From assembly GCA_037189525.1 (NCBI GenBank), contig JBBCJC010000001.1, forward strand, positions 448,001 through 512,000: 64,000 nucleotides of DNA, given 5' to 3'. The notes under the pieces are model-generated. The model saw only the letters and a program-made list of their open reading frames with translations. It was not told the DNA's origin and ran no database searches. This document shows positions 1-64,000 of the stretch, piece after piece. The translations under genes were made by a program, and so were the position numbers. The DNA comes from Gemmatimonadales bacterium (GTDB taxonomy: Bacteria > Gemmatimonadota > Gemmatimonadetes > Gemmatimonadales > GWC2-71-9). Position 1 is the stretch's first letter, and every line of letters starts with the position of its first letter.

Positions 1-460
1 TGGCCCGCGCAATCCCGACCCGCTTCCGCATTCCTCCCGATAGCTGCGCCGGGAATTTGAGCAGCGTCTCGGGCGCCAGATTCACCAAGCGAAGACATTC
101 GGCCACCCGCTGCCGGCAGTACTCGAGATCGCGGAACTGCTCGCCGTTGACGATCCCGAGCCGGATGTTCTCGAACACGTTCATCGAGTCGAACAGGGCG
201 CCGTTCTGGAAGACGTACCCTATCGACGTGCGCAGCTGGGCCAGCTCGTCCCGCTTGAGGAGGGCGACATTCTTGCCGTCCACCAGCACGGCGCCCTCAT
301 CGGGATGGATCAACCCGTTGATGTGCTTGAGCAGCACGCTCTTGCCGGTACCCGAAGGACCCAGCAAAGCTACCGTTTCGCCGTCGTTGACGGTGAAGTC
401 GACACCGGCGAGCACCACCTGCTCACCGAAGCGTTTCTTGACGCCGCGCAGTTCGATCAT
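1..460 (-). CDS. mlaF: ABC transporter ATP-binding protein, MlaF/Mkl-like (3' end lies outside the window)
   Basis: Manual translation from ATG 460 gives MIELRGVKKRFGEQVVLAGVDFTVNDGETVALLGPSGTGKS (Walker A); directly follows the MlaE-type permease. Confidence 0.85.
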   Translation of the reverse strand, partial: MIELRGVKKRFGEQVVLAGVDFTVNDGETVALLGPSGTGKSVLLKHINGLIHPDEGAVLVDGKNVALLKRDELAQLRTSIGYVFQNGALFDSMNVFENIRLGIVNGEQFRDLEYCRQRVAECLRLVNLAPETLLKFPAQLSGGMRKRVGIARA

Positions 461-1246
461 CTAGTTGAGCAGCACCCGAGCAAGCACCACGTTGAGCAGC
501 AGGATCACGACGGAGCTGGTGACGACCGCTGCCGTGGTTGCCTGACCGACGCCCTGCGCCCCCTGCTTGGCATTGAAGCCCATGTAGCAGGAGATCAACG
601 CGATGGCGCCGCCGAAGAAGAAGGCCTTGATGACGGAGTAGTACCCGTCGAATGCCCGGTAGTAGTACTGCGCACCGTACGCGAAGTCCTCGTTGGTCAT
701 CGGCAGGACTTGCTTGACGCCGTACCAGCCGGCCACCACCGCAATCACGTCGGCAACGATGACGAGGATCGGGACCATGATGAAGCCCGCCAGCACCTTC
801 GGAATGATCAGGTGCGAAGCGGGCGACCGGCCGAGGCTTTCGAGCGCATCGATCTGCTCGGTCACCCGCATCGACCCGAGCTCAGCCGCATAACTGGCTC
901 CGATCCGTCCGGCCAAAACCAGGCCGACCAGAACCGGTCCCAGTTCGAGGACGACGGTCGAGACGATCAGGGTGCCAAGCACGTAGATGGGCAGGCTGGT
1001 CTGCCACTGGTAGCCCGACTGAAAAGCGGTCACTGCCCCGGCAAAAGCGGCAATGACGACGACGATGGGGAGGCTGCCGCCACCAATGGTGGCTGCTTCC
1101 GAGATAGTTCGGGGGAGCCATCCGCGCCAATCGCGGAAACCGCGAATGATTTCAAGGCACATCAGGCTGAAGCGGCCGAAATGGGCCAATGCCCCGAGCA
1201 CTACCCTACCGATGAGACGTGGAACACCGAGCACGGCATTGGCCAT
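461..1246 (-). CDS. mlaE: MlaE family ABC permease
   Basis: Motifs ELGPVLVGLVLAGRIGASYAAELGSMRVTEQIDALE and GAQGVGQATTAAVV; start trimmed to ATG 1246. Confidence 0.9.
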   Translation of the reverse strand: MANAVLGVPRLIGRVVLGALAHFGRFSLMCLEIIRGFRDWRGWLPRTISEAATIGGGSLPIVVVIAAFAGAVTAFQSGYQWQTSLPIYVLGTLIVSTVVLELGPVLVGLVLAGRIGASYAAELGSMRVTEQIDALESLGRSPASHLIIPKVLAGFIMVPILVIVADVIAVVAGWYGVKQVLPMTNEDFAYGAQYYYRAFDGYYSVIKAFFFGGAIALISCYMGFNAKQGAQGVGQATTAAVVTSSVVILLLNVVLARVLLN

Positions 1247-1265
1247 GTCTGTATCTTGCCCCCCC

Positions 1266-1979
1266 ATGCCGTCGAAGTCCACCCTCGCCAGCTTCAGGCG
1301 CCGGATCGTCAAATGGTTCCGAAAACACGGCCGAGACCTGCCATGGCGGCAGACGCGCGACCCGTATCGGATCCTGGTTTCGGAATTCATGCTCCAACAG
1401 ACCCAGGTCAGCCGGGTCGAGGGGTACTACGCGCGGTTTCTCGAGCAGTATCCCGATCTGAAGACGCTCGCGGCGGCCAATCCTGGCACGGTTCGGGAAA
1501 GCTGGCAGGGGCTCGGGTACTATCGCCGGGCGGAGAATCTGCACCGGTTGGCGCAGGTCGTCGTCGATGAGCTGGACGGCGCCATTCCGCAGGAAATCGA
1601 GGCGCTGCAGGCGTTACCTGGGGTGGGACGGTATACGGCAGGCGCCGTGGCCACTTTCGCCTTCGAAGCCGCCGAGCCCTGCGTCGACACCAACGTGGCC
1701 AGGGTGGTTCGGCGGGCCTTCCATCCCCGGGCGGGAAAGAGCGCCCGGGATCAGGAAAAGCTCTGGCAGACGGCCCGGGCCCTGGTTCCCTCGCCCGGCG
1801 CAGCCGCGTGGGCCTTCAATCAGGGCATCATGGAACTCGGTGCCACGATCTGCACCGCGCGGAAGGCGCTCTGCCCGACCTGCCCCGTGCGCACCGACTG
1901 CTCGACCGGCAAGCGGCTGGCCCGCTCAGCGCCAACCCATCACGCCCGACGCAAGGGCAAGCAGGCCAAGCGCGCCTGA
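1266..1979 (+). CDS. mutY: A/G-specific adenine glycosylase, short form without the C-terminal NUDIX-like domain
   Basis: RDLPWR, SEFMLQQTQV, WQGLGYYRRA, HhH motif LPGVGRYTA, VDTNV, and Fe-S motif CTARKALCPTCPVRTDC. Confidence 0.88.
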   Translation: MPSKSTLASFRRRIVKWFRKHGRDLPWRQTRDPYRILVSEFMLQQTQVSRVEGYYARFLEQYPDLKTLAAANPGTVRESWQGLGYYRRAENLHRLAQVVVDELDGAIPQEIEALQALPGVGRYTAGAVATFAFEAAEPCVDTNVARVVRRAFHPRAGKSARDQEKLWQTARALVPSPGAAAWAFNQGIMELGATICTARKALCPTCPVRTDCSTGKRLARSAPTHHARRKGKQAKRA

Positions 1980-2384
1980 AATCATCCCGAGACGCGCCTG
2001 CTTCTTGCGCAGGTGATCGAACTGCGCAGCATGCGTCATCGGATCGAGTCGGGCCAGCCGGCTGGCATTCGGTACCAGAATGATCAGAGTGATCAGCGCA
2101 GCGGCCAATCCCGCAACCTGCATAGTCATCAGCTGGTGCGTGATGGCCGCCATGGCGCCCGGACTGCCGTACATGGTGAGCGTCAGCACCAATCCCGACA
2201 CCACCACCGCGAGGCTGCCCGGGAAGACGGCCGAGTTGTAGATCGTCCGCAGCAGGCGAGCCACGGTACCGAGTTGTTCACGGGCCTCTCGGCGGCCGGC
2301 AATACTCACCGCCATGGCGCCGACGGCGCCGCCGAGCCAGAGGACCATGCCCAGGAGATGAACGAAAACCCAGAAACGAATCAT
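1926..2384 (-). CDS. Four-helix membrane protein, DUF2269/CopD-like
   Basis: HLLGMVLWLGG N-terminus and four hydrophobic segments. Confidence 0.65.
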   Translation of the reverse strand: MIRFWVFVHLLGMVLWLGGAVGAMAVSIAGRREAREQLGTVARLLRTIYNSAVFPGSLAVVVSGLVLTLTMYGSPGAMAAITHQLMTMQVAGLAAALITLIILVPNASRLARLDPMTHAAQFDHLRKKQARLGMISGALGLLALASGVMGWR

Positions 2385-2806
2385 GGGACAATTTCACTGA
2401 AGAGGGACGGGTCGATCTCCTGCCGGCCGGCAAAACCGGAATCGACCTCGTGCCAGTTGGAAATCCGTTCCTCACCAAGCCGCCAGCAGAGGAACACGAG
2501 ACGGTCTTCACGCAAAGCGTAGAAGTCGACCAGGCCTTCGTCGATACCTTTGAATACGCAGCCGATCTCCTCGAGTTCGAGGAGCAATCCATTGACGCGG
2601 TCGGCCGCGACCGTCACGGCATCCCGCGCGGCCGTGAGTTCCGCCGTTTCGCCGGTATCGGCCCGGGACCCGGCAGCCAGCAGTTCATAGTCCCCCATGG
2701 CCTGCCGCCAGATGTCATACTCCGCCTGGAGATCGATGAGAATACGGCGGACCAACGGCAGGGTCCGCTCCGCTTCTTCCAGGCTGAAAATTCGCACTTC
2801 GGCCAT
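2381..2806 (-). CDS. DUF2203 family protein
   Basis: FSLEEAERTLPLV...GCVFKGIDEGLVDF...LCWRLGEERISNWHEVDSGFAGRQ. Confidence 0.85.
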   Translation of the reverse strand: MAEVRIFSLEEAERTLPLVRRILIDLQAEYDIWRQAMGDYELLAAGSRADTGETAELTAARDAVTVAADRVNGLLLELEEIGCVFKGIDEGLVDFYALREDRLVFLCWRLGEERISNWHEVDSGFAGRQEIDPSLFSEIVP

Positions 2807-2887
2807 GGCACCCCCATCGCTACAGTCAGAAACCCGCCGTCGGGCGACCCCGCGCCCGGAGAACATCGGCCCGCAACCAGGGTTCGG

Positions 2888-3712
2888 TCAAGCGCCGAAG
2901 TCGAGGGCCGCTCGAGCGGCTGCGCGGCCAGCCTCGAGATAGGCATCGACCTGGTCGACGGCGAAGGTCTCGCCGCGATGCACCCGGGGCCGGATGTAGG
3001 TCAGCGGCGGCCGGCCCGGGGTCGCCCGCCAGAGTTCGACCTGGAGCACCGTGTTACTGGCCATCAGGACGAATTGAGTATCACTGTGAGCCCGGACCAG
3101 TGCCGGCGGTGGCCGCTCCCGCGACGGCTCCGAGTCGAAGCCGGGCCCGACGTCGATTGCGATGACCCGATCGGCCGGGAAGCGCGCCGCAACGTCGAGC
3201 GGCACCACCGCGCGCAGCCCGCCATCCGCCAGGCGCCGGCCCAGGAGCTGTACCGGAGGATAGAATACGGGCAGTGCGCACGAAGCGAACAGCGCGTCGG
3301 CCAGCGGCACCTCCTCCCCGCCGTCGCCAAAAACGATCAGTTCGCCGGTATCGAGATCGGCCGCCGTGACCGAAAGCGGCGTGCGCAGCTGGTCGAACCT
3401 GGTGACCGGCAACAGCGAGCCCAGCGTATCGCGGAGCCGCGGGCCTTTAAACAGCGAGGGCGCAAAGAGTCCCCGAATGAACGCGGTCCGGTCGAGCGCC
3501 GCCACCGCGGCCCGATCGACCGTACGCAGTCGCGCCGTGACATCCGCCAGCGGCATTCCCGACGCCAGGCCGGCCCCGATAACGGCTCCCATCGAGGTTC
3601 CGATGATCCGCGTCGGAGCAAACCCGGCCTGCTCCAGGACCTCGAGCGCACCAAGCTGGGCCGCGGTCTTGGCGCCGCCGCCGGACAGCACCAGGGTCAC
3701 CGGCGCTCCCAT
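2888..3712 (-). CDS. Patatin-like phospholipase
   Basis: LSGGGAK, GTSMG nucleophile and DGG motifs. Confidence 0.9.
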   Translation of the reverse strand: MGAPVTLVLSGGGAKTAAQLGALEVLEQAGFAPTRIIGTSMGAVIGAGLASGMPLADVTARLRTVDRAAVAALDRTAFIRGLFAPSLFKGPRLRDTLGSLLPVTRFDQLRTPLSVTAADLDTGELIVFGDGGEEVPLADALFASCALPVFYPPVQLLGRRLADGGLRAVVPLDVAARFPADRVIAIDVGPGFDSEPSRERPPPALVRAHSDTQFVLMASNTVLQVELWRATPGRPPLTYIRPRVHRGETFAVDQVDAYLEAGRAAARAALDFGA

Positions 3713-4173
3713 CAGCCTTTGCGCACCTGGTAGCGAGCCTCGGCCGACGCATACCGCTCGCGCTCGGCATCGGTACCGGGCACCAGGCGAGGCACCCGGC
3801 GCGGCTTCCGGTCGACGTCGATCGCGACGAAGACGAGATGCGCCGTATGGGTCCGCTGGCGCGCGCCCGTCGCGATGTGCTCGGAGGTGACTTCGACGGT
3901 GATGTACATCGAGCTGTTGCCGACGTAGTCGACCTCGGCCGTGCACGTCACCAGCGCACCAACCGGAATGGCATGATGGAAGTCGAGCCGGTCGATCGAC
4001 TTGGTAACCGCGGGGCCGCCGGCATGGCGCATCGCCGCCACGGCCGCGGCTTGATCGACCAGCGCCATCAGGTCGCCGCCGAAGAGATCACCGAGGACGT
4101 TCTGCATGTGCGGCATCACGAACGTGGTGATTTCACCGCGGGAAAACGACATCGGACGGGAATCGGGCGTCAT
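3712..4173 (-). CDS. Acyl-CoA thioesterase (hotdog fold)
   Basis: NVLGDLFGGDLMALVDQAA and YVGNSSM motifs. Confidence 0.9.
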   Translation of the reverse strand: MTPDSRPMSFSRGEITTFVMPHMQNVLGDLFGGDLMALVDQAAAVAAMRHAGGPAVTKSIDRLDFHHAIPVGALVTCTAEVDYVGNSSMYITVEVTSEHIATGARQRTHTAHLVFVAIDVDRKPRRVPRLVPGTDAERERYASAEARYQVRKG

Positions 4174-4212
4174 AGGCTCGAGATTAGACAGGAGAGACCG
4201 CGCGGAGCGGGG

Positions 4213-5988
4213 TCAGTAGTCGACCGGTCGCAGATAAAATTCGCCGATGGCCGTCGGGCTCAGCATCGCGACCGTGGGCAGCTTGCGCTTCCAATGGGTC
4301 GAGTCCAGCCGCCGCCGCACCAGAGCAATCTCGGCGGCCGAAAAGCCGAGGGATTCGATGGCCTCGGGCGGGTACCCGGACAGCGTCCAGTGCAGGATCA
4401 GATCGGCCTTGGCGTAGCTGATCCCGAAGTCGCCCTCATCGGTTTGGCCCGCGACCAGATCGGCCGTCGGCGGCTTGTCGACGATTTCGAGCGGAACGCC
4501 GAGATGCCGAGCCAGCGCCCAGACCTGGGTCTTGAAGAGATCCCCGATCGGATTGACCGGCGGCGAGTCGTCGGCATGCCAGGTGAAGTAGCCGAAGAGA
4601 CGCTCGGTTTTGTTGCCGGTGCCGAGCGGAATCCCGCCGAGCGACGCGGCCAGATCGAACAGCGTGATCATCCGCATCCGGGCCATCACGTTGCCGAGCC
4701 GGCCGGGCGTGGGCGGATCGAGCTCTCCGACCAGACCGTCCACACCCTGGCTGATGTCCACGGTGCGCGATGCCAGGCCCAGAGCATCGATCACCAGCTG
4801 CGCATCGCTCAGGCTGGTCCGGCTCGAGGTCCGGTACGGCATCCGAACCGCCGTCACGTTGGCCGGCCCGAAGGCGCGGGCAGCCAGATACGCCACCACG
4901 GCGCTGTCGACCCCGCCGGAAAGACCCAGCACCACCCGTTCGAAACCGCGACGGCGAGTGACCTCATCTTTGAGGAACTCCACCAGCCAGCGCTCGGTCA
5001 GCTCCGGGTCGATCTCGAGCGGGTCCTGCCCGGCCGGTGGAGGAACAGCACCTGCGCGCCTGGCGAAAACCGTTCGATCCTCGGTGGCCGAGTCGCCGCT
5101 CGCAATGACCTGCCGCCGGGCCGCGAGCGCATCGAGCAAATGGGGCAGATGCGTTTCCAGATCCGACAGCATCGGCTCTTCGGCCCGGACACGCGGCACC
5201 TCGTCGAGGTCTACCGTGACGACGGTCAGGCCGTCCTCGAAGATCGGAGCGCGCGCCACGACGCCGCCGCGCGGGTCCACCACAAGTGAACCTCCGGGAA
5301 ACGCCTTGCCGCCCTCGAAGCCTACCAGGTGCGCAACGACGACGAACAGCCCGTGCTCCGCAGCAATCGACTGCGCTACCCGTTCCCATCGCACCGTGCT
5401 GGCCGGACGCCCGTCTCCGTTTTCGCCGGGCTGCACGCCCCGCGCCGGGCTGGCCGAGAGCACCACCACGAGCTGGGCGCCGTCCAGGGCAGCCATGGTC
5501 GGCACGATCGAATGCCAGGCGTCCTCGCACACGACCACCGCTACCCGGCCCCAGGACAGGTCGAATGCCTGCACCGATCGCCCCGGCTCGACGAAACGCT
5601 CTTCGTCGAACACCCCGTACGTCGGCAGGAAAATCTTGCGATGGACATGACGGACCCCGGCATCGCTTCCGCCCAGACGGGCAGCCAGCGCGGAGTTGTA
5701 GAGGCGGGTGTTCCAGAGCTCGTAGAATCCGACGATGACATCGAGCGGCGGCGCACCGCTTGCCGCGTGCGCTTCGGCCAGGTCGGCATAGAGCTGCTCG
5801 GCCGTCACCGCGAGTTCCCGAACGCCCCCTTCGACGAAGTACCCCGTCAACGCCGTTTCGGGCAGAATGAGGAGATCGACAGGTTCGGGATCCCGAGCCA
5901 GGTCTCGAAAGAGCTGACCCGTCTGCTCGAGGTTGGCCCGATAGGCAGCTTTGCGGGGTCGGAACTGGGCGATGGCGAGCCGAAGCAT
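4213..5988 (-). CDS. nadE: Glutamine-dependent NAD+ synthetase (nitrilase + synthetase domains)
   Basis: Nitrilase motifs LPE, HRKIFLPTYGVFDE and CEDAW; synthetase motifs LGLSGGVDS, NVMARMRM, GTGNKTE and PPTADL. Confidence 0.92.
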   Translation of the reverse strand: MLRLAIAQFRPRKAAYRANLEQTGQLFRDLARDPEPVDLLILPETALTGYFVEGGVRELAVTAEQLYADLAEAHAASGAPPLDVIVGFYELWNTRLYNSALAARLGGSDAGVRHVHRKIFLPTYGVFDEERFVEPGRSVQAFDLSWGRVAVVVCEDAWHSIVPTMAALDGAQLVVVLSASPARGVQPGENGDGRPASTVRWERVAQSIAAEHGLFVVVAHLVGFEGGKAFPGGSLVVDPRGGVVARAPIFEDGLTVVTVDLDEVPRVRAEEPMLSDLETHLPHLLDALAARRQVIASGDSATEDRTVFARRAGAVPPPAGQDPLEIDPELTERWLVEFLKDEVTRRRGFERVVLGLSGGVDSAVVAYLAARAFGPANVTAVRMPYRTSSRTSLSDAQLVIDALGLASRTVDISQGVDGLVGELDPPTPGRLGNVMARMRMITLFDLAASLGGIPLGTGNKTERLFGYFTWHADDSPPVNPIGDLFKTQVWALARHLGVPLEIVDKPPTADLVAGQTDEGDFGISYAKADLILHWTLSGYPPEAIESLGFSAAEIALVRRRLDSTHWKRKLPTVAMLSPTAIGEFYLRPVDY

Positions 5989-6031
5989 GCTGAAAGGTAG
6001 CCGGGACCGGGGATCGAAGTACCTTTCAGGG

Positions 6032-6496
6032 ATGCCAACACCAATCGAGGCGCTGGACGGCGTGCCCAACGCCGCGCAAGCGCTCCCGAAACTGACGACC
6101 TCGGGCCAGCCGAGCGCCGCACATTTCGAAGCGCTGCGTTCGGCCGGCGGGGCGGTCGTCCTCGATCTTCGCGATCCGTCGGAGCCCAGGCCATTCGATG
6201 AACCCGCGCTGGTGGCCGGGCTGGGTATGGCGTACCACAACGTCCCGGTAACTCCGGAGACGATGACCGACGACACCATGGATCGGATCCTCGGCGTGCT
6301 GCGAGCCAATGCGCATCGTGACGTGCTGCTCCATTGCGCCAGCGCCAATCGCGTCGGAGGACCGATGATTGCCTTCCTGATGCTCGATCATGGCCTATCG
6401 GGAGACCAGGCGACCGACCAGGCCATTCGCCTTGGCCTGCGAAGCCGGGAAGTGATGGAGTGGGGCCTCGAGTACGCGGCAAAGCAGTCGACCTAG
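6032..6496 (+). CDS. DUF442/protein-tyrosine-phosphatase-like protein (CX5R)
   Basis: TSGQP, VLDLR and LLHCASANR. Confidence 0.8.
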   Translation: MPTPIEALDGVPNAAQALPKLTTSGQPSAAHFEALRSAGGAVVLDLRDPSEPRPFDEPALVAGLGMAYHNVPVTPETMTDDTMDRILGVLRANAHRDVLLHCASANRVGGPMIAFLMLDHGLSGDQATDQAIRLGLRSREVMEWGLEYAAKQST

Positions 6497-6509
6497 CCTC
6501 AGGAGAAAC

Positions 6510-6553
6510 AACAAAACCGCCGGAGACGTTGACCTGTCTCCGGCGGTTTTGTT
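6510..6553. terminator. Bidirectional intrinsic terminator
   Basis: AACAAAACCGCCGGAGAC / GTCTCCGGCGGTTTTGTT is a perfect 18-bp inverted repeat between convergent genes. Confidence 0.85.
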
Positions 6554-6577
6554 TTCCCTAAGCATTCCCGCGGGTGC

Positions 6578-7993
6578 TCAGCCTCCGCGCGGCCGCCGAG
6601 GCGAGGAGCCGCTCGACCCGCGCTCGCTGCCACCGCTCCGGGCGGGTGCTGCGCTGGGCGGCGGACTCGACCGTTGCGGCGCCGGCTGCGCCCGGGGCGC
6701 CTGTTCACGGCGCGGGGCTTCGACCCGCGGAGCCGGGGCCGAGGACCTCGGCCGGCTCTCGGCGCGGGGCCGATCAGGCGCGCGTTCGGTGCGGCGAGGA
6801 GCCTCGGCTCGGGGCTCCGAGCGCTCGACCCGGGCGTTGTCGTTACGGGGAGCTACTCGCCGGGCCCGGCCTTCCGACACGACCGGCCGCGAAACGTTAT
6901 TGGTTTCCGTGCGATCGGACACGTCGATCGATGGCCGCCCGCCAGCCCGCTCACGCTCGATGGTGGGCACTGTCTCGGTCGCCAGCGGACGCCGGTTCCG
7001 CGGACGAGAGGCATCCGGCTGCCGCGGCCGCCCGGTCGAAGGACTCGTGGCCGGCCGGTCGCTCGACGGGCGCGATTCGGGACGCGGACGCGACACGTCA
7101 CGCGGGCGAGACGGCATCGGACGCGGATTGCCGACCGAGCTGCCCGGGCGACTACCCACTCGCGTGGAGGGCTCGTTGCCCCGTCGCACGATGGTGTAGC
7201 TCCGCGGCCGACCCGCAACCACCGGATAGTTCCGCCGCACGGCGCCGCCGCCATAATACCCCGGGTAGTAGTAGCCACGGCCGTAGCGATAGGGATATCC
7301 GTAGTAGCCGTAATAATTGTACGGCGAGTATCCGACACCGACATACCACCCGCCGCCATACGGCCGGCAGCCGAACAGGCTGGGCCGGGAATACGGATAG
7401 CAGTAGCTGTCCCAGTACGGGTCCCACATGTTAGCGACGACGTAACGGCCGGACGCACCGTAGACCTGGTACTCGACCACGTCGTAGTCGAAGCCGCGGT
7501 TGCTGGCCATCGACTCGAGGAGATCGGTCACATCGGCTTCCGGGTCGCTCGACCGGTCGGAAATGCTGACGCGGGCGTAATCCCAGTTGCCGGCCTGTTC
7601 CAGCCCGTTGAAGCGGAAGGGATCGGCCGAAACGGCGGCGTAGACGAGACCAGTCCCGTCTCGGCCAACCAGGAAGGACTCCCGGTCACCCCGGCCGCGG
7701 ATCTCATAACGCCGCCCGCCCCGAACGAAATTGTCCTCGCTCGGATCGACCGGAAACAACACCCGCAGCCGGCCTTCGGTGTCGTAGTTGAAGACAATCA
7801 GATACCCGTCGTCCCGGGTCTCGACCTGCGCGCGGGCCCGGTCACCTTCCCGATACTGGCGACCATTGTCGAGCCAGAGACGGATGGGACCTTCGCTCTG
7901 CGCCGCGTCGGCGGTCCGTTCGACTTGAACGAGTTCGAGCCGAGGACTGGCAGTCGGGGACAACGCAAGCGCCAACAACGTCAATGAGATCAT
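6578..7993 (-). CDS. Secreted DUF4384-domain protein with Tyr/Gly-rich and long Arg/Pro/Ser disordered tail
   Basis: Signal peptide; YREGDR...DGYLIVF..DTEGRLRVLFP; low-complexity C-terminus. Confidence 0.75.
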   Translation of the reverse strand: MISLTLLALALSPTASPRLELVQVERTADAAQSEGPIRLWLDNGRQYREGDRARAQVETRDDGYLIVFNYDTEGRLRVLFPVDPSEDNFVRGGRRYEIRGRGDRESFLVGRDGTGLVYAAVSADPFRFNGLEQAGNWDYARVSISDRSSDPEADVTDLLESMASNRGFDYDVVEYQVYGASGRYVVANMWDPYWDSYCYPYSRPSLFGCRPYGGGWYVGVGYSPYNYYGYYGYPYRYGRGYYYPGYYGGGAVRRNYPVVAGRPRSYTIVRRGNEPSTRVGSRPGSSVGNPRPMPSRPRDVSRPRPESRPSSDRPATSPSTGRPRQPDASRPRNRRPLATETVPTIERERAGGRPSIDVSDRTETNNVSRPVVSEGRARRVAPRNDNARVERSEPRAEAPRRTERAPDRPRAESRPRSSAPAPRVEAPRREQAPRAQPAPQRSSPPPSAAPARSGGSERGSSGSSPRRPRGG

Positions 7994-8161
7994 GGGACCC
8001 TCCCGGAGACACCAACTTCATGTTCCAGTTTCGTGCCACACAGTCACATAATGCAAACCAGCTAACGACAACGAGTTACGATAACCTGCCAAAGCTGCAT
8101 CGTGTCCTCGCCAGGTGACACCTGCCCCGATCGAGCGACACAACCCTGAGACAGTACCGGG

Positions 8162-8554
8162 TCAGGCATTGCGCTGCCAGTACATTCGCATCTCGGAGAT
8201 CTTGTCGCCGGCCGTTTCACAGAAAATGGCGCCTCGGGCTTCGATCCACTCCCCCGTCCGGCGGCGCCGGAACACCACTTTGAACTCGGTCGAGAACCAG
8301 GGCCCGGCGACATAGACCTCACCGGACGAGGCCGTGATTTCGGACTGATTGTAGGGCACATCCGCCCAGTAGCGGCGGATCTGGTCGGTGGTGGTGAGCG
8401 GCTCCGAAAACGGGGTTTCCAGAAAAACGGCGGTCTCGGCGTAGACCGACATGATCAGGCTGACGTCGGCCTTGGACCACCCCTTGATAAAGGTGTCGAT
8501 CAGCTGACGGCCCAACTGGCGCGTATCCGTAGTACCTTGAGATGGCGAAGTCAT
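8162..8554 (-). CDS. SnoaL/NTF2-like protein
   Basis: 130 aa; pattern F..GW...D......Y...A.F...PF and GDKISEMRMYW. Confidence 0.75.
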   Translation of the reverse strand: MTSPSQGTTDTRQLGRQLIDTFIKGWSKADVSLIMSVYAETAVFLETPFSEPLTTTDQIRRYWADVPYNQSEITASSGEVYVAGPWFSTEFKVVFRRRRTGEWIEARGAIFCETAGDKISEMRMYWQRNA

Positions 8555-8616
8555 TCCGGAAAAGTAGCGTCTTTATCCCATGTCGCGCCCTCGAGCGCCC
8601 TCAACCCCGAGTCTCC

Positions 8617-9153
8617 ATGCCGGACAAAGCGGCAGTCCTCGACCTCCTCGCCCGTTCCGGATCGGCGTTCCCGGATGCGTTCCGGAGCATCGGCCCGAAA
8701 CAGTTCTTCGCCAAACCGGCGGCCGATCAGTGGTCGATCGCGGAAACCGTGGAGCACGTCACCATCGTGGAGGTCGGCTCCGGCAAGCTGATCCGCACCA
8801 AGCTGACGGAAACCGAGCCGGACGCGGGACTGCTGGCAGAAGCCAAGGACGGGTCGGCCCGAATCGAGGCGCGGCTGGGCGTGGAGGGCAGGCCCTTTCA
8901 GGCGCCCGAGCGGGTCCTGCCGAAAGGCCGCTGGTCGTCGGCCGAGGAAATGCTTGCGGTGTTCGAAGAAAACCGGGCGGCCACGATCGAATTCATCGAA
9001 AGCACGCCGTTGGATCTGACCCGATACGTCGCTCCGCATCCGCGCTTCGGCCCGATCCATGGCCTCGACTGGGCCTATTTCCTGGCGCTGCACACCGACC
9101 GCCATCTCCGGCAGATCGAGCGCATCAAGCAGAGCCCGGCTTACCCGGCCTGA
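8617..9153 (+). CDS. DinB family protein
   Basis: WSIAETVEH, HPRFG and HTDRHLRQI. Confidence 0.85.
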   Translation: MPDKAAVLDLLARSGSAFPDAFRSIGPKQFFAKPAADQWSIAETVEHVTIVEVGSGKLIRTKLTETEPDAGLLAEAKDGSARIEARLGVEGRPFQAPERVLPKGRWSSAEEMLAVFEENRAATIEFIESTPLDLTRYVAPHPRFGPIHGLDWAYFLALHTDRHLRQIERIKQSPAYPA

Positions 9154-9158
9154 CAGCG

Positions 9159-10619
9159 TCAGCGTTCCGGACTAACGAAGGTCTCGAAAAACCCGAGTCC
9201 CGAGTCTGCCACCGGGCGACCCAGCAGATTTCCGCGCAGCGTGAACTCGCCGCGCATCTGGAGAAAAGTCCGTCCGCCGGCTTGCGCAGCCGGCGTGGCC
9301 TGCGCGTGGCGGACCGAAACGGCAACCTCCACCGTGTCGTTCAGGCGGGCCGCCCGAAAGGTGAACCGCTCCGGCGCCGTGACACCTGTCGCGCCGGCAA
9401 TCGGACGGGTTCCGTGATAGTCGATCGCGGCAAAGCGCAGCACCTGACGGACACCGAGCGAGTCGACCACCGCCAGGAAGTAAGGCGCCGCCGACGGTGC
9501 GGCGAGCGAATCTCCTGTCAGTACGCCGCCGTAAACGAAGGTCATGTCCTGGCCGCGCGCCTGACCCCAGTTCCAGGTCGTTTCACGCCAGACGCCCCAG
9601 TTGTGATCGTGATAGGCCGCGGCACGCTCGACGGCGCGACAGACGCCGTGTTCACAGATGGTACCCGAGGCCACCCCGCGGAGCACCGGCACCACGTAGC
9701 CGGACCGGAAGCGGTCGCCGCGCAGCTCGAGGGGCGGGAAGTAGGCATGCCGCTCCGGCACAATTTCCAGATCGAAGCGCACTGCGCCGGCGGATCCTTG
9801 GATGCGGTACGTCCCGTTCCGCTGGGTCACGGTATGCGATCCGATGGCCAGATCGGCGCGAGTCGTGTCGTATCGGATCAGTTCCTGCGCAGCAAAGCTT
9901 TCGAATCGCGCGGGCGGTCTTCCCTCCCGATGACGGGTAACCAGCAACTGGCCTCCGCCCTTTCCCTGGTAGAGCGGCCCGCCGATCAGATAGGTGATGT
10001 ACCACCACTCATCGGGACCGGGCGCCACGTTGAAATAGTGCCACTCTGCCCAGGTCGAGTCCGCCATCGGCGTGTGGAAGCGATCGATCTCATCGAGCAG
10101 CTCGGCCGGGGTCGGCCGTTTGAAACGCCGATCCGCATCGGAATCTTCCCAGCGACCGGCCAGCAATTGCAACCCCGACCCGACGGCAGCCGCCGCACTT
10201 GGAATTTCGCCGCCGGCGCGCAGGGGGTGCAGCTTCCCGTCGCGAACCAGATAGATCAGCTTCTGTTCGATCAGCGGCGAGGTGGCTGACACCACATCAT
10301 CGAGGCGCGGGCCTCCCGCCAACTGCCGATCGAGAAACCGGGCGCGATCGATTCCGAAGAACATGCCGCTCATCGAACCGGTCCGGAGTCCTTCGAGGTC
10401 GATCCCTTCCGGCAGGAGGGTGACTTCACCGCCACCGACCAGGCGGACGTCGCGCGACTGAATCAGCATCGCTTCGCCGACCGACAACAGCACCATCATG
10501 ACCGCCGCGCCGACCGCATACCCGAACAGCAGCAACGTCGCTCGGCCTCGTTTGATGACGAGATGACGAAAGGCGAGCACCAGAACGGTGCGGAGGTCAG
10601 CCCTGGTCGGTTGGCTCAT
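9159..10619 (-). CDS. Membrane-anchored protein: MacB/FtsX-like N-terminus fused to an AttH/CrtC-like beta-barrel domain
   Basis: N-terminus LAFRHL...TM...GEAML resembles a permease start; AEWHYFN and YHDHNWG resemble CrtC/AttH motifs. Confidence 0.6.
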   Translation of the reverse strand: MSQPTRADLRTVLVLAFRHLVIKRGRATLLLFGYAVGAAVMMVLLSVGEAMLIQSRDVRLVGGGEVTLLPEGIDLEGLRTGSMSGMFFGIDRARFLDRQLAGGPRLDDVVSATSPLIEQKLIYLVRDGKLHPLRAGGEIPSAAAAVGSGLQLLAGRWEDSDADRRFKRPTPAELLDEIDRFHTPMADSTWAEWHYFNVAPGPDEWWYITYLIGGPLYQGKGGGQLLVTRHREGRPPARFESFAAQELIRYDTTRADLAIGSHTVTQRNGTYRIQGSAGAVRFDLEIVPERHAYFPPLELRGDRFRSGYVVPVLRGVASGTICEHGVCRAVERAAAYHDHNWGVWRETTWNWGQARGQDMTFVYGGVLTGDSLAAPSAAPYFLAVVDSLGVRQVLRFAAIDYHGTRPIAGATGVTAPERFTFRAARLNDTVEVAVSVRHAQATPAAQAGGRTFLQMRGEFTLRGNLLGRPVADSGLGFFETFVSPER

Positions 10620-11295
10620 CGGCCACTACCCGTCCATCCCGCAGGCGGACTCGGCGGCGTGCGCGTCCCGAGAGACGTTCGTCGTGGGTGACCACAACGA
10701 GAGTTCGTCCATCGGCGTGAAGGCGGTCGAACAGATCGAGCACCTGGTTACCGGTCTCGACATCGAGTTCACCGGTCGGCTCGTCGGCGAGGACGAGCAC
10801 CGGATCGTTTGCCAGGGCGCGCGCCACCGCAACCCGCTGCATTTCGCCGCCCGACAGCTGCGTGGCGCGATGGTCGGCCCGCGCTCCCAGACCCACGTAT
10901 TCGAGGAGGTCCCGCGCCCGCTTGGTACGCGCACTGCGCTCGAGTCCCGCTTCGGCCATCGGGAGCTCGACGTTTTCCTGCGCCGTCAGCACGGGCAGCA
11001 GATGAAAGCGCTGGAAGATGAAGCCGATCCGCCGCAAGCGAAGTTCCGTCAGGGCGGCATCCGACATCCGCTCGAGCGGCTGTCCCAGCAGTTCGAGCGC
11101 ACCCGAAGTTGGCGTGTCGAGCCCGCCGAGCAATTGCAGCAGGGTCGACTTGCCGCTTCCTGACGGCCCGGTAAACGCAACGTACTCGCCCTGCTCGATC
11201 CGGATCGAGACGCCGCGAAGCGCAGCAACCGGCTGCTGGTTGACCAGGAAGGTACGGGTCAGATCACGACCGACGGCAACAGGCAGCCCGGTCAT
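10597..11295 (-). CDS. ABC ATP-binding protein, LolD/MacB type
   Basis: [29 protein letters not shown] and VTHD. Confidence 0.93.
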
Positions 11296-12482
11296 TCGGC
11301 CTCCGCACGGAGGGTGAGCGCAATGGGAGCCCGGGCGGCGAGCCAGGCAGGGTATGCGGCAGCAAGGGTGCCCGCCGCGAGCACCGCGGCGCCGGCGCGG
11401 ATCACGCTGTCCCGATCGGCCACGAAAAAGGATATCGCCGCCGGGAGGCCCGGAAACGCCGTCAGGATATCGTCGAGGTAACGGGCTGCGACCAGGCCGA
11501 GCCCGAGCCCCACGACCACCCCGAGCGCCGTGAGCGCTGCGCCTTCCAGCACGACCATGCGAACGATCCGGCTGCGGCGAATACCGATGCCCCGCAGCAC
11601 GGCAAACTCGCCCAGCCGTTCGCCAACCGTGATCGACAGAATCGTCCCCACCAGCAGTACGGCCACGACCAGGCTGATGGTGGCCAGGATCAACGAAAGC
11701 TGCTGGAAGTAGGCAAGCCGTCCGCGAAACTGAGCCACCAGCATGGCAATGCTGTTGACCTCGACCGTGGGATGGGCAGCGGCAATCCGGGCGGCCACGG
11801 CATCGACCAGCGCGTCGTCGCGCACTTTGACCATCACCATCGAGGCCGGATCACGCGCAGCAAGAGAGCCGAATTGCTGCACCACGCTGAATGCGGCCGC
11901 TACGGAGCGCTGGTCGCGGGCATCGTAGAGGAAGCGGACCACGCCGCGAACCGTGAGCCGCCGCTCGGCACCCGGCTCCGCCGATTGCGGATCCAGGCGG
12001 CCGAACACGGTCACGGTGTCGCCGATGGCCCAACCGGCGGCTCTCGCGGCGGGTTCGCTGATCAGCAACCCCGTCGTATCACCGGGAGCCAGATCGGCGC
12101 CACGCTCGAGCTCATAGAGACCTTGCCCGGCGGGATCGATGCCGTAGGCAACGACGGTCAGGGTCGACCCAGCAGTACGGACATGTATCGGAGTGGCGAC
12201 CACGGGACCGACCGATGCGATGTCTGGGTCGGTGCGCAGAGTCGCCACCAGCGGGGTCGCCCCCGGAATGACCGCTTCGGAATCGAACGGAAGCGTCCCC
12301 TGCGGCGAAAGCCTGATCTGATAGCCTCGACTCAGCAGCATACGACTGAACGAGCGTTCCATCCCGCCTGACAGCATCACCATATCGAGCAAGAGCGCCG
12401 CCGCGATGGCAATCCCGAGCACGGCGAGTCCCGTCCGGATCGGGTGTCGGGCCAGGTTGCGGAATACCAGTGCGCCGGTCAC
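11292..12482 (-). CDS. MacB/FtsX family ABC permease
   Basis: RNLARHPIRT N-terminus and ERLGEFAVLRGIG; GTG start overlaps the upstream stop. Confidence 0.85.
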   Translation of the reverse strand: MTGALVFRNLARHPIRTGLAVLGIAIAAALLLDMVMLSGGMERSFSRMLLSRGYQIRLSPQGTLPFDSEAVIPGATPLVATLRTDPDIASVGPVVATPIHVRTAGSTLTVVAYGIDPAGQGLYELERGADLAPGDTTGLLISEPAARAAGWAIGDTVTVFGRLDPQSAEPGAERRLTVRGVVRFLYDARDQRSVAAAFSVVQQFGSLAARDPASMVMVKVRDDALVDAVAARIAAAHPTVEVNSIAMLVAQFRGRLAYFQQLSLILATISLVVAVLLVGTILSITVGERLGEFAVLRGIGIRRSRIVRMVVLEGAALTALGVVVGLGLGLVAARYLDDILTAFPGLPAAISFFVADRDSVIRAGAAVLAAGTLAAAYPAWLAARAPIALTLRAEAE

Positions 12483-13291
12483 GCGGCCCTTCGCCAGAGC
12501 GCAAGCGGGTTGGCAGCGACCAGCCGGCGCGCCGCGAGCAGGCCGGCGCCGATGCCCAGCAACAGGGAAAGGCCGACGCCTAACGCCATGATATCGGGAG
12601 TCAGATACGAGAACACCAGGGTGGTGTCGAAGCGGCGCTGGTAGCCCCAGTTGGTCAGCACGCCCGCCAGTGCCGCCAAGCCGACACCCAGCACCGAACC
12701 GACGGCGGCAATCAGGGTCGCTTCGAGCACGAAGGCACGGACGACCGTGGCGCGACTGATCCCGATCAGCCGCATCACGGCGGCATCCAGGCGGCGTTCT
12801 TCCACCTTGAGCAGCATGATGCACAGCAGAAAGACCGCGCTCGCGACAATGGCAATGACCCCGATGGCCCGGTGGAACCGGCTCACCACTGCAAAGGTTC
12901 GCGACGACTCGGCGGCAATCACGTCCGAAGCGAAGGCGCGGTATCCGAAGGCGCGCTGATCGAGGCGGGCCGCCACGCTGTCCGCCGCAATACCGGCCAC
13001 CGCGGCGACGCCCATGCGATCGATCCGGTCGGGATGGCCGAGCAAGTCCGCCAGGTCGGGAAGATGGAAACGAATGTGGTACTCGTTGCGCAGCGCGGTG
13101 GCGGGATCGGGTCGCGGCTCGTAGACCGCCTCGACTACGAAGCGCCGGACTGCGCCGCCCGGTTCCGGAGTGACGGCGATCGTGTCACCGACGGCAACCG
13201 AAAAATGCGCAGCGAGTCGCCGTTCGATCGCTACGCCAGGTACGGGCGGCAGTGTATCGGCGCTGAGCAGAGCGAGCAGGACCAGGAGCAT
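12479..13291 (-). CDS. FtsX-like permease, short
   Basis: ERRLDAAVMRLIGISR..V...FVLEA and C-terminal TM helices. Confidence 0.8.
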   Translation of the reverse strand: MLLVLLALLSADTLPPVPGVAIERRLAAHFSVAVGDTIAVTPEPGGAVRRFVVEAVYEPRPDPATALRNEYHIRFHLPDLADLLGHPDRIDRMGVAAVAGIAADSVAARLDQRAFGYRAFASDVIAAESSRTFAVVSRFHRAIGVIAIVASAVFLLCIMLLKVEERRLDAAVMRLIGISRATVVRAFVLEATLIAAVGSVLGVGLAALAGVLTNWGYQRRFDTTLVFSYLTPDIMALGVGLSLLLGIGAGLLAARRLVAANPLALWRRAA

Positions 13292-13378
13292 CTCCGGAAG
13301 CTAACAAGCTGGGGACGGGCTTCTGATCGGGCTGTTGACCGGTAGAAATACGGGATGTACATTGTCGGTGAACGTTGT

Positions 13379-13399
13379 TTGAAATGAATCTCATTCTCA
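13379..13399. promoter_or_regulatory. Putative Fur-family box
   Basis: AT-rich TTGAAATGAATCTCATTCTCA with palindromic core AATGA-N3-TCATT, about 35 bp upstream of the CbiX-like gene. Confidence 0.6.
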
Positions 13400-13433
13400 T
13401 CAATAACAATATCTGTCAACATCGGCGACCTCC

Positions 13434-14327
13434 ATGCTTCGCTCCATCGTGTTCCTGACCACGCTCGCCTGCTCCATGGCAAGCGGACTGACTGCGCAGA
13501 CCGGCCTGCTCGTCGTCGCCCACGGGGCGAACCAGCCGTGGAATGACGGCGTCCGAAAGGTGGTCGAGCAGGTCCGCTGGTCGGGACCGGTCACCACGGC
13601 CTTCCTGATGGGTCCGGAAGCGGGCACGTCGGGCTGGGCGGCAGGTATCGCCAAACTGACCGAGGCCGGCGCCAAGCGGATCGTCATCGTCCCCCTGATG
13701 GTCTCGTCGGCGGGCGCGCACTTCGAACAGGTCCGCTTTTACGCCGGCGAGATTGCCGAGTTGCCGAAGGCGCTGGCTGCGCATGCGGAGGGCGGGCATG
13801 GTGGCCATGGCGGTCACGCCGCCCACCATGGCGCCGGCTCGGTACCCTTGGCGGTCACCCCGGCGCTCGACGACGCGCCGGAACTGGGCCTGGCCATCCA
13901 ATCGATCTGGGCCGAGCTGTCGAGCGCCGATCGGACCCGGCCGCTGGTCTTCGTGGCCCACGGCCCGACCAGCGACGAGGAAGCCGCCGTGTGGATGACC
14001 AATCTGAGCCGAGCGGTGGGACCGGTGGCGGCCGAGGCCGGGGTGCCGTTTGCGATCGAGCTGATTCGGGACGACGCACCTCCTCCGATGCGCGCCGCTG
14101 CCGTCGAGAAAACCCGGCAGACTATTCTCGGCTTTGCCGCCCGGGCGCGCGACTCGGTCACGGTGCTCCCGCTCCTCATCTCGCGGGGCACGATCAACAC
14201 CGTCACGATCCCGAAGGATCTGGCCAACCTGCCCATTTCGTATCATCCGGCGGCCCTCGCCCCCTCGCCCCATCTGGCGCGATGGATCGAGCGGATCGCG
14301 CTTGCCCGGACCGAAACGACCCCTTAG
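13434..14327 (+). CDS. CbiX/SirB-like chelatase-fold protein with signal peptide and His-rich linker
   Basis: LLVVAHG, VPLMVSS, a second FVAHG domain, and HAEGGHGGHGGHAAHH. Confidence 0.8.
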   Translation: MLRSIVFLTTLACSMASGLTAQTGLLVVAHGANQPWNDGVRKVVEQVRWSGPVTTAFLMGPEAGTSGWAAGIAKLTEAGAKRIVIVPLMVSSAGAHFEQVRFYAGEIAELPKALAAHAEGGHGGHGGHAAHHGAGSVPLAVTPALDDAPELGLAIQSIWAELSSADRTRPLVFVAHGPTSDEEAAVWMTNLSRAVGPVAAEAGVPFAIELIRDDAPPPMRAAAVEKTRQTILGFAARARDSVTVLPLLISRGTINTVTIPKDLANLPISYHPAALAPSPHLARWIERIALARTETTP

Positions 14328-14333
14328 CCTTGG

Positions 14334-14365
14334 GGTCGGCTGCCGGCTTCGGCTGGCAGCCGACC
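14334..14365 (+). terminator. Strong hairpin (14-bp stem, cUUCGg loop) without a U-tract
   Basis: GGTCGGCTGCCGGC-TTCG-GCTGGCAGCCGACC. Confidence 0.5.
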
Positions 14366-14520
14366 AACATGGAGACAGGGTCTCCCGGAAGTCCGGTGCA
14401 AAACCGGCGCGGCCCCGCCACTGTAAGAGGAATCTGTTTCCGATGCGAATGATGCCACTGCGGACGCTGGAGTCCGTGGGAAGGCTCGCATCGGATCCTC
14501 GAGCCAGGAGACCGGCCCTC
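14366..14520 (+). ncRNA. Cobalamin riboswitch
   Basis: GGAA-GTCCGGTGCAAAACCGGCGCGGCCCCGCCACTGTAA, GCCACTG...GGGAAGG, and B12 box AGCCAGGAGACCGGCC; upstream of a TonB receptor. Confidence 0.93.
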
Positions 14521-14658
14521 GTCTCGCCCGCACGATTCCCTCGGGGGAGGGAGCGGGGCGTGCCGGGGTTTCGCCAGCCGTAGCCTCACCTGCCCTGCCA
14601 GATTCGCCGGTTTCCGGCGGCGCTTGTCGTGTGGAACTTCCGTGCAGGGATGTTCCTC

Positions 14659-16533
14659 ATGTCGAGGCACTTCGTTCGTTCCATCCTGCTGGCGCTGACC
14701 GCGCCGGCGACTCTCGCTGCGCAACAAACGCGCGACTCCGTCCGTCTCGATGATATCGTGGTCCAGGTGAGCCGTGAGGCGACCTCGGCCCGGATCAGGG
14801 CATCGGCAGCCGACGTCCTCGACAGCGACGAACTCGAGCGCCGCCAGGTACGCCGGCTGTCCGACGCGCTGCGGCTGATTCCAGCTGCCGGTCTGGTCGG
14901 CACGGGCGGCCTCGGCGGAACGACCGCCTCGTTCATGCGCGGCGTCAACTCCAACCAGACCCTGCTGCTGATCGACGGCATCCGGGTCAACGATGCCAAC
15001 GCCGATCCGTCCTCCTTCCTCGGCGGCTTCGAGTTCTCACTCGGCGATCGCCTCGAAGTGGCGCGCGGTCCGCAGAGCACGTCCTTCGGTGGCGGTGCCA
15101 TCGGCGGCGTCATTGCCGTAGCCGGCCGGGTTCCGGTCGAGGCGAGCCGGCTCGGCCTCGAAGCCGAAGCCGGCGCGTTCAATACCTTCCGCGGGCGAGC
15201 CTACGGCGCGGTGCGCACCAGCAAGCTCGGCATCATCGGATCGATCACGGCAACCGAGGCCGACAACCAGCGCCCGTTCAACCAGTACGATCAACGCACC
15301 GAGCACGTCCGGGTCGAATACTACGCCTCGCCCTCGTTGACGGTGGGCGGCTCGCTGCGCGGCTTGCAGCAATCGTACACCAGCCCCGGCGACATCCGGA
15401 CCACCAATACCACGCCGGTCGGCTATTCGGATTTCGACCACACCTTGGGAACCATCTTTGTCGACGGGCGCCCCGGCTCGATCTGGTCGACCCGCTTCAC
15501 GTTCGGCGGCCAGGGCTACTTCATCCGGAGCCGGAGCCGGTTCAACGACGGTCCGGAATCCGTTACCACACTCAAAGTCGATCGGTGGACGGCCGACTGG
15601 CAGCATCGTTTTGCCGTGGCGCGCGAACTGACCCTGATTGCCGGTGCGGTGGCCGAGTGGACCGACGTGGCGGACAACGGCAGTCGGCTGGATGAAGAAC
15701 AGAAGGCGGGCTACGCGGAGGTCCTGGTCACCCCGACCGACAATCTGACCATTTCCGGTGGGGTCCGGCACGACGACTACACCACCTTCGGCGCCAAGAC
15801 GACCGGCCGGGTCGCGGCGGGACTCTACTTGCCGGCAGCACAGACCAAGCTCCGCGCAACCTACGGCACCGGCTTTCTGCCTCCGCAACTGGTGGCGCGC
15901 TTCGGCGGCGCGTTCTATCGCGCAAATCCCGACATCCTGCCGGAAAAATCGAAGGGCTTCGACGTCGGCGTCGATCAGTTCCTGGCCGCCGGGCGGGCGA
16001 TGCTGAGCCTGACCTACTTCAAGAACGACCTGACCGACCTGCTGGCGTACGAGGCAGGCGGACCGCCCGACTGGGTAGGCCGGATGGTCAACCTGAACAA
16101 AGCGGAAACGTCCGGCCTCGAATTCGGCGGGCGGGCAACGGTGGGCCAGGTGGACGTCCGCGCGAGTTACACCATGCTCACGGCCGAGAATATGTCCGAT
16201 GGCACGGTCGAGGCCGAGCGGCGGCTGATTCGGCGACCCAAGCATGCGATCGGCTTCGACCTGGCGTGGTCGCCGGGTGCGCTCACGGTCGGTGCCGGCG
16301 CTTCCGGCGCATTGGATCGGGAGGACACGGACTTCAATGCGTTCCCGTCGGTGCGGGTCGATCCGGGCAACTACCTGAACGGCCGGATCTACGCCGAGTG
16401 GCGCGCAACCTCGGGCATCGCGGTACGGGGCCGGGTCGAAAACGTATTTGACAAGCGGTACGAAGAAGCCTTTGGTTTCCCGACGTTGGGGAGGCGAGCC
16501 ACTATCGGCATCTCCCTCGATCGGAGCCGATGA
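14659..16533 (+). CDS. btuB: TonB-dependent cobalamin receptor
   Basis: Signal peptide, plug motif FMRG.NSNQTLLLIDG, EVARGPQS..FG..AIGGVI, and C-terminal ENVFDKRYE; downstream of the B12 riboswitch. Confidence 0.88.
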   Translation: MSRHFVRSILLALTAPATLAAQQTRDSVRLDDIVVQVSREATSARIRASAADVLDSDELERRQVRRLSDALRLIPAAGLVGTGGLGGTTASFMRGVNSNQTLLLIDGIRVNDANADPSSFLGGFEFSLGDRLEVARGPQSTSFGGGAIGGVIAVAGRVPVEASRLGLEAEAGAFNTFRGRAYGAVRTSKLGIIGSITATEADNQRPFNQYDQRTEHVRVEYYASPSLTVGGSLRGLQQSYTSPGDIRTTNTTPVGYSDFDHTLGTIFVDGRPGSIWSTRFTFGGQGYFIRSRSRFNDGPESVTTLKVDRWTADWQHRFAVARELTLIAGAVAEWTDVADNGSRLDEEQKAGYAEVLVTPTDNLTISGGVRHDDYTTFGAKTTGRVAAGLYLPAAQTKLRATYGTGFLPPQLVARFGGAFYRANPDILPEKSKGFDVGVDQFLAAGRAMLSLTYFKNDLTDLLAYEAGGPPDWVGRMVNLNKAETSGLEFGGRATVGQVDVRASYTMLTAENMSDGTVEAERRLIRRPKHAIGFDLAWSPGALTVGAGASGALDREDTDFNAFPSVRVDPGNYLNGRIYAEWRATSGIAVRGRVENVFDKRYEEAFGFPTLGRRATIGISLDRSR

Positions 16534-17201
16534 GTATTGCGCTGTCCTGGAGCAGCGGAAAAGACGCGGCGTGGGCCCTGCACCTGTTGCGGCAGCAGGG
16601 CCACGACGTTTCGATGCTGATTACCACGGTCACCCGGGATTTCGACCGGGTGGCAATCCACGGGGTGCGCCGGAGCGTGCTGCGACAGCAGGCGGCCCGG
16701 GTCGATCTGCCCCTCCTCGAGATAGAACTTCCCTGGCCCTGTTCCAACGAGCTCTACGAATTCGCGATGGGCGCGGCTCTGGCTCGCCTCAAGGAGCGTG
16801 AGGACATTTCGGCGGTCGCATTCGGCGACCTCTTCCTGGCCGACGTGCGCGCCTACCGTGAGCGCCTGCTGGCGCCGCATGGGCTGGAGCCCCTCTTTCC
16901 CCTCTGGGGCATGCGTACCGATCTGCTGATGCGGAACATGATTCGGGCCGGCGTGGTGGCCCACGTCGCGTCGCTCGACCCGGCCAAGGTGCCGAGCCGG
17001 TTTGCCGGCTGGGCCATCGACCGCGCCTTTCTCGACGCGCTGCCGCCCGAGGTCGACCCCTGCGGAGAGTACGGCGAGTTTCACACCGTCGTTTCGGACG
17101 GGCCGATGTTTGCGAGTCCGGTGCCGCTGATTCCCGGAGAAATCGTCGAGCGGGACGGATTCGTCTATGCCGACTTCCAGACGACGGCACTACCGGAATG
17201 A
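16530..17201 (+). CDS. PP-loop ATPase, diphthamide-synthase (diphthine-ammonia ligase)-like family
   Basis: SWSSGKDA, FGDLFL and VDPCGEYGEFHT. Confidence 0.85.
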   Translation: MSIALSWSSGKDAAWALHLLRQQGHDVSMLITTVTRDFDRVAIHGVRRSVLRQQAARVDLPLLEIELPWPCSNELYEFAMGAALARLKEREDISAVAFGDLFLADVRAYRERLLAPHGLEPLFPLWGMRTDLLMRNMIRAGVVAHVASLDPAKVPSRFAGWAIDRAFLDALPPEVDPCGEYGEFHTVVSDGPMFASPVPLIPGEIVERDGFVYADFQTTALPE

Positions 17202-17377
17202 GCGGGCGCATCCCGTCGCCCTGCCGTCAGATCTGCGTTCTGGGCGACGACAACCACTGCGATGGCTGCGGACGATCGCTCGATGAGGTCCGACGCTGGC
17301 TCACCATGTCACCGGCTGAGCGGCTGGCCGTCATGGCCCGCGTCGCCGACTGGACACCCCGCACGCCAGCTCCATAA
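17198..17377 (+). CDS. DUF1289 family small Cys-rich protein (59 aa, absent from the ORF track)
   Basis: Manual translation MSGRIPSPCRQICVLGDDNHCDGCGRSLDEVRRW...; ATGA overlap with the upstream gene. Confidence 0.85.
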   Translation: MSGRIPSPCRQICVLGDDNHCDGCGRSLDEVRRWLTMSPAERLAVMARVADWTPRTPAP

Positions 17378-17421
17378 ATCTGGCAGGCAGCGGCAGAGCG
17401 CCCAGCCGGTTCCCTCCCCGG

Positions 17422-18504
17422 TCAGTTCACAATCAACGCCGTCACCATCCCGAACATGCCGTGCGCCGATTCGGCGTGGCTCAGCACGTGGCAGTGGAAT
17501 GCCCAGGTACCGGGATTGGTCGCCTGTACCAGGACGTCCCACCGCTCGCCGGGGGCGACGTTGAGGGTATCGCACTTCCACGGCATGGGCTGCTCCCAAC
17601 CGTCCTTGGCGATGACCGTCATGTGCATGCCGTGCAGATGCATCGGATGGATCATGAGCCCTTCGTTCATGAACCTGATCCGGAGCGTCTGTCCCCGCTT
17701 CACGACGATCGGCTCGGTCGCCGGAAACCCTTTGCCGTTGCAGGTGTACCCATGCACCGTGTCGTTCAGGATCATGACGTAGTCGACATCCACCTTCGGC
17801 TCGCGCGACCGGTCCTTGGGCTCCACGATGAACGCGCCCAGAAGTCCCATCGAGACCTGCTTGGCCGCGTTGTGGTGCGAGTGGTACATGTGCGACCCTG
17901 AATTGGGCACCGTGAATTCGTAGGTGAATGTTTCACCCGGCTTGATCGGCGGCTGGGTGATGAACGGCACGCCGTCCTGGTCGTTCGGGATCTCGAGACC
18001 GTGAAAATGCACGGCGGTCGATTCGGGCAGCTCGTTCCGTACCACGACCCGAACGCGGTCCCCTTCGCGGACTCGAATCTGCGGCCCCGGAACCTGTCCG
18101 TTGTAGGCCCACGCCTTGAGCCGGCGACCGGGCTCGACTTCCCAATCGATCTCGCGGCATTCGAGTTCGTAGACCTTGACGCCGCGGACCACCTTCGGCT
18201 CCATCACGACGTTGCCCTTGCCCTCGGTCTTGGCGGGAAACGCCTTGACGCCTGCCTCGTGATCGGCGTCCATCTTGTCGGCCCGTTCCCGCGCCGAGAG
18301 CGGCGCCGGCGCCGGCGCTGCGGCCTGGTGGCCGGCCTGATGCGAATCGCTGGCCGGTTGCTGCGCGGCGGCGTTGGTATCGGAAGCGCCGGCGCAGGCA
18401 GCCAGCGCGCTCCCCAGAACCGGCACTCCGAGCGCCGCGACCGCGCCCCGCTGGAGAAAGGTCCGGCGGTCGGTCGATTTATGCGATATCAGATGTTCCG
18501 ACAT
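17422..18504 (-). CDS. Tat-exported two-domain multicopper oxidase
   Basis: RRTFL Tat motif; Cu motifs HFHG, MYHSH, HPMHLHG and HCHVLSH. Confidence 0.9.
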   Translation of the reverse strand: MSEHLISHKSTDRRTFLQRGAVAALGVPVLGSALAACAGASDTNAAAQQPASDSHQAGHQAAAPAPAPLSARERADKMDADHEAGVKAFPAKTEGKGNVVMEPKVVRGVKVYELECREIDWEVEPGRRLKAWAYNGQVPGPQIRVREGDRVRVVVRNELPESTAVHFHGLEIPNDQDGVPFITQPPIKPGETFTYEFTVPNSGSHMYHSHHNAAKQVSMGLLGAFIVEPKDRSREPKVDVDYVMILNDTVHGYTCNGKGFPATEPIVVKRGQTLRIRFMNEGLMIHPMHLHGMHMTVIAKDGWEQPMPWKCDTLNVAPGERWDVLVQATNPGTWAFHCHVLSHAESAHGMFGMVTALIVN

Positions 18505-18632
18505 GATCGTCCTCGTTGAGATCGAAAGCCGTGACCGGCGCCGTTCGGCGTCCGGGCGGCTTCACGACCTCAAAATCGCGGGAGGCGATTGAAGACTCTC
18601 GGGATCGCAAATGAAGATTTCTTTAGGATGGG

Positions 18633-20825
18633 TCAGCGTGGCACATTCCACTGCAACGCGAACCAGACCCGGCGTCCCTGGATCGGACCGTAGACGTAGC
18701 TGGTGTCGAAATCCGGCCCGAAGGGGTCTTCGGGACCGACGAGCGGGCTCTGCTGGCGGTAGTTGAACAGATTGCGGACGCCCGCAAGCAGAAACGAGTT
18801 GTTCCCGATGGCCCGGGTGATCTGCACGTTGTGATCCGAAAACCACGGCGAGCGATCGGGACGGTCCGGAAAGCTGGGCAGCGCCATCGGGCCGACCAGG
18901 CGCGCCGTCCAGTCCATCGTCAGCCGAGCCGACGCGATTTCGCCGGAGACGGTCGCTTCGCCCTTGAAGGTGGGAGCAAAGAGCAGGTCACTCCGGCTTC
19001 CCGCCTCTTCCTCGAATGCGTCCATCGCGGTGCCACCGAGCTTGAACGACAGCGGGAACGCCTCACCCGGCGCAAAAGTGACGGCGGCAGAAATCCCGCG
19101 AGTCACCGCCCGCCCGCGCAGGTTGCTGTAGACGATGAGGTTCGGATCGACCTCGTAGTCGGGCAGGATCTTGTTGCTGAACCGGGTGTAGAACGCGTCC
19201 AGGTCGAAGGTGAGCGCGTAGTCGCCGACGGCGGCGGTGTGGTTTGCGCTGACGGTGCCGGTGACGCTCCGTTCCGGCTCCAGCGTCTCGGCGATGACGA
19301 CCGTCCGCGCGCCGGTGAGCGCCGCGTGGTCTTCGGTGAAGAGATTCACGACCCGGAAGCCGGTGGCCAGGTTGGCCCGGAACGCCGACGCCGGCCCGAG
19401 GTCGAGCTTCAGGTTGGCGCGAGGAGACAGAATCAGACCGTGCGCGCCGTGCCGGTCGGCGCGGAGACCGCCCAGCAATGTGACGGGACCGGTCCGACGC
19501 TCCAGCTGCGCAAAGACACCGGGTACGACGCGAACATCGGGGTCGAGCGTTGCCGGGGTCTGGTCGTCGTAGCGGAGGTAGCGGGCGCCCGCCCCGGCCA
19601 CCAGATTGCCATGCTCGCCAAGCGGACGCGTCAGTTGCAGCTGCCCGAAACCGGTGAGTTGCGACGCGACATAGGGCGTATCGCCATAGAAGCTGTCCTG
19701 ATCGTGCCAACTAGCCGACCAGTCGAAGCGGAGCCCTTCGCCCAGGAGCGCCGGGTGGAGCGCGCCGACCAGTTCGGCCCGCTTGGTATCGATCTGCTCG
19801 CCGTAGACGGTGTTGCTGCCGCGGTCCGCACCGCGCCAGCCGAGCTGGCCGCCGAACCGGTCCTCGTAGTAGACCTTGGCCGTCAGGTCGGCACGTCGCC
19901 GGCTGGCCGGACCAAACGACCACTTGTTGAAGAGAGCCACCCGCGTCATCAGCGGGATGTCGGTGAAGTTGTCGCCATTCCGGTCGAAGCGATATCCGTT
20001 GTGCGCCACACTCCCGCTCAGCAAGGTGCGGACATCGCCCCAGTGTGATGAGACCGCGAAGTCGCTGCTCAGTTCACGGTCGCTGGTGGCCGTGAGCGTG
20101 ATACTCGACCGCGGAGCAAAGCGGGGATCCTTGGTGATGATGTTGATCACCCCGCCCATGGCCTCGCTGCCGTAGAGGGTCGAGGCCGGCCCCCGGATGA
20201 TCTCGACCTGTTCGACCAACGCCGGATGGATACCGTTGAGGCCATACACGGTGGCGAGGGAACTCATGATCGGCGCGCCGTCGATCAGCACCGCGGTGTA
20301 CGGCCCCTCCATCCCGTTGATCCGGATATTGTTGGTATAGCAGACGCCGCAGTCGATCTGCTGCGACACGCCGGTCAGCGTCTGGATCGACTCCATGATG
20401 TTGTTGGTCAGGTTTCGCTGCAGAAAACGTGCGGATACGACCTCGACCTTGACGGGCGACTCCGAAAGGCGCGTCTCTCGCATTGTCCCGGTCACCACGA
20501 CGGGGTCGAGTTCCCGCGCGGACTCCTCCAGCTCGACGACGATAGAGCCGAGCCCGGGCGCGACGTCGATGGAACGGATCACTGCTTTATATCCGAGGGC
20601 GGCCACCCGCAACGTGGCGGGACCGTCCGATATACCTGTCAAGCGAAACTGCCCGGTTGGTCCGGTGAGGACACGAGCACTGCCGAGCGACACCGCGGCG
20701 CCTTCGACTGGAGTACCCTTAGTTTGTACCACGCCTTCGACGGCCGATTGCGCCGCCAGCGGAGCCGCCACTACCATGAACCCAACCACCTTCGCCCACC
20801 ACATCCCGCTCACATCCTTCCTCAT
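18633..20825 (-). CDS. TonB-dependent receptor with N-terminal carboxypeptidase-regulatory-like domain and a plug CxxC
   Basis: VVVTGT, DCGVCYTNNIRINGMEGPYT and EIIRGPASTLYGSEAMGGVINIIT. Confidence 0.9.
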   Translation of the reverse strand: MRKDVSGMWWAKVVGFMVVAAPLAAQSAVEGVVQTKGTPVEGAAVSLGSARVLTGPTGQFRLTGISDGPATLRVAALGYKAVIRSIDVAPGLGSIVVELEESARELDPVVVTGTMRETRLSESPVKVEVVSARFLQRNLTNNIMESIQTLTGVSQQIDCGVCYTNNIRINGMEGPYTAVLIDGAPIMSSLATVYGLNGIHPALVEQVEIIRGPASTLYGSEAMGGVINIITKDPRFAPRSSITLTATSDRELSSDFAVSSHWGDVRTLLSGSVAHNGYRFDRNGDNFTDIPLMTRVALFNKWSFGPASRRRADLTAKVYYEDRFGGQLGWRGADRGSNTVYGEQIDTKRAELVGALHPALLGEGLRFDWSASWHDQDSFYGDTPYVASQLTGFGQLQLTRPLGEHGNLVAGAGARYLRYDDQTPATLDPDVRVVPGVFAQLERRTGPVTLLGGLRADRHGAHGLILSPRANLKLDLGPASAFRANLATGFRVVNLFTEDHAALTGARTVVIAETLEPERSVTGTVSANHTAAVGDYALTFDLDAFYTRFSNKILPDYEVDPNLIVYSNLRGRAVTRGISAAVTFAPGEAFPLSFKLGGTAMDAFEEEAGSRSDLLFAPTFKGEATVSGEIASARLTMDWTARLVGPMALPSFPDRPDRSPWFSDHNVQITRAIGNNSFLLAGVRNLFNYRQQSPLVGPEDPFGPDFDTSYVYGPIQGRRVWFALQWNVPR

Positions 20826-20834
20826 CTTATCGGG

Positions 20835-21407
20835 TCACTCTCGCCCTGCCACTTCACGAACGAACTCCACGATCTCGGGTCGCCCCCAATCGGCCAGTCC
20901 CTGGTGGCGGAGCACGATCCGCCCATCCCGGTCGATCACAAGTGTGGTCGGCAACACCAGCACACCTAACGACTTCGGCATCGGACTCCATTCCAGATAG
21001 ACCGGGAGATCGATCCGCCGTTTCGCCACGAATCCACGCACCCGCTCCGCTGACTCGGCCGAGACTGCCGCGACAACCGCATCGGTGCCGCTGAGCGAAT
21101 CCCGCAATGCCATGAGAGACGGCAACTCCGTGATACAGACTCGGCACCAGGTGGCCCAAAGGTTGAGCACGACGACCTTGCCCCGCCACGCGCCCAGCGA
21201 GGTAGTGTCGCCCCGCAGGCTCACGAGCTGCCAGCGGTAGTCATCCGCACCGAGCGCTTTCACTCGTCCGGTCTGCGCTTCCCCGCTTCCCGCGATGAGA
21301 AGGATCGCCGCTGCTGCACCTGCCGCCCCGCGTCCCCATCGCCGCACTGCCTTCCGGCTCGGCTTCGGAACAAGCGGTCGCGCGAGGCATCCGGTCGGCG
21401 GCAGCAT
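20835..21407 (-). CDS. TlpA/ResA-like thiol-disulfide oxidoreductase (start uncertain)
   Basis: GKVVVLNLWATWCRVC and LPTTLVIDRDG. Confidence 0.85.
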   Translation of the reverse strand: MLPPTGCLARPLVPKPSRKAVRRWGRGAAGAAAAILLIAGSGEAQTGRVKALGADDYRWQLVSLRGDTTSLGAWRGKVVVLNLWATWCRVCITELPSLMALRDSLSGTDAVVAAVSAESAERVRGFVAKRRIDLPVYLEWSPMPKSLGVLVLPTTLVIDRDGRIVLRHQGLADWGRPEIVEFVREVAGRE

Positions 21408-21417
21408 TCGCAATCCG

Positions 21418-22092
21418 TCAGCGGGAGCAGAGGATGATCGCCGCCAGTTCCCGGCCGACCATCCGGTCTTCGCCGGCCACCCGAACCGTGACCGGCCCGC
21501 CATACGGATACCGGTCGACCACGGCGACTTCCGTCCCGGGCACGAGCCCCTCGACCGCCAGAAAGCGAAGGCGATCCTCGTCGCGGCTGTCCACCCGGGC
21601 AATCGTGACGGTTTCACCCGGCTCCACGTCGGAAAGCGGCACATGGATGAAGTCGGCGATGTTGCCATCGGCGTCGGGAATCGGATCGCCGTGGGGATCG
21701 ACCCGCGGATTGCCCAGCGCATGCGCCATCCGCTCGATCAGTTCGTCGCTCACCGCATGCTCCAACCGCTCGGCCTCTTCGTGCACATTGTCCCAGGTGT
21801 AGCCCAGGAAGGCGACCAGGTACGCCTCGATCAGCCGGTGCCTGCGCAGCATCCGAAGCGCCAGGAGCTTGCCCTCGTGGGTGAGTCGAGTGCCCCGGTA
21901 TGGTGAATGCTCGACCAACCCTTGCCCCGAGAGCCGCTTGATCATGCCGCTCACCGACGCCGGCGTCAGGTTGAGATGCGTGGCGATGTCGTTGGTTGCC
22001 GCCGCCGCATCGGGCGAGGACAGGCTATAGATGGCCTTGAGGTAATCCTCGATCGACCGGGTCAGCGGCTCACGGGCATCGGCAGCAGTCAT
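21418..22092 (-). CDS. DtxR/MntR family metal-dependent regulator with C-terminal FeoA/SH3 domain
   Basis: EDYLKAIY, RRHRLIE, HEEAERLEH and DPHGDPIP. Confidence 0.92.
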   Translation of the reverse strand: MTAADAREPLTRSIEDYLKAIYSLSSPDAAAATNDIATHLNLTPASVSGMIKRLSGQGLVEHSPYRGTRLTHEGKLLALRMLRRHRLIEAYLVAFLGYTWDNVHEEAERLEHAVSDELIERMAHALGNPRVDPHGDPIPDADGNIADFIHVPLSDVEPGETVTIARVDSRDEDRLRFLAVEGLVPGTEVAVVDRYPYGGPVTVRVAGEDRMVGRELAAIILCSR

Positions 22093-22105
22093 GGCGACGT
22101 CCTCC

Positions 22106-24346
22106 TCAGCTCACCAGGCGCCAGATCTGGGCGACCAGGAAGCAGACGGTAAAACCAAGGGCCAGTGGCAGCAGGGCGGCCAGAGCGGTCCACTGCCAGC
22201 TGCGCGTCTCTTTGTAGATGGTATAGATGGTCGTCGAGCACGGGTTGTGGAGCAGCGAAAACAGCATCACGTTGAGACCGGTCAGCGTAGTCCACCCCGC
22301 CGCCCGCAGCAATTCGCCCACTTCGGCTGGATTCTCCAGCTCGAACATGACGCCGTCGCCGGCGCCGAGCCCGACCATCTTCCCGGTCAGGACGGTGAGC
22401 ATCAGGATGCTCGGGATGACGATCTCGTTGGCCGGAACGGCTACGATGTACGCCAGCAGAATGACACCATTCAGACCGAGCAGAAGCCCGAACGGATCGA
22501 GCCCCGACACCAGGTGCGACGCGATGCTCTCGCCGCCGATCTGCAGATTCGAGATCAGCCAGATCACCGCGCCAGCGGGCGCTGCGAACACGATCGCCCG
22601 CCAGAGCACGATCAGGGTCCGGTCGATCAGCGAGGTGTACAGGGTCTGCATCAGACGCGGCGGACGATACGGCGGCAGTTCGAGGCTGAACGTGGTCGCC
22701 TCGCCCTTGAGCACGGTGCGTGTCAGGAGCCACGACGCCAGGAACATGAAGAAGATGCCCAGGAGCGCGATGCCCACGACCGCCGAGGCCGAGACCAGTC
22801 CCGCCAGGTGAGCAGGCACCAGCGAGCCTAAAAAGATCGAGGCGATCAGGATCTGGGTGGGCCAGCGTCCGTTGCAAAGCGAGAAATTGTTGGTCAGAAT
22901 GGCGACCAGGCGCTCGCGCGGGCTGTCGATGATCCGGGTTGCAACCACGCCGGCCGCGTTACAGCCGAACCCCATGCACATGGTGAGCGCCTGCTTCCCG
23001 TGCGCACCTGCTTTATGGAAGTAGCGATCGAGATTGAAGGCCACCCGGGGCAGGTAACCGAAGTCTTCCAGCAGGGTAAAGAGCGGGAAGAAGATGGCCA
23101 TGGGCGGCAGCATCACGCTCACGACCCACGCCGTCGCGAGATAAACCCCGTCGACCAGAAAACCGGTCAGCCACCACGGGGCGGACATCTGCTCCATCAA
23201 CCCCTTGATCCAGGGGTGCCCGTTGTCGATCAGCAGGGTCGCGAGCGCCCGCGAGGGCACGTTGGCGCCGCTGATGGTCAGCCAGAAGACCAGCATCAGG
23301 ATCGCCAGCATCATCGGGAACCCGAACCAGCGGCTGGTCAGCAGGTAATCGAGAGTCCGATCGACGTTGAACTTGGCCTTCTTGCCGCCGGTCAGCACCG
23401 CCCGTGACGCGATGGCCTCCGCCGCATCGTAGACGCTGGCGGTGACGGCATCATGGAAATCGGGGCTGAGCCGCCAGCGCTCCGTCGCAACCGCGTCGAG
23501 CAACTCCCGCTGCGCTTCCGACAGCTCGGCAGGGACGGCGTCGGGCAACTCCGACGTGGCCCGCCATTCACCGCTCGCGAGCGCGCCGATCTCGCCGGAT
23601 CGCACCGCGTCGAGCACTCGCTGGTCGGCATTGAGGAGACGGAGCGCGACCCATCGCGTGTTCGGCAGCGACGGGAACGCAGCCGAGATGAGAGGCACCA
23701 GCGCACCGATGGCGGCCTCGACTTGCGGCGGATGCTGCTGGATCCGGAACGGCGTGGTGCGCCGAGCTCCGGTGGCCACCTGATGGACCGCCTCGAGCAG
23801 CGCATCGATACCCTCGCCGCGACGCGCCGACGCCGGCACCACCGGCACGCCCAACTCGGCCTCGAGCTTGACCGGATCGACGGCAATCCCGTGCCGCCGG
23901 GCTTCGTCCATCAGGTTGAGACAGACGACCACCCGGTCGGTGATCTCGAGCACCTGCAGCGTCAGATTCAGGTTCCGCTCGAGCCGAGTCGCGTCGAGAA
24001 CGACGATGGTGACATCGGGACGCCCGAAGAGCAGGAAGTCGCGCGCCACCTCTTCGTCGGTGCTGCCGGCCTGGAGGGAATAGGTGCCCGGCAAATCGAT
24101 GATCCGAACCCGCTTGCCGTGGTTGTCGAAGTTCCCTTCGGCGCGGGTGACGGTTTTGCCCGGCCAGTTGCCGGTGTGCTGGCGCAACCCGGTCACCGCA
24201 TTGAACACCGTGCTCTTGCCGGTATTGGGATTGCCCGCCAGCGCGACCAGATAGTCCCACTTCCCGGAGGGTCCGCCCAGCTGAACCAGTTCCCCGCTGC
24301 GGAGCGACGGAGCCAGCCGTTTCTTGAGCGCAGTGAGCGAACTCAT
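22106..24346 (-). CDS. feoB: Ferrous iron transporter B
   Basis: GNPNTGKS, NWPGKT, DLPGTYSL, NLMDEA, GYLPRVAF, MGFGC and LELPPYR. Confidence 0.93.
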   Translation of the reverse strand: MSSLTALKKRLAPSLRSGELVQLGGPSGKWDYLVALAGNPNTGKSTVFNAVTGLRQHTGNWPGKTVTRAEGNFDNHGKRVRIIDLPGTYSLQAGSTDEEVARDFLLFGRPDVTIVVLDATRLERNLNLTLQVLEITDRVVVCLNLMDEARRHGIAVDPVKLEAELGVPVVPASARRGEGIDALLEAVHQVATGARRTTPFRIQQHPPQVEAAIGALVPLISAAFPSLPNTRWVALRLLNADQRVLDAVRSGEIGALASGEWRATSELPDAVPAELSEAQRELLDAVATERWRLSPDFHDAVTASVYDAAEAIASRAVLTGGKKAKFNVDRTLDYLLTSRWFGFPMMLAILMLVFWLTISGANVPSRALATLLIDNGHPWIKGLMEQMSAPWWLTGFLVDGVYLATAWVVSVMLPPMAIFFPLFTLLEDFGYLPRVAFNLDRYFHKAGAHGKQALTMCMGFGCNAAGVVATRIIDSPRERLVAILTNNFSLCNGRWPTQILIASIFLGSLVPAHLAGLVSASAVVGIALLGIFFMFLASWLLTRTVLKGEATTFSLELPPYRPPRLMQTLYTSLIDRTLIVLWRAIVFAAPAGAVIWLISNLQIGGESIASHLVSGLDPFGLLLGLNGVILLAYIVAVPANEIVIPSILMLTVLTGKMVGLGAGDGVMFELENPAEVGELLRAAGWTTLTGLNVMLFSLLHNPCSTTIYTIYKETRSWQWTALAALLPLALGFTVCFLVAQIWRLVS

Positions 24347-25371
24347 TTGGCAGACTCCGAAGCACGACGGATGAAGACGGCGCGCGCCTGCGCCCGCCGC
24401 AAGGCAATCAGAGCGCCCCGAATTCGATAGGCGGTCGGGTCGCCCGAGGCGCTGCGCAACTCGGCGGTGACGGCCGTTCCCGGAAGCAGGCCCAGATCGA
24501 GCAGGCGCCGCCGCTGGGGACCCTGCACTGCCGCTGCGATCTGAATCACCTCGGCCGCTTCTCCCGGGCGCAGCGTGTCCAAGCGCTCGAAGTGCGACTG
24601 GGCGTCGTCGGCTGCGCGGTGCACCACCGATACCGCGGATGCCATCAGCGGATCGATCTGCCGCGGCTCGCCGGCCACCAGGATCTCGATCCGATTCGGT
24701 TCGCTGCTGACCAGGGTGATCGGCACCGCAACGTCGATACCCAGGGAGTGGAGTTCGCGGTAGACGGAGGCCGGCTCATCCTCGACATGCACCACCGTCC
24801 CGGTCTGGCCGGGCTCGAGCGTCATGAGCGGGATGCCTTCGTTAGGCGGGAGCGTCCCCGACGCGGTCGGAATCGGATCGCCATGGGGATCGTAGACGGG
24901 ATGGCCCATCCGGGCGGCCAGCGCCTCGACGTCATCCTCCGACAACACGTGCTCCGCGGTCTCGGCCAGATCGTGCCAATCGGCCGGCGAAGCGCCGGTC
25001 CGGTCGGCGTAGTAGCGCTCGAGCAACCGATGAGTCCGCAGGATCCGCAGCGCGTAGGCGCGTCCACTCTCCGTCAGGACGATACCGGCGGGTTCGGACC
25101 GCGCCAGATCGAGCGCCGCCAGCCGCGCAATCAAAGTGTGCGCCTTGCCGGTCGAGATCTCCAGCATGCCGGCCAGGCTCGCCACCGACGCCGGACGCTC
25201 GCTCAATTCACAATTGACGAGATGCTTGAGCGCGTCTTCGATCCGAACGCGTTCCGTCGTACGCCGAAAACGGACCCACCACGCCACCAGTCCCCGTCGC
25301 GGCCAGACGAAAACCGCGACCACGACCAGAAGACCGGCAAACCACGCGAGTGCCTCGAGAGGCGAAACCAT
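24343..25371 (-). CDS. N-terminal TM helix + DtxR-like domain + two FeoA domains
   Basis: Hydrophobic N-terminus, EDALKHL, HRLLERY, DPHGDPIP, and RRLLDLGLLPGT...GDPTAYRIRGALIALR. Confidence 0.85.
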   Translation of the reverse strand: MVSPLEALAWFAGLLVVVAVFVWPRRGLVAWWVRFRRTTERVRIEDALKHLVNCELSERPASVASLAGMLEISTGKAHTLIARLAALDLARSEPAGIVLTESGRAYALRILRTHRLLERYYADRTGASPADWHDLAETAEHVLSEDDVEALAARMGHPVYDPHGDPIPTASGTLPPNEGIPLMTLEPGQTGTVVHVEDEPASVYRELHSLGIDVAVPITLVSSEPNRIEILVAGEPRQIDPLMASAVSVVHRAADDAQSHFERLDTLRPGEAAEVIQIAAAVQGPQRRRLLDLGLLPGTAVTAELRSASGDPTAYRIRGALIALRRAQARAVFIRRASESAK

Positions 25372-25421
25372 GCGACCACTCAACAGAAGGGACCAAATCA
25401 GGACCTGCTACCACCACACAG

Positions 25422-25439
25422 ATTTAGGATAAACTAAAT
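25422..25439. promoter_or_regulatory. DtxR/MntR-type operator
   Basis: Palindrome ATTTAG-GATAAA-CTAAAT about 50 bp upstream of an operon encoding two DtxR-family proteins. Confidence 0.7.
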
Positions 25440-25571
25440 TTGTAATTTGTCAACGCGCAACAGTGAGTTTGACCGGACACAATAGCGCACTTCCTCCAGT
25501 CACTCAGGGCGCGCCATCGGCCTGAGCGACGTAGCAAGTCTTTGAATTTCAACGAATTACGAAAACTTAAA

Positions 25572-26135
25572 TCAACGCAGGAGGGAAAGAATCGGGGTCA
25601 GAATCCGTTCGGTCATCCCCCAGACGACCCCCAGATCGAGGTAATAACCCGGGAACAGGTACTTGATGCCGTCGGCCCGATATTCGAACGGCCGGTAGAC
25701 CTCCCCCTTCAGCAAATCATCCAGTGGCACCCACCCCGCTGCCGCCACTTCATTGTTAGGGTGGAGTGCGCCAGGGTGGTCGACCGCAAACAGATAAGGT
25801 GTGACGACGACCGGCGGGAGCGATGTGGAACGGGGCGCCGAATCGTCGAACTGACCCAGGATCCGCGCATGAGTCAGATCGAGGCCCACCTCTTCGCTGG
25901 TTTCCCGCCGGGCCGTCGTGAGCAGATCCGGATCGTCGGCGGCCCACCGCCCGCCCGGGAACGCCATCTGCCCCGACCAGCGGTCGCCGGCGCGCTCGGC
26001 GCGCCGGATCAGCAGGACAGCATCCGGGTCCGGCGCCAGGACGATGGCCACGGCCGCCCGGGCGCGACCCGTAGGGTCTGCCACAACAGGCGTCCGCGCT
26101 TGGAGCGCATGGGCCAACCGTTCGATCCGGCTCAT
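25572..26135 (-). CDS. CoA pyrophosphatase (NudL-like Nudix)
   Basis: LLIRRA...WSGQMAFPGG...TARRETSEEVG and VWGMT. Confidence 0.88.
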   Translation of the reverse strand: MSRIERLAHALQARTPVVADPTGRARAAVAIVLAPDPDAVLLIRRAERAGDRWSGQMAFPGGRWAADDPDLLTTARRETSEEVGLDLTHARILGQFDDSAPRSTSLPPVVVTPYLFAVDHPGALHPNNEVAAAGWVPLDDLLKGEVYRPFEYRADGIKYLFPGYYLDLGVVWGMTERILTPILSLLR

Positions 26136-26151
26136 GACAGCGCTCGAAGGA

Positions 26152-26991
26152 TCAGAACACCCGGGACAGGAAGCGTACCGTGCGATCGAAGACCAGTTCG
26201 AGGGCGACCGGAGCCCCCTGATACGGATGCACCACACCAAAGGTGTGGTTCCCGCCGGGGACGGTGTATCGCTCGACCGTCGACCGGGGCTCGGCCGCCC
26301 GGGCGAGGCGGTCCGCTTCTTGGATGGGGACCGTGGTGTCGGAGTCGCCGTGGACCAGGAACCAGGGCACTGTAATCCGAGCCGCCGCCGCTTCGATATC
26401 GAGCGACCCCGCGGCGTTGGCCTCGATATCCTCCAGCGTTTCGAGGAACATCGGCGAGGTAACACCGGTGCGCGTGTTGAGGACATCGATCTGACCGCGT
26501 TCGCGCCACCGCTCCATGTCGGCCGGCGGCCACCGCCTAACGGTCGCAATCGCGGCCCAGGTGATCAGGGCGTTGATCCGCGCCAGCCGGGCCGCCGCCA
26601 GGATCGCCGCGCCGCCACCACGCGAATGGCCGAGCAGGATCACGTGCGACGGCGGCGCCACCGACAGCTCGCCGCGATCCAAGGCGTCCAGAACCCGATC
26701 GAGGTCGTACTGTTCGGCCGAAAAGGAATTGTGACCGAAACGATCCGGCCAGACGAACTCGCCGTTATCATCGTAGCCGGAACCGCTGAGATTGACCGAT
26801 ACTGCGGAAAAACCGGCACGGGCCAAACGTTCGGCCATGAACGGGAATGCGCCCCAGTCCTTGAAGCCTTTGAACCCATGGACGATAATTACAGCAGGAC
26901 TCGGCACCTCGCGTTCGGTCGAGCGCACGTCGATGAGGAGATCGCCCAGGGCACCGGGCACCACGCTTTTGGTCAGAATGGGAGTCGCCAT
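26152..26991 (-). CDS. Alpha/beta hydrolase
   Basis: HGFKGFKDWG, GHSRGG, HGDSD and GGNHTF. Confidence 0.88.
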   Translation of the reverse strand: MATPILTKSVVPGALGDLLIDVRSTEREVPSPAVIIVHGFKGFKDWGAFPFMAERLARAGFSAVSVNLSGSGYDDNGEFVWPDRFGHNSFSAEQYDLDRVLDALDRGELSVAPPSHVILLGHSRGGGAAILAAARLARINALITWAAIATVRRWPPADMERWRERGQIDVLNTRTGVTSPMFLETLEDIEANAAGSLDIEAAAARITVPWFLVHGDSDTTVPIQEADRLARAAEPRSTVERYTVPGGNHTFGVVHPYQGAPVALELVFDRTVRFLSRVF

Positions 26992-27165
26992 AGACATAAT
27001 GTGCCCGTAGTGGTAATGCACCGCCAGTGATCGTCAGCACGCTGAACGTCACCGTCCTTTGCGGTCCGTTCGGCTTTACGCTTCAAACGGGAGACTCGCC
27101 CACTGCGCGCATCCCATCCTACCCTGGTCGCCGCGAGCCGAGCTATCATCGAGCAGCGCGACACA

Positions 27166-27672
27166 ATGGTTTCGCGGTGGATCGCCTGGCTTGGCGATCG
27201 TGCCGCGCCGACGTCCGCCACCTCGCCCGAAGTCGTCGAGGCGGAATTTGCCCTGATCCTCGATGTCTTCGGCGCCATGGTCGGCCCGCTCCGCCGTGAG
27301 GTCCGGCCGCTCTGGACCCGAGTCGCCGAGCGCTACGGCCGCCATGCCGCCGCCCGCGGTCTTGCCGCCGGCGAAGTCGTCGAAGAAATGCAGTATCTGC
27401 GGGAACTGCTGATCCGCTATCTCGCCCCGGCCATTGCCGCTTTGCGGCCGCGCCAGGGCATGGCGCTCCTGCTCCGGCTCAACCGCCTGGTCGACAAGGG
27501 CGTGGCCATTGCCGTGGTGGGCTACACCGACGCCATGGTGGCCACCCTGCTTCCGGGACCGGACGGCGACGAGGCCGACTCGGTGCCGGACGCCGATCGG
27601 CTCGGCAGCCTGAGCGCCCTGCGCCGAGAACTCGAGGAAATCGTCAAACCCTTTGCCCGCGCCGAAGCATAG
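27166..27672 (+). CDS. Hypothetical helical protein, RsbRD-N/globin-like (start may lie upstream)
   Basis: HAAARGLAAGEVVEEMQYLRE and GC3-biased codons. Confidence 0.65.
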   Translation: MVSRWIAWLGDRAAPTSATSPEVVEAEFALILDVFGAMVGPLRREVRPLWTRVAERYGRHAAARGLAAGEVVEEMQYLRELLIRYLAPAIAALRPRQGMALLLRLNRLVDKGVAIAVVGYTDAMVATLLPGPDGDEADSVPDADRLGSLSALRRELEEIVKPFARAEA

Positions 27673-27757
27673 GAACGCTCCGCCTCGCGCTTCTTCGGTT
27701 ATCTCACTCCAACTCACCGGTCCTAGTGTGAAGCCTCCCGCTTCCCACTAGGACCAT

Positions 27758-30733
27758 GTGACGCTCATCGACACGCTGGAATCGATTGCCAGACTGGAAG
27801 ACCTGCCCGGCCTGGCGCTGGAACTGCGATTCGACCCGACCTGGCACGAAATCGAACCGGCCAGCCTGGGAATAGACGACCCGACGATATCCCGGCTCGC
27901 GCTGGTGGGCCGTCAGGGCGGCCTGCAGCTGATGGCTGCGCAATCCGGGCACCCCGAAGCTGCCGCTCACCGCCTGGCCAGGAGCACGGCGCGGCGCGGA
28001 CTCCTGGCGCTGGTGGTCGGGTTCGACCCGTTGCGGCGGCGCCTGGCGTTCGCAGCGAGCGTCGCAGATGCGCCGGTGGCTGTAATGACCACGACGCGGC
28101 TCCGCCCGATCGACGTCCGGATCCTCGAGCGCGGCGCGAGTCACCGCGACGGCCTGGCCCTGACGCGATGCCTCAGTTGGGCCGACGCGCTGGCGGGACG
28201 AACGCTCGACCAGCGCTTCTTCCGGCAATTCCGCGCCACCCTCGCGGCGGCCGTGGCCGAGTTGCCCGGGCGAATTCCGGGACGCGATCGGCACGCGCTG
28301 GCGCTGCTCGACCTGACCCGGGTCCTCTTTCTCTATTTCGTTCAGGAGCGCGGCTGGCTCGACGGCCGACCGCGGTTCCTGGCCGAGGAACTGGACCGGG
28401 TGCTGCAGAGCGGCGGCGGGGTCGCGCGGCGCTTGCTCCGCCCCCTGTTTTTCGGCACCCTCAACCGGCCGATCGATCGCCGCTCCACTACGGCGCGGAA
28501 ATTCGGCCGGATTCCGTTCCTCAACGGCGGGCTCTTCGAACCGCATCCGCTGGAACGGCGCTGGCAGGCGGAGCTTCCGGACAGCTTCTGGATCGATGCC
28601 TTCGAACAGCTCTTCGAACGGTATCACTTCACCATCGGGTCGGAGGTCGGCCCCCGCGCCGCCATCGGTCCCGACATGCTCGGCCGGGTCTTCGAAGGCG
28701 TGATGGATCCGGAAACACGCCGCGCCACGGGAGCGTTCTACACACCGAGCGCGCTGGTCGACCAGCTGGTCCGCGCCTCCCTCGAAGCGTGGCTGGCTGG
28801 TAAGCTCGGCTGCCGGATCGACGAAGCGCGTGCCGAGCTTGCGCAGCTCACCCCGCGAGTTCTCGAGGCAGTCCGGGAGGTGACCGTACTCGACCCGGCC
28901 GCTGGAAGCGGCGCGTTCCTGCTGGGCGCCCTCCGCCTGCTCGTTACCCTCAGAGTCCGCAGCGGGGAGGATGCCGCGGCAGCTACACGAAACGTGATTG
29001 CGACCAATCTCTTCGGCGTCGACATCAGCCCGAACGCGGTGCACCTGGCGGAATTGCGGTTGTGGCTCGAAGTGATTCGATCGGATCGCGACGCGCCTCC
29101 GGACGAGATTGCGCCGCTGCCGAACCTGGACGCTCTGATCCGCCAGGGAGACAGCGTTCTGGAGCGCCACGATCTCCCGGTCGCGCTGCGCGGGGCAGCC
29201 GCGGACCGGCTTCGAGAGCTGCGCACGCGCGTACTGACCGCCACCGGCGAAGCGAAACGCGCCGCCATCCGATCGCTCCGGCGGGCGGAGCACGATGCGA
29301 TGGGACGCGCGCTGGAAGCCGCGATCGAGAACCTGGAGCGGAAAATCAGGGACCTGGTGGCGAGCGGAACCGGACGCTCCCTCTTCGGCGATACGTCGAC
29401 CTTGTCTCGCGCCGGGCGAGGGGAACTCCGCCGCCTCCGCACCGAGCGATCCCGGCTGCGTGCCGCCCGTCGCCGGCTAGTCTCCAACGGCATCCTCCCG
29501 TGGTTCCACTTCGGATCGCAGTTTGCCGACCTGATGGACCGGGGCGGCTTCGACCTGATCGTCGGGAACCCGCCCTGGGTCCGCGCCGAACACCTGTCGC
29601 CGCAGGAACGGGAGAGTCTCAAACGGCGCTACGAGTGGTTCCGGGCGCGACCGTCCCCACGTCGAGGCTTTGCGCCGGTAGCGGACCTGGCGGTGGCCTT
29701 TCTCCAGCGCAGCCTGGAACTGGCCCACCCGTCCGGGGTGGCCGGCCTGCTGCTGCCCGCCAAGCTGCTGACCGCGCAGTACGGCTCCCTGGCACGGGAG
29801 CGTTTGGCCGAGCGCCATACGATCCACCTCGCTGCGGACCTGCCGGATGCGGCGGCCGGATTCGATGCCCTGGTCTACCCGCTCGCGCTGGTGGTCGGTC
29901 GTGCGGAACCGCCGGCCGGGCACCTGACGGCCACGACCTTCAACGGAGGCGGCAAGTTCGTCCCGCAGGACGCGCTCTCGGGCGCTCCCTGGAGCGCGGT
30001 GCGTCCGGGCGACGAAGCCGCGCTGCTCCGGCGGACCGCCGACGGCCCGCGGCTCGGCCGACAGTTCAGGATCGGGCTGGGCGTCAAAACCGGTGCGGAC
30101 TCGGTGTTCCTCGATCCGAAGGACACCTGCGAACCCGAATTACTTCGGCCGGCCCTCCGCGGGCGCGACATTCGACCGTTTCGCACCACGGCCAAGGCTC
30201 GATTGCTCTGGGCCTACGACGCGAGCGGCCGCCCGCTCGATCGCCTCCCCGCCATGGCGCGCAACTGGATCACTCGGCATGCGCGGCTCCTCGAACGCAG
30301 GGCCGATTTCCGGAGCGGCCCGCTCTGGACCGTATTCCGGACGGACGCGGTGGGACCGCTGTTTCGCGTGGTCTGGGCCGACCTGGCCAGGCAGCTATCG
30401 GCCACGGCGTTGCTGACGGATGCCGAGCAACGAATGGTGCCGCTCAACACCTGCTACTGGCTGGCGACACCGAGCGCCGATTCGGCACTCGCGCTCACGG
30501 CATGGCTCAACAGCGAGCCGATCCGGCACCTGGCTCGCCAGCAGGCAACCGTCGCGGCATCGGGGTATTTCCGCTTCAACGCCTCACTGGTCGGCACGCT
30601 TCCACTGCCCTCCGGTGTACTCGACGACGCGGCGCTGATTCAGATCGGCCGCGCCGGACATCAGGGTAAACCGGTCGATGAAGGTGCGCTGGCCGAGCGC
30701 GTTCTCCGTCTGCTGGGCAACGGGTTCGAGTGA
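27758..30733 (+). CDS. Large N6-adenine/N4-cytosine DNA methyltransferase (Eco57I/type IIG-like, gamma class)
   Basis: IPFLNGGLF, GAFYTP, motif I VLDPAAGSGAFL, GVDI, and motif IV GFDLIVGNPPW. Confidence 0.88.
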   Translation: MTLIDTLESIARLEDLPGLALELRFDPTWHEIEPASLGIDDPTISRLALVGRQGGLQLMAAQSGHPEAAAHRLARSTARRGLLALVVGFDPLRRRLAFAASVADAPVAVMTTTRLRPIDVRILERGASHRDGLALTRCLSWADALAGRTLDQRFFRQFRATLAAAVAELPGRIPGRDRHALALLDLTRVLFLYFVQERGWLDGRPRFLAEELDRVLQSGGGVARRLLRPLFFGTLNRPIDRRSTTARKFGRIPFLNGGLFEPHPLERRWQAELPDSFWIDAFEQLFERYHFTIGSEVGPRAAIGPDMLGRVFEGVMDPETRRATGAFYTPSALVDQLVRASLEAWLAGKLGCRIDEARAELAQLTPRVLEAVREVTVLDPAAGSGAFLLGALRLLVTLRVRSGEDAAAATRNVIATNLFGVDISPNAVHLAELRLWLEVIRSDRDAPPDEIAPLPNLDALIRQGDSVLERHDLPVALRGAAADRLRELRTRVLTATGEAKRAAIRSLRRAEHDAMGRALEAAIENLERKIRDLVASGTGRSLFGDTSTLSRAGRGELRRLRTERSRLRAARRRLVSNGILPWFHFGSQFADLMDRGGFDLIVGNPPWVRAEHLSPQERESLKRRYEWFRARPSPRRGFAPVADLAVAFLQRSLELAHPSGVAGLLLPAKLLTAQYGSLARERLAERHTIHLAADLPDAAAGFDALVYPLALVVGRAEPPAGHLTATTFNGGGKFVPQDALSGAPWSAVRPGDEAALLRRTADGPRLGRQFRIGLGVKTGADSVFLDPKDTCEPELLRPALRGRDIRPFRTTAKARLLWAYDASGRPLDRLPAMARNWITRHARLLERRADFRSGPLWTVFRTDAVGPLFRVVWADLARQLSATALLTDAEQRMVPLNTCYWLATPSADSALALTAWLNSEPIRHLARQQATVAASGYFRFNASLVGTLPLPSGVLDDAALIQIGRAGHQGKPVDEGALAERVLRLLGNGFE

Positions 30734-32913
30734 TCGTCGCGAGCCAGACCGGGCCCGGCCGGCTCGGCTTCTCGGTACCGGCGGCGTTCCGACGGCTCGA
30801 CCCTCGGTGCGCAGCAGGCGTCATCGAGAGCGCCAGAGCTCCTGCGCTGGCTGACGATCCGCCGCCCGCCTGGCTCCGTCCGGATCAGATCGAGACCTTC
30901 AGGGCAGCGCTGGGCATTGCCCGCGCCTTCGGAGGCGTGATGATCGCGACCCCGGTCGGCTCCGGAAAGACGTATCTCGGTTTGGCAGTATCCCACGCAC
31001 TCGACCCGGCGGCGGCGATCGATGCCGTGGTCCCCGCTATCCTCGTGCCCCAATGGCAGCGCATCGCCGCGAGTCTCGGCGTGAGCTGCCGCGTGACGAG
31101 TCACGAGCTGATAAGTCGCGGCGGGCGTATCTCCGGAACCGGGCCGGCCCTGATCGACGAATCGCATCGCTTCCGCAACCCGGCGACCCGTCGCTATCGC
31201 CGCCTCGCGCCCCAACTGCTCGGCCGTCCGGTCGTCTTGCTCACCGCGACACCGGTGGTCAATCGGCGGCATGATCTGTCGACCCAACTCAGCCTGGCCG
31301 TCCGTGACGATGCGCTCGCCCTGTATGGAGTGCCCTCACTCCGCCAGGCGGTCGAAACCGACCCGGAGATCCGCCTGAGGCCGTTGGTTATCCGAGGTCC
31401 GGCCCCGACCGATCGACCGTCCCGCCGCGATACCATCGTCCGCAGCTGGCACGAAGGCGACCGGGCATTTGCTCAGGCCGTTGCTCGGATCGACCGCCTC
31501 AAACTCTCGCGGAGCCCGCCGATCGCTGCGCTGATTCGCGGCGGCCTGCTGCGGGCGCTGGCATCGAGCCCCGCGGCGCTCCTGACCTCGCTCGACGGTT
31601 ACCGCCGCCTGCTCAGCCACGCATCGGATGCACGCCGGGCCGGGCACCCGCTCAACCGGGCAGCGATCCAGTCGATGGTGGCGGGCGATGTCGACCAGCT
31701 CGTGATGTGGGACCTGGTCGACCACACTGATGCGGCTGCGGACCTTGCAGTCGGCGATCTGGCATTGGTCAACCGCCTCGCGACGCAAGCCGGGCACTGG
31801 GCCCGAACGGGAGACGCCAAGACTGCTCACCTGGCAGCGATTCTGGCCGACCGGCGACCGACCCTGGTGTTTTCGACGTTCAAGGACACGGTCGAGCACC
31901 TGCGCCGGCACCTGGCGGGGCCGGGGGTGGCGTGGCTGACCGGCAGCGAGGCGGGATACCAGCAGCGCCGGATGCCGCGGTCACTGGTACTCCAATCCTT
32001 CGACCCCATAACGCGGAGCAACCGAAATCTGCCGGCCACCACCGTGCTGCTGGCGACCGATGTCGCGGCCGAGGGCCTCAACCTCCGCAGCGCGGCCCGG
32101 ATCGTCCACTATGACCTGCCGTGGACGCCGATCCGGCTCGAGCAGCGTGATGGACGGGCCTTGCGTCCGGGTTCTCTGCATCCCGATATCGAGGTGGTCC
32201 GGTTCGAGCTCCCCACTCCGGTGGAAGCGCGCATCGGCGTGGAGGAAATCCTGGCGAGGAAGCGGGCCATCTCACGCCTGGCCCCAACGAGAGAACTGCC
32301 GGAGGATGAGAACCGGGCCGGATGGTGCCGGGTTACCGGAAGTGAGGCTACCGCCCTGTTCCGCATCCGGAACCGGAGATCCGGAGCAACCGGCCTGCTC
32401 GCCCTGACCCGAACTGCCGGAGGGGAATGGCGGGAAATCAGAGATCGCTCCCTCCCGCGCCTCGATTGCATCGAAGCTGGCGACCCTCATCCCGCGGAGA
32501 TCCAGGAGATCCTGGAATCGCTGGCCACTCCGGTCCGCCACGCCGTTGATCGCATCGCTGCCGCGCGACTCGGCGCTTGCCCGGTTGCCGCGGGGGCCCT
32601 GGCGTACCTTCGCGCCGAGACCGCGCGCTATCGGCGCACTCGTGATGCCGACGGGCTTTCCCGAAGCGGAAACGCGCTCTGCTTTCTGCGCCGCGGACAT
32701 ACGGCAGCCGAGGCGATGCTGGTTGATCGGATGGCCGGGGGAGATCGGACCGCGTTCGACCTGGCGGCCCGGATCGGCGCCGCGGAGGACGAATCCGACA
32801 CCCTGACTGCGGACCTCCTGATCCTGGCTATTCCTGCCCGGGCGCCTCAGGTCGTTGTCCCGGCGCGGACGACCTACAGACCGTCCGACGACGTCGCTAC
32901 CTTCAGCCCATGA
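30730..32913 (+). CDS. SNF2-like SF2 helicase
   Basis: PVGSGKT, IDESH, LTATP and LATDVAAEGLNL...VHYDLPWTPIRLEQRDGR; GTGA overlap with the methylase. Confidence 0.85.
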   Translation: MIVASQTGPGRLGFSVPAAFRRLDPRCAAGVIESARAPALADDPPPAWLRPDQIETFRAALGIARAFGGVMIATPVGSGKTYLGLAVSHALDPAAAIDAVVPAILVPQWQRIAASLGVSCRVTSHELISRGGRISGTGPALIDESHRFRNPATRRYRRLAPQLLGRPVVLLTATPVVNRRHDLSTQLSLAVRDDALALYGVPSLRQAVETDPEIRLRPLVIRGPAPTDRPSRRDTIVRSWHEGDRAFAQAVARIDRLKLSRSPPIAALIRGGLLRALASSPAALLTSLDGYRRLLSHASDARRAGHPLNRAAIQSMVAGDVDQLVMWDLVDHTDAAADLAVGDLALVNRLATQAGHWARTGDAKTAHLAAILADRRPTLVFSTFKDTVEHLRRHLAGPGVAWLTGSEAGYQQRRMPRSLVLQSFDPITRSNRNLPATTVLLATDVAAEGLNLRSAARIVHYDLPWTPIRLEQRDGRALRPGSLHPDIEVVRFELPTPVEARIGVEEILARKRAISRLAPTRELPEDENRAGWCRVTGSEATALFRIRNRRSGATGLLALTRTAGGEWREIRDRSLPRLDCIEAGDPHPAEIQEILESLATPVRHAVDRIAAARLGACPVAAGALAYLRAETARYRRTRDADGLSRSGNALCFLRRGHTAAEAMLVDRMAGGDRTAFDLAARIGAAEDESDTLTADLLILAIPARAPQVVVPARTTYRPSDDVATFSP

Positions 32914-33566
32914 CTCGCACTACCACTGTGTTATTCGATCTCGACGGCACCCTGCTGGATTCGATCCAGCTGATCATCGACAGCTACCATCACAGCCTGG
33001 CCACCCATGGCCTGCCCCCGCGGACCGACGCGGAATGGCTTGCCGGGATCGGCACCCCGCTTCGGGTCCAGTTTCGCGACTGGGCCTATGACCCGGTCCT
33101 GTTCGACGCCCTGGTTGAAACCTATCGGGAGTACAACATCTCGAACCACGACAGCCGGTGCCGTGGCTATCCCGGCGCCGTGGAAATGGTCCGCACCATC
33201 CGCGACCGTGGATTTCGGACCGGCCTGGTGACCAGTAAGCAGCGGGCCGGCGCCGAACGGGGCCTTCGGCTCCTGGGCCTCGACGGCGCAATGGACGTCC
33301 TGATCGGTGCGGACGACGTGGTCAATCCGAAGCCACACCCCGAACCGCTGATCAAGGCCGCGGATCATCTCGCGGTCGACCCGCGGAGCGCGATCTACGT
33401 CGGGGACAGCGTCCACGACATGGAGAGCGGCCGGGCGGCAGGAATGCGCACGGCGGCGGCGCTGTGGGGGCCTTTCAGTCAGGACGATTTGGTCCGGACC
33501 AAGCCGGACCATTGGCTTGAAACCCCGGCGGATCTCCTCACGTTGTTGCATCGCGAGACTGCCTGA
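32910..33566 (+). CDS. HAD-family hydrolase, PpaX-like
   Basis: FDLDGTL, VTSK, KPHPEP and VGDSVHD. Confidence 0.9.
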   Translation: MTRTTTVLFDLDGTLLDSIQLIIDSYHHSLATHGLPPRTDAEWLAGIGTPLRVQFRDWAYDPVLFDALVETYREYNISNHDSRCRGYPGAVEMVRTIRDRGFRTGLVTSKQRAGAERGLRLLGLDGAMDVLIGADDVVNPKPHPEPLIKAADHLAVDPRSAIYVGDSVHDMESGRAAGMRTAAALWGPFSQDDLVRTKPDHWLETPADLLTLLHRETA

Positions 33567-33777
33567 AGCCTTTCACACCGGGGAGGCGCAGCTCAACCGT
33601 CTGCAAGCCGCGCAAATTACCCTGCTCCAGGCGGTAGACGGCAAGCCGATCAGCGAAATCGCCGTTGCCTCGCCGTTTGCACCGGGCAAGACCTATAACC
33701 TGTACTCGTGCTTCAGCATCCTGCCGCGCCACCAGCACCGGCATCTCTGGCAGGCCGAGCAGATCTGGGGAGCCTGA
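33564..33777 (+). pseudogene. C-terminal fragment of a DinB-family gene
   Basis: SPFAPGKTYNLYSCFSILPRHQHRHLWQAEQI* resembles a DinB C-terminus (HxxRHxxQ); no N-terminal half or credible start. Confidence 0.55.
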
Positions 33778-33936
33778 AACGGACCTCAGGCGAAGGCCGT
33801 CTGATGCGTGACGGCCGGGTCCACGAACGGATCTGAAACAATTGATCGTACATATTACGTACAATTGACCGGACCTTTCGTGCATGTGAAGTACGAGCTA
33901 CCTTCTGGCCACCCTCCCTTCTGCTCGAGGCAAACG

Positions 33937-35568
33937 TTGCCGTCTTTGCTCCGCTCACTGGCCGTCGCCCTGATCGCCTTCGCGCCGGCGGCCGCTGCCG
34001 GTCAGGCGGCTCCGCGCTTCGACGTGACCATCGCCCCGACCGCCCATGCCGGCCCAGTGACCGGCCGTCTGCTCGTGATCGTCTCCAAGACCAATCAGGC
34101 AGAACCTCGGCTGATGATATCGCCGTCGGGGCCGGCCATCTTCGGCGTGGACCTCGAAGCCGTCACGCCGGGACGATCCATCACGGTCGACCGCCGCGCC
34201 ATCGGATTTCCGACCAGCCTGGACTCGCTGCCGCCGGGAGAGTACTGGGTTCAAGCCCTGGTCCGGGTCTACTCCGAAGTCCGGCGAGCCGATGGGAAGA
34301 CCCTCTGGCTGCCGATGAACGACGGCCGGATTGCGCCGTTCAACAACGAGGCCGGCGCCCTGGTGAGCGAGGTACAGCAGGTGCGCATCGACGGCAGCAC
34401 CCCGATCCGCCTCACCCTGACGCGCGCCCTTCCGGAAACGCCGCCGCCCGCCGAGACGGATTGGGTCAAGCGGGTGAGGGTCCAGAGCAAAAAGCTCTCT
34501 GCGTTCTGGGGCCGGCCGATCTACATCTATGCGACGGTCCTGCTGCCCCGGGGATATGCGGAGGAACCGAATCGCCGTTATCCCGCGATCTACACTTTGG
34601 GCCACAACGTTCCGTTTCAGTTCCGGACCGATTCGGTCGGCCGCGGCATCGGCGAGATCAGCCCGGTGACCGGCGTCGAGACCGGCTTCGACTTCTACAA
34701 ATCGTGGAACGCCCCGGACTTTCCGCGGGTGATTGCGATTTCGCTCGAACAGCAAACGCCCTACTTCCCCGACTCCTACTCCACCAACTCCGCCAACAAC
34801 GGCCCCTACGGCGATGCGGTGGTCGAGGAAGTCATTCCGGAACTGGAGCGCCGCTTCCGAATCATCGCCGCTCCCTACGCGCGGCACCTGGAGGGGGCCT
34901 CGACGAGCGGCTGGCAGAGCCTCGCGTTGCAGCTCCACTACCCCGACTATTTCGGCGGCGCCTGGATCTTCCAGCCCGACCCGATCGATTTCAGCCGGCA
35001 TCAGCTGGTCGACATCTATAAGGACGACAACGCCTTCTCGATCCCAGCCGGCCAGTTCATCGCTGCGGAGCGACCGATGCGGCGGACGGTCGAGGGGCAG
35101 CCCGTCTGGACCGTTCGGCAGATGAGCCGGTTCGAGGCCGTGCTCGGATCCAAAGGGCGCTCCGGTTTCCAGTTCAATGCCTGGGAAGCGGTCTACGGTC
35201 CGACCGACGACGAAGGGTATCCCAAGCCGCTCTGGAACCCGCTCACCGGAGTGATCGACAAGTCGGTCGCGGCCTACTGGAAGGAACACGGCTATGACCT
35301 CCGGGACTACGCCGAGCGCAACTGGACAACGTTGGGCCCCAAGCTCCGAGGCAAGCTGCGCTTCTTCCTGCCCGACATGGACGACTTCTACCTGAACGTC
35401 GCGATGTACCGGTTCGAAGACTTTCTGAAGCGCGCCCAGCCGGCGAGTGACGCCGAGTTCATCTATGGGCGGCCGATGAAGGGCCACAGCTGGCATCCAT
35501 ATCCCTGGGCCGAACTGGTGCGGCGCTTTGCCGCGGCAGTCGAGGCCAACACTCCCACGACTCGCTAA
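33937..35568 (+). CDS. Secreted alpha/beta-hydrolase-fold protein (putative esterase)
   Basis: Signal peptide, SANNGPYGDA, GASTSG nucleophile elbow, and KGHSW; TTG start inferred. Confidence 0.78.
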   Translation: MPSLLRSLAVALIAFAPAAAAGQAAPRFDVTIAPTAHAGPVTGRLLVIVSKTNQAEPRLMISPSGPAIFGVDLEAVTPGRSITVDRRAIGFPTSLDSLPPGEYWVQALVRVYSEVRRADGKTLWLPMNDGRIAPFNNEAGALVSEVQQVRIDGSTPIRLTLTRALPETPPPAETDWVKRVRVQSKKLSAFWGRPIYIYATVLLPRGYAEEPNRRYPAIYTLGHNVPFQFRTDSVGRGIGEISPVTGVETGFDFYKSWNAPDFPRVIAISLEQQTPYFPDSYSTNSANNGPYGDAVVEEVIPELERRFRIIAAPYARHLEGASTSGWQSLALQLHYPDYFGGAWIFQPDPIDFSRHQLVDIYKDDNAFSIPAGQFIAAERPMRRTVEGQPVWTVRQMSRFEAVLGSKGRSGFQFNAWEAVYGPTDDEGYPKPLWNPLTGVIDKSVAAYWKEHGYDLRDYAERNWTTLGPKLRGKLRFFLPDMDDFYLNVAMYRFEDFLKRAQPASDAEFIYGRPMKGHSWHPYPWAELVRRFAAAVEANTPTTR

Positions 35569-35595
35569 CCGTCCCACCCGACGAAGGACCGACCC

Positions 35596-36330
35596 ATGTC
35601 CAATTCCGAACGCCGCGAGCTTCGCATCCTGCGCATCTACGGCCTGATGGCCACCCTGCTGCTCACCTGGTTCAGCGTGAGCGCCTTCCAGGCTCAGCCC
35701 GACAAGGTCCGCTTCACGGAAATCGATGTCGAGCGCATCAACGTTGTGGAGCCGGATGGCAGTTACCGGATGGTCATTTCCAACCGGCCGCGCTCGATCG
35801 GCCCGATCTTCAAGGGCAAGCCATTCGGGTATCCGGGCGGCGGGCGTCCCGGAGTCATCTTCTTCAATGACGAAGGCACCGAGAACGGCGGACTGACCTT
35901 TACCGGCAAGACCGACGCGAACGGGCGCTATCAGTCGAGCTTGCACATGTCGTTCGACCAGTTCAACCAGGACCAGGTCATGGTCCTCAACTATCAGGAC
36001 GACACCGACACCAAGCGGACCGGCATCACCTTTGCCGAGCGGGCGCCGATTCCGATCATCGAAATGGTCGAAGAGATGGAGAAGATCCGGGCCATGCCGG
36101 ACGGACCCGCCAAGGAAGCTGCGCAGAAGAAGTTCGGCGAGCCTCGGAACGGTGTTCCTCTGTACGCCGAGCGCGCCTATCTCGGCCGCAATATCCAGAA
36201 GGCGTCGGTCCTCCGGCTGGCCGACCCGAACGGCAAGCCGCGCATTCTGATCCAGGTCGACTCGCTCGGCAATCCGAGCCTCGAGTTCCTGGACGCCAAC
36301 GGCAAGGTGACGAACCGCTTCCCGCAGTAA
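35596..36330 (+). CDS. Hypothetical protein with an N-terminal TM or signal segment
   Basis: AAGGA RBS, strong codon bias, and IDVERINVVEPDG...FFNDEGTENGGL. Confidence 0.75.
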   Translation: MSNSERRELRILRIYGLMATLLLTWFSVSAFQAQPDKVRFTEIDVERINVVEPDGSYRMVISNRPRSIGPIFKGKPFGYPGGGRPGVIFFNDEGTENGGLTFTGKTDANGRYQSSLHMSFDQFNQDQVMVLNYQDDTDTKRTGITFAERAPIPIIEMVEEMEKIRAMPDGPAKEAAQKKFGEPRNGVPLYAERAYLGRNIQKASVLRLADPNGKPRILIQVDSLGNPSLEFLDANGKVTNRFPQ

Positions 36331-36387
36331 CGAACAGCAGTGCGATTCGGGCGGCGCGCCTGCATGGTGCGCCGCCCGAACCGCTTC

Positions 36388-39102
36388 CTACCTGATCCGC
36401 TCCGCCGTAAAGGGGAAGACGAAGTCCTCGGAGCCACCCTGGCGGAGCTGGCCAGTCTCGCCGTCCACCCACCAGATCGTGATTCTGATCGTCCCGGTCA
36501 TCACCTTGCCGTTACGGGTGGCGGTGATCCGGATGCCGCCGCGGGGACCGATCTGCGTCCCGATGTCTTCGATGTCGTAGGGGCCGGTAGCCATGATGTA
36601 CTGGCCGGTCAGCGTGCCGCTGCCAAGATCCTCCGTCGTCTGCGACCAGCGGCTGGTCTCCCACCCCGCGAAATACGGCCCGACTCCTGACGCCTCCTGC
36701 GGCATCACCCCGAGCGTCTGGCGCACCTCACCCGGAAGCGTCGCGGCAGGCGGGCAGCAGTTGGCGGCGCTCCAGGTCGCGGTGGGAAGCACCCGAAGCC
36801 GCAGGGTCGAGCTACCCGCGCCCAGCTCGTCGATGGCGATCAGGCCGGAGCCCGGAACGGCGACCGCGCGACTCAGCACGTCGTAGATCTCGCCCGATTC
36901 GCCGGGGTTCCCTTTGTCGACCAGGCCGTCCGGATCCGTGAAGCTGGTGAGCCGCCAGTAGGGTGCGGGGTCGCTTCCAACCTCTACAGTATCGGCGGCG
37001 AGGACGTTCCGCGTCATACTGAGCAGCGTCGCAATGACACGATAGTTGCCGGACTCTTCGTACGTATGCGTGGCCGTGGCAAGGCTCAGGCTTTCGGTGG
37101 TGTTGCCGTCGTCCCACTCCCAGCGGATCCGGTAGCCGCCCTCCGGCGGCATCGCCACGCTTGCTTCGAATGACACTTCCAGGTCGTCCTCGAGCTCAAC
37201 GGTTTCCGGCTCGACCTTGAAATCGGCGCGGAGGGCGTTGAGCATGTGGGCGGACACCTGTTTGAGCCGGCCCCCGGCGATCGCGAACGCTGAGACCACC
37301 AGCGGTGTCGGCGTCGCCTCCGGCAGGTCGTTCAAGCCGGGCGCATCGAGGCCGACGGTCGAGGTGTTGCTGCGCACGACCTCCGCCCCGCTGGTCGGGA
37401 AGTTGATCATTACGCCCCCTGACAGCGTGGGGATCCGGAGCGTGATGAACTTCGATCGGATCACGAGATGGTCCTCCGGCGTCGGTTCCCATCCGCCGTT
37501 CGCACCCACCTGCGTCTCCAGCGGCACCGCCGGCAGCCCGGCCTGCTCGGCCATGGCCTTGTTGATCGCCGCGCGGGCAGCCGGCGAGACCGTCGGGAGC
37601 TGCTGCAGGCTCCTGAGCAGATCGCCCAGCTTCTCGTACGCGAGCACCAGCGAATTGACCGGGGTCAGGCCGTCGGTCTCCCGGTCCGGCCCGTCGGCGG
37701 TTGTGCGCACCTGCTGAGGCGTGAACCCGGTCGCCGGGTTGCGCACCACGGTCAGGGCCTGTGCTTTGGCGTGGTTGACGATCTGGAGCGCCCCCCCGCC
37801 GCTGGCGAACGCGGTCCCGAACGCGACCTGCCCGCTCGCGGCGGTCGTCATGGCGGCGGGTGTCGCGCCCCGCATGGCGAGGTTAGCGGTCATGGCCTGG
37901 CTCACCAGGTCGTCGCGCTCCGGCTTGGGCATCCGCCGGAGTTCCTCGTTCAGGGTGTTGAGGACACGGGAGAGGCCCTCGAAGATCCGCTTGTGGCCGC
38001 TCACCACCGCACCAAGCGGCGCCGCTTCGCCATAGAAGCCGGGCTCCTCGATCCCTTTCACCAGCGTCGCGAGCCGCGGCCCGTCGAGCGCGAAATTGAG
38101 CGCCTCGAGCCCGGCAATGGCGGCGCCGTGCCCGTCGGGGAACTGCGCCGAGCCGTGCTCCACCACGGGCCAGCGGTCGTCGGCCGGATTCATCACCGCC
38201 GGGACCTCAGGCATCGGCACCGGGAACTCAACCGGGAACAATTGACCGATCCCGGGCAGGCGCTGATTGCTCATCACGGCCGCAAAGCTGCTGGGCGTGG
38301 GCCCGAGGAGCAAATCGGCGCGCAGATGGGTCGTAGCCACCCGGATCGACGTCGCGGTCCGGCCCACGGTGGGCACCACCTCGGTGACGCCTCGCACCGG
38401 ATCGTGGAAGGCGATCACGACACCGCGGCCCGTCGGGACGGTGACCGGGATGTCCAGGAAGATGACGTCGTCGAGACGAGGTTGTTCCGTGGTCACCTCG
38501 AGAATCGGACCGGCGACCTGATAGCCGTTGGGAAGCGTGGGCGCCGTGGCGTTCGGGAGCACCCGCAACTGCCAGGTGCCGGGTATGGTCAGAGCGCCGG
38601 ACGGCACCGTGAGCTTGAGGCCCTGATAGGGATGGCCGGCCGCGGTGATCTCAAAGGTGCCACCGGTAACCGGGATCGCCACGTCGAGCAGTTCGGTCCC
38701 AGGCTGGATGGTAGCCTGGAAGACGGCGGGCGCGAGCGAGCCGACCTGGGCGGAGAGCCGCTGGTTACCCGAGGGACCGAGCGTCCACCGGGTAACGCGC
38801 GCGATCCCGGAGGCGTCGGTCGTCTGATTGGCGCCCTCGACCGTGCCGCCGCCTTCGGTCACGGAGAACTGGACGGCGACACCGGCCAGCCCGCGCCCCT
38901 GGCCGTCGCGTACCACGACGGCGGGGGCCACCACCACTGCCGTGCCGCTCGCGGCGGACTGCTGGTTCCCCGCTTCGACACTGATCGAGGCCGGGGTCGG
39001 AGGAGGCGGCGGCGGAGGTGGTGGCGGATTCGGAGTGGGCTCGGTTCCCCCACAGGCGGCGAGAAGGAGCAGAAACAACGTACTGGCACGGGTCGCCGTC
39101 AT
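36388..39102 (-). CDS. Large lipoprotein with an Ig-like N-terminal domain and a PKD domain
   Basis: Lipobox LAAC, poly-Pro linker, GNQQSA...GVAVQFSV..GGG, and WEWDDG...HTYEESGNY. Confidence 0.75.
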   Translation of the reverse strand: MTATRASTLFLLLLAACGGTEPTPNPPPPPPPPPPTPASISVEAGNQQSAASGTAVVVAPAVVVRDGQGRGLAGVAVQFSVTEGGGTVEGANQTTDASGIARVTRWTLGPSGNQRLSAQVGSLAPAVFQATIQPGTELLDVAIPVTGGTFEITAAGHPYQGLKLTVPSGALTIPGTWQLRVLPNATAPTLPNGYQVAGPILEVTTEQPRLDDVIFLDIPVTVPTGRGVVIAFHDPVRGVTEVVPTVGRTATSIRVATTHLRADLLLGPTPSSFAAVMSNQRLPGIGQLFPVEFPVPMPEVPAVMNPADDRWPVVEHGSAQFPDGHGAAIAGLEALNFALDGPRLATLVKGIEEPGFYGEAAPLGAVVSGHKRIFEGLSRVLNTLNEELRRMPKPERDDLVSQAMTANLAMRGATPAAMTTAASGQVAFGTAFASGGGALQIVNHAKAQALTVVRNPATGFTPQQVRTTADGPDRETDGLTPVNSLVLAYEKLGDLLRSLQQLPTVSPAARAAINKAMAEQAGLPAVPLETQVGANGGWEPTPEDHLVIRSKFITLRIPTLSGGVMINFPTSGAEVVRSNTSTVGLDAPGLNDLPEATPTPLVVSAFAIAGGRLKQVSAHMLNALRADFKVEPETVELEDDLEVSFEASVAMPPEGGYRIRWEWDDGNTTESLSLATATHTYEESGNYRVIATLLSMTRNVLAADTVEVGSDPAPYWRLTSFTDPDGLVDKGNPGESGEIYDVLSRAVAVPGSGLIAIDELGAGSSTLRLRVLPTATWSAANCCPPAATLPGEVRQTLGVMPQEASGVGPYFAGWETSRWSQTTEDLGSGTLTGQYIMATGPYDIEDIGTQIGPRGGIRITATRNGKVMTGTIRITIWWVDGETGQLRQGGSEDFVFPFTAERIR

Positions 39103-39307
39103 TGGAGGAACTCGGCTTGAGGGAGTCATTCTGGACGCGTAAGCGCCATGAAACGGGGCTCATCCATCGCAGATCCGAGATACGTCCCCCGCCATTCCGT
39201 GAGGACGAATTGTATCGATCGGACGAAATCGCCTTTACCCACCGTTGACCCCCGCGTGATCTGATCAGCGCGACCTCCTGCGAGACTTAATCGCAAGGAG
39301 GTCATCG

Positions 39308-40477
39308 ATGCGGATTGCCATTTTCTCAGAAGTCTACTGGCCGATGATCAGCGGGGTGGCCCACACCCTGGATCGGACGGTACAGGCGCTGATGGGCCGA
39401 GGTCATGCGGTGCGGGTCTACAGCGCCCGTTACGCCTTGCCGCCCGGCACTTCGGACCGGCCGGAAGCCCACCGATCACCTGCCCGGCCGTTTGCGTTGT
39501 CACCCGAGGTGGAATGGGCTCGGCCCAGGCAGGCGGAGATCACCGCCGATCTGGCGGCATTCGGTCCAGACGTGGTGCATCTGGCCACCGAGTTCCCAAT
39601 GGGCCGGGCCGGTCTCAAGGCGGCTCATCGGTTGGGCGTGCCAATCGTCGCGTCAGCGCACACCGACTACGAAAGCTACGCATCGCGCTACGGGTTCGGC
39701 TGGGCCGTGGCGCCGGGCTGGATCTACCTGCGGCGGTTCTATCGGCACGCCGAGGTAGTGCTGGCACCGAGTCAGGCGTATCAAGAGCAGCTCCAGCGTC
39801 GCGGAGTCAGACATACCGCGGTCTGGAGCCGGGGCATCGACACCGATCGTTTTCATCCCGGCTTTCGCTCGGAGGCGTACCGGGGCTCGCTGGGTCTCGG
39901 GCCGGACGACCTGCTGGTGGCGTACGTGGGCCGGTTGGCTCCGGAAAAGGGAGTCGATCGCCTGCTCAACGCCTGGGAGGCGCTGTGCGAGCAATATCCT
40001 CGTGCGCACCTGGCATTTACCGGGTCCGGCACGCTCGAACAGGCAATCGCCGAGCGAGGTTTGCCCCGGGTCCATCTGACCGGGGTTCGGCGTGGTGCTG
40101 ACCTGGCAGCGGCCTACGCGTCGGCCGATGTGTTCGTGTTGCCGTCGACGACGGAGACGTTCGGCAACGTGCTTTTGGAAGCGATGGCGTCGGGAACGGC
40201 GTCGATTGCGATGGCGGCCGGGGGCGTGCTGGACTATGGGCGGGACGGTGAGAATGTGCGGCTGGTGCGGCGATCGGACTCACTGGTCAGTTCCCTGAGT
40301 GAGCTGATCACGGATCCGGCCATGCGGCGCAGGCTGGCTTCAGGCGGCCGCGCTACCGCCGAAGCGCGTTCGTGGGCCAGCGTGGATGACGAGCTGGTGC
40401 GTCAATATCGATTTGCAGCCAAGAGGACCGTGCTAAACACTGCAATCGCCATCCTCCGATCGGAAGCGTCCGCATAG
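39308..40477 (+). CDS. Glycosyltransferase family 4
   Basis: YWPMISGV, YVGRLAPEKG and YASADVFVLPSTTETFGNVLLEAMASG. Confidence 0.92.
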   Translation: MRIAIFSEVYWPMISGVAHTLDRTVQALMGRGHAVRVYSARYALPPGTSDRPEAHRSPARPFALSPEVEWARPRQAEITADLAAFGPDVVHLATEFPMGRAGLKAAHRLGVPIVASAHTDYESYASRYGFGWAVAPGWIYLRRFYRHAEVVLAPSQAYQEQLQRRGVRHTAVWSRGIDTDRFHPGFRSEAYRGSLGLGPDDLLVAYVGRLAPEKGVDRLLNAWEALCEQYPRAHLAFTGSGTLEQAIAERGLPRVHLTGVRRGADLAAAYASADVFVLPSTTETFGNVLLEAMASGTASIAMAAGGVLDYGRDGENVRLVRRSDSLVSSLSELITDPAMRRRLASGGRATAEARSWASVDDELVRQYRFAAKRTVLNTAIAILRSEASA

Positions 40478-40519
40478 GGAGCGCCGGAGGCAGAAGACCG
40501 GAGCAGCGACCGCGGGCGA

Positions 40520-41032
40520 TCAGCCGCGGAACCAGAGACCGATCACGGCTCCCAGAACCGTGACCCAGCTGGCCACCAACCAGCGGGTCTGCGCAGCGAT
40601 CTTCCTTTCGAGCCTGGTCTCGAGTTCCGCCAACTTGACGTCGATCCTGGCTTCGAGCGCCGCCAGCTTGACGTCAAATCGGGCCTCCAGCGCCGCCAGT
40701 TTGACATCGAACCGAGCCTCGAGCTCCGCCAGCTTGACGTCAAACCGGGCCTCGAGCTCCGCCAGCCTGACATCGGACCGAGCCTCGAACTCCGCCAGCT
40801 TGCCGTTGATTCGGGCCTCGAACTCAGTCAGCTTGACGTTGACCCGAGCTTCGACTTCCGCCAACCGCTGCTCGTGCTTGGCGTCGAAGCGGGCGAAGTT
40901 GAGATCGTTGATTTCCTGAAGGTCTTCCCGATACGTGGCATCCACGGCGTTGAACCAGTCCACCAGTTCGTTGGCCACCCGCTCGCCAAGACGGTCGTAG
41001 AACTCCTGCGACAACCTGGCCGTCACTGGCAT
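40520..41032 (-). CDS. Hendecad coiled-coil protein with C-terminal TM anchor, DUF1640/CCDC90-like (copy 1)
   Basis: About 8 repeats of 11 aa (RFDVKLAELEA) followed by TRWLVASWVTVLGAVIGLWFRG. Confidence 0.8.
   Translation of the reverse strand: MPVTARLSQEFYDRLGERVANELVDWFNAVDATYREDLQEINDLNFARFDAKHEQRLAEVEARVNVKLTEFEARINGKLAEFEARSDVRLAELEARFDVKLAELEARFDVKLAALEARFDVKLAALEARIDVKLAELETRLERKIAAQTRWLVASWVTVLGAVIGLWFRG
40615..40880 (-). repeat. 33-bp tandem repeats within copy 1
   Basis: CGCCAGCTTGACGTC-like unit recurs every 33 bp. Confidence 0.85.
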
Positions 41033-41187
41033 CGGATGGCTCCTGGTGAAGTAGTCCAGCCGATACGATACAAGCTACGGCCGAGCCGCGCGGTTCCGAA
41101 AGTCCCGGACCAGGATCATTATCACCACGGATACAACGGGATGGTTCTCACCGGTGTCCAACCGGGCGGTAACGAACTCGAGATCCT

Positions 41188-42708
41188 GTGCACCCGCTCG
41201 TCCCGATACTCGCTGTAGTGTCAGCCGTCACGGCAACTCCACTCGTTCTGCAGGCCCAGACGCCGGCCGAACGGCTAACCGGCTATTTCGATGCACTCGC
41301 TCGCATCGGGCAGTTCAACGGAGCAATCCTCGTCGCCGATCGGGATCGGGTCGTTCTGAAACGGGCATACGGGCCCGCGGATCTTGCGTCCGGCACTCCC
41401 CTCACGGTGGGCAGCCGTTTTCCGATCGCGTCGATTTCCAAGACATTTACGGCCACGGCCATCCTGCAGCTCGTGGAGCGAAAAGTCCTTTCGCTGAATG
41501 ACGCGGTCGCCACGCGCCTGCCAGGCTTTCCGTATCCCAACATTACGATCGCGCACCTGCTGTCGCATACGTCGGGACTGCCGTCGTACAATACCTTCTT
41601 CGATTTCGAGCAGCATCCGGGCCGAGTTTTCACGAATGCCGACCTGGTGGCGGGGCTGGTAGACAATCCGAAGCCGCTTCGCTATCCACCCGGCACCAAC
41701 GGCAACTACGACAATATCAATTACGCCGTACTGGCGCTGATCCTTGAGCGTGTGTCCGGCCAGTCCTATGTCGACTACATCCAGGCGCACATCCTGAAGC
41801 CGGCCGGGATGACCAGCACCGCATTCGAATCGTTCTGCCGCCAGCTCGACACAACGGTATCCCGGCGCGACGCCGCGTATCCGCACCTCCGACCGAATCT
41901 GTATAGCGACGCGGTGCGAACCAGCAGCGTCCCGTTCATCCGCCAATATTGGTGCGCCTACCAGTTTCACGGCTTTGGCGAGTACGTCAGCACGCTCGAT
42001 GACCTGCATCGATATGCGCGAGCGCTCTTTGGAGGCCGGCTACTCGCTCTCGAAACCTTGCGCCCGTCATTGATTCCGGTCCGTCTGACAAACGGCGCGC
42101 CCAATCCAAGACCATTCGGACTGGGCTGGGAGATCAGCAGCGACTCGACCCGTCCCGGCATCGTCCATCACGGCGGCTACGCATTCGGCTTGAGTTCCGA
42201 GCTGGCTTACGATCCGGCACGGCAGCAGACCGTGATCGTATACGACGTGGTGAACGGAAATGCCGGTAGCCTCATGAACACGGCATTCGATCTGCTGGCG
42301 GGCCGCTCGGTGCAACCGCCCCGCCGCCAGATCGTGGACCTCTACGCTCGCGCCCTCGTCAGCGAAGGACCGGAAGCTGCGCGGCGGCTCTTCGACAGTC
42401 TGAAAGCCGACACGGCCAGCTACACCTATGTCGAACAGGACCTCAACGCACTCGGCTACGATCTGATGGGCCAGCCCAGTGGCTATCGTTTCCCCGTAGT
42501 GCACCGGTACGAGGAGGCGATCGCTGCGCTCGGGCTCAACACCGAGCTCTTTCCGAACAGCGCCAACGTGTGGGACAGCTATGGCGAGGCGTTACTGAAA
42601 GCCGGGCGGCGGGATCAGGCTCTGGCGATGTATCGGAAGGCGCTGGCGATCGACTCGACCTATGCAACAGCGCGTCGGATGGTCGACAGCCTCACGGCGC
42701 AACCATAG
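41188..42708 (+). CDS. Serine hydrolase (beta-lactamase class C-like) with C-terminal TPR
   Basis: ASISK (SxxK), LLSHTSGL, YDN, HGG and FPNSANVWDSYGE. Confidence 0.88.
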   Translation: MHPLVPILAVVSAVTATPLVLQAQTPAERLTGYFDALARIGQFNGAILVADRDRVVLKRAYGPADLASGTPLTVGSRFPIASISKTFTATAILQLVERKVLSLNDAVATRLPGFPYPNITIAHLLSHTSGLPSYNTFFDFEQHPGRVFTNADLVAGLVDNPKPLRYPPGTNGNYDNINYAVLALILERVSGQSYVDYIQAHILKPAGMTSTAFESFCRQLDTTVSRRDAAYPHLRPNLYSDAVRTSSVPFIRQYWCAYQFHGFGEYVSTLDDLHRYARALFGGRLLALETLRPSLIPVRLTNGAPNPRPFGLGWEISSDSTRPGIVHHGGYAFGLSSELAYDPARQQTVIVYDVVNGNAGSLMNTAFDLLAGRSVQPPRRQIVDLYARALVSEGPEAARRLFDSLKADTASYTYVEQDLNALGYDLMGQPSGYRFPVVHRYEEAIAALGLNTELFPNSANVWDSYGEALLKAGRRDQALAMYRKALAIDSTYATARRMVDSLTAQP

Positions 42709-42715
42709 CAGGCGG

Positions 42716-42799
42716 TCAGCCGCGAAGCCAGAGACCGATCACGGCTGCGAGAACCGTGACCCAGCTGGCCACCAGCCAGCGGGTAAAAGTTGAGTTCGT
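42716..42799 (-). pseudogene. Collapsed remnant of the hendecad gene (copy 2)
   Basis: Encodes TRWLVASWVTVLAAVIGLWLRG*, joined to AAAGTTGAGTTCGT, which in copy 3 (44899-44912) lies before the repeats. Confidence 0.75.
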
Positions 42800-42888
42800 C
42801 ATTCGGGAATAACTCGGCGAGTTTTGCGCTTGCCGGGTTTTACCATGCCCGGTAGCTTGGGTACGTTTTCTTCCCGGGAAAATTTCCG

Positions 42889-44331
42889 ATGTCATTCGCT
42901 TCGCGAGCAAAAGCGGGTCTGATCCTTCTGGTGGCAGGCGCGCAGTTCGGCTGTTCGAACGAAACCCTCCGCGGTGAAGAGGTCGCGGTCCTGACCGCGC
43001 CGCCGTTGGTTCCGGCGCCGATTACCCGGCGGCATCCCACCAAGGTCATCGTCAGGCTCGAGGCGCACGAAGAAACCAGCAGCCTCGCTGACGGGGTGGA
43101 CTACACCTTCTGGACCTTCGGTGGCACGGTCCCCGGATCGTTCATCCGGGTCCGCGAGGGCGACGTAGTGGAGTTCCACCTGGCGAACCATCCTTCGAGC
43201 AAGAATCCGCACAACATCGATCTGCACGCGGTCAACGGCCCGGGCGGAGGCGCCTCGGCGTCTCTCGTGACGCCAGGGCAACAGTCGATGTTCACCTTCT
43301 CCGCCCTGAATCCGGGCCTCTATGTCTACCATTGTGCGACTGCTCCGGTCGGAATGCACATTGCGAACGGCATGTACGGCCTGATCCTCGTCGAGCCCAA
43401 GGCTGGCCTGCCGCCGGTGGATCGCGAGTATTACGTGCAGCAGGGTGAGTTCTACACCCGTGGAAACTTCGGGGTCGCGGGCCATCAGCCGTTCGACATG
43501 CAGCGCGCCATCAACGAAGATCCGGCCTACGTCGTCTTCAACGGCTCGGTCGGTGCGCTGATGGGCGACAAGGCGCTCACCGCGAACGTGGGAGAGACGG
43601 TGCGGCTCTATGTCGGCAACGGCGGCCCGAACCTGGTGTCGTCCTTCCACGTCATCGGCGAGATCTTCGACCGCGTGTACACCGAAGGCGGCACCAGGCC
43701 CCCCAACGAAAACGTGCAGACCACGCTGATCCCGGCCGGGGGCGCGGCCATCGTCGAGTTCAAGGTCGAGACCACGGGCAATTACCTGCTGGTCGATCAC
43801 TCCATCTTCCGCGCCTTCAACAAAGGGGCGATCGGCACGCTGGCAGTGGGCGGGGTAGCGGACAGCGGCGTGTTCTCGGGTCGCCAGTTCGAGGGGATCT
43901 ATCAGCCCGAGGGCGGGGCAATGCAGCGGATGCCGGAGAGCCAGGCCGCTGCACCGCCGGTTGCGCGTACGGTCGCTGAACAGATGACCATGGGTGAGCG
44001 AGTCTACACCCAGAACTGCGCTCCCTGTCACCAGCCGAGCGGTTCCGGGATCAAAGGTGCATTCCCGCCGCTCGCGGGCTCGGACTACCTCAACGCCGAC
44101 GTGACGCGCGCCATCGGCGTGGTGCTGCACGGTCTTTCCGGTGCGGTCACCGTCAACGGTGAGCAGTACAACGGCCTGATGCCGGCGCTTGCCCTCACCG
44201 ACGAGGATGTGGCCAACGTGATGACGTACGTGTACGGCCAGTGGGGCAACAACGGAACGCGGGTCACGGTCGAGCAGGTACGCCGGATCCGCGACGCCGG
44301 TGGAAAGCGTGTGAACATGGATGCACACTGA
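42889..44331 (+). CDS. nirK: Copper nitrite reductase fused to a C-terminal cytochrome c
   Basis: [39 protein letters not shown] and heme motif CAPCH. Confidence 0.95.
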
Positions 44332-44400
44332 TCGTCGCAATTCCCGGCCCTGACAAAGAAACGAGCCCGCCTTCAGGCCCCGCGCCGCAAGGGGGGCGGG

Positions 44401-45036
44401 TCAGCCGCGCAGCCAGAGACCGATCACCCCTCCAACCAGGGTAACCCAGTTGGCCACCAGCCAGCGGGTCTGCTTGGCGAGCCGCTTTTCCATCCTCGCA
44501 TCGAGCCGTGCCTCGAGGGCAGCAAGCTTGGCATCGAAGCGGGCGTCGATGCGGGTTTCGAGCGCCGCCAGCTTGTCATCGATGCGGGTTTCGAGCGTCG
44601 CCAGTTTGTCATCAAAACGGGTTTCGACCGCCGCCAGCTTGACGTCGATGCGGGCTTCGAACGCCGCCAGCTTGTCATCAAAACGGGTTTCGAGTGCCGC
44701 CAGCTTGACGTCGATGCGGGCTTCGAACACCGCCAGCTTATCATCAAAACGGGTTTCGAGTGCCGCCAGCTTGGCATCGAAACGGGCCTCGAGTTCTGCC
44801 AGCTTGACGTTCAAGCGGGCTTCGAATTCCGCCAGCTTGACGTCGACCTGCGCCTTGAACTCCGCCAAACGTTGCTCCAGCTTGGCGTCGAAACGGGCAA
44901 AGTTGAGTTCGTTGAACTCCCGGAGGTCCGCCCGGTACGTGGTATCCACGGCGTTGAACCAATCCACCAGTTCCTGGGCCACCCGCTCGCCAAGACGGTC
45001 GTAGAATTCCTGTGACAACCTGGCCGTCACTGGCAT
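44401..45036 (-). CDS. Hendecad coiled-coil protein with C-terminal TM anchor (copy 3)
   Basis: Same head (MPVTARLSQEFYDRLGERVA) and anchor as copy 1, with about 11 repeats. Confidence 0.8.
   Translation of the reverse strand: MPVTARLSQEFYDRLGERVAQELVDWFNAVDTTYRADLREFNELNFARFDAKLEQRLAEFKAQVDVKLAEFEARLNVKLAELEARFDAKLAALETRFDDKLAVFEARIDVKLAALETRFDDKLAAFEARIDVKLAAVETRFDDKLATLETRIDDKLAALETRIDARFDAKLAALEARLDARMEKRLAKQTRWLVANWVTLVGGVIGLWLRG
44500..44885 (-). repeat. 33-bp tandem repeats within copy 3
   Basis: Recurring CGCCAGCTT..TC.ATGCGGG / AAACGGGTTTCGA units. Confidence 0.85.
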
Positions 45037-45354
45037 CGACTGGCTCCTGGTGAAGTGTCCAGCCGATACGATACAAGCTAGGGCCGAGCCGTGCGGTCCC
45101 GAAAGCCCCCGAATAGGATCATTTCAACACCGGGCGCTTCGATCGGCCCGAGATCATCAGCGACACCTTGCGGTGGCGCGTCGACCAGGACCAGCCGGAG
45201 ACCGCGATCGACCTGGCCCGGCTCTTTGCGGACCTGCCGTAGTTCAAACGCTGCAAGGTGTCCGCGCGCTCCATGGTGGCCTCGAGGCAACCTCGACCAA
45301 CGGGAGAATGAGCAAGGCGGAGCAGCCAGCTTCGACTGCCCCGCCCTTCCAGAC

Positions 45355-46065
45355 CTATGCGGCCTTGTCATCGACGCTCATCCCAGGCAGCTGATCGGGC
45401 GTCGGCGCGGCTGGCTCGGCTCGGTCGCGCGGCTTGAGCGGTCCGGGCGCCTTGAAGGCGCTCAGCCAGGTCGCGAGGCGCGCCGAATCGCGGGCGTAGC
45501 GATGGCGGTTGAGTCCATCGAGCCGGCGAAGCAGGTTCATCATCTCCGCACCGACCGGGAACAGCTCCGCGCGGGCCTGAATCCGGGCAGCCTTCGACTC
45601 GGAAGCCTGGTGCGCATAGGACTCATACTCGGTGAGCAGCGCCGTCGCTTCGTCGATCATCCCGGGTTCGATCCCGAACGGCTGCACCAGCTCGAGGTGG
45701 GTGCGCGCGGCCGCGATGAGCGACTGGGCCCGGGTCAGAAATCCGAGCGCCGAGCCGTCCGTCGGAACCGATCGAAAGTCCTTGGCGAGCGCGGGGTGGG
45801 ATCGGGCGGCCTCCTGCCCGGCGCCGGCGAAGAACCGGAGGAGCCCGGTGCTCAGATGCTTCCGGATCGTCTCCTTCCGCATCACAGCGCGGGCGCGCGC
45901 CTGGTCGCGCTCCTCGCGGGTGCGGATCAGCTCCTTGGTGCGCTCGATCAGAGTGCCGAGCCGCTGCGTGATGGCCTCGGGCCCGGGGCCTTCGAACGGG
46001 TTGTTCCGGACGAACGCGAGCGATTCCTCCGCTCGTCCAACGATTCTGCGGAAACGCGACAGCAT
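45355..46065 (-). CDS. Hypothetical alpha-helical protein (236 aa)
   Basis: GAGGGAGG RBS before ATG 46065 and coding-like codon bias. Confidence 0.7.
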   Translation of the reverse strand: MLSRFRRIVGRAEESLAFVRNNPFEGPGPEAITQRLGTLIERTKELIRTREERDQARARAVMRKETIRKHLSTGLLRFFAGAGQEAARSHPALAKDFRSVPTDGSALGFLTRAQSLIAAARTHLELVQPFGIEPGMIDEATALLTEYESYAHQASESKAARIQARAELFPVGAEMMNLLRRLDGLNRHRYARDSARLATWLSAFKAPGPLKPRDRAEPAAPTPDQLPGMSVDDKAA

Positions 46066-46424
46066 GGTATCCTCCCTCGCCGTAACCGGCGTTCTGTGCA
46101 TCTCCGACAGAATGCTCTTCCGGATTTCTCGTGCCACATTTTCGGCCGCTTCGGAAATCGGCGGGGTTTGACAGCCTGACAGATCGGGCGCAAGTCGTTG
46201 ATTCGCTACGGGGTTAGGGTGCCGGCGAGGTGGTCGATTTCCGGCGCGGCAGGTCGGCAGGACCAGCCGACACGTTGATCGGTCAGTGTCAACGGAAGGG
46301 GACAGTGTCCCCAGGTCAAAGGACACCTGCGCACCGATCTCCTGGGGCACCCGAGTGCTCAGTGGCTCGCGGCAATGCTCGGCGAGCCGCGACTCGTGTT
46401 CGGTGACTCAGGGCGGTGGTATAG

Positions 46425-46800
46425 GTACCTGCGGCAGTGGTTCGGTCGTTCGCGGATGTGTTAGGGGGCTCACGGCGGCGGCCTCGTTGCCTGCGGCTTC
46501 GGTCAGGTTGTCCGCGGCGCCGGTCAGGTCAGGGAACGGTTCGTTTCAGGATCTCGCGGTGGGGGATACGTAACCCGCGGCGTTGGTCAGGTGACGGACA
46601 GGTGCCGTCACGCGACCCGAGGCGAGTGTCCGGGCATCCGCGGCAAGGGTTCGGGGGCTTGCGGCGGTGTTGGCCTGCCGGAAGCATTTGCTCGGTGAGC
46701 CGAGCCGACCGTCCAACGACCCCCGCGGGTTGTGCGGTTGCTCGCGGCAGCTGTCCCGGTGCTCGCGGCGAGGGCTCGGTTGCTCGCGACCGTACTCGAT
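46425..46800. repeat. Degenerate 21-bp periodic tract
   Basis: GCGG at 46431, 46452, 46493, 46514, 46556, 46577, 46640, 46661, 46744 and 46765. Confidence 0.65.
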
Positions 46801-46881
46801 GATCCAAGGCGATGACGTCGGAATCCACGGCGAGGGATCGGCTTCCCGCGCCTCGGCCTGGACCCCCGCGGAAGCGGCCGA

Positions 46882-46903
46882 TGTCACACCCCTGCCCCAA
46901 CTT
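46882..46903 (+). promoter_or_regulatory. PafBC-type (RecA-NDp-like) promoter motif
   Basis: TGTCAC-ACCCCTGCCC-CAACTT, 43 bp before the lipoprotein ATG. Confidence 0.55.
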
Positions 46904-46946
46904 CTCCGGTGGCCCATCACGATCATCCCTATCCGGAGGAAGACCC

Positions 46947-47447
46947 ATGGTTTCCCGCCATAGCGTCACGCTGTCGGCGCTGCTTCTCACCCTCAGCGGT
47001 TGTGCCACGATCGTCGGCGGCGGCTCCGCCCAGCCCGTGGCGATCCGTTCGACACCGACCACCGCAAACTTCATCGTCACCTCCAGTTCTGGTCTGCAGA
47101 TGGCCCAGGGCACCACGCCGCAGACCATCCGGCTCGCACGGAAGAATGAGTACCAGGTCGAGTTCACAGCACCCGGGTTCCAGCCGCAGAAAGTTGTGCT
47201 GTCACGAGGCACCAACGGGTGGATCTGGGGTAACCTGCTCGTCGGCTGGATCGTCGGCTTCGCGGTCGACTTCGCAACCGGCTCCGCCTACAAGCTCGAA
47301 CCGGCACTCGTGGAGATCACGCTCGTCGGATCGCGCACGGCCTCGGGCGAGGAACAGACCAGCGCCGTGGTCCGGATGCTCGATGGAAAGGGCCGCGTGA
47401 TCAGCAAGGCCGAGGTTCCACTGATTCCGGAGCAGGTAACGCAGTAA
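46947..47447 (+). CDS. Lipoprotein, PEGA-like domain plus hydrophobic hairpin
   Basis: LSGC lipobox, CATIVGG, STP...GTTP and WIWGNLLVGWIVGFAVDFATGSAYKL; GGAGG RBS. Confidence 0.8.
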   Translation: MVSRHSVTLSALLLTLSGCATIVGGGSAQPVAIRSTPTTANFIVTSSSGLQMAQGTTPQTIRLARKNEYQVEFTAPGFQPQKVVLSRGTNGWIWGNLLVGWIVGFAVDFATGSAYKLEPALVEITLVGSRTASGEEQTSAVVRMLDGKGRVISKAEVPLIPEQVTQ

Positions 47448-47549
47448 CGCGGAGCGAGCCATCGAGGGCCGCGCACATGGCGTCGCGCGACCCTCGAGCC
47501 CCTCCTCCCAGTACGAAGCCGTGCAAGGCGAGGAGGCCCATCCCGCTTT

Positions 47550-49112
47550 TCAAGCGGGCCTGAGCACCTCACGCCCCCGTCCTTCGAACCAGCTCCTCTT
47601 CTGGGTGTGGACCGGCAGGAGCCGCTCCGCATTGATCGTCCCGACGACCCACTCCATCCCAGCCGCATGAATGTGGCCGGAGGCATGGAACGGCCCCGCC
47701 TCCGCGCCTGGCAGGCCACCCACGCGTTTCAAATCCCAGAGGTCGAGCCAGGCAGTCAGGCGCTCATGATCGACTTTCTGCTCCTCACCTCGGGCCTCGG
47801 AACTGGAGTAGATGTAGGTACCACCGTTCGGTTCGATGTCGATCAGGTTGGTGATATCCCAGTAGGACAGGCAGAGGATGTAGTCACCTGGCCGACGGCG
47901 GATCGTGGCGGCATCGACGATTGCGTCGGCGAAACCCTCGAGCACCGGGGACTCCCACGCCCCGATCGAGGAGCGCTGCGCCCGGAGAATCCCGACGCCC
48001 GCGCCGGTCTTCGGGATGGCCGGATCGACGACGTGCATCTGTTCGAGCAGGTAGGCATCCTTGGTCGTCACCACGAGCCGGCGCCCGACTTCGGTGGCAA
48101 TCTCGTGGAAGCTGCGGAGACGCTCGATGTTACGGGCCGAGAAGTCGGCGACGACGAGGCCGGGCTCGCGGCGAACGACATCGAGGCAGGCCTCTTTGAC
48201 TTCCTGCTCGGTGGTCGGCTCCTTCGAGGAGAGGTTCGTACCCTCGACGATGAGCAGCGCGGGTTTGAGCGCGGCCATCTCCTCAGCCATCCGCCTGGTC
48301 CGCCAGCCGGAGTGGCCGTGGAGGCGGATGTCGCCGGTATAACAGATCCAGCCGATGGGGGTGTTGACCGCCCAGGCGCCGGAGCCGGGAATCGAGTGAT
48401 CCACCCGGAAGAAGCGAAGCTTGTCGGGGTCGAGTTTGCAGTGGTCGAACGCCGCCGGCTGGTACACAGTTTTGGGGCCAGGCACGCTGCCAAAGAACGG
48501 CTCCAAGGCGAGCTTCGCAGCGCGAATGGCGTCGTCGTGCTCGGCGATGAAATGCGGGCGGCCTGCGCGGGAGGCAGGCTTGACGGCTTCGAGCAAACCC
48601 GACTTGCCCACCGTCTTGGGCGCAACGTAGCAGTATTGCGCCTCCGGGCCGCCACCGCCGATGTCCTGCATTGCCTTGCCGATCAAGGCGGTCATCAGAC
48701 CGGTGTACACCGGAATCTCGGGCTTCAGAAAGCCGAGACAGCCGTTGTGGTCCTGGTGCGCATGGGACAGCAACACGGCGTCGAGACCATCGAGCTTGCG
48801 GTATGACGAATGCCCGTGATACCGGCTCCAGAGATCCGGCTCGAGGCGGAGGTCGTCGCGATAGATGCCCTCGACCGGCGGCAGCAAGCCCACCGCGAGG
48901 AAGTCCCGGAGGCCGACCGCGGCGCGCGGGCTCAGGAACTCATCGAAGTACTTCCCGTTCCGTGCGAAGCTGGTGCCGAAGTCGAGGAAATACTTCCGAT
49001 CGGCAAACTCGAGGAGAATCTTGTTGCCGCCGATCTCGCCGGCGTCTCCGTCAGCGCCGAGGCCGCCGAAGACCGTGACGGCCAGATCGTCACCTACGGT
49101 ATAGCGACTCAT
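47550..49112 (-). CDS. MBL-fold/beta-CASP nuclease, RNase J-like
   Basis: EIGGN, LDFG, SHAHQDH, VDHSIPG, YTGDIRLHG, EGT, HASGH and PVHT. Confidence 0.85.
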   Translation of the reverse strand: MSRYTVGDDLAVTVFGGLGADGDAGEIGGNKILLEFADRKYFLDFGTSFARNGKYFDEFLSPRAAVGLRDFLAVGLLPPVEGIYRDDLRLEPDLWSRYHGHSSYRKLDGLDAVLLSHAHQDHNGCLGFLKPEIPVYTGLMTALIGKAMQDIGGGGPEAQYCYVAPKTVGKSGLLEAVKPASRAGRPHFIAEHDDAIRAAKLALEPFFGSVPGPKTVYQPAAFDHCKLDPDKLRFFRVDHSIPGSGAWAVNTPIGWICYTGDIRLHGHSGWRTRRMAEEMAALKPALLIVEGTNLSSKEPTTEQEVKEACLDVVRREPGLVVADFSARNIERLRSFHEIATEVGRRLVVTTKDAYLLEQMHVVDPAIPKTGAGVGILRAQRSSIGAWESPVLEGFADAIVDAATIRRRPGDYILCLSYWDITNLIDIEPNGGTYIYSSSEARGEEQKVDHERLTAWLDLWDLKRVGGLPGAEAGPFHASGHIHAAGMEWVVGTINAERLLPVHTQKRSWFEGRGREVLRPA

Positions 49113-50005
49113 GCCAGGGCTCTCCGCACCGCGGTTCGATAGCGTTCCGGCGACACGACCTCGGCGTCCGGCCCGTGGTCGAGCACTCGTCGCACCAGCC
49201 ACGCTTCGTTCGCCACCGCCAGCTCGACCTCGACTCGGCCGTCGCCCAGCACCCGATGATTGGGATACCGGGCCTGGACCCAGCGCGCGATGCCCGGGGC
49301 GAACCGGACGGTCACGGTTTCCAGCACATCGGGCGAGGCGCGGAACAGGTCGGCGGGTTCGACGACCTCACGGTAGTCGGCGCGCGGTTCGAAGCTCCCG
49401 CCGGTGACGCGCACGGCCGACGCGCGATCGAGCCGGAAGTGCCGCCATCCTTCGGCGGTCCAGGCAATCAGGTAGACCCGACCGCGATACTCGACGGTCC
49501 CATGCGGCAGGATGCTCCAGGTCCGAACGGCCTCCTCACCTTCCCCGGCATAGTCGAGGGCAATCTCGCGGCGGTCCTCAACCGCTTGCTCCACCGTCCG
49601 TCGCATCGCGTCGGACTCGCCATACTCCTCCGCGGGAGACGTTCTGCCCGCCATTGCCCGGTCGAGGCGGTCGGCAAGCCGAGCACCGTCGGGATCGCCC
49701 ATCAGCGCGACCTGGAGGGCGCATCGCTCCATCGGGGTGAGCACGAGCGGGCGCCGGAACGGCCCGCCGCTCGAGACGCTGAGCTGATCGTCCTGCTGCC
49801 AGACCGAGAGACTCAGAAGCCAGTCGTCGGCGGAGTGCTCACCGAGGGCGGTGAGGGTCCGGATATCAGAGGCGATTGTCTTCGGCGTCACGCCGAGCGA
49901 TGCGGCGACCTCGGCCAGGGTGGCGGCCTCCTGTCCGCGGCGCTCCCGGCGGCCCAGTTCGGCCACCATCTGGACGATCCGGGTGAGTTGCTTTGCGGCG
50001 CTCAT
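49109..50005 (-). CDS. HTH-WYL-WCX regulator, PafC-like
   Basis: HTH LAEVAASLGVTPKTIASDI, FRRPLVLT, YLIAW...RHFRLDR and WLVRRVLDHGPDAEVVSP. Confidence 0.88.
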   Translation of the reverse strand: MSAAKQLTRIVQMVAELGRRERRGQEAATLAEVAASLGVTPKTIASDIRTLTALGEHSADDWLLSLSVWQQDDQLSVSSGGPFRRPLVLTPMERCALQVALMGDPDGARLADRLDRAMAGRTSPAEEYGESDAMRRTVEQAVEDRREIALDYAGEGEEAVRTWSILPHGTVEYRGRVYLIAWTAEGWRHFRLDRASAVRVTGGSFEPRADYREVVEPADLFRASPDVLETVTVRFAPGIARWVQARYPNHRVLGDGRVEVELAVANEAWLVRRVLDHGPDAEVVSPERYRTAVRRALA

Positions 50006-51045
50006 CGGTCGGCTCCGTAGACCGCGGCGACCTGTTCACGCAGTGCGCCCAGCTCGGCTGCGAGGGTGGCGGGTTCCTCGATGCGAAGCTTGCTACCGAG
50101 CGAGAGGGCCCAGCGGAGGAAGGCCGGCCTGTCGCGAACGGTCATTTCGAGCGTGGCACCTCCACTATCGGTCTGACCCACCAGTGGCCTCCCGAGCTTG
50201 CGATTGACCGCCCAGCCCGCGGCGGGACCTTCGATCCGGACCCGGGCGGCCGTGGCGGGGCCGCCGCCCCACTCCCAGGGCGCCCGGCCGATCAGGCTCC
50301 GGACGTCGAAATCCTTGCGGGGCTGGAAGTCTGCACCGAGCGGCTCGACCTCATCGAGACTGTCGACGGGAAGGATCACGGCGTGATCACGGTCGCGATC
50401 CCAGCCAGCACAGTACCAGCGGCCCCACTGAAACAGCAAGCCATAGGGGTCGAACCGGACCTGACCGGGCTCGGGCGCACCAAGGGACCAATGTCGGCAG
50501 GTTACCGCGCGGTTAGCCGTTACCGCGTCCTGGAGGGCGGCGAGGGCCTTGGCGGTGCCGGTACCGAGCGAGTTGGCGAGGACCCGCTGGGCAGCGAGGG
50601 GTTCGAGGGGGAGATCGAACTCGAGCTTTCTGCGGAGCGACCTGGCGGCGTCGGCCCAGCCGGTCTCGGGCTGCTGGGCGAGCCGGCGGGTGGCCCGGTC
50701 GAGGAGGTCGAGCTCGTCGGTCGAGAGCTCGAGCGAACGGAGCGACCCGTAGGGGCGTTCGGGGGCGGTTTCGCCGGCCAGCTCGAGCTGGGGCAGGTAG
50801 ATCCCTTCTGCACGGAGGCGATAGCCGGGGACGCCGGATTCGTCCCGGGCGGGGACGGAGTCGATCCGGATGCCGAGGGATTCCAGGTCGGCCTTGTCTC
50901 GCTCGAACTTGCGGCGGGCGGATTCCTCGTCCTGGCCCTGGTAGCCGCGGACCTTGCTGAAGATCTGGGCCCGGGTGACGCCGAAGCGGTGATGGAGGAG
51001 GAAGGCGAGGAGGTCCATCCATCGGGCGGTCTTTTCAGCAGTCAC
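50002..51045 (-). CDS. HTH-WYL-WCX regulator, PafB-like
   Basis: RWMDLLAFLL, RRKFERDKADLESLGI, GYRL, DPYGL...GRWYCAGWD and WALSLG; GTG start inferred. Confidence 0.88.
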   Translation of the reverse strand: MTAEKTARWMDLLAFLLHHRFGVTRAQIFSKVRGYQGQDEESARRKFERDKADLESLGIRIDSVPARDESGVPGYRLRAEGIYLPQLELAGETAPERPYGSLRSLELSTDELDLLDRATRRLAQQPETGWADAARSLRRKLEFDLPLEPLAAQRVLANSLGTGTAKALAALQDAVTANRAVTCRHWSLGAPEPGQVRFDPYGLLFQWGRWYCAGWDRDRDHAVILPVDSLDEVEPLGADFQPRKDFDVRSLIGRAPWEWGGGPATAARVRIEGPAAGWAVNRKLGRPLVGQTDSGGATLEMTVRDRPAFLRWALSLGSKLRIEEPATLAAELGALREQVAAVYGADR

Positions 51046-51108
51046 ACAGCGGCTTCCGGTAAATGGCGGAGTGGCGAGTAGGCCTTGTATCGATTGACTA
51101 TCACTCAG

Positions 51109-51130
51109 AATGTAGCGATCGGGTGTGACA
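51109..51130 (-). promoter_or_regulatory. PafBC-type (RecA-NDp-like) promoter motif
   Basis: Minus strand reads TGTCAC-ACCCGATCGC-TACATT, upstream of the PafB-like gene. Confidence 0.6.
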
Positions 51131-51176
51131 GCGATCCAAGCAACGAAAGACGTGACGGTCTCAAAGGAAGGATCAC

Positions 51177-54100
51177 CTACAGAAGCGGCCATGGATCGGG
51201 TATCTGATCGGAATCCCACGCGATGGCTTTCAGGTTTGGATGTCTTGGCTCATCCATAGCACGACCAATCTCCACTCTACCGAGCTCGATTCTGAGAAGG
51301 ACCTGCCTTGCACTTTCAGTTCGATTAGTGTCATCTAGGACTAAGGATAGCAACCTTTCACGAAGAGCATTAAAGGTACGCGGCACGATGGTATACGCCC
51401 CCCGGTCGCCGTACGGAAGATTTGTCGTCGAGGCCTCCTCCAGCAACTTTGACACCCCATAGGGGATGGGGTTCGGCGCTCGATCCCTGAGCAAGTCGCA
51501 TGCACCCAGAGCGGCGCCATCTCCTCCATGACGAAGGAGGATCCTACCCAAGAGGTCCCGCCCGTGCGGCGTATCGACTTCGTGAGCTTGTTGCGCAATT
51601 GTTGCGAACCGTCCGGGGTCACCGCCAATCATCCGGGCCGCCCCTCGACTGAGAGCGTCGTAGTAGTCATTCGTGCCGAGCGAGGTGCCTCCTTCGTCGC
51701 ATGCAACCTCGACTTCAGCTAGTACACATTGCCACCCTAAAGCGGATCTACTAACTGAAATCGCCTCGACGATGTTCGGCGCAAACCACGCCTTTCGCGA
51801 CGTTCTCCCGAGGATCTCCACCAACAACGACACCGCAGACTCCGCTCGGCACTGGCCAAGAATCCCGACAATGTCTCGAATATTGGTACCAACACGCTGT
51901 AAGTTTAGTCCGCGAATCATCGTTACGCCCGAGTCCGGGTCGTCTGACAAGAGCTGAACTGTCAAGCAGCGAACACCAAACCACCAGGGATCAGCACTTG
52001 AGCTTACTTGATCGATGCCAATTCGCCTGATAAGCCGGCCAACAAACTCTGTCGTTTCCTCAGCTGGCAGCCTGAACCCTTCTTGGAGCATTGTGACAAG
52101 GCCGTCAACTACACCCCACTCGCAACCGTCCACCGCACCGCATCGAAACAGCACCGGCAAGGCAGCCGCATGACGCATCCTTCCTAAGGCTCGGGCGCCC
52201 TCGCCCAGCCCATGTGGAAATGGCTCAGTCGCTCCATTTGCTCGCAGATCAAGGTGTTTAGACAAGGCCGTCATGATGAAGGGCGCGAAGGAAGCCGTTC
52301 TAGTGGATTGAACCGTACCATCAGGCATTCTACCCGCGTCCCTTGTCTCCCGCCTGCTGAATGCAAGGTCAAAATCACTTGCTCTGCGAAGCGATTTGTC
52401 TAACCCACCAAGCTCCGGCACCTCAATCGAGGCGAGCGCAGCGCTCGCATCTCCGAAATACTCTGGGTCGTCCAGTAGGCGGACTAAGTGATCAATCGCT
52501 CCTTCAGAGCGAAGCCGACGGAGAGCTCCGCAGTAATAGTTGGTCGTTGAGAAGCGCCCTCGTCCGCTGCCTTGTCGCTCCACGACCGCCTGACATCGAT
52601 CCCTCCTATCCCATTCCACAATCACCGTCTCATCACCGGCCTGACCGCACTCCGCCAACAATGTGGCCAACCTTGCCCGTTGGTGGCGCGGAAGGGAACC
52701 GTCTGCATCGTATCGCTCTCCGATCCCAAGCGTGAGCGCCCTTAGCCCCTTTCGAGTAGTCTCGTCGAGTTCCTCAGCCGCAGCCATCGGACCACTCGGC
52801 CCGACCAATCCCAGGACGAGGTCGATCTCAGCTAGGGCCTTAGGTGCGTTGCCTGGCCCTAAGACTGCGGCGGCCCGAACGGTCAGGGGTTGCTCTCGAA
52901 GCTCATAGAGGAGGCCCTCATCCGGACGACTCCCCGCCTCGTCGTCTGCTCCCACCCCGCTCTCACGGACTTCCCTAATTCGTTGGAAGACAATGCCTGC
53001 AATAGCGGTCGGGGCTATAGCCCACAGTGGGGCAAGCCGCCGATGCACCTCCACCTGGTTCAACTTGGCACTGACTACCTCATGACATATCCCCTGGATG
53101 TCTGACTCATCAATGAACTGTCTGAAGAATGTCCATTGATCGGTTAGATCATCACCCCCACGAATACGATCAATTGCGACCGCTCTCGCCCACTTGGGAT
53201 TCAGTGTTGCCAACGCTTCAAGGGTCGCTCCGCCCCGACGCTCCCCAGGGAACACGCTCGTGTAAGCTTCGAGCTCTGGGCCAAACTCGCGCCCCCCGAG
53301 ATCGAACAAGATCCTCACGAGATCAATCCGACTTGGTACGGATGGTACCCGTGCAACAACCTCCGCAATAGTGGGGCGAAGAGCCTCTAGCTCCTCCATC
53401 GGCAGCCACGCCACCAACCGCCCAGCGCTGGGTAGGTCCCACACATCAGACTCAGGACCTAGAAAAGATGCTGCCAGGCGACCCTCTCCAACAAACGCCA
53501 ACGCTTCGATGGCAGACGCCCTTGCTCCAACGTCCAGCACCCCGCGAATGAACTCGACCAGCTCTGGTAGCTCGGCGGGAACCCCGTGTCGGATCATCTC
53601 ACCCACCAGCAAGCTTCGCGGCGCGGGAGCAGTAAGCCTTAGTTCTTCACCCCAGTCGACGCCTAGCGATCGCAACGAAAGTTGCGGGAAGAGCCTCAAT
53701 GCGCGAAGCTGCACTTGCGGGTCGGGATGGGTAAGCTCCGGCCGCACTACGTCGGCTAGACCTGGCGCGCCGGTAGCGAGCATTCCCGCGAACGCATATT
53801 CCCTTTCTTCGTCTGACGAGCGGCTCCAGATCATACGTAAAAGCATTTCAATTCTCGGCCCAATATTTGACCACACGGCAGTGCCAGCAACCCGCGCGAG
53901 CGATGAAGCCGCAACAAGGTCAACCGTTGCCATCCGATCGATCAGGTCGACAACAATGCTACGGACCGGTCCGCTCCCTGAAGCGTTCCTTGCCCGCTCG
54001 CACAGCAGCAGCAACGCGTCGCCCCACGCCACCGCGTTGACGACCCTCCAAAGAAACTCCGAGCTACTTCCCCCGCCTTGAACACTGGACTGACGAACCA

Positions 54101-55634
54101 GCCAGTGCGACGCAAACCAGGACTGGAGCAACTCGTGGCGGAATCGGACTACATCTGACCCCTCAGTGCCCGGTTGAAGAACGTGATGGCGACGGAGTGC
54201 GGCAAGAACCTCCAAAGCGTCAGGAACTGCTCCGATAAGTGCACGGCCTTGCAGCACAGAGCTTGTTTCCGCTACGACGCTCCGCGCGCGCTCTAGCGAG
54301 AGGCTGGCGCCTCCTTGTTCAGCTATTGCTGCTGCGAGGTCCTCCAAGTAATGCCGATGGTAACCACGGCACACGTCAGCAAGAACGCTTACATGCTCAT
54401 GGCGCTCCTCAAGATTGATGATTGCTCCGAGAAGTTCGTCCGCGGACTTCGGAACGCCGCCTCGCTCAGCAGCAACGCTAATCGCCGCGCGCGCGAAAAG
54501 CGGAAGTCTGGTTAGCGCGTCCACCACATGATCACGATCCAATGCATCTGCCACTGAGTCTGCATTCTCGGTGAGCGACAGACGCGCAAGTCGACGCCGT
54601 TCGCCACGAGTGAGGGGACGGAGCGATAATGTCTCACCCCGCGGAAGGACAGGAGCATCGACAACCTCTCGCGTTGTGATGAGGACTGCAGCGTTATTGA
54701 CTCGACGCAGCAGAGTCCGCAACTGGAGATCAGCCGTGCTGCGCTTCGAATCCCAAATCTCATTCCAACCGTTCAGCAGAATGGCAACGCTGCCGGACGC
54801 ATCCAGCTCGACCAGTTCCTCTTCCGAGATGTCTAGCTCGGCCGAGACGTATTTTGCAATTGTGGCTTCCCCTGCGCTCCATTCGGCCAAAGATATGGCC
54901 ACCGGAACTGGCCCATCGGTGAGGTTCAGGATTTCGTCCAAAAGTCGTGCGAGTAGGGTTGTCTTCCCTGCTCCGCCGGGCCCAGTAACAACTAGCTGGC
55001 GGCCAACACGAATCGCAGCGGCCAATTCCGCCACTCCAAGACTTCGGCGTTCCGAGTCTGGGGACGTGATCTCACAGTTGCCGTCAATTGATCGCGGACC
55101 GTCATAGCCAACCGATTTTTGCCAGCGGCGGATACGATCTCCAGCGAGAGTACGGACGCGCTCGATTAGGGGAGTCTTAACTTCTCCTAGCTCAAGGTAG
55201 CGAGTGCCAATCCAAGCGTTGGCAGGCCGCTGCAACTCTGTCACCAAGCCCTCTCGACTGATAACCTCGAGGTCGTGCCCTAGCTCATCGCTTATTTCCT
55301 TCTTCCAGTTGTCAACTTTCAAGCGTTGCACTGGTTTTGCAGTAACAAAAACGACGATGTCTGGATTTACACCTCGCTCTCGAATTCTGCGGCAGTCATT
55401 CCTGACCTTGGTTAGCGTCGCCGTCAACGAGCAGGCGAGCGACACGCGCTTGCCAGCTTCGCCGACCAGCAAAGTAAAGCCATCCTCACCTCCATCGTGT
55501 TGCCATTCAGGCATCACAAGGCCGGGGAAGAGCCCCTTCGCAACCTGGAACGCCAACAGCTGAAAGTCGTTTGCGCGCCCGCGCTCCACAAGAAGGTCGA
55601 GGGCCGCAACGATCTCTTCGCGGCTATGCATCAT
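51177..55634 (-). CDS. STAND/NACHT NTPase with a putative restriction-endonuclease-like N-terminal effector and a helical-repeat C-terminus (NLR/Avs-like)
   Basis: DGGEDG N-terminal motif, Walker A GPGGAGKTT, LLNGWNE, LITTR, PLF and RFRHELLQSWFA; atypical codon usage. Confidence 0.8.
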   Translation of the reverse strand: MMHSREEIVAALDLLVERGRANDFQLLAFQVAKGLFPGLVMPEWQHDGGEDGFTLLVGEAGKRVSLACSLTATLTKVRNDCRRIRERGVNPDIVVFVTAKPVQRLKVDNWKKEISDELGHDLEVISREGLVTELQRPANAWIGTRYLELGEVKTPLIERVRTLAGDRIRRWQKSVGYDGPRSIDGNCEITSPDSERRSLGVAELAAAIRVGRQLVVTGPGGAGKTTLLARLLDEILNLTDGPVPVAISLAEWSAGEATIAKYVSAELDISEEELVELDASGSVAILLNGWNEIWDSKRSTADLQLRTLLRRVNNAAVLITTREVVDAPVLPRGETLSLRPLTRGERRRLARLSLTENADSVADALDRDHVVDALTRLPLFARAAISVAAERGGVPKSADELLGAIINLEERHEHVSVLADVCRGYHRHYLEDLAAAIAEQGGASLSLERARSVVAETSSVLQGRALIGAVPDALEVLAALRRHHVLQPGTEGSDVVRFRHELLQSWFASHWLVRQSSVQGGGSSSEFLWRVVNAVAWGDALLLLCERARNASGSGPVRSIVVDLIDRMATVDLVAASSLARVAGTAVWSNIGPRIEMLLRMIWSRSSDEEREYAFAGMLATGAPGLADVVRPELTHPDPQVQLRALRLFPQLSLRSLGVDWGEELRLTAPAPRSLLVGEMIRHGVPAELPELVEFIRGVLDVGARASAIEALAFVGEGRLAASFLGPESDVWDLPSAGRLVAWLPMEELEALRPTIAEVVARVPSVPSRIDLVRILFDLGGREFGPELEAYTSVFPGERRGGATLEALATLNPKWARAVAIDRIRGGDDLTDQWTFFRQFIDESDIQGICHEVVSAKLNQVEVHRRLAPLWAIAPTAIAGIVFQRIREVRESGVGADDEAGSRPDEGLLYELREQPLTVRAAAVLGPGNAPKALAEIDLVLGLVGPSGPMAAAEELDETTRKGLRALTLGIGERYDADGSLPRHQRARLATLLAECGQAGDETVIVEWDRRDRCQAVVERQGSGRGRFSTTNYYCGALRRLRSEGAIDHLVRLLDDPEYFGDASAALASIEVPELGGLDKSLRRASDFDLAFSRRETRDAGRMPDGTVQSTRTASFAPFIMTALSKHLDLRANGATEPFPHGLGEGARALGRMRHAAALPVLFRCGAVDGCEWGVVDGLVTMLQEGFRLPAEETTEFVGRLIRRIGIDQVSSSADPWWFGVRCLTVQLLSDDPDSGVTMIRGLNLQRVGTNIRDIVGILGQCRAESAVSLLVEILGRTSRKAWFAPNIVEAISVSRSALGWQCVLAEVEVACDEGGTSLGTNDYYDALSRGAARMIGGDPGRFATIAQQAHEVDTPHGRDLLGRILLRHGGDGAALGACDLLRDRAPNPIPYGVSKLLEEASTTNLPYGDRGAYTIVPRTFNALRERLLSLVLDDTNRTESARQVLLRIELGRVEIGRAMDEPRHPNLKAIAWDSDQIPDPWPLL

Positions 55635-55721
55635 TCTCGGTTAGTACCGACTGGGATCCCTAGGAACCCCAGATTGGCAAACCAAAAGTGAAAAACATCG
55701 CTCCAACCCCGAGCCCGGCAT

Positions 55722-58700
55722 TCAGTCGACTTCAAAGGAGTGAGTCCGGAAGTGCAGAGTACGACTATTCTCAGTTACCGTTCGCATAAGGGCCTCTGAC
55801 GCCCCGTCGGGCATCGCCGCCTCGATCTCAAGCGTAATACGGACCTGCGCCCGGACTAAGCCGTTTAGATGCGCAATCACTTCCTCTGCAACCCGACCAG
55901 CATCCCGGCCGACCCTTTCAGGATCAAGCTCAACTGTACCGTGGAACCGGGTTGGCCTCTTAGCAGACGGGCTCACCTCCACCTCATCGGCGGTGGTAGG
56001 TGGGGTGACGCCAGCCTGCCGAGTTTCAGATGGCTGCGGTGGCTGTCCGGTATCGTGCACGAGGTCCGCACCCATCTGCCTTCTAGCCACTGTTGCCACG
56101 ACGAGCAGCCCAGGATCATCCGGCCGAACCGCGACTTGCCGTCCTGCCTGCAGCCCGCGGTAACGCTCTACCTGCTGATCGAACGATTCGGCATACGCGA
56201 AGCTTTCGCTCCAAGTAATTAGCCCGATTCCAGATGCGATCGCATCCGTTAGAACGTCCGGCCCAGCCAACCTCGGGAGATAGAGATACCTCCCAAAGTC
56301 CTCGATGAGCTGGGAAATCGAAACGTGGTCACCCCGCCAGAGAGGGATTCGATCCAGCTCCATCCTGAGCCTTACCGCGCCCAAATTCGTGATCAGGTGC
56401 TCGCCGCTCTTGAGCTTCTTGCTCGCTCGTACGGCTAACGGCTCTGCTCCCGTGAGCTTGACCGCCTCCCACGCAATCGGATCGGTCGGTTTGGGCTGAA
56501 CAGGAACGAGCAGCCATTGGTAGGTTTCGGGCAACCGAGCCTTCACCACTGCCTCGGCAGCCTCTGACTGTGCCTTAGCCTGTCGAACTTGATGGGGCGA
56601 AAGCTGAAGCGTCTCTACATCGTCGAGAATCGTCCTCCAGGCAATGCAACGCCGGAGCCCCTCCTCCAGATCCTGCCAGCGAGTGCGGTCGGCGACGAGA
56701 AATACCAACGTGTTCCGATAAAGCCTGGGTGCGTTCCCCCGGGACTCAAAGACCGCCTTGGCAGCGATTTCCGCCGGCGTGTTACCATCTTTGGCGTACC
56801 ATTGTTCGGGTTCGAGTACTACAAGTCCCACCTCAAAGTCGTCGGCGACATCGTGGCCGGACTTGGGTAGTCGATGCACACGAGCGAAGTCGCCGGTCTG
56901 CTGAAGATCTCTGCGGAGCCAACTTTCGAGCTCCAAATGAACTTTGTCAGCATCTCGTTTCAGCTGCTCTGCCCGGTCCTCAGCCACCTTAGCAACCGTT
57001 GGCTGTACCGAGTACCAGAACCGCGGTTTGTCCTCATATAGGTAGGTCGCGGCGGCCGCAAGTCGGCGAAGGGCATCACCGAAGACGGCTGGTTGCTCAC
57101 CCGGAATCACACAACCGAGTTTGATCCAGCGATCTTCGATTCCTTTATTGGCCGCTCCTGCGGTCGGGGCGGAGCCCAAGTAAATCGTTCGGGCCACCCG
57201 GCGAGTCGCGTGGTACTTACCGAGGTTAGGAACCTCGCTGTCGATGCGGAGCGGCACCGACTGCGGTCCATCGACATCCTTTTCGATGATCGGGGCCCAG
57301 TTATCAGATAGATAGCGGGTCAGCTCAGATTGCACTCGCGGATCGTCGATCGAGAGGTGACAGGGCAGAACCATGGGGTTCCGATCGCTCTTCTCCCACA
57401 GGCTATGAATGACGGCCGCCATCAGCCTGAGTACACCCCGGGTGCGCTGAAACTTCACCAGCGTGCTCCAATCACCATACAGCCGGTCAAACACCTCGGG
57501 GTGAATCGGATACGCGTCCTTCAGACGTTTGTGGTACGCCTCTTTGCCGCATTCGGCCGGGAACTCTCCAGGCTGAGTACGGTAGAGGTCGTAGAAGGCC
57601 CGAGTAACGTTGTCTCGCTCGGTAAACTGCCTCCGTTCGAGGAGTGGCTCGAATAGTCGGCGGCGGACGATCTCGAATCCTTCCTCAGCGGTCGCCGGGC
57701 GCCACGACGACTCTACTCGGCCAACAACATTGCGGAGGCGCTCAAGCGCTTCTCGACCGCGCTGCCCACCTACCTCAACATCACTAGTTGCCTGGGTATG
57801 AGGTGAACCAGCTGTATCAGACGCGGGCAGCGAAATGACCAGCAGGCAATTCTTCGCGAGCTTGGCCGACTCCGTGAGCGCCTGGGCAAAACTGAACTGG
57901 GTTTCAAAGGTCCCGCCCGGCAGGTCGCTTTGATCATGCAATTGCCGTGCATAGGCGACCCATTCATCGATCAGGATCAAGCATGGACCATACTCATTGA
58001 ACAGTTCCCGGAGCATATCACCGGGACTCGTACCGCGTTCGTCATCGGCCTGCACTCGTTTGAACGCATCCTTACCACCTAACTGCCACGCCAGCTCGCC
58101 CCAAAGAGTTCGGACCACGGTACCGTCAGACTTGGTACTTGGATTTCCTGGGGAGATCTTGTTGCCCACCAAGACCACTCGTTTCGCCTTGATCGGCGCC
58201 GATGCTTCAGCGGCCTCGAGAACCGGCTCGAGTCCGGGGAACTCGGTGAGAGGGCGACCAGAGCACAGATGGTAGAGGGCCAACATCGAGTGCGTCTTAC
58301 CACCGCCGAAGTTTGTCTGGAGCTGCACAACGGGATCACCGCCCGCGCCAGTGAGCCGGCGAACTCCTCCCTCCAGAAGCCCATGCAGACTCTGAGTCAG
58401 ATACGTTCGCCGGAAGAACTCGACCGGATCCCGATACTCGTCGGTTCCTTCGCCGAGGTGGACCTGCCAGAGATCGGCCGCGAACTCGGCCTGCTGGTAT
58501 CGTCCACTCGCGACATCCCGATGAGGAGAGACGACCTCACGCCATGGTGTGAGGTTGTTTGCAGCCTGGCTTTCGATCGGCACCGAGGCGCTCTTCCGTC
58601 GCTCGCTCCTGGCCTGCTCGTCGAAATTGACCCGACGCAACTCAAGCTTAGCCTTGCGAACCTCGTCGGCCTGCTCCGCGGAAACTGCGGTCAGCAATCG

Positions 58701-59048
58701 CTCCGCCGAATCCAATGCCCGATCTGTGTCGTCACCGGAGAACTTGGCCTGATGGGCCCACCGGTTCCGAAACTCAATCAGTTCCAGCACGAGCGTCCGT
58801 TCCGGTCGGCCCAAGATGTCGGCAAAGACACGGCCCCAGACCTTGTCCATGACCGTGAGGATGATGGCAACATCGTCAAGGTTGGCAGCCTTCGCCGCAC
58901 CTGGACGCCGATCGCTCAGAGCCGCCTTCACTTCGGACTCCCACTGAGCCCCGAGCTTCGCTTTGAGTTCCCGCTCAACAAACGGGCGCAGCCCGTCTTT
59001 CAGAAGTTCGAGGACCTTGGTAACGCGTTCCTGATTCGTGATCGCCAT
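55722..59048 (-). CDS. Swt1-like HEPN + DUF499 AAA+ ATPase
   Basis: RNRWAH HEPN motif, EFAADL, LQTNFGGGKTH, ILIDEW, YPIHPE and FQRTRGVLRL. Confidence 0.92.
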   Translation of the reverse strand: MAITNQERVTKVLELLKDGLRPFVERELKAKLGAQWESEVKAALSDRRPGAAKAANLDDVAIILTVMDKVWGRVFADILGRPERTLVLELIEFRNRWAHQAKFSGDDTDRALDSAERLLTAVSAEQADEVRKAKLELRRVNFDEQARSERRKSASVPIESQAANNLTPWREVVSPHRDVASGRYQQAEFAADLWQVHLGEGTDEYRDPVEFFRRTYLTQSLHGLLEGGVRRLTGAGGDPVVQLQTNFGGGKTHSMLALYHLCSGRPLTEFPGLEPVLEAAEASAPIKAKRVVLVGNKISPGNPSTKSDGTVVRTLWGELAWQLGGKDAFKRVQADDERGTSPGDMLRELFNEYGPCLILIDEWVAYARQLHDQSDLPGGTFETQFSFAQALTESAKLAKNCLLVISLPASDTAGSPHTQATSDVEVGGQRGREALERLRNVVGRVESSWRPATAEEGFEIVRRRLFEPLLERRQFTERDNVTRAFYDLYRTQPGEFPAECGKEAYHKRLKDAYPIHPEVFDRLYGDWSTLVKFQRTRGVLRLMAAVIHSLWEKSDRNPMVLPCHLSIDDPRVQSELTRYLSDNWAPIIEKDVDGPQSVPLRIDSEVPNLGKYHATRRVARTIYLGSAPTAGAANKGIEDRWIKLGCVIPGEQPAVFGDALRRLAAAATYLYEDKPRFWYSVQPTVAKVAEDRAEQLKRDADKVHLELESWLRRDLQQTGDFARVHRLPKSGHDVADDFEVGLVVLEPEQWYAKDGNTPAEIAAKAVFESRGNAPRLYRNTLVFLVADRTRWQDLEEGLRRCIAWRTILDDVETLQLSPHQVRQAKAQSEAAEAVVKARLPETYQWLLVPVQPKPTDPIAWEAVKLTGAEPLAVRASKKLKSGEHLITNLGAVRLRMELDRIPLWRGDHVSISQLIEDFGRYLYLPRLAGPDVLTDAIASGIGLITWSESFAYAESFDQQVERYRGLQAGRQVAVRPDDPGLLVVATVARRQMGADLVHDTGQPPQPSETRQAGVTPPTTADEVEVSPSAKRPTRFHGTVELDPERVGRDAGRVAEEVIAHLNGLVRAQVRITLEIEAAMPDGASEALMRTVTENSRTLHFRTHSFEVD

Positions 59049-59051
59049 CGG

Positions 59052-62000
59052 CTACTGCTCCGGAGCCGTGAGGAGGTCGACTTGCTCTTCCTTTGCCTTC
59101 CCACCCTCGCGGGCGAGCCGCACGATCTCAGGCCAGCTCTGCACCAAGCCGTTGTAGGCGAGTGCCTCAGACGCGCGCTTCTTGCGCTCACACAGGGTGT
59201 ACAGGCGGTAGGCCAGCTCGCGGGCTATCTCGGCCTTGGCGCCGAGCTTAGCAACGAGCCCAGCCGCCGCGGCCTCGCCGCCGCCCGCGAGCATACGGAT
59301 CAAGTGGTGAACGATCTCCCACGCGGAGAGGCGCGGATCTGCAGCGGGGTCCCAGTCGGCGGGCAACTCTTCTGGTTTGAACAGCCGCACCTTGCCGCGC
59401 TTCGATTCGATGATGCCGGCCTCGACCATCCCGGCGACGCTTGTGACTTTGGACTTGGAAAGCTGCTCGGCCTTGCCGTACTCGCCCTCGTCGAAGCCCG
59501 ACTCCTCGAACCAGGTAAGTGCCCAGCGGCTGTCCGCATCGAAGTCGCCTTCCTGCTCAACCAGCGCCTCGTCGAGGGTCTGGTTGATGAGGGCCAGCGC
59601 CTCGCGCACGCTGAGCGGTTTGCCCTCGGCATCAAGTACCTTGGCGTAGCGTGTGTAAACCGCCATACCCGGCCCGATGGCCGCTTGTGCTAGATCCACC
59701 GGCGCGATATTGCCGCGCTGGAGGTGGGCGAGCGCCTGAGGCAGGTCGGCCTTAAGTGCAGTGACAAACTCGCGGCGGGTGGAGACCGGGGCATCGGCGA
59801 CACGCCGCCGGCACACGAGGATGATGCTTGAGGCGAGCGCGCCAATGGACTTCTTGAGATTTGCTGTCAACTCCGTTCTCATAGGCCACGTACCACTAAT
59901 GGCAAATCCAGCCTCGATGACTGCAGCCAGAAAGGTGTCCCATCCTGTGTTTGTTATCCCATCATCGGCGTCGCTCTCCGACTGCTTGAATGCGTAGTAA
60001 ATGGTGACAGGAAAGGCTGGATGAGCTTGCTCACCTAGACGGCGCATCGCCTGGGTCATGCCTGCGAGAAAGAACAACTCCGCCTTATCTTTGCCACCGT
60101 GACGGTGGGGAGCGGCGATCAACTCCTCGGCCTTCGGCACGGCGAGTGTTGGGAATAGTTCCGGAAAAACAGGCCGAAGCGAACGGCGTAGCCATACATA
60201 GAAGTAGTCTGATAGGTCCGCATAGCCGATATTGTCATAATAAGGTGGATCAGATGATACCACCCGATTGATGGACAATCGTGATGTAGCCGCGTCCTGC
60301 TGGAACGCCGCACCCTCGGAAGGTAAAGGGGGAAGCCTCTCGAGTACCTTGCCGACGGCATGGGATGTGATGCTAAACCCTCCTCCGGCTTCTGATAAGG
60401 GGTTGGCCTCAGCGTAATCCCACACCATCGGGATCGCTTGTCGCGCGAAGCCCTGAGTCAGGCGATCTGGATCCTTCTGCCAAGTCGCCTGTGTTGTGTT
60501 CGTAAGCGTGGCCTTGTCATGACAAAACGCGAGGTAAGTTGCAACGGCGTCCCCGTACGCGGCACCGCCAGCGCGCAGAACCTTCGGGTTGTCAGGGAAG
60601 CCCGCTTGGAGAGCGTCGCGCTCTACTTGTTCGCGCGCTTCCTGCACTAGGTCGGAGAAGGTTGTGAGTGCAACGAGCTGGCGCGCAGTAAATAGATCTC
60701 CGAGATTGTCCATTCCATAGACGGGCGGTTGGAAGTTCCGATGCTTCTTAGGCATCTCGCAGTCTGGCTTCCACTTTGGTGTGGCTTTGATAGCAACGGC
60801 TTCATGCTCTGGAGTTGGGGAAAGATAGAGTCGACCGCGATCCCCTTCAGTTACAACTGCCATCAAGCGCGCGCCCATACGCCCAGCTTTTCCCTCGGCA
60901 CGGATGTAGTCGTATCCTACCGGGACACCTGACATCAGGCAGCTGAAGGCCTTCCGCTTACCTGCGGACGTGCCGTCCTTCAATCCCGCGTTCTTCGGTA
61001 ATCCCACTTTAACCGTGAAATGATAGCTGCCGTTCTCAATCACCGGGTCCACGTACGCTTCCTTACCCACCTTGGTAGAAAGCATGAAGGTGGAGGCGAG
61101 CGGCACATCCACATCAGCGAAGGCCGGGTTCGGGCTCTTCACCGTGCGCGCCCAGAGCCAGGCAATCACGGTGAGCTTGCGCCCGACGTAGGGCTTCAGG
61201 TCTGGCCGCGTCTTCGCCATCTCCGCAGTGACCTCGACCTTCGGATACAGGTGCCCGATCCGCTTCTCAGCCTCGTCGCGCATCCATTGCCCGTAATAGC
61301 GCACGTCGTCGGCAAGACCTTGTGCGCCCTTCCACTCCCGAGCAATGAGCGACTTCTCTTTGCGCGCCTCGGGGTTTACCGGCGGCTTGCCCGCGAACTT
61401 CGGCGGGATCTCGATCATTGCCTTATTAATCAGCACTGCCACCGGATTCAGGTCGCTGGCGTAGCTCTCCAGGCCGAGCCGCTGCGCTTCGAGGGGCAGC
61501 GCACCGCCCCCAGCGAACGGATCGTGAAACGCAGGGAGCTTGTGCCGATCGAACAGCTCCTTCGCTTGCGGATGATCTGCATTGTCCGCGCAGGCGCGCC
61601 GCCAGCTCGCCCAGATCTCGTCGCGTGCAGCCTGCAGCACTGTCTCGTTGGTCGTGTTCTCCCACAGGACCAGATCTTCGATGATGCGAAAGAGCCGCTG
61701 GCGCTCGATGTCGGCCAGTATGTCGTCCAGCGTGGGCTGCGGTCCGGGCTCCGGCACGGCGAGGTTGGTGCCCGCTGCCTTCGCGGTGAGTTCGCGGGCT
61801 TCTTCCCACAGCTTCAGGCGGGCCTTGAGCGCTGCCTCAGCCTTCCGCTTGAGCTTCGCGTCCGAGCGCAGCGTGTCCACGTAGGAGGACGGGTCGTCCA
61901 CCATCTGGGCAAAGATCACCGCACGCGCCGCCGCCAACGGCCGCCGCGCCCACCACAGGTGCAGGGTGCTCGGGTGACCGTGGCGAATCGACTTTTCGCG

Positions 62001-62066
62001 CGCAGAAGCTATGTTGATGGCTTCTAGCGGGAGGGCGACCTCGATGAGCTTCTTGCTGGTCTTCAC
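59052..62066 (-). CDS. DUF1156 adenine-specific DNA methyltransferase
   Basis: [19 protein letters not shown] and [20 protein letters not shown]. Confidence 0.92.
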
Positions 62067-63766
62067 TCTGAGTCCTTATCCTCGGCTTCCAGATCCGCAG
62101 CGATGGTCACACCCGTTACGCGCTGAATCTCTTTCCACAATCGTGCTTGCCGCCACGTCAAGAACGCGTCGAAGTCATCCTTGAGCAGCGACGAATCGTC
62201 GCCCGCGGGCAAACCATGCGAGGCAAGCACCGGCTCGAAGGGGAACCCCGTCGTCCCCCGAATCTCCGCTAGATAGTCGGAGGGCGCGCGGTCACTGATC
62301 ACCTGGTTGGTCGTGCGGTCAATCAACGTGCGGTTGAGCACACAGTCGCGTGTCCTGGCGAGCCTAACACCACGGCGCTCGAGATAGGCGGCCGGGAACA
62401 CATGATGGTCGTCGATACCTTGGTCGGCCATGAGCTTGCCCGTAATCACGGCCTGGGTATGGAAGTCGCGGGCGCCACCGCCGAGAATCAGGTTGATGAC
62501 GCCGCGGTAGATCGAACGCTGGCGCGGCGTCACATCACGTAGTGCTCGCGGATCGAAGCGGAAGCTCTCGACCGACTCCGGCGCCGCACCTCCGGCGAGC
62601 CAAGGCAATAACTCGGTCACGTCCTTTGCCGACTTGCTGTTCGGCGCGCTCTCATAAATCTGACCGAAGACGGCACACCAGAACCACCGCTTGAGCTTCT
62701 CGCGCCGGGCACCGGCCTCCGCGGTCTTCGGATTCCCGCTGCGTGCGAGTACAGCGGCCAACGGCGGCAACATGGTTTGGTAAGGCACCCACTTGGGGAG
62801 CATGACCTTGCAGTCGTCGCGGAGAATCTCGAGACCCGTGGCAAGCCCGAGCACGACCTTATCCCACCACTCCGTGATGTCCGAGGCAGCGAGGTTCAGC
62901 ACGTCGCTGCGCTTGCATGAGGGGGCCTTACGGCTCGCCAATGAGATGCCCTGCAGCACGTAGTAGGCATCTACCTCGAAGTCCCCGATCACCGGATAAT
63001 CGGCCAGCGCCTTATCCCAGAGTGCGCGGAGGTTGATGCTCTGCGGCCAGAAGCGAGCAGTGAGCAACTCGAAAACGCTCAGCTTTACGCCGGTACGATT
63101 CAACGTCTCGAAAATCGTGCAGAGCGCGTCTGGCTCGGTCTTGTCCGAGAGCGTCACGACCGGGAAATGGTAGTCGTCGATAGCACGAATCCACCTCTCT
63201 TCGATGCTATCGAGCGCATCCTCGAGTGCGATGCGCTCCTTGTCCGCCAGTTTTCGCGCGACCTTCCGCCCCCACTGTCCGAAGCCCCCTGCGCCGCCCT
63301 TCAGCACCGACAACGGCAGCAGCAACTCATTTGCCTGCAGCTCGAAATCCTCGCGAGCCTTGGTCCACTTAGTGGTCGCACGCTCGTGGAAGATTGCCTC
63401 CTCGAAATCCGCACCATCTCGGAGCTTCCCCAGGTCCAGAAAATACCGATGTTCCCCAACACCGTAGAACGCCTGATAGAGCGATGTCAGACGCTGTTGA
63501 CCGTCGAGTACGAGGAAAGTGTGCTTTCCTCCACCGAGTGGTGGCGCTCCATCGAACTCGCGTGCGGCGAACACACGCTTCGCGTCCCGAACGCGCAGGA
63601 TGCTACCCGCTGGGTAGTTACTTGCGATCGAGACGATCAGCTCCTGCGTAGCACCCGGTTCCCAGACGAAGTCGCGTTGGAAATCGGGCAGTGCAGTCGA
63701 GCGGTTGTGAATCTCGGCCAGGAGCTCCTTGAGCGCACGCGGGTTGGTGTCTTCGAACAGGCTCAC
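62063..63766 (-). CDS. DUF262 (GmrS-like) protein with a C-terminal HNH-like region, GmrSD-like
   Basis: [27 protein letters not shown] and DHHVFP...N....N. Confidence 0.85.
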
Positions 63767-64000
63767 GACGGCGCTCCCCCACGTTGAAGCAGTTCTTCGA
63801 AATCGTAGTTAACGCTAGTTACGCCAAAGTCCGGCTCTCGCCGGAACGGCTTCCGGAGATAATAGACCCTGTGCTCCGATTGGGAGAGGAGCTCCACGAT
63901 CGCCAGGATGAATTGATCAGGTTTGTTCAACGAGTAGAGGATCTCGTTCTTAGTTACGGTCACTGTCGCCGCCCCCGTCACCCGACCCTTGACCTCGATA
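63763..64000 (-). CDS. C-terminus of a DUF3883 nuclease domain, probably of an SNF2 helicase (5' part outside the window)
   Basis: IEVKGRVTGAATVTVTKNEILYSLNKPDQFILAIVE. Confidence 0.8.
   Translation of the reverse strand, partial: IEVKGRVTGAATVTVTKNEILYSLNKPDQFILAIVELLSQSEHRVYYLRKPFRREPDFGVTSVNYDFEELLQRGGAPS

Follow-up and report, generated by a model that had tools for sequence, protein, structure and literature searches.

A tandem pair of WYL-domain regulators in a Gemmatimonadales bacterium forms, we think it rather probable, a PafBC-type activator that reads the promoter motif TGTCAC-N10-YAnnnT, activates its own operon, a nuclease gene and a lipoprotein gene, and probably lacks an ssDNA response of the mycobacterial type. 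The pair lies in the window, the whole 64,000-nucleotide stretch of DNA that was analyzed, and the features of the locus are the following.

46882..46903, plus strand: site A, TGTCAC-ACCCCTGCCC-CAACTT, with a -26-type element (46882-46887), 10 bases and a -10-type element; predicted promoter of the lipoprotein gene
46947..47447, plus strand: predicted lipoprotein gene, 166 aa, convergent to the nuclease operon; lipobox LSGC visible in the sequence
47448..47549: interval separating the two convergent stop codons; folds into strong hairpins on either strand (z -3.35 and -3.24), no T-run
47550..49112, minus strand: predicted MBL/beta-CASP nuclease gene, 520 aa; EF2904/RNase J-like fold, metal-binding motifs intact
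49109..50005, minus strand: PafC-like gene, 298 aa; HTH-WYL-WCX
50002..51045, minus strand: PafB-like gene, 347 aa from GTG 51045; HTH-WYL-WCX
51109..51130, minus strand: site B, TGTCAC-ACCCGATCGC-TACATT, with TGTCAC at 51130-51125; predicted promoter of pafB-pafC-nuclease
51177..55634, minus strand: NACHT/NCAB2 gene, the last gene of a defence island; not a motif target
55722..63766, minus strand: HmaC (DUF499), HmaB (DUF1156 methylase) and GmrSD-like genes; neighbours, no motif targets

The pafB-like, pafC-like and nuclease genes are joined by ATGA stop/start overlaps, and the elements of the original prediction (two motifs, three genes, both overlaps) were all confirmed. Its claim that the two sites share a sequence and their spacing also held: both begin with the 10-mer TGTCACACCC, which occurs four times in the genome, and both have a 10-base spacer. 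Site A lies 43 bases before the lipoprotein ATG and site B 63 bases before the pafB GTG; a scan of 46300-51400 for -35/-10 promoters found none. Pfam assigns WYL and WCX to both regulators, HTH_PafC to the second regulator and a metallo-beta-lactamase domain to the nuclease, and a database entry gives the PafB-like protein 338 aa versus 347 aa from the GTG. The hairpin-rich gap between the convergent genes, missed by the terminator scan, is possibly a two-way terminator.

Within the window, TGTCAC-N10-YA-N3-T has three matches versus 0.23 expected, a number reached in 1 of 100 shuffles; the third match (8120-8099) is weak, below a matrix score of 11.6. Genome-wide, the loose pattern turned out to be unenriched at spacer 10 (19 matches; 6-28 for spacers 5-16), so it is the relatives that carry the case for the motif, and a genome-wide regulon of the loose motif was dropped. 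A scoring matrix trained on 17 sites from relatives only ranks site A first (24.4) and site B second (20.6) across the 4.65-Mb genome, and no other site scores above 20, which bears out the compact regulon that had been proposed. Among the 44 TGTCACASS 9-mers of the genome, NAnnnT at spacer 10 is present only at the two window sites. The genome carries recA and lexA, whose upstream regions are without a site (best matrix scores 1.5 and -4.4, respectively). Nor does this genome have a site at its homologues of candidate targets from relatives (UvrD-like, TM0106-like, OMP and Ig-like).

The frequency of the motif in relatives is far beyond chance. It precedes the pafB-like gene at spacer 10 in 15 of 30 related loci; other spacers give none (6-9, 11, 12 and 14) or one (13), the antisense and further-upstream controls give 2/30 each, and the mycobacterial form TGTCRG-N10-TA-N3-T was found upstream of none of the 30. 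Loss of the motif upstream of orthologues had been named as grounds for abandoning the idea; it is conserved there, with a fixed spacer. In an unbiased recount over 47 loci selected by pafB alone, 39 of 49 TGTCACASS occurrences carry NAnnnT at spacer 10. Another 19 loci have 26 sites, of which 23 are intergenic and 24 point at the next gene. The motif in relatives precedes nuclease, helicase and cell-surface genes, the candidate targets being the beta-CASP nuclease, DUF2779, AddAB-like pairs, TY-Chap3, ARPP-1 and the PEGA lipoprotein. Only 6 of 22 new genomes have a site (score at least 12) within 250 bases of pafB; self-activation is thus not general. Four PafBC-like pairs at Anaeromyxobacter/delta-proteobacterial loci have no such site near pafB, and a search of viral contigs found no PafB.

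This arrangement is close to that of mycobacterial and actinobacterial PafBC (PDB 7P5X, 9FND and 6SJ9; PMC8635444, PMC11804915, PMC6789036). As had been predicted for a PafBC-like pair outside Actinobacteria, two HTH-WYL-WCX paralogues, PafB and then PafC, stand in one operon; HTH-B residues K5, R8, E42, R46, R50, K52 and Y76 are retained here; and what appear to be a GTC element and a -10 element stand 10 bases apart, 22 bases in all. The HTH arginines that read GTC (PafB R45/R49 here, R46/R50 in M. smegmatis) are kept, and family-wide R46 is found in 139 and R50 in 141 of 142 aligned rows. The mycobacterial consensus, first quoted as TGTCRG-N10-TA-N3-T, is tGTCgg(N10)tA(N3)T in the available text of its source (PMC8635444), whereas the motif here is TGTCAC-AcCc, the Gemmatimonad version differing by AC at positions 5-6 and by further conserved bases at 7-11. 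Unlike its mycobacterial counterpart, the pair belongs to a Gram-negative phylum and to a genome (98% complete) without a match to the Pup ligase PF03136; its operon is itself preceded by a site, while mycobacterial pafBC is uninduced (PMC7617703, PMC8223512); and it faces two strong sites, recA and lexA lying outside, versus ~150 genes.

The motif is likely a promoter activated by the WYL pair. By analogy with the mycobacterial structure, the PafB HTH would bind the GTC element at about -26, and the housekeeping sigma would open the -10 element with no -35 required. Such sigma adaptation is described in mycobacteria and proposed for other Actinobacteria in the available text of PMC8635444. 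The site before pafB would create positive feedback, and autoactivation, at first only a possibility, is likely to judge by the conserved -26/-10-type site before the operon. Across Gemmatimonadota, the site may act as a portable switch before exchangeable nucleic-acid-processing, conflict and envelope genes, which would give the cell a defence/repair response that is inducible and runs alongside the LexA/RecA system. The Gemmatimonadota version of PafBC is pictured as small, likely self-activating, and likely placed over defence, repair and envelope genes that can be exchanged.

The signal is the step of which we are least sure. The M. smegmatis PafB mutants R211A/R214A and R181A no longer bind ssDNA, whereas the PafC arginines are dispensable for it in vitro, according to the available text of PMC11804915. 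The copy studied here has V, V, P and S in place of the PafB WYL residues R181, R208, R211 and R214 (M. smegmatis numbering; V196, P226 and S229 stand at R181, R211 and R214), so mycobacterial-type sensing, as originally suggested, is unsupported here, and this copy probably answers another signal. The net charge of the WYL-B stretch is -3 here versus a median of +3 over 141 rows. The loss is common to a 5-row clade (support 100/100, identity 56-79%); R211 and R214 are both kept in 134 of 142 rows, so that ssDNA sensing is likely for the family at large and most PafB copies would respond to it. Two residues that contact the polymerase in the mycobacterial complex appear to be lost as well: PafB W70 aligns to E69 in a variable column and PafC D62 to S, both in gapped pairwise alignments whose loops are uncertain.

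An ordinary ssDNA-sensing PafBC, in which ssDNA from damage or phage replication is sensed via the WYL domain of PafC together with those basic residues that remain, is the alternative that survives best, although we consider it unlikely. PafC retains R188, R191, R194, Y178 and W242 (R191/R194 being M. smegmatis R201/R204), and PafB retains Y211 and R219 (M. smegmatis Y196 and R204); moreover, a Moraxellaceae DdaA without the first arginine still activates after mitomycin C, as stated in the available text of PMC12392091, and most of the family keeps both arginines. Against this stand the replacement of all four PafB arginines, the reversed charge and the M. smegmatis mutants. In the reading that we prefer, the activator of this clade would still work, via another ligand, via the intact PafC side only, or ligand-free.

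The lost sensor residues could also mark a blind relic, with a regulator that cannot be activated, leftover sites, and transcription that is basal or read through from the island. Just two strong sites are left in the genome, and the NACHT gene, read from the same strand, ends 46 bases before site B, with no clear terminator found between them (z -1.65). We nevertheless judge this very unlikely: both WYL genes are under purifying selection at a synonymous distance of ~1 (dN/dS versus the relative G005 is 0.08-0.28 for all parts and 0.24 for the PafB WYL domain), the HTH is the best-kept part (80-83% identity), both sites are near-consensus, and G005, which has the same arginine loss, retains a strong site after the nuclease gene.

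Alternatively, the motif may belong to another factor, such as an alternative sigma or a CRP-type protein, or be a recombination mark of cassettes, and merely travel with the WYL pair. TGTCACA, we presume, is similar to the ECF41 -35 element and to a CRP half-site; strong-looking sites are present in four genomes in which no WYL domain was found (G006, G022, G028 and G172); and sites often stand directly after a stop codon, before unrelated genes in arrays. However, in a set partly chosen by the motif, no bases are conserved outside the 22-mer, neither an upstream half-site nor an element 16 bases downstream, and the idea that the motif is part of a longer repeat or of a recombination site was rejected. 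Its second element is of the housekeeping -10 type and stands at the exact PafBC spacing, and start codons cluster at the expected transcription start: 16 of 89 downstream ORFs begin 6-8 bases past the -10 element and none at 0-5 or 9-13, as would be expected of leaderless mRNAs. In a tally of 61 related, non-independent genomes, the pattern, itself derived from sites of pafB-positive genomes, occurs 50 times in the 27 with pafB (7 directly before it) and 13 times in the 34 without, about the level of the reversed control (20 in 61). These points leave a foreign motif highly improbable. Repression by the pair of its own promoter, in the manner of the defence-island WYL repressors BrxR and CapW, would suit a site before its own gene and the Hma system adjacent to the WYL operon here and in G015, but is almost certainly wrong, as the site is non-palindromic, overlaps no -35 and is laid out like a promoter that depends on an activator, and the nearest solved relatives of the two regulators are PafB and PafC only.

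A PafBC-type activator has partial parallels elsewhere. Moraxellaceae DdaA is likewise a WYL activator over repair and anti-phage genes with a changed ligand-site arginine, but the available text (PMC12392091) describes a single protein that binds ~50 bp upstream of the start, without sigma adaptation, and that replaces SOS, whereas the genome here retains lexA and recA. Myxococcus xanthus MXAN_1359/1360 are an adjacent WYL pair outside Actinobacteria, named PafB/PafC homologues; they differ in being reported as LexA-controlled, and the available text (PMC12288472) does not study them further or give a motif or regulon. DriD, SiwR, BrxR and CapW are also nucleic-acid sensors of the HTH-WYL-WCX kind that regulate damage or defence genes, but the accessible accounts describe homodimers, repressors in the case of BrxR and CapW, and report no -26/-10 hybrid promoter. 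Searches of the open literature yielded nothing on a Gemmatimonadota WYL pair or on the motif.

If our reading is true, the association of a conserved -26/-10 promoter with a PafBC pair in a Gram-negative phylum would mean that the mechanism is portable. The motif gives exact promoters to test and, as a guide to genes, would place under one switch the defence and repair candidates of a soil and water phylum that has received little study; a gene that is under selection yet has naturally lost its ssDNA-binding arginines offers a ready test of a change of WYL ligand. A bolder version, which we hold tentatively and short of belief, is that sigma adaptation spread past Actinobacteria as a mobile, self-amplifying, 22-base plug-in switch before exchangeable defence, repair and envelope genes, and that the PafB ligand site of this clade was rebuilt from basic to neutral/acidic for a non-ssDNA signal, which might be made by the co-transcribed beta-CASP nuclease or be an input that this enzyme shares.

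As outputs of the switch, the nuclease and the lipoprotein would be exchangeable cargo and only two among the many that relatives show. For the nuclease, first described as an RNase J-like ribonuclease, the fold stood and the family did not. Like EF2904 and RNase J, it combines metallo-beta-lactamase and beta-CASP folds with intact metal ligands, HxHxDH and the later His/Asp motifs being invariant across 63 homologues. It is closest to EF2904 (PDB 2AZ4; TM 0.64), itself uncharacterised, with TM 0.54-0.62 to RNase J and a structural identity of 17-20%. Its family scores are far below the cut-offs (55.5 bits versus 400 for TIGR00649; 58.2 versus 820 for NF047419), the chain stops soon after the last catalytic His, and its patchy distribution extends to Thermus, Rhodothermus and Thermococcus plasmids, where it stands among genes for defence. 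Judged by its sequence, it is not RNase J proper, and no RNase J family member above cut-off was found in the genome. His502 at motif C presumably agrees with RNA-acting beta-CASP enzymes. All six nuclease copies in the 61 genomes lie behind a motif site or behind pafBC; among metagenome loci with the nuclease, many of them short, a WYL pair is nearby in only 4 of 35. The idea that the PafB arginine loss is tied to the nuclease was rejected, because R211/R214 are intact in three nuclease-bearing relatives, G017, L118 and G169. The 6 nuclease-bearing genomes among 22 rows share a Trp at PafC position 163, which may be a mere mark of kinship.

The lipoprotein is predicted to consist of a PEGA-like beta-sandwich and a hydrophobic helical hairpin, and its homologues match Pfam PEGA. 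Foldseek gave no match at E 0.001; the best structural match (Z 8.6) is to transthyretin-like sandwiches, a common arrangement. The expectation of an envelope lipoprotein among the outputs is borne out by a site upstream of the homologue in 6 of the 14 genomes having one; in the 3-contig assembly G159, this site and pafBC are on different contigs.

The locus does sit at the edge of a defence island, as proposed, with HmaA just past the window edge after the HmaC, HmaB and GmrSD-like genes. The matrix scan found no strong site before hmaABC. The G+C content of the regulator operon is 0.65-0.70 versus 0.53-0.64 for the island, so the regulator is probably not an island member.

Two sites in the window each consist of TGTCACACCC, six free bases and a YAnnnT hexamer, and they precede the following genes:

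46882-46903, plus strand, site A
46947-47447, plus strand, lipoprotein gene
51130-51109, minus strand, site B
51045-50002, minus strand, pafB-like gene
50005-49109, minus strand, pafC-like gene
49112-47550, minus strand, beta-CASP nuclease gene

ATGA overlaps couple the pafB-like, pafC-like and nuclease genes, and a 102-base gap with strong folding on both strands separates this operon from the convergent lipoprotein gene. The three coupled genes, the convergent gene and the two sites of shared sequence are all present as originally described, and the pafB-like/pafC-like pair holds the sole WYL domains found in the whole genome (G000). Close relatives bear the names Gemmatimonadaceae or Gemmatimonadales, which suggests a Gemmatimonadota host. 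The ORF divergent from site A (45355-46350, minus) has no match in Pfam, NCBIfam or PADLOC; the related genome G003 has a homologue (35%) close to pafBC.

From its own genome alone the motif is unconvincing, and it was the relatives that settled the matter. Scanning the genome with a loose pattern gave no excess at spacer 10 (19 matches vs 6-28 at other spacers). The PafB-like protein had matches in 27 of the 61 related genomes and, phylum-wide, in 41 of 151, and NGTCAC-N10-YA-N3-T occurred in the 250 bases 5' of pafB at 15 of 30 related loci, compared with 2 on the antisense strand and 2 in the 250 bases beyond; other spacers gave none at 6-9, 11, 12 and 14 and one at 13. With a matrix built from 17 relatives' sites upstream of pafB, none of them from the window's genome, site A (24.4) and site B (20.6) ranked first and second genome-wide, the third score (18.2) falling within a gene. 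Among 44 TGTCACASS words in the genome, only those of the two sites have NAnnnT after a spacer of 10, as do 39 of 49 such words in 47 loci picked by pafB alone. A stricter pattern yielded 63 matches over the 61 genomes (reversed control, 20), with 50 in the 27 pafB-positive vs 13 in the 34 pafB-negative genomes; the pattern had been shaped on the pafB-positive set, and the related genomes are not independent. The self-site behind the suggested autoactivation is common in near relatives and not universal: of 22 out-of-sample loci, 6 carry a site scoring at least 12 no more than 250 bases from pafB (compared with 1 antisense and 1 further up), and 4 more carry one up to 1.5 kb upstream. The third-best intergenic site in the genome (G000:C11:12911, minus, equal to position 4012 of fetched locus L094; score 17.2) has the TACATT hexamer of site B and no same-strand gene called after it. 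PafBC-like genes of Anaeromyxobacter and a delta-proteobacterium (loci L037-L040) have a conserved upstream gene and spacer in common, without the Gemmatimonadota motif.

Placement of the sites suggests a promoter. Nineteen further loci (281,877 bases) contained 26 sites scoring at least 15, vs 12 in the 4.65-Mb own genome; 23 were intergenic and 24 directed at the next gene, as called with a codon model made in this analysis. An ORF on the same strand follows within 300 bases at 89 of the 106 distinct sites from 194 loci; it starts 6-8 bases past the hexamer in 16 cases and at 0-5 or 9-13 bases in none, as would be expected if leaderless transcripts arose from a -10 element. No conserved bases were found beyond the 22-mer, and a scan of the region revealed no -35/-10 promoter. 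The geometry equals that of the mycobacterial promoter tGTCgg(N10)tA(N3)T, where, as outlined in PMC8635444, the PafB HTH reads GTC via R46 and R50 and the PafC HTH holds sigma domain 4. Aligned to 7P5X, the window PafB keeps K5, R8, E42, R46, R50, K52 and Y76 and lacks S40, A43, R56 and W70; R46 is present in 139 and R50 in 141 of the 142 rows of the PafB alignment. The shared geometry and R46/R50 support the original prediction of a PafBC-like pair and promoter outside Actinobacteria, and point to a similar mode of promoter recognition. Back-to-back motif pairs serving divergent genes were seen at L036:3963/3999, L064:4003/4044, L080:992/998 and L194:10572/10591.

Predicted control in the own genome covers two units only; recA and lexA are both present and no site was found at either. 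In relatives, many other families follow the site.

First gene after the site in relatives
pafB: 20
PEGA lipoprotein family: 7 (4 via loci fetched by lipoprotein search)
DUF2779 nucleases: 6
Ig-like secreted proteins: 5
TY-Chap3-like proteins: 5
Outer-membrane barrels: 3
AddB-like nucleases: 3
Beta-CASP nuclease: 3
Then Smr, VWA, AAA, ARPP-1 and others

Genes behind pafC in relatives include AddAB-like pairs, DUF2779, and TM0106-like plus Hhe-like helicases. Six of the 61 genomes were found to have the nuclease: in 4 it follows pafC, and in 2 it stands alone behind a site of its own; G169 provides a fifth pafC-nuclease operon. Lipoprotein homologues occur in 14 genomes, with a site at 6 (G000, G003, G017, G100, G159 and G172); in G159 that site and pafBC lie on different contigs. 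The two predicted outputs thus recur as real targets, yet exchangeable ones. Strong-looking sites in four draft genomes in which no WYL domain was found (G006, G022, G028 and G172) count against strict dependence; in the draft genome G100 the pafB match is N-terminal only. One motif-led gene (L207:11502-16133) encodes 1544 aa with a PD-(D/E)XK domain ahead of a UvrD domain and may be an AddB-AddA fusion.

The nuclease model, of high confidence (pLDDT 91.5), matched EF2904 best (TM 0.64) and RNase J proteins next (0.54-0.62), and the metal ligands are invariant across 63 aligned homologues from the 120 matches listed; the protein scores far below RNase J family cut-offs. Outside the Gemmatimonad group it is mostly unaccompanied by the regulator: at 35 metagenome loci a WYL pair was nearby in 4 and the motif in 1. 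Some copies adjoin HmaA-like, methylase or BrxL genes, and plasmid homologues (36% identity) lie amid toxin-antitoxin, restriction, Avs2 and cas genes (for Hma and beta-CASP proteins, see the background in PMC12839542 and PMC8501993). We read it as a putative defence-island nuclease recruited under a PafBC-type switch. P0007, a 705-aa protein 67% identical to it, combines WYL and MBL domains and may be a PafC-nuclease fusion or a frameshift artefact.

Nucleic-acid sensing, as originally proposed, is not supported for the window's copy, whose PafB carries V, V, P and S in place of R181, R208, R211 and R214 (M. smegmatis numbering). In M. smegmatis PafB, R211A/R214A, R181A or Y196A abolished ssDNA binding, and the PafC arginines were dispensable for it in vitro, as described in PMC11804915. 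R211 and R214 are both retained in 134 of the 142 rows, a set in which some rows duplicate one protein. Five of the eight exceptions group with the window protein in one 100/100 clade (56-79% identity) in a tree of 39 of the rows; the other three are a truncated row, G041 (R214 only) and the duplicate of G041. Net charge of the WYL-B stretch is -3, vs a median of +3. Against G005, which shares the arginine loss, dN/dS was 0.17-0.28 for PafB, 0.12-0.22 for PafC and 0.08 for the nuclease, and motif sites persist in both genomes. The simplest reading would be an activator that continues to recognise its promoter but has ceased to respond to ssDNA entering at PafB. Sensing of ssDNA via PafC stays a live rival, as DdaA is functional with one arginine changed (PMC12392091) and other WYL ligands are possible, the MbpR WYL domain binding c-di-GMP (PMC11880434).

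Besides the arginines, the pair lacks the proteasome link of PafBC (no Pup ligase was found in the genome) and would command two units in place of a global regulon. It is probably a PafBC-type variant in Gemmatimonadota, with a mechanism that we infer entirely from sequence. PafBC-like architectures outside Actinobacteria are already noted in PMC6789036 and PMC7617703, and a LexA-controlled pair in M. xanthus is mentioned as unstudied in PMC12288472; a PafBC-type promoter in Gemmatimonadota did not turn up in our literature searches. Damage does not induce mycobacterial pafBC (PMC8223512 and PMC7617703).

The predicted position at the edge of a defence island was borne out: a lower-G+C island adjoins upstream, with a NACHT protein, HmaC, HmaB, GmrSD-like, HmaA, a HipA-like gene, Thy1, CARF6-like hits and a methylase. 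Since the WYL module resembles the host in G+C and none of the island genes was found to follow a strong motif site, it appears to border the island and not to rule it. Elsewhere in the window, two paralogous minus-strand genes of 33-base (11-residue) repeats with common flanks (40520-41032 and 44401-45036) flank two genes, one beta-lactamase-like and the other copper nitrite reductase-like with an added cytochrome c domain; a 127-base piece of their common end recurs at 42694-42820. Just outside the window, a low-G+C operon (L181:7969-13898, on G000:C1) encoding a methylase, an ORC-CDC6-like ATPase, a CARF6-like hit and a Thy1 thymidylate synthase is a possible DNA-modification defence system.
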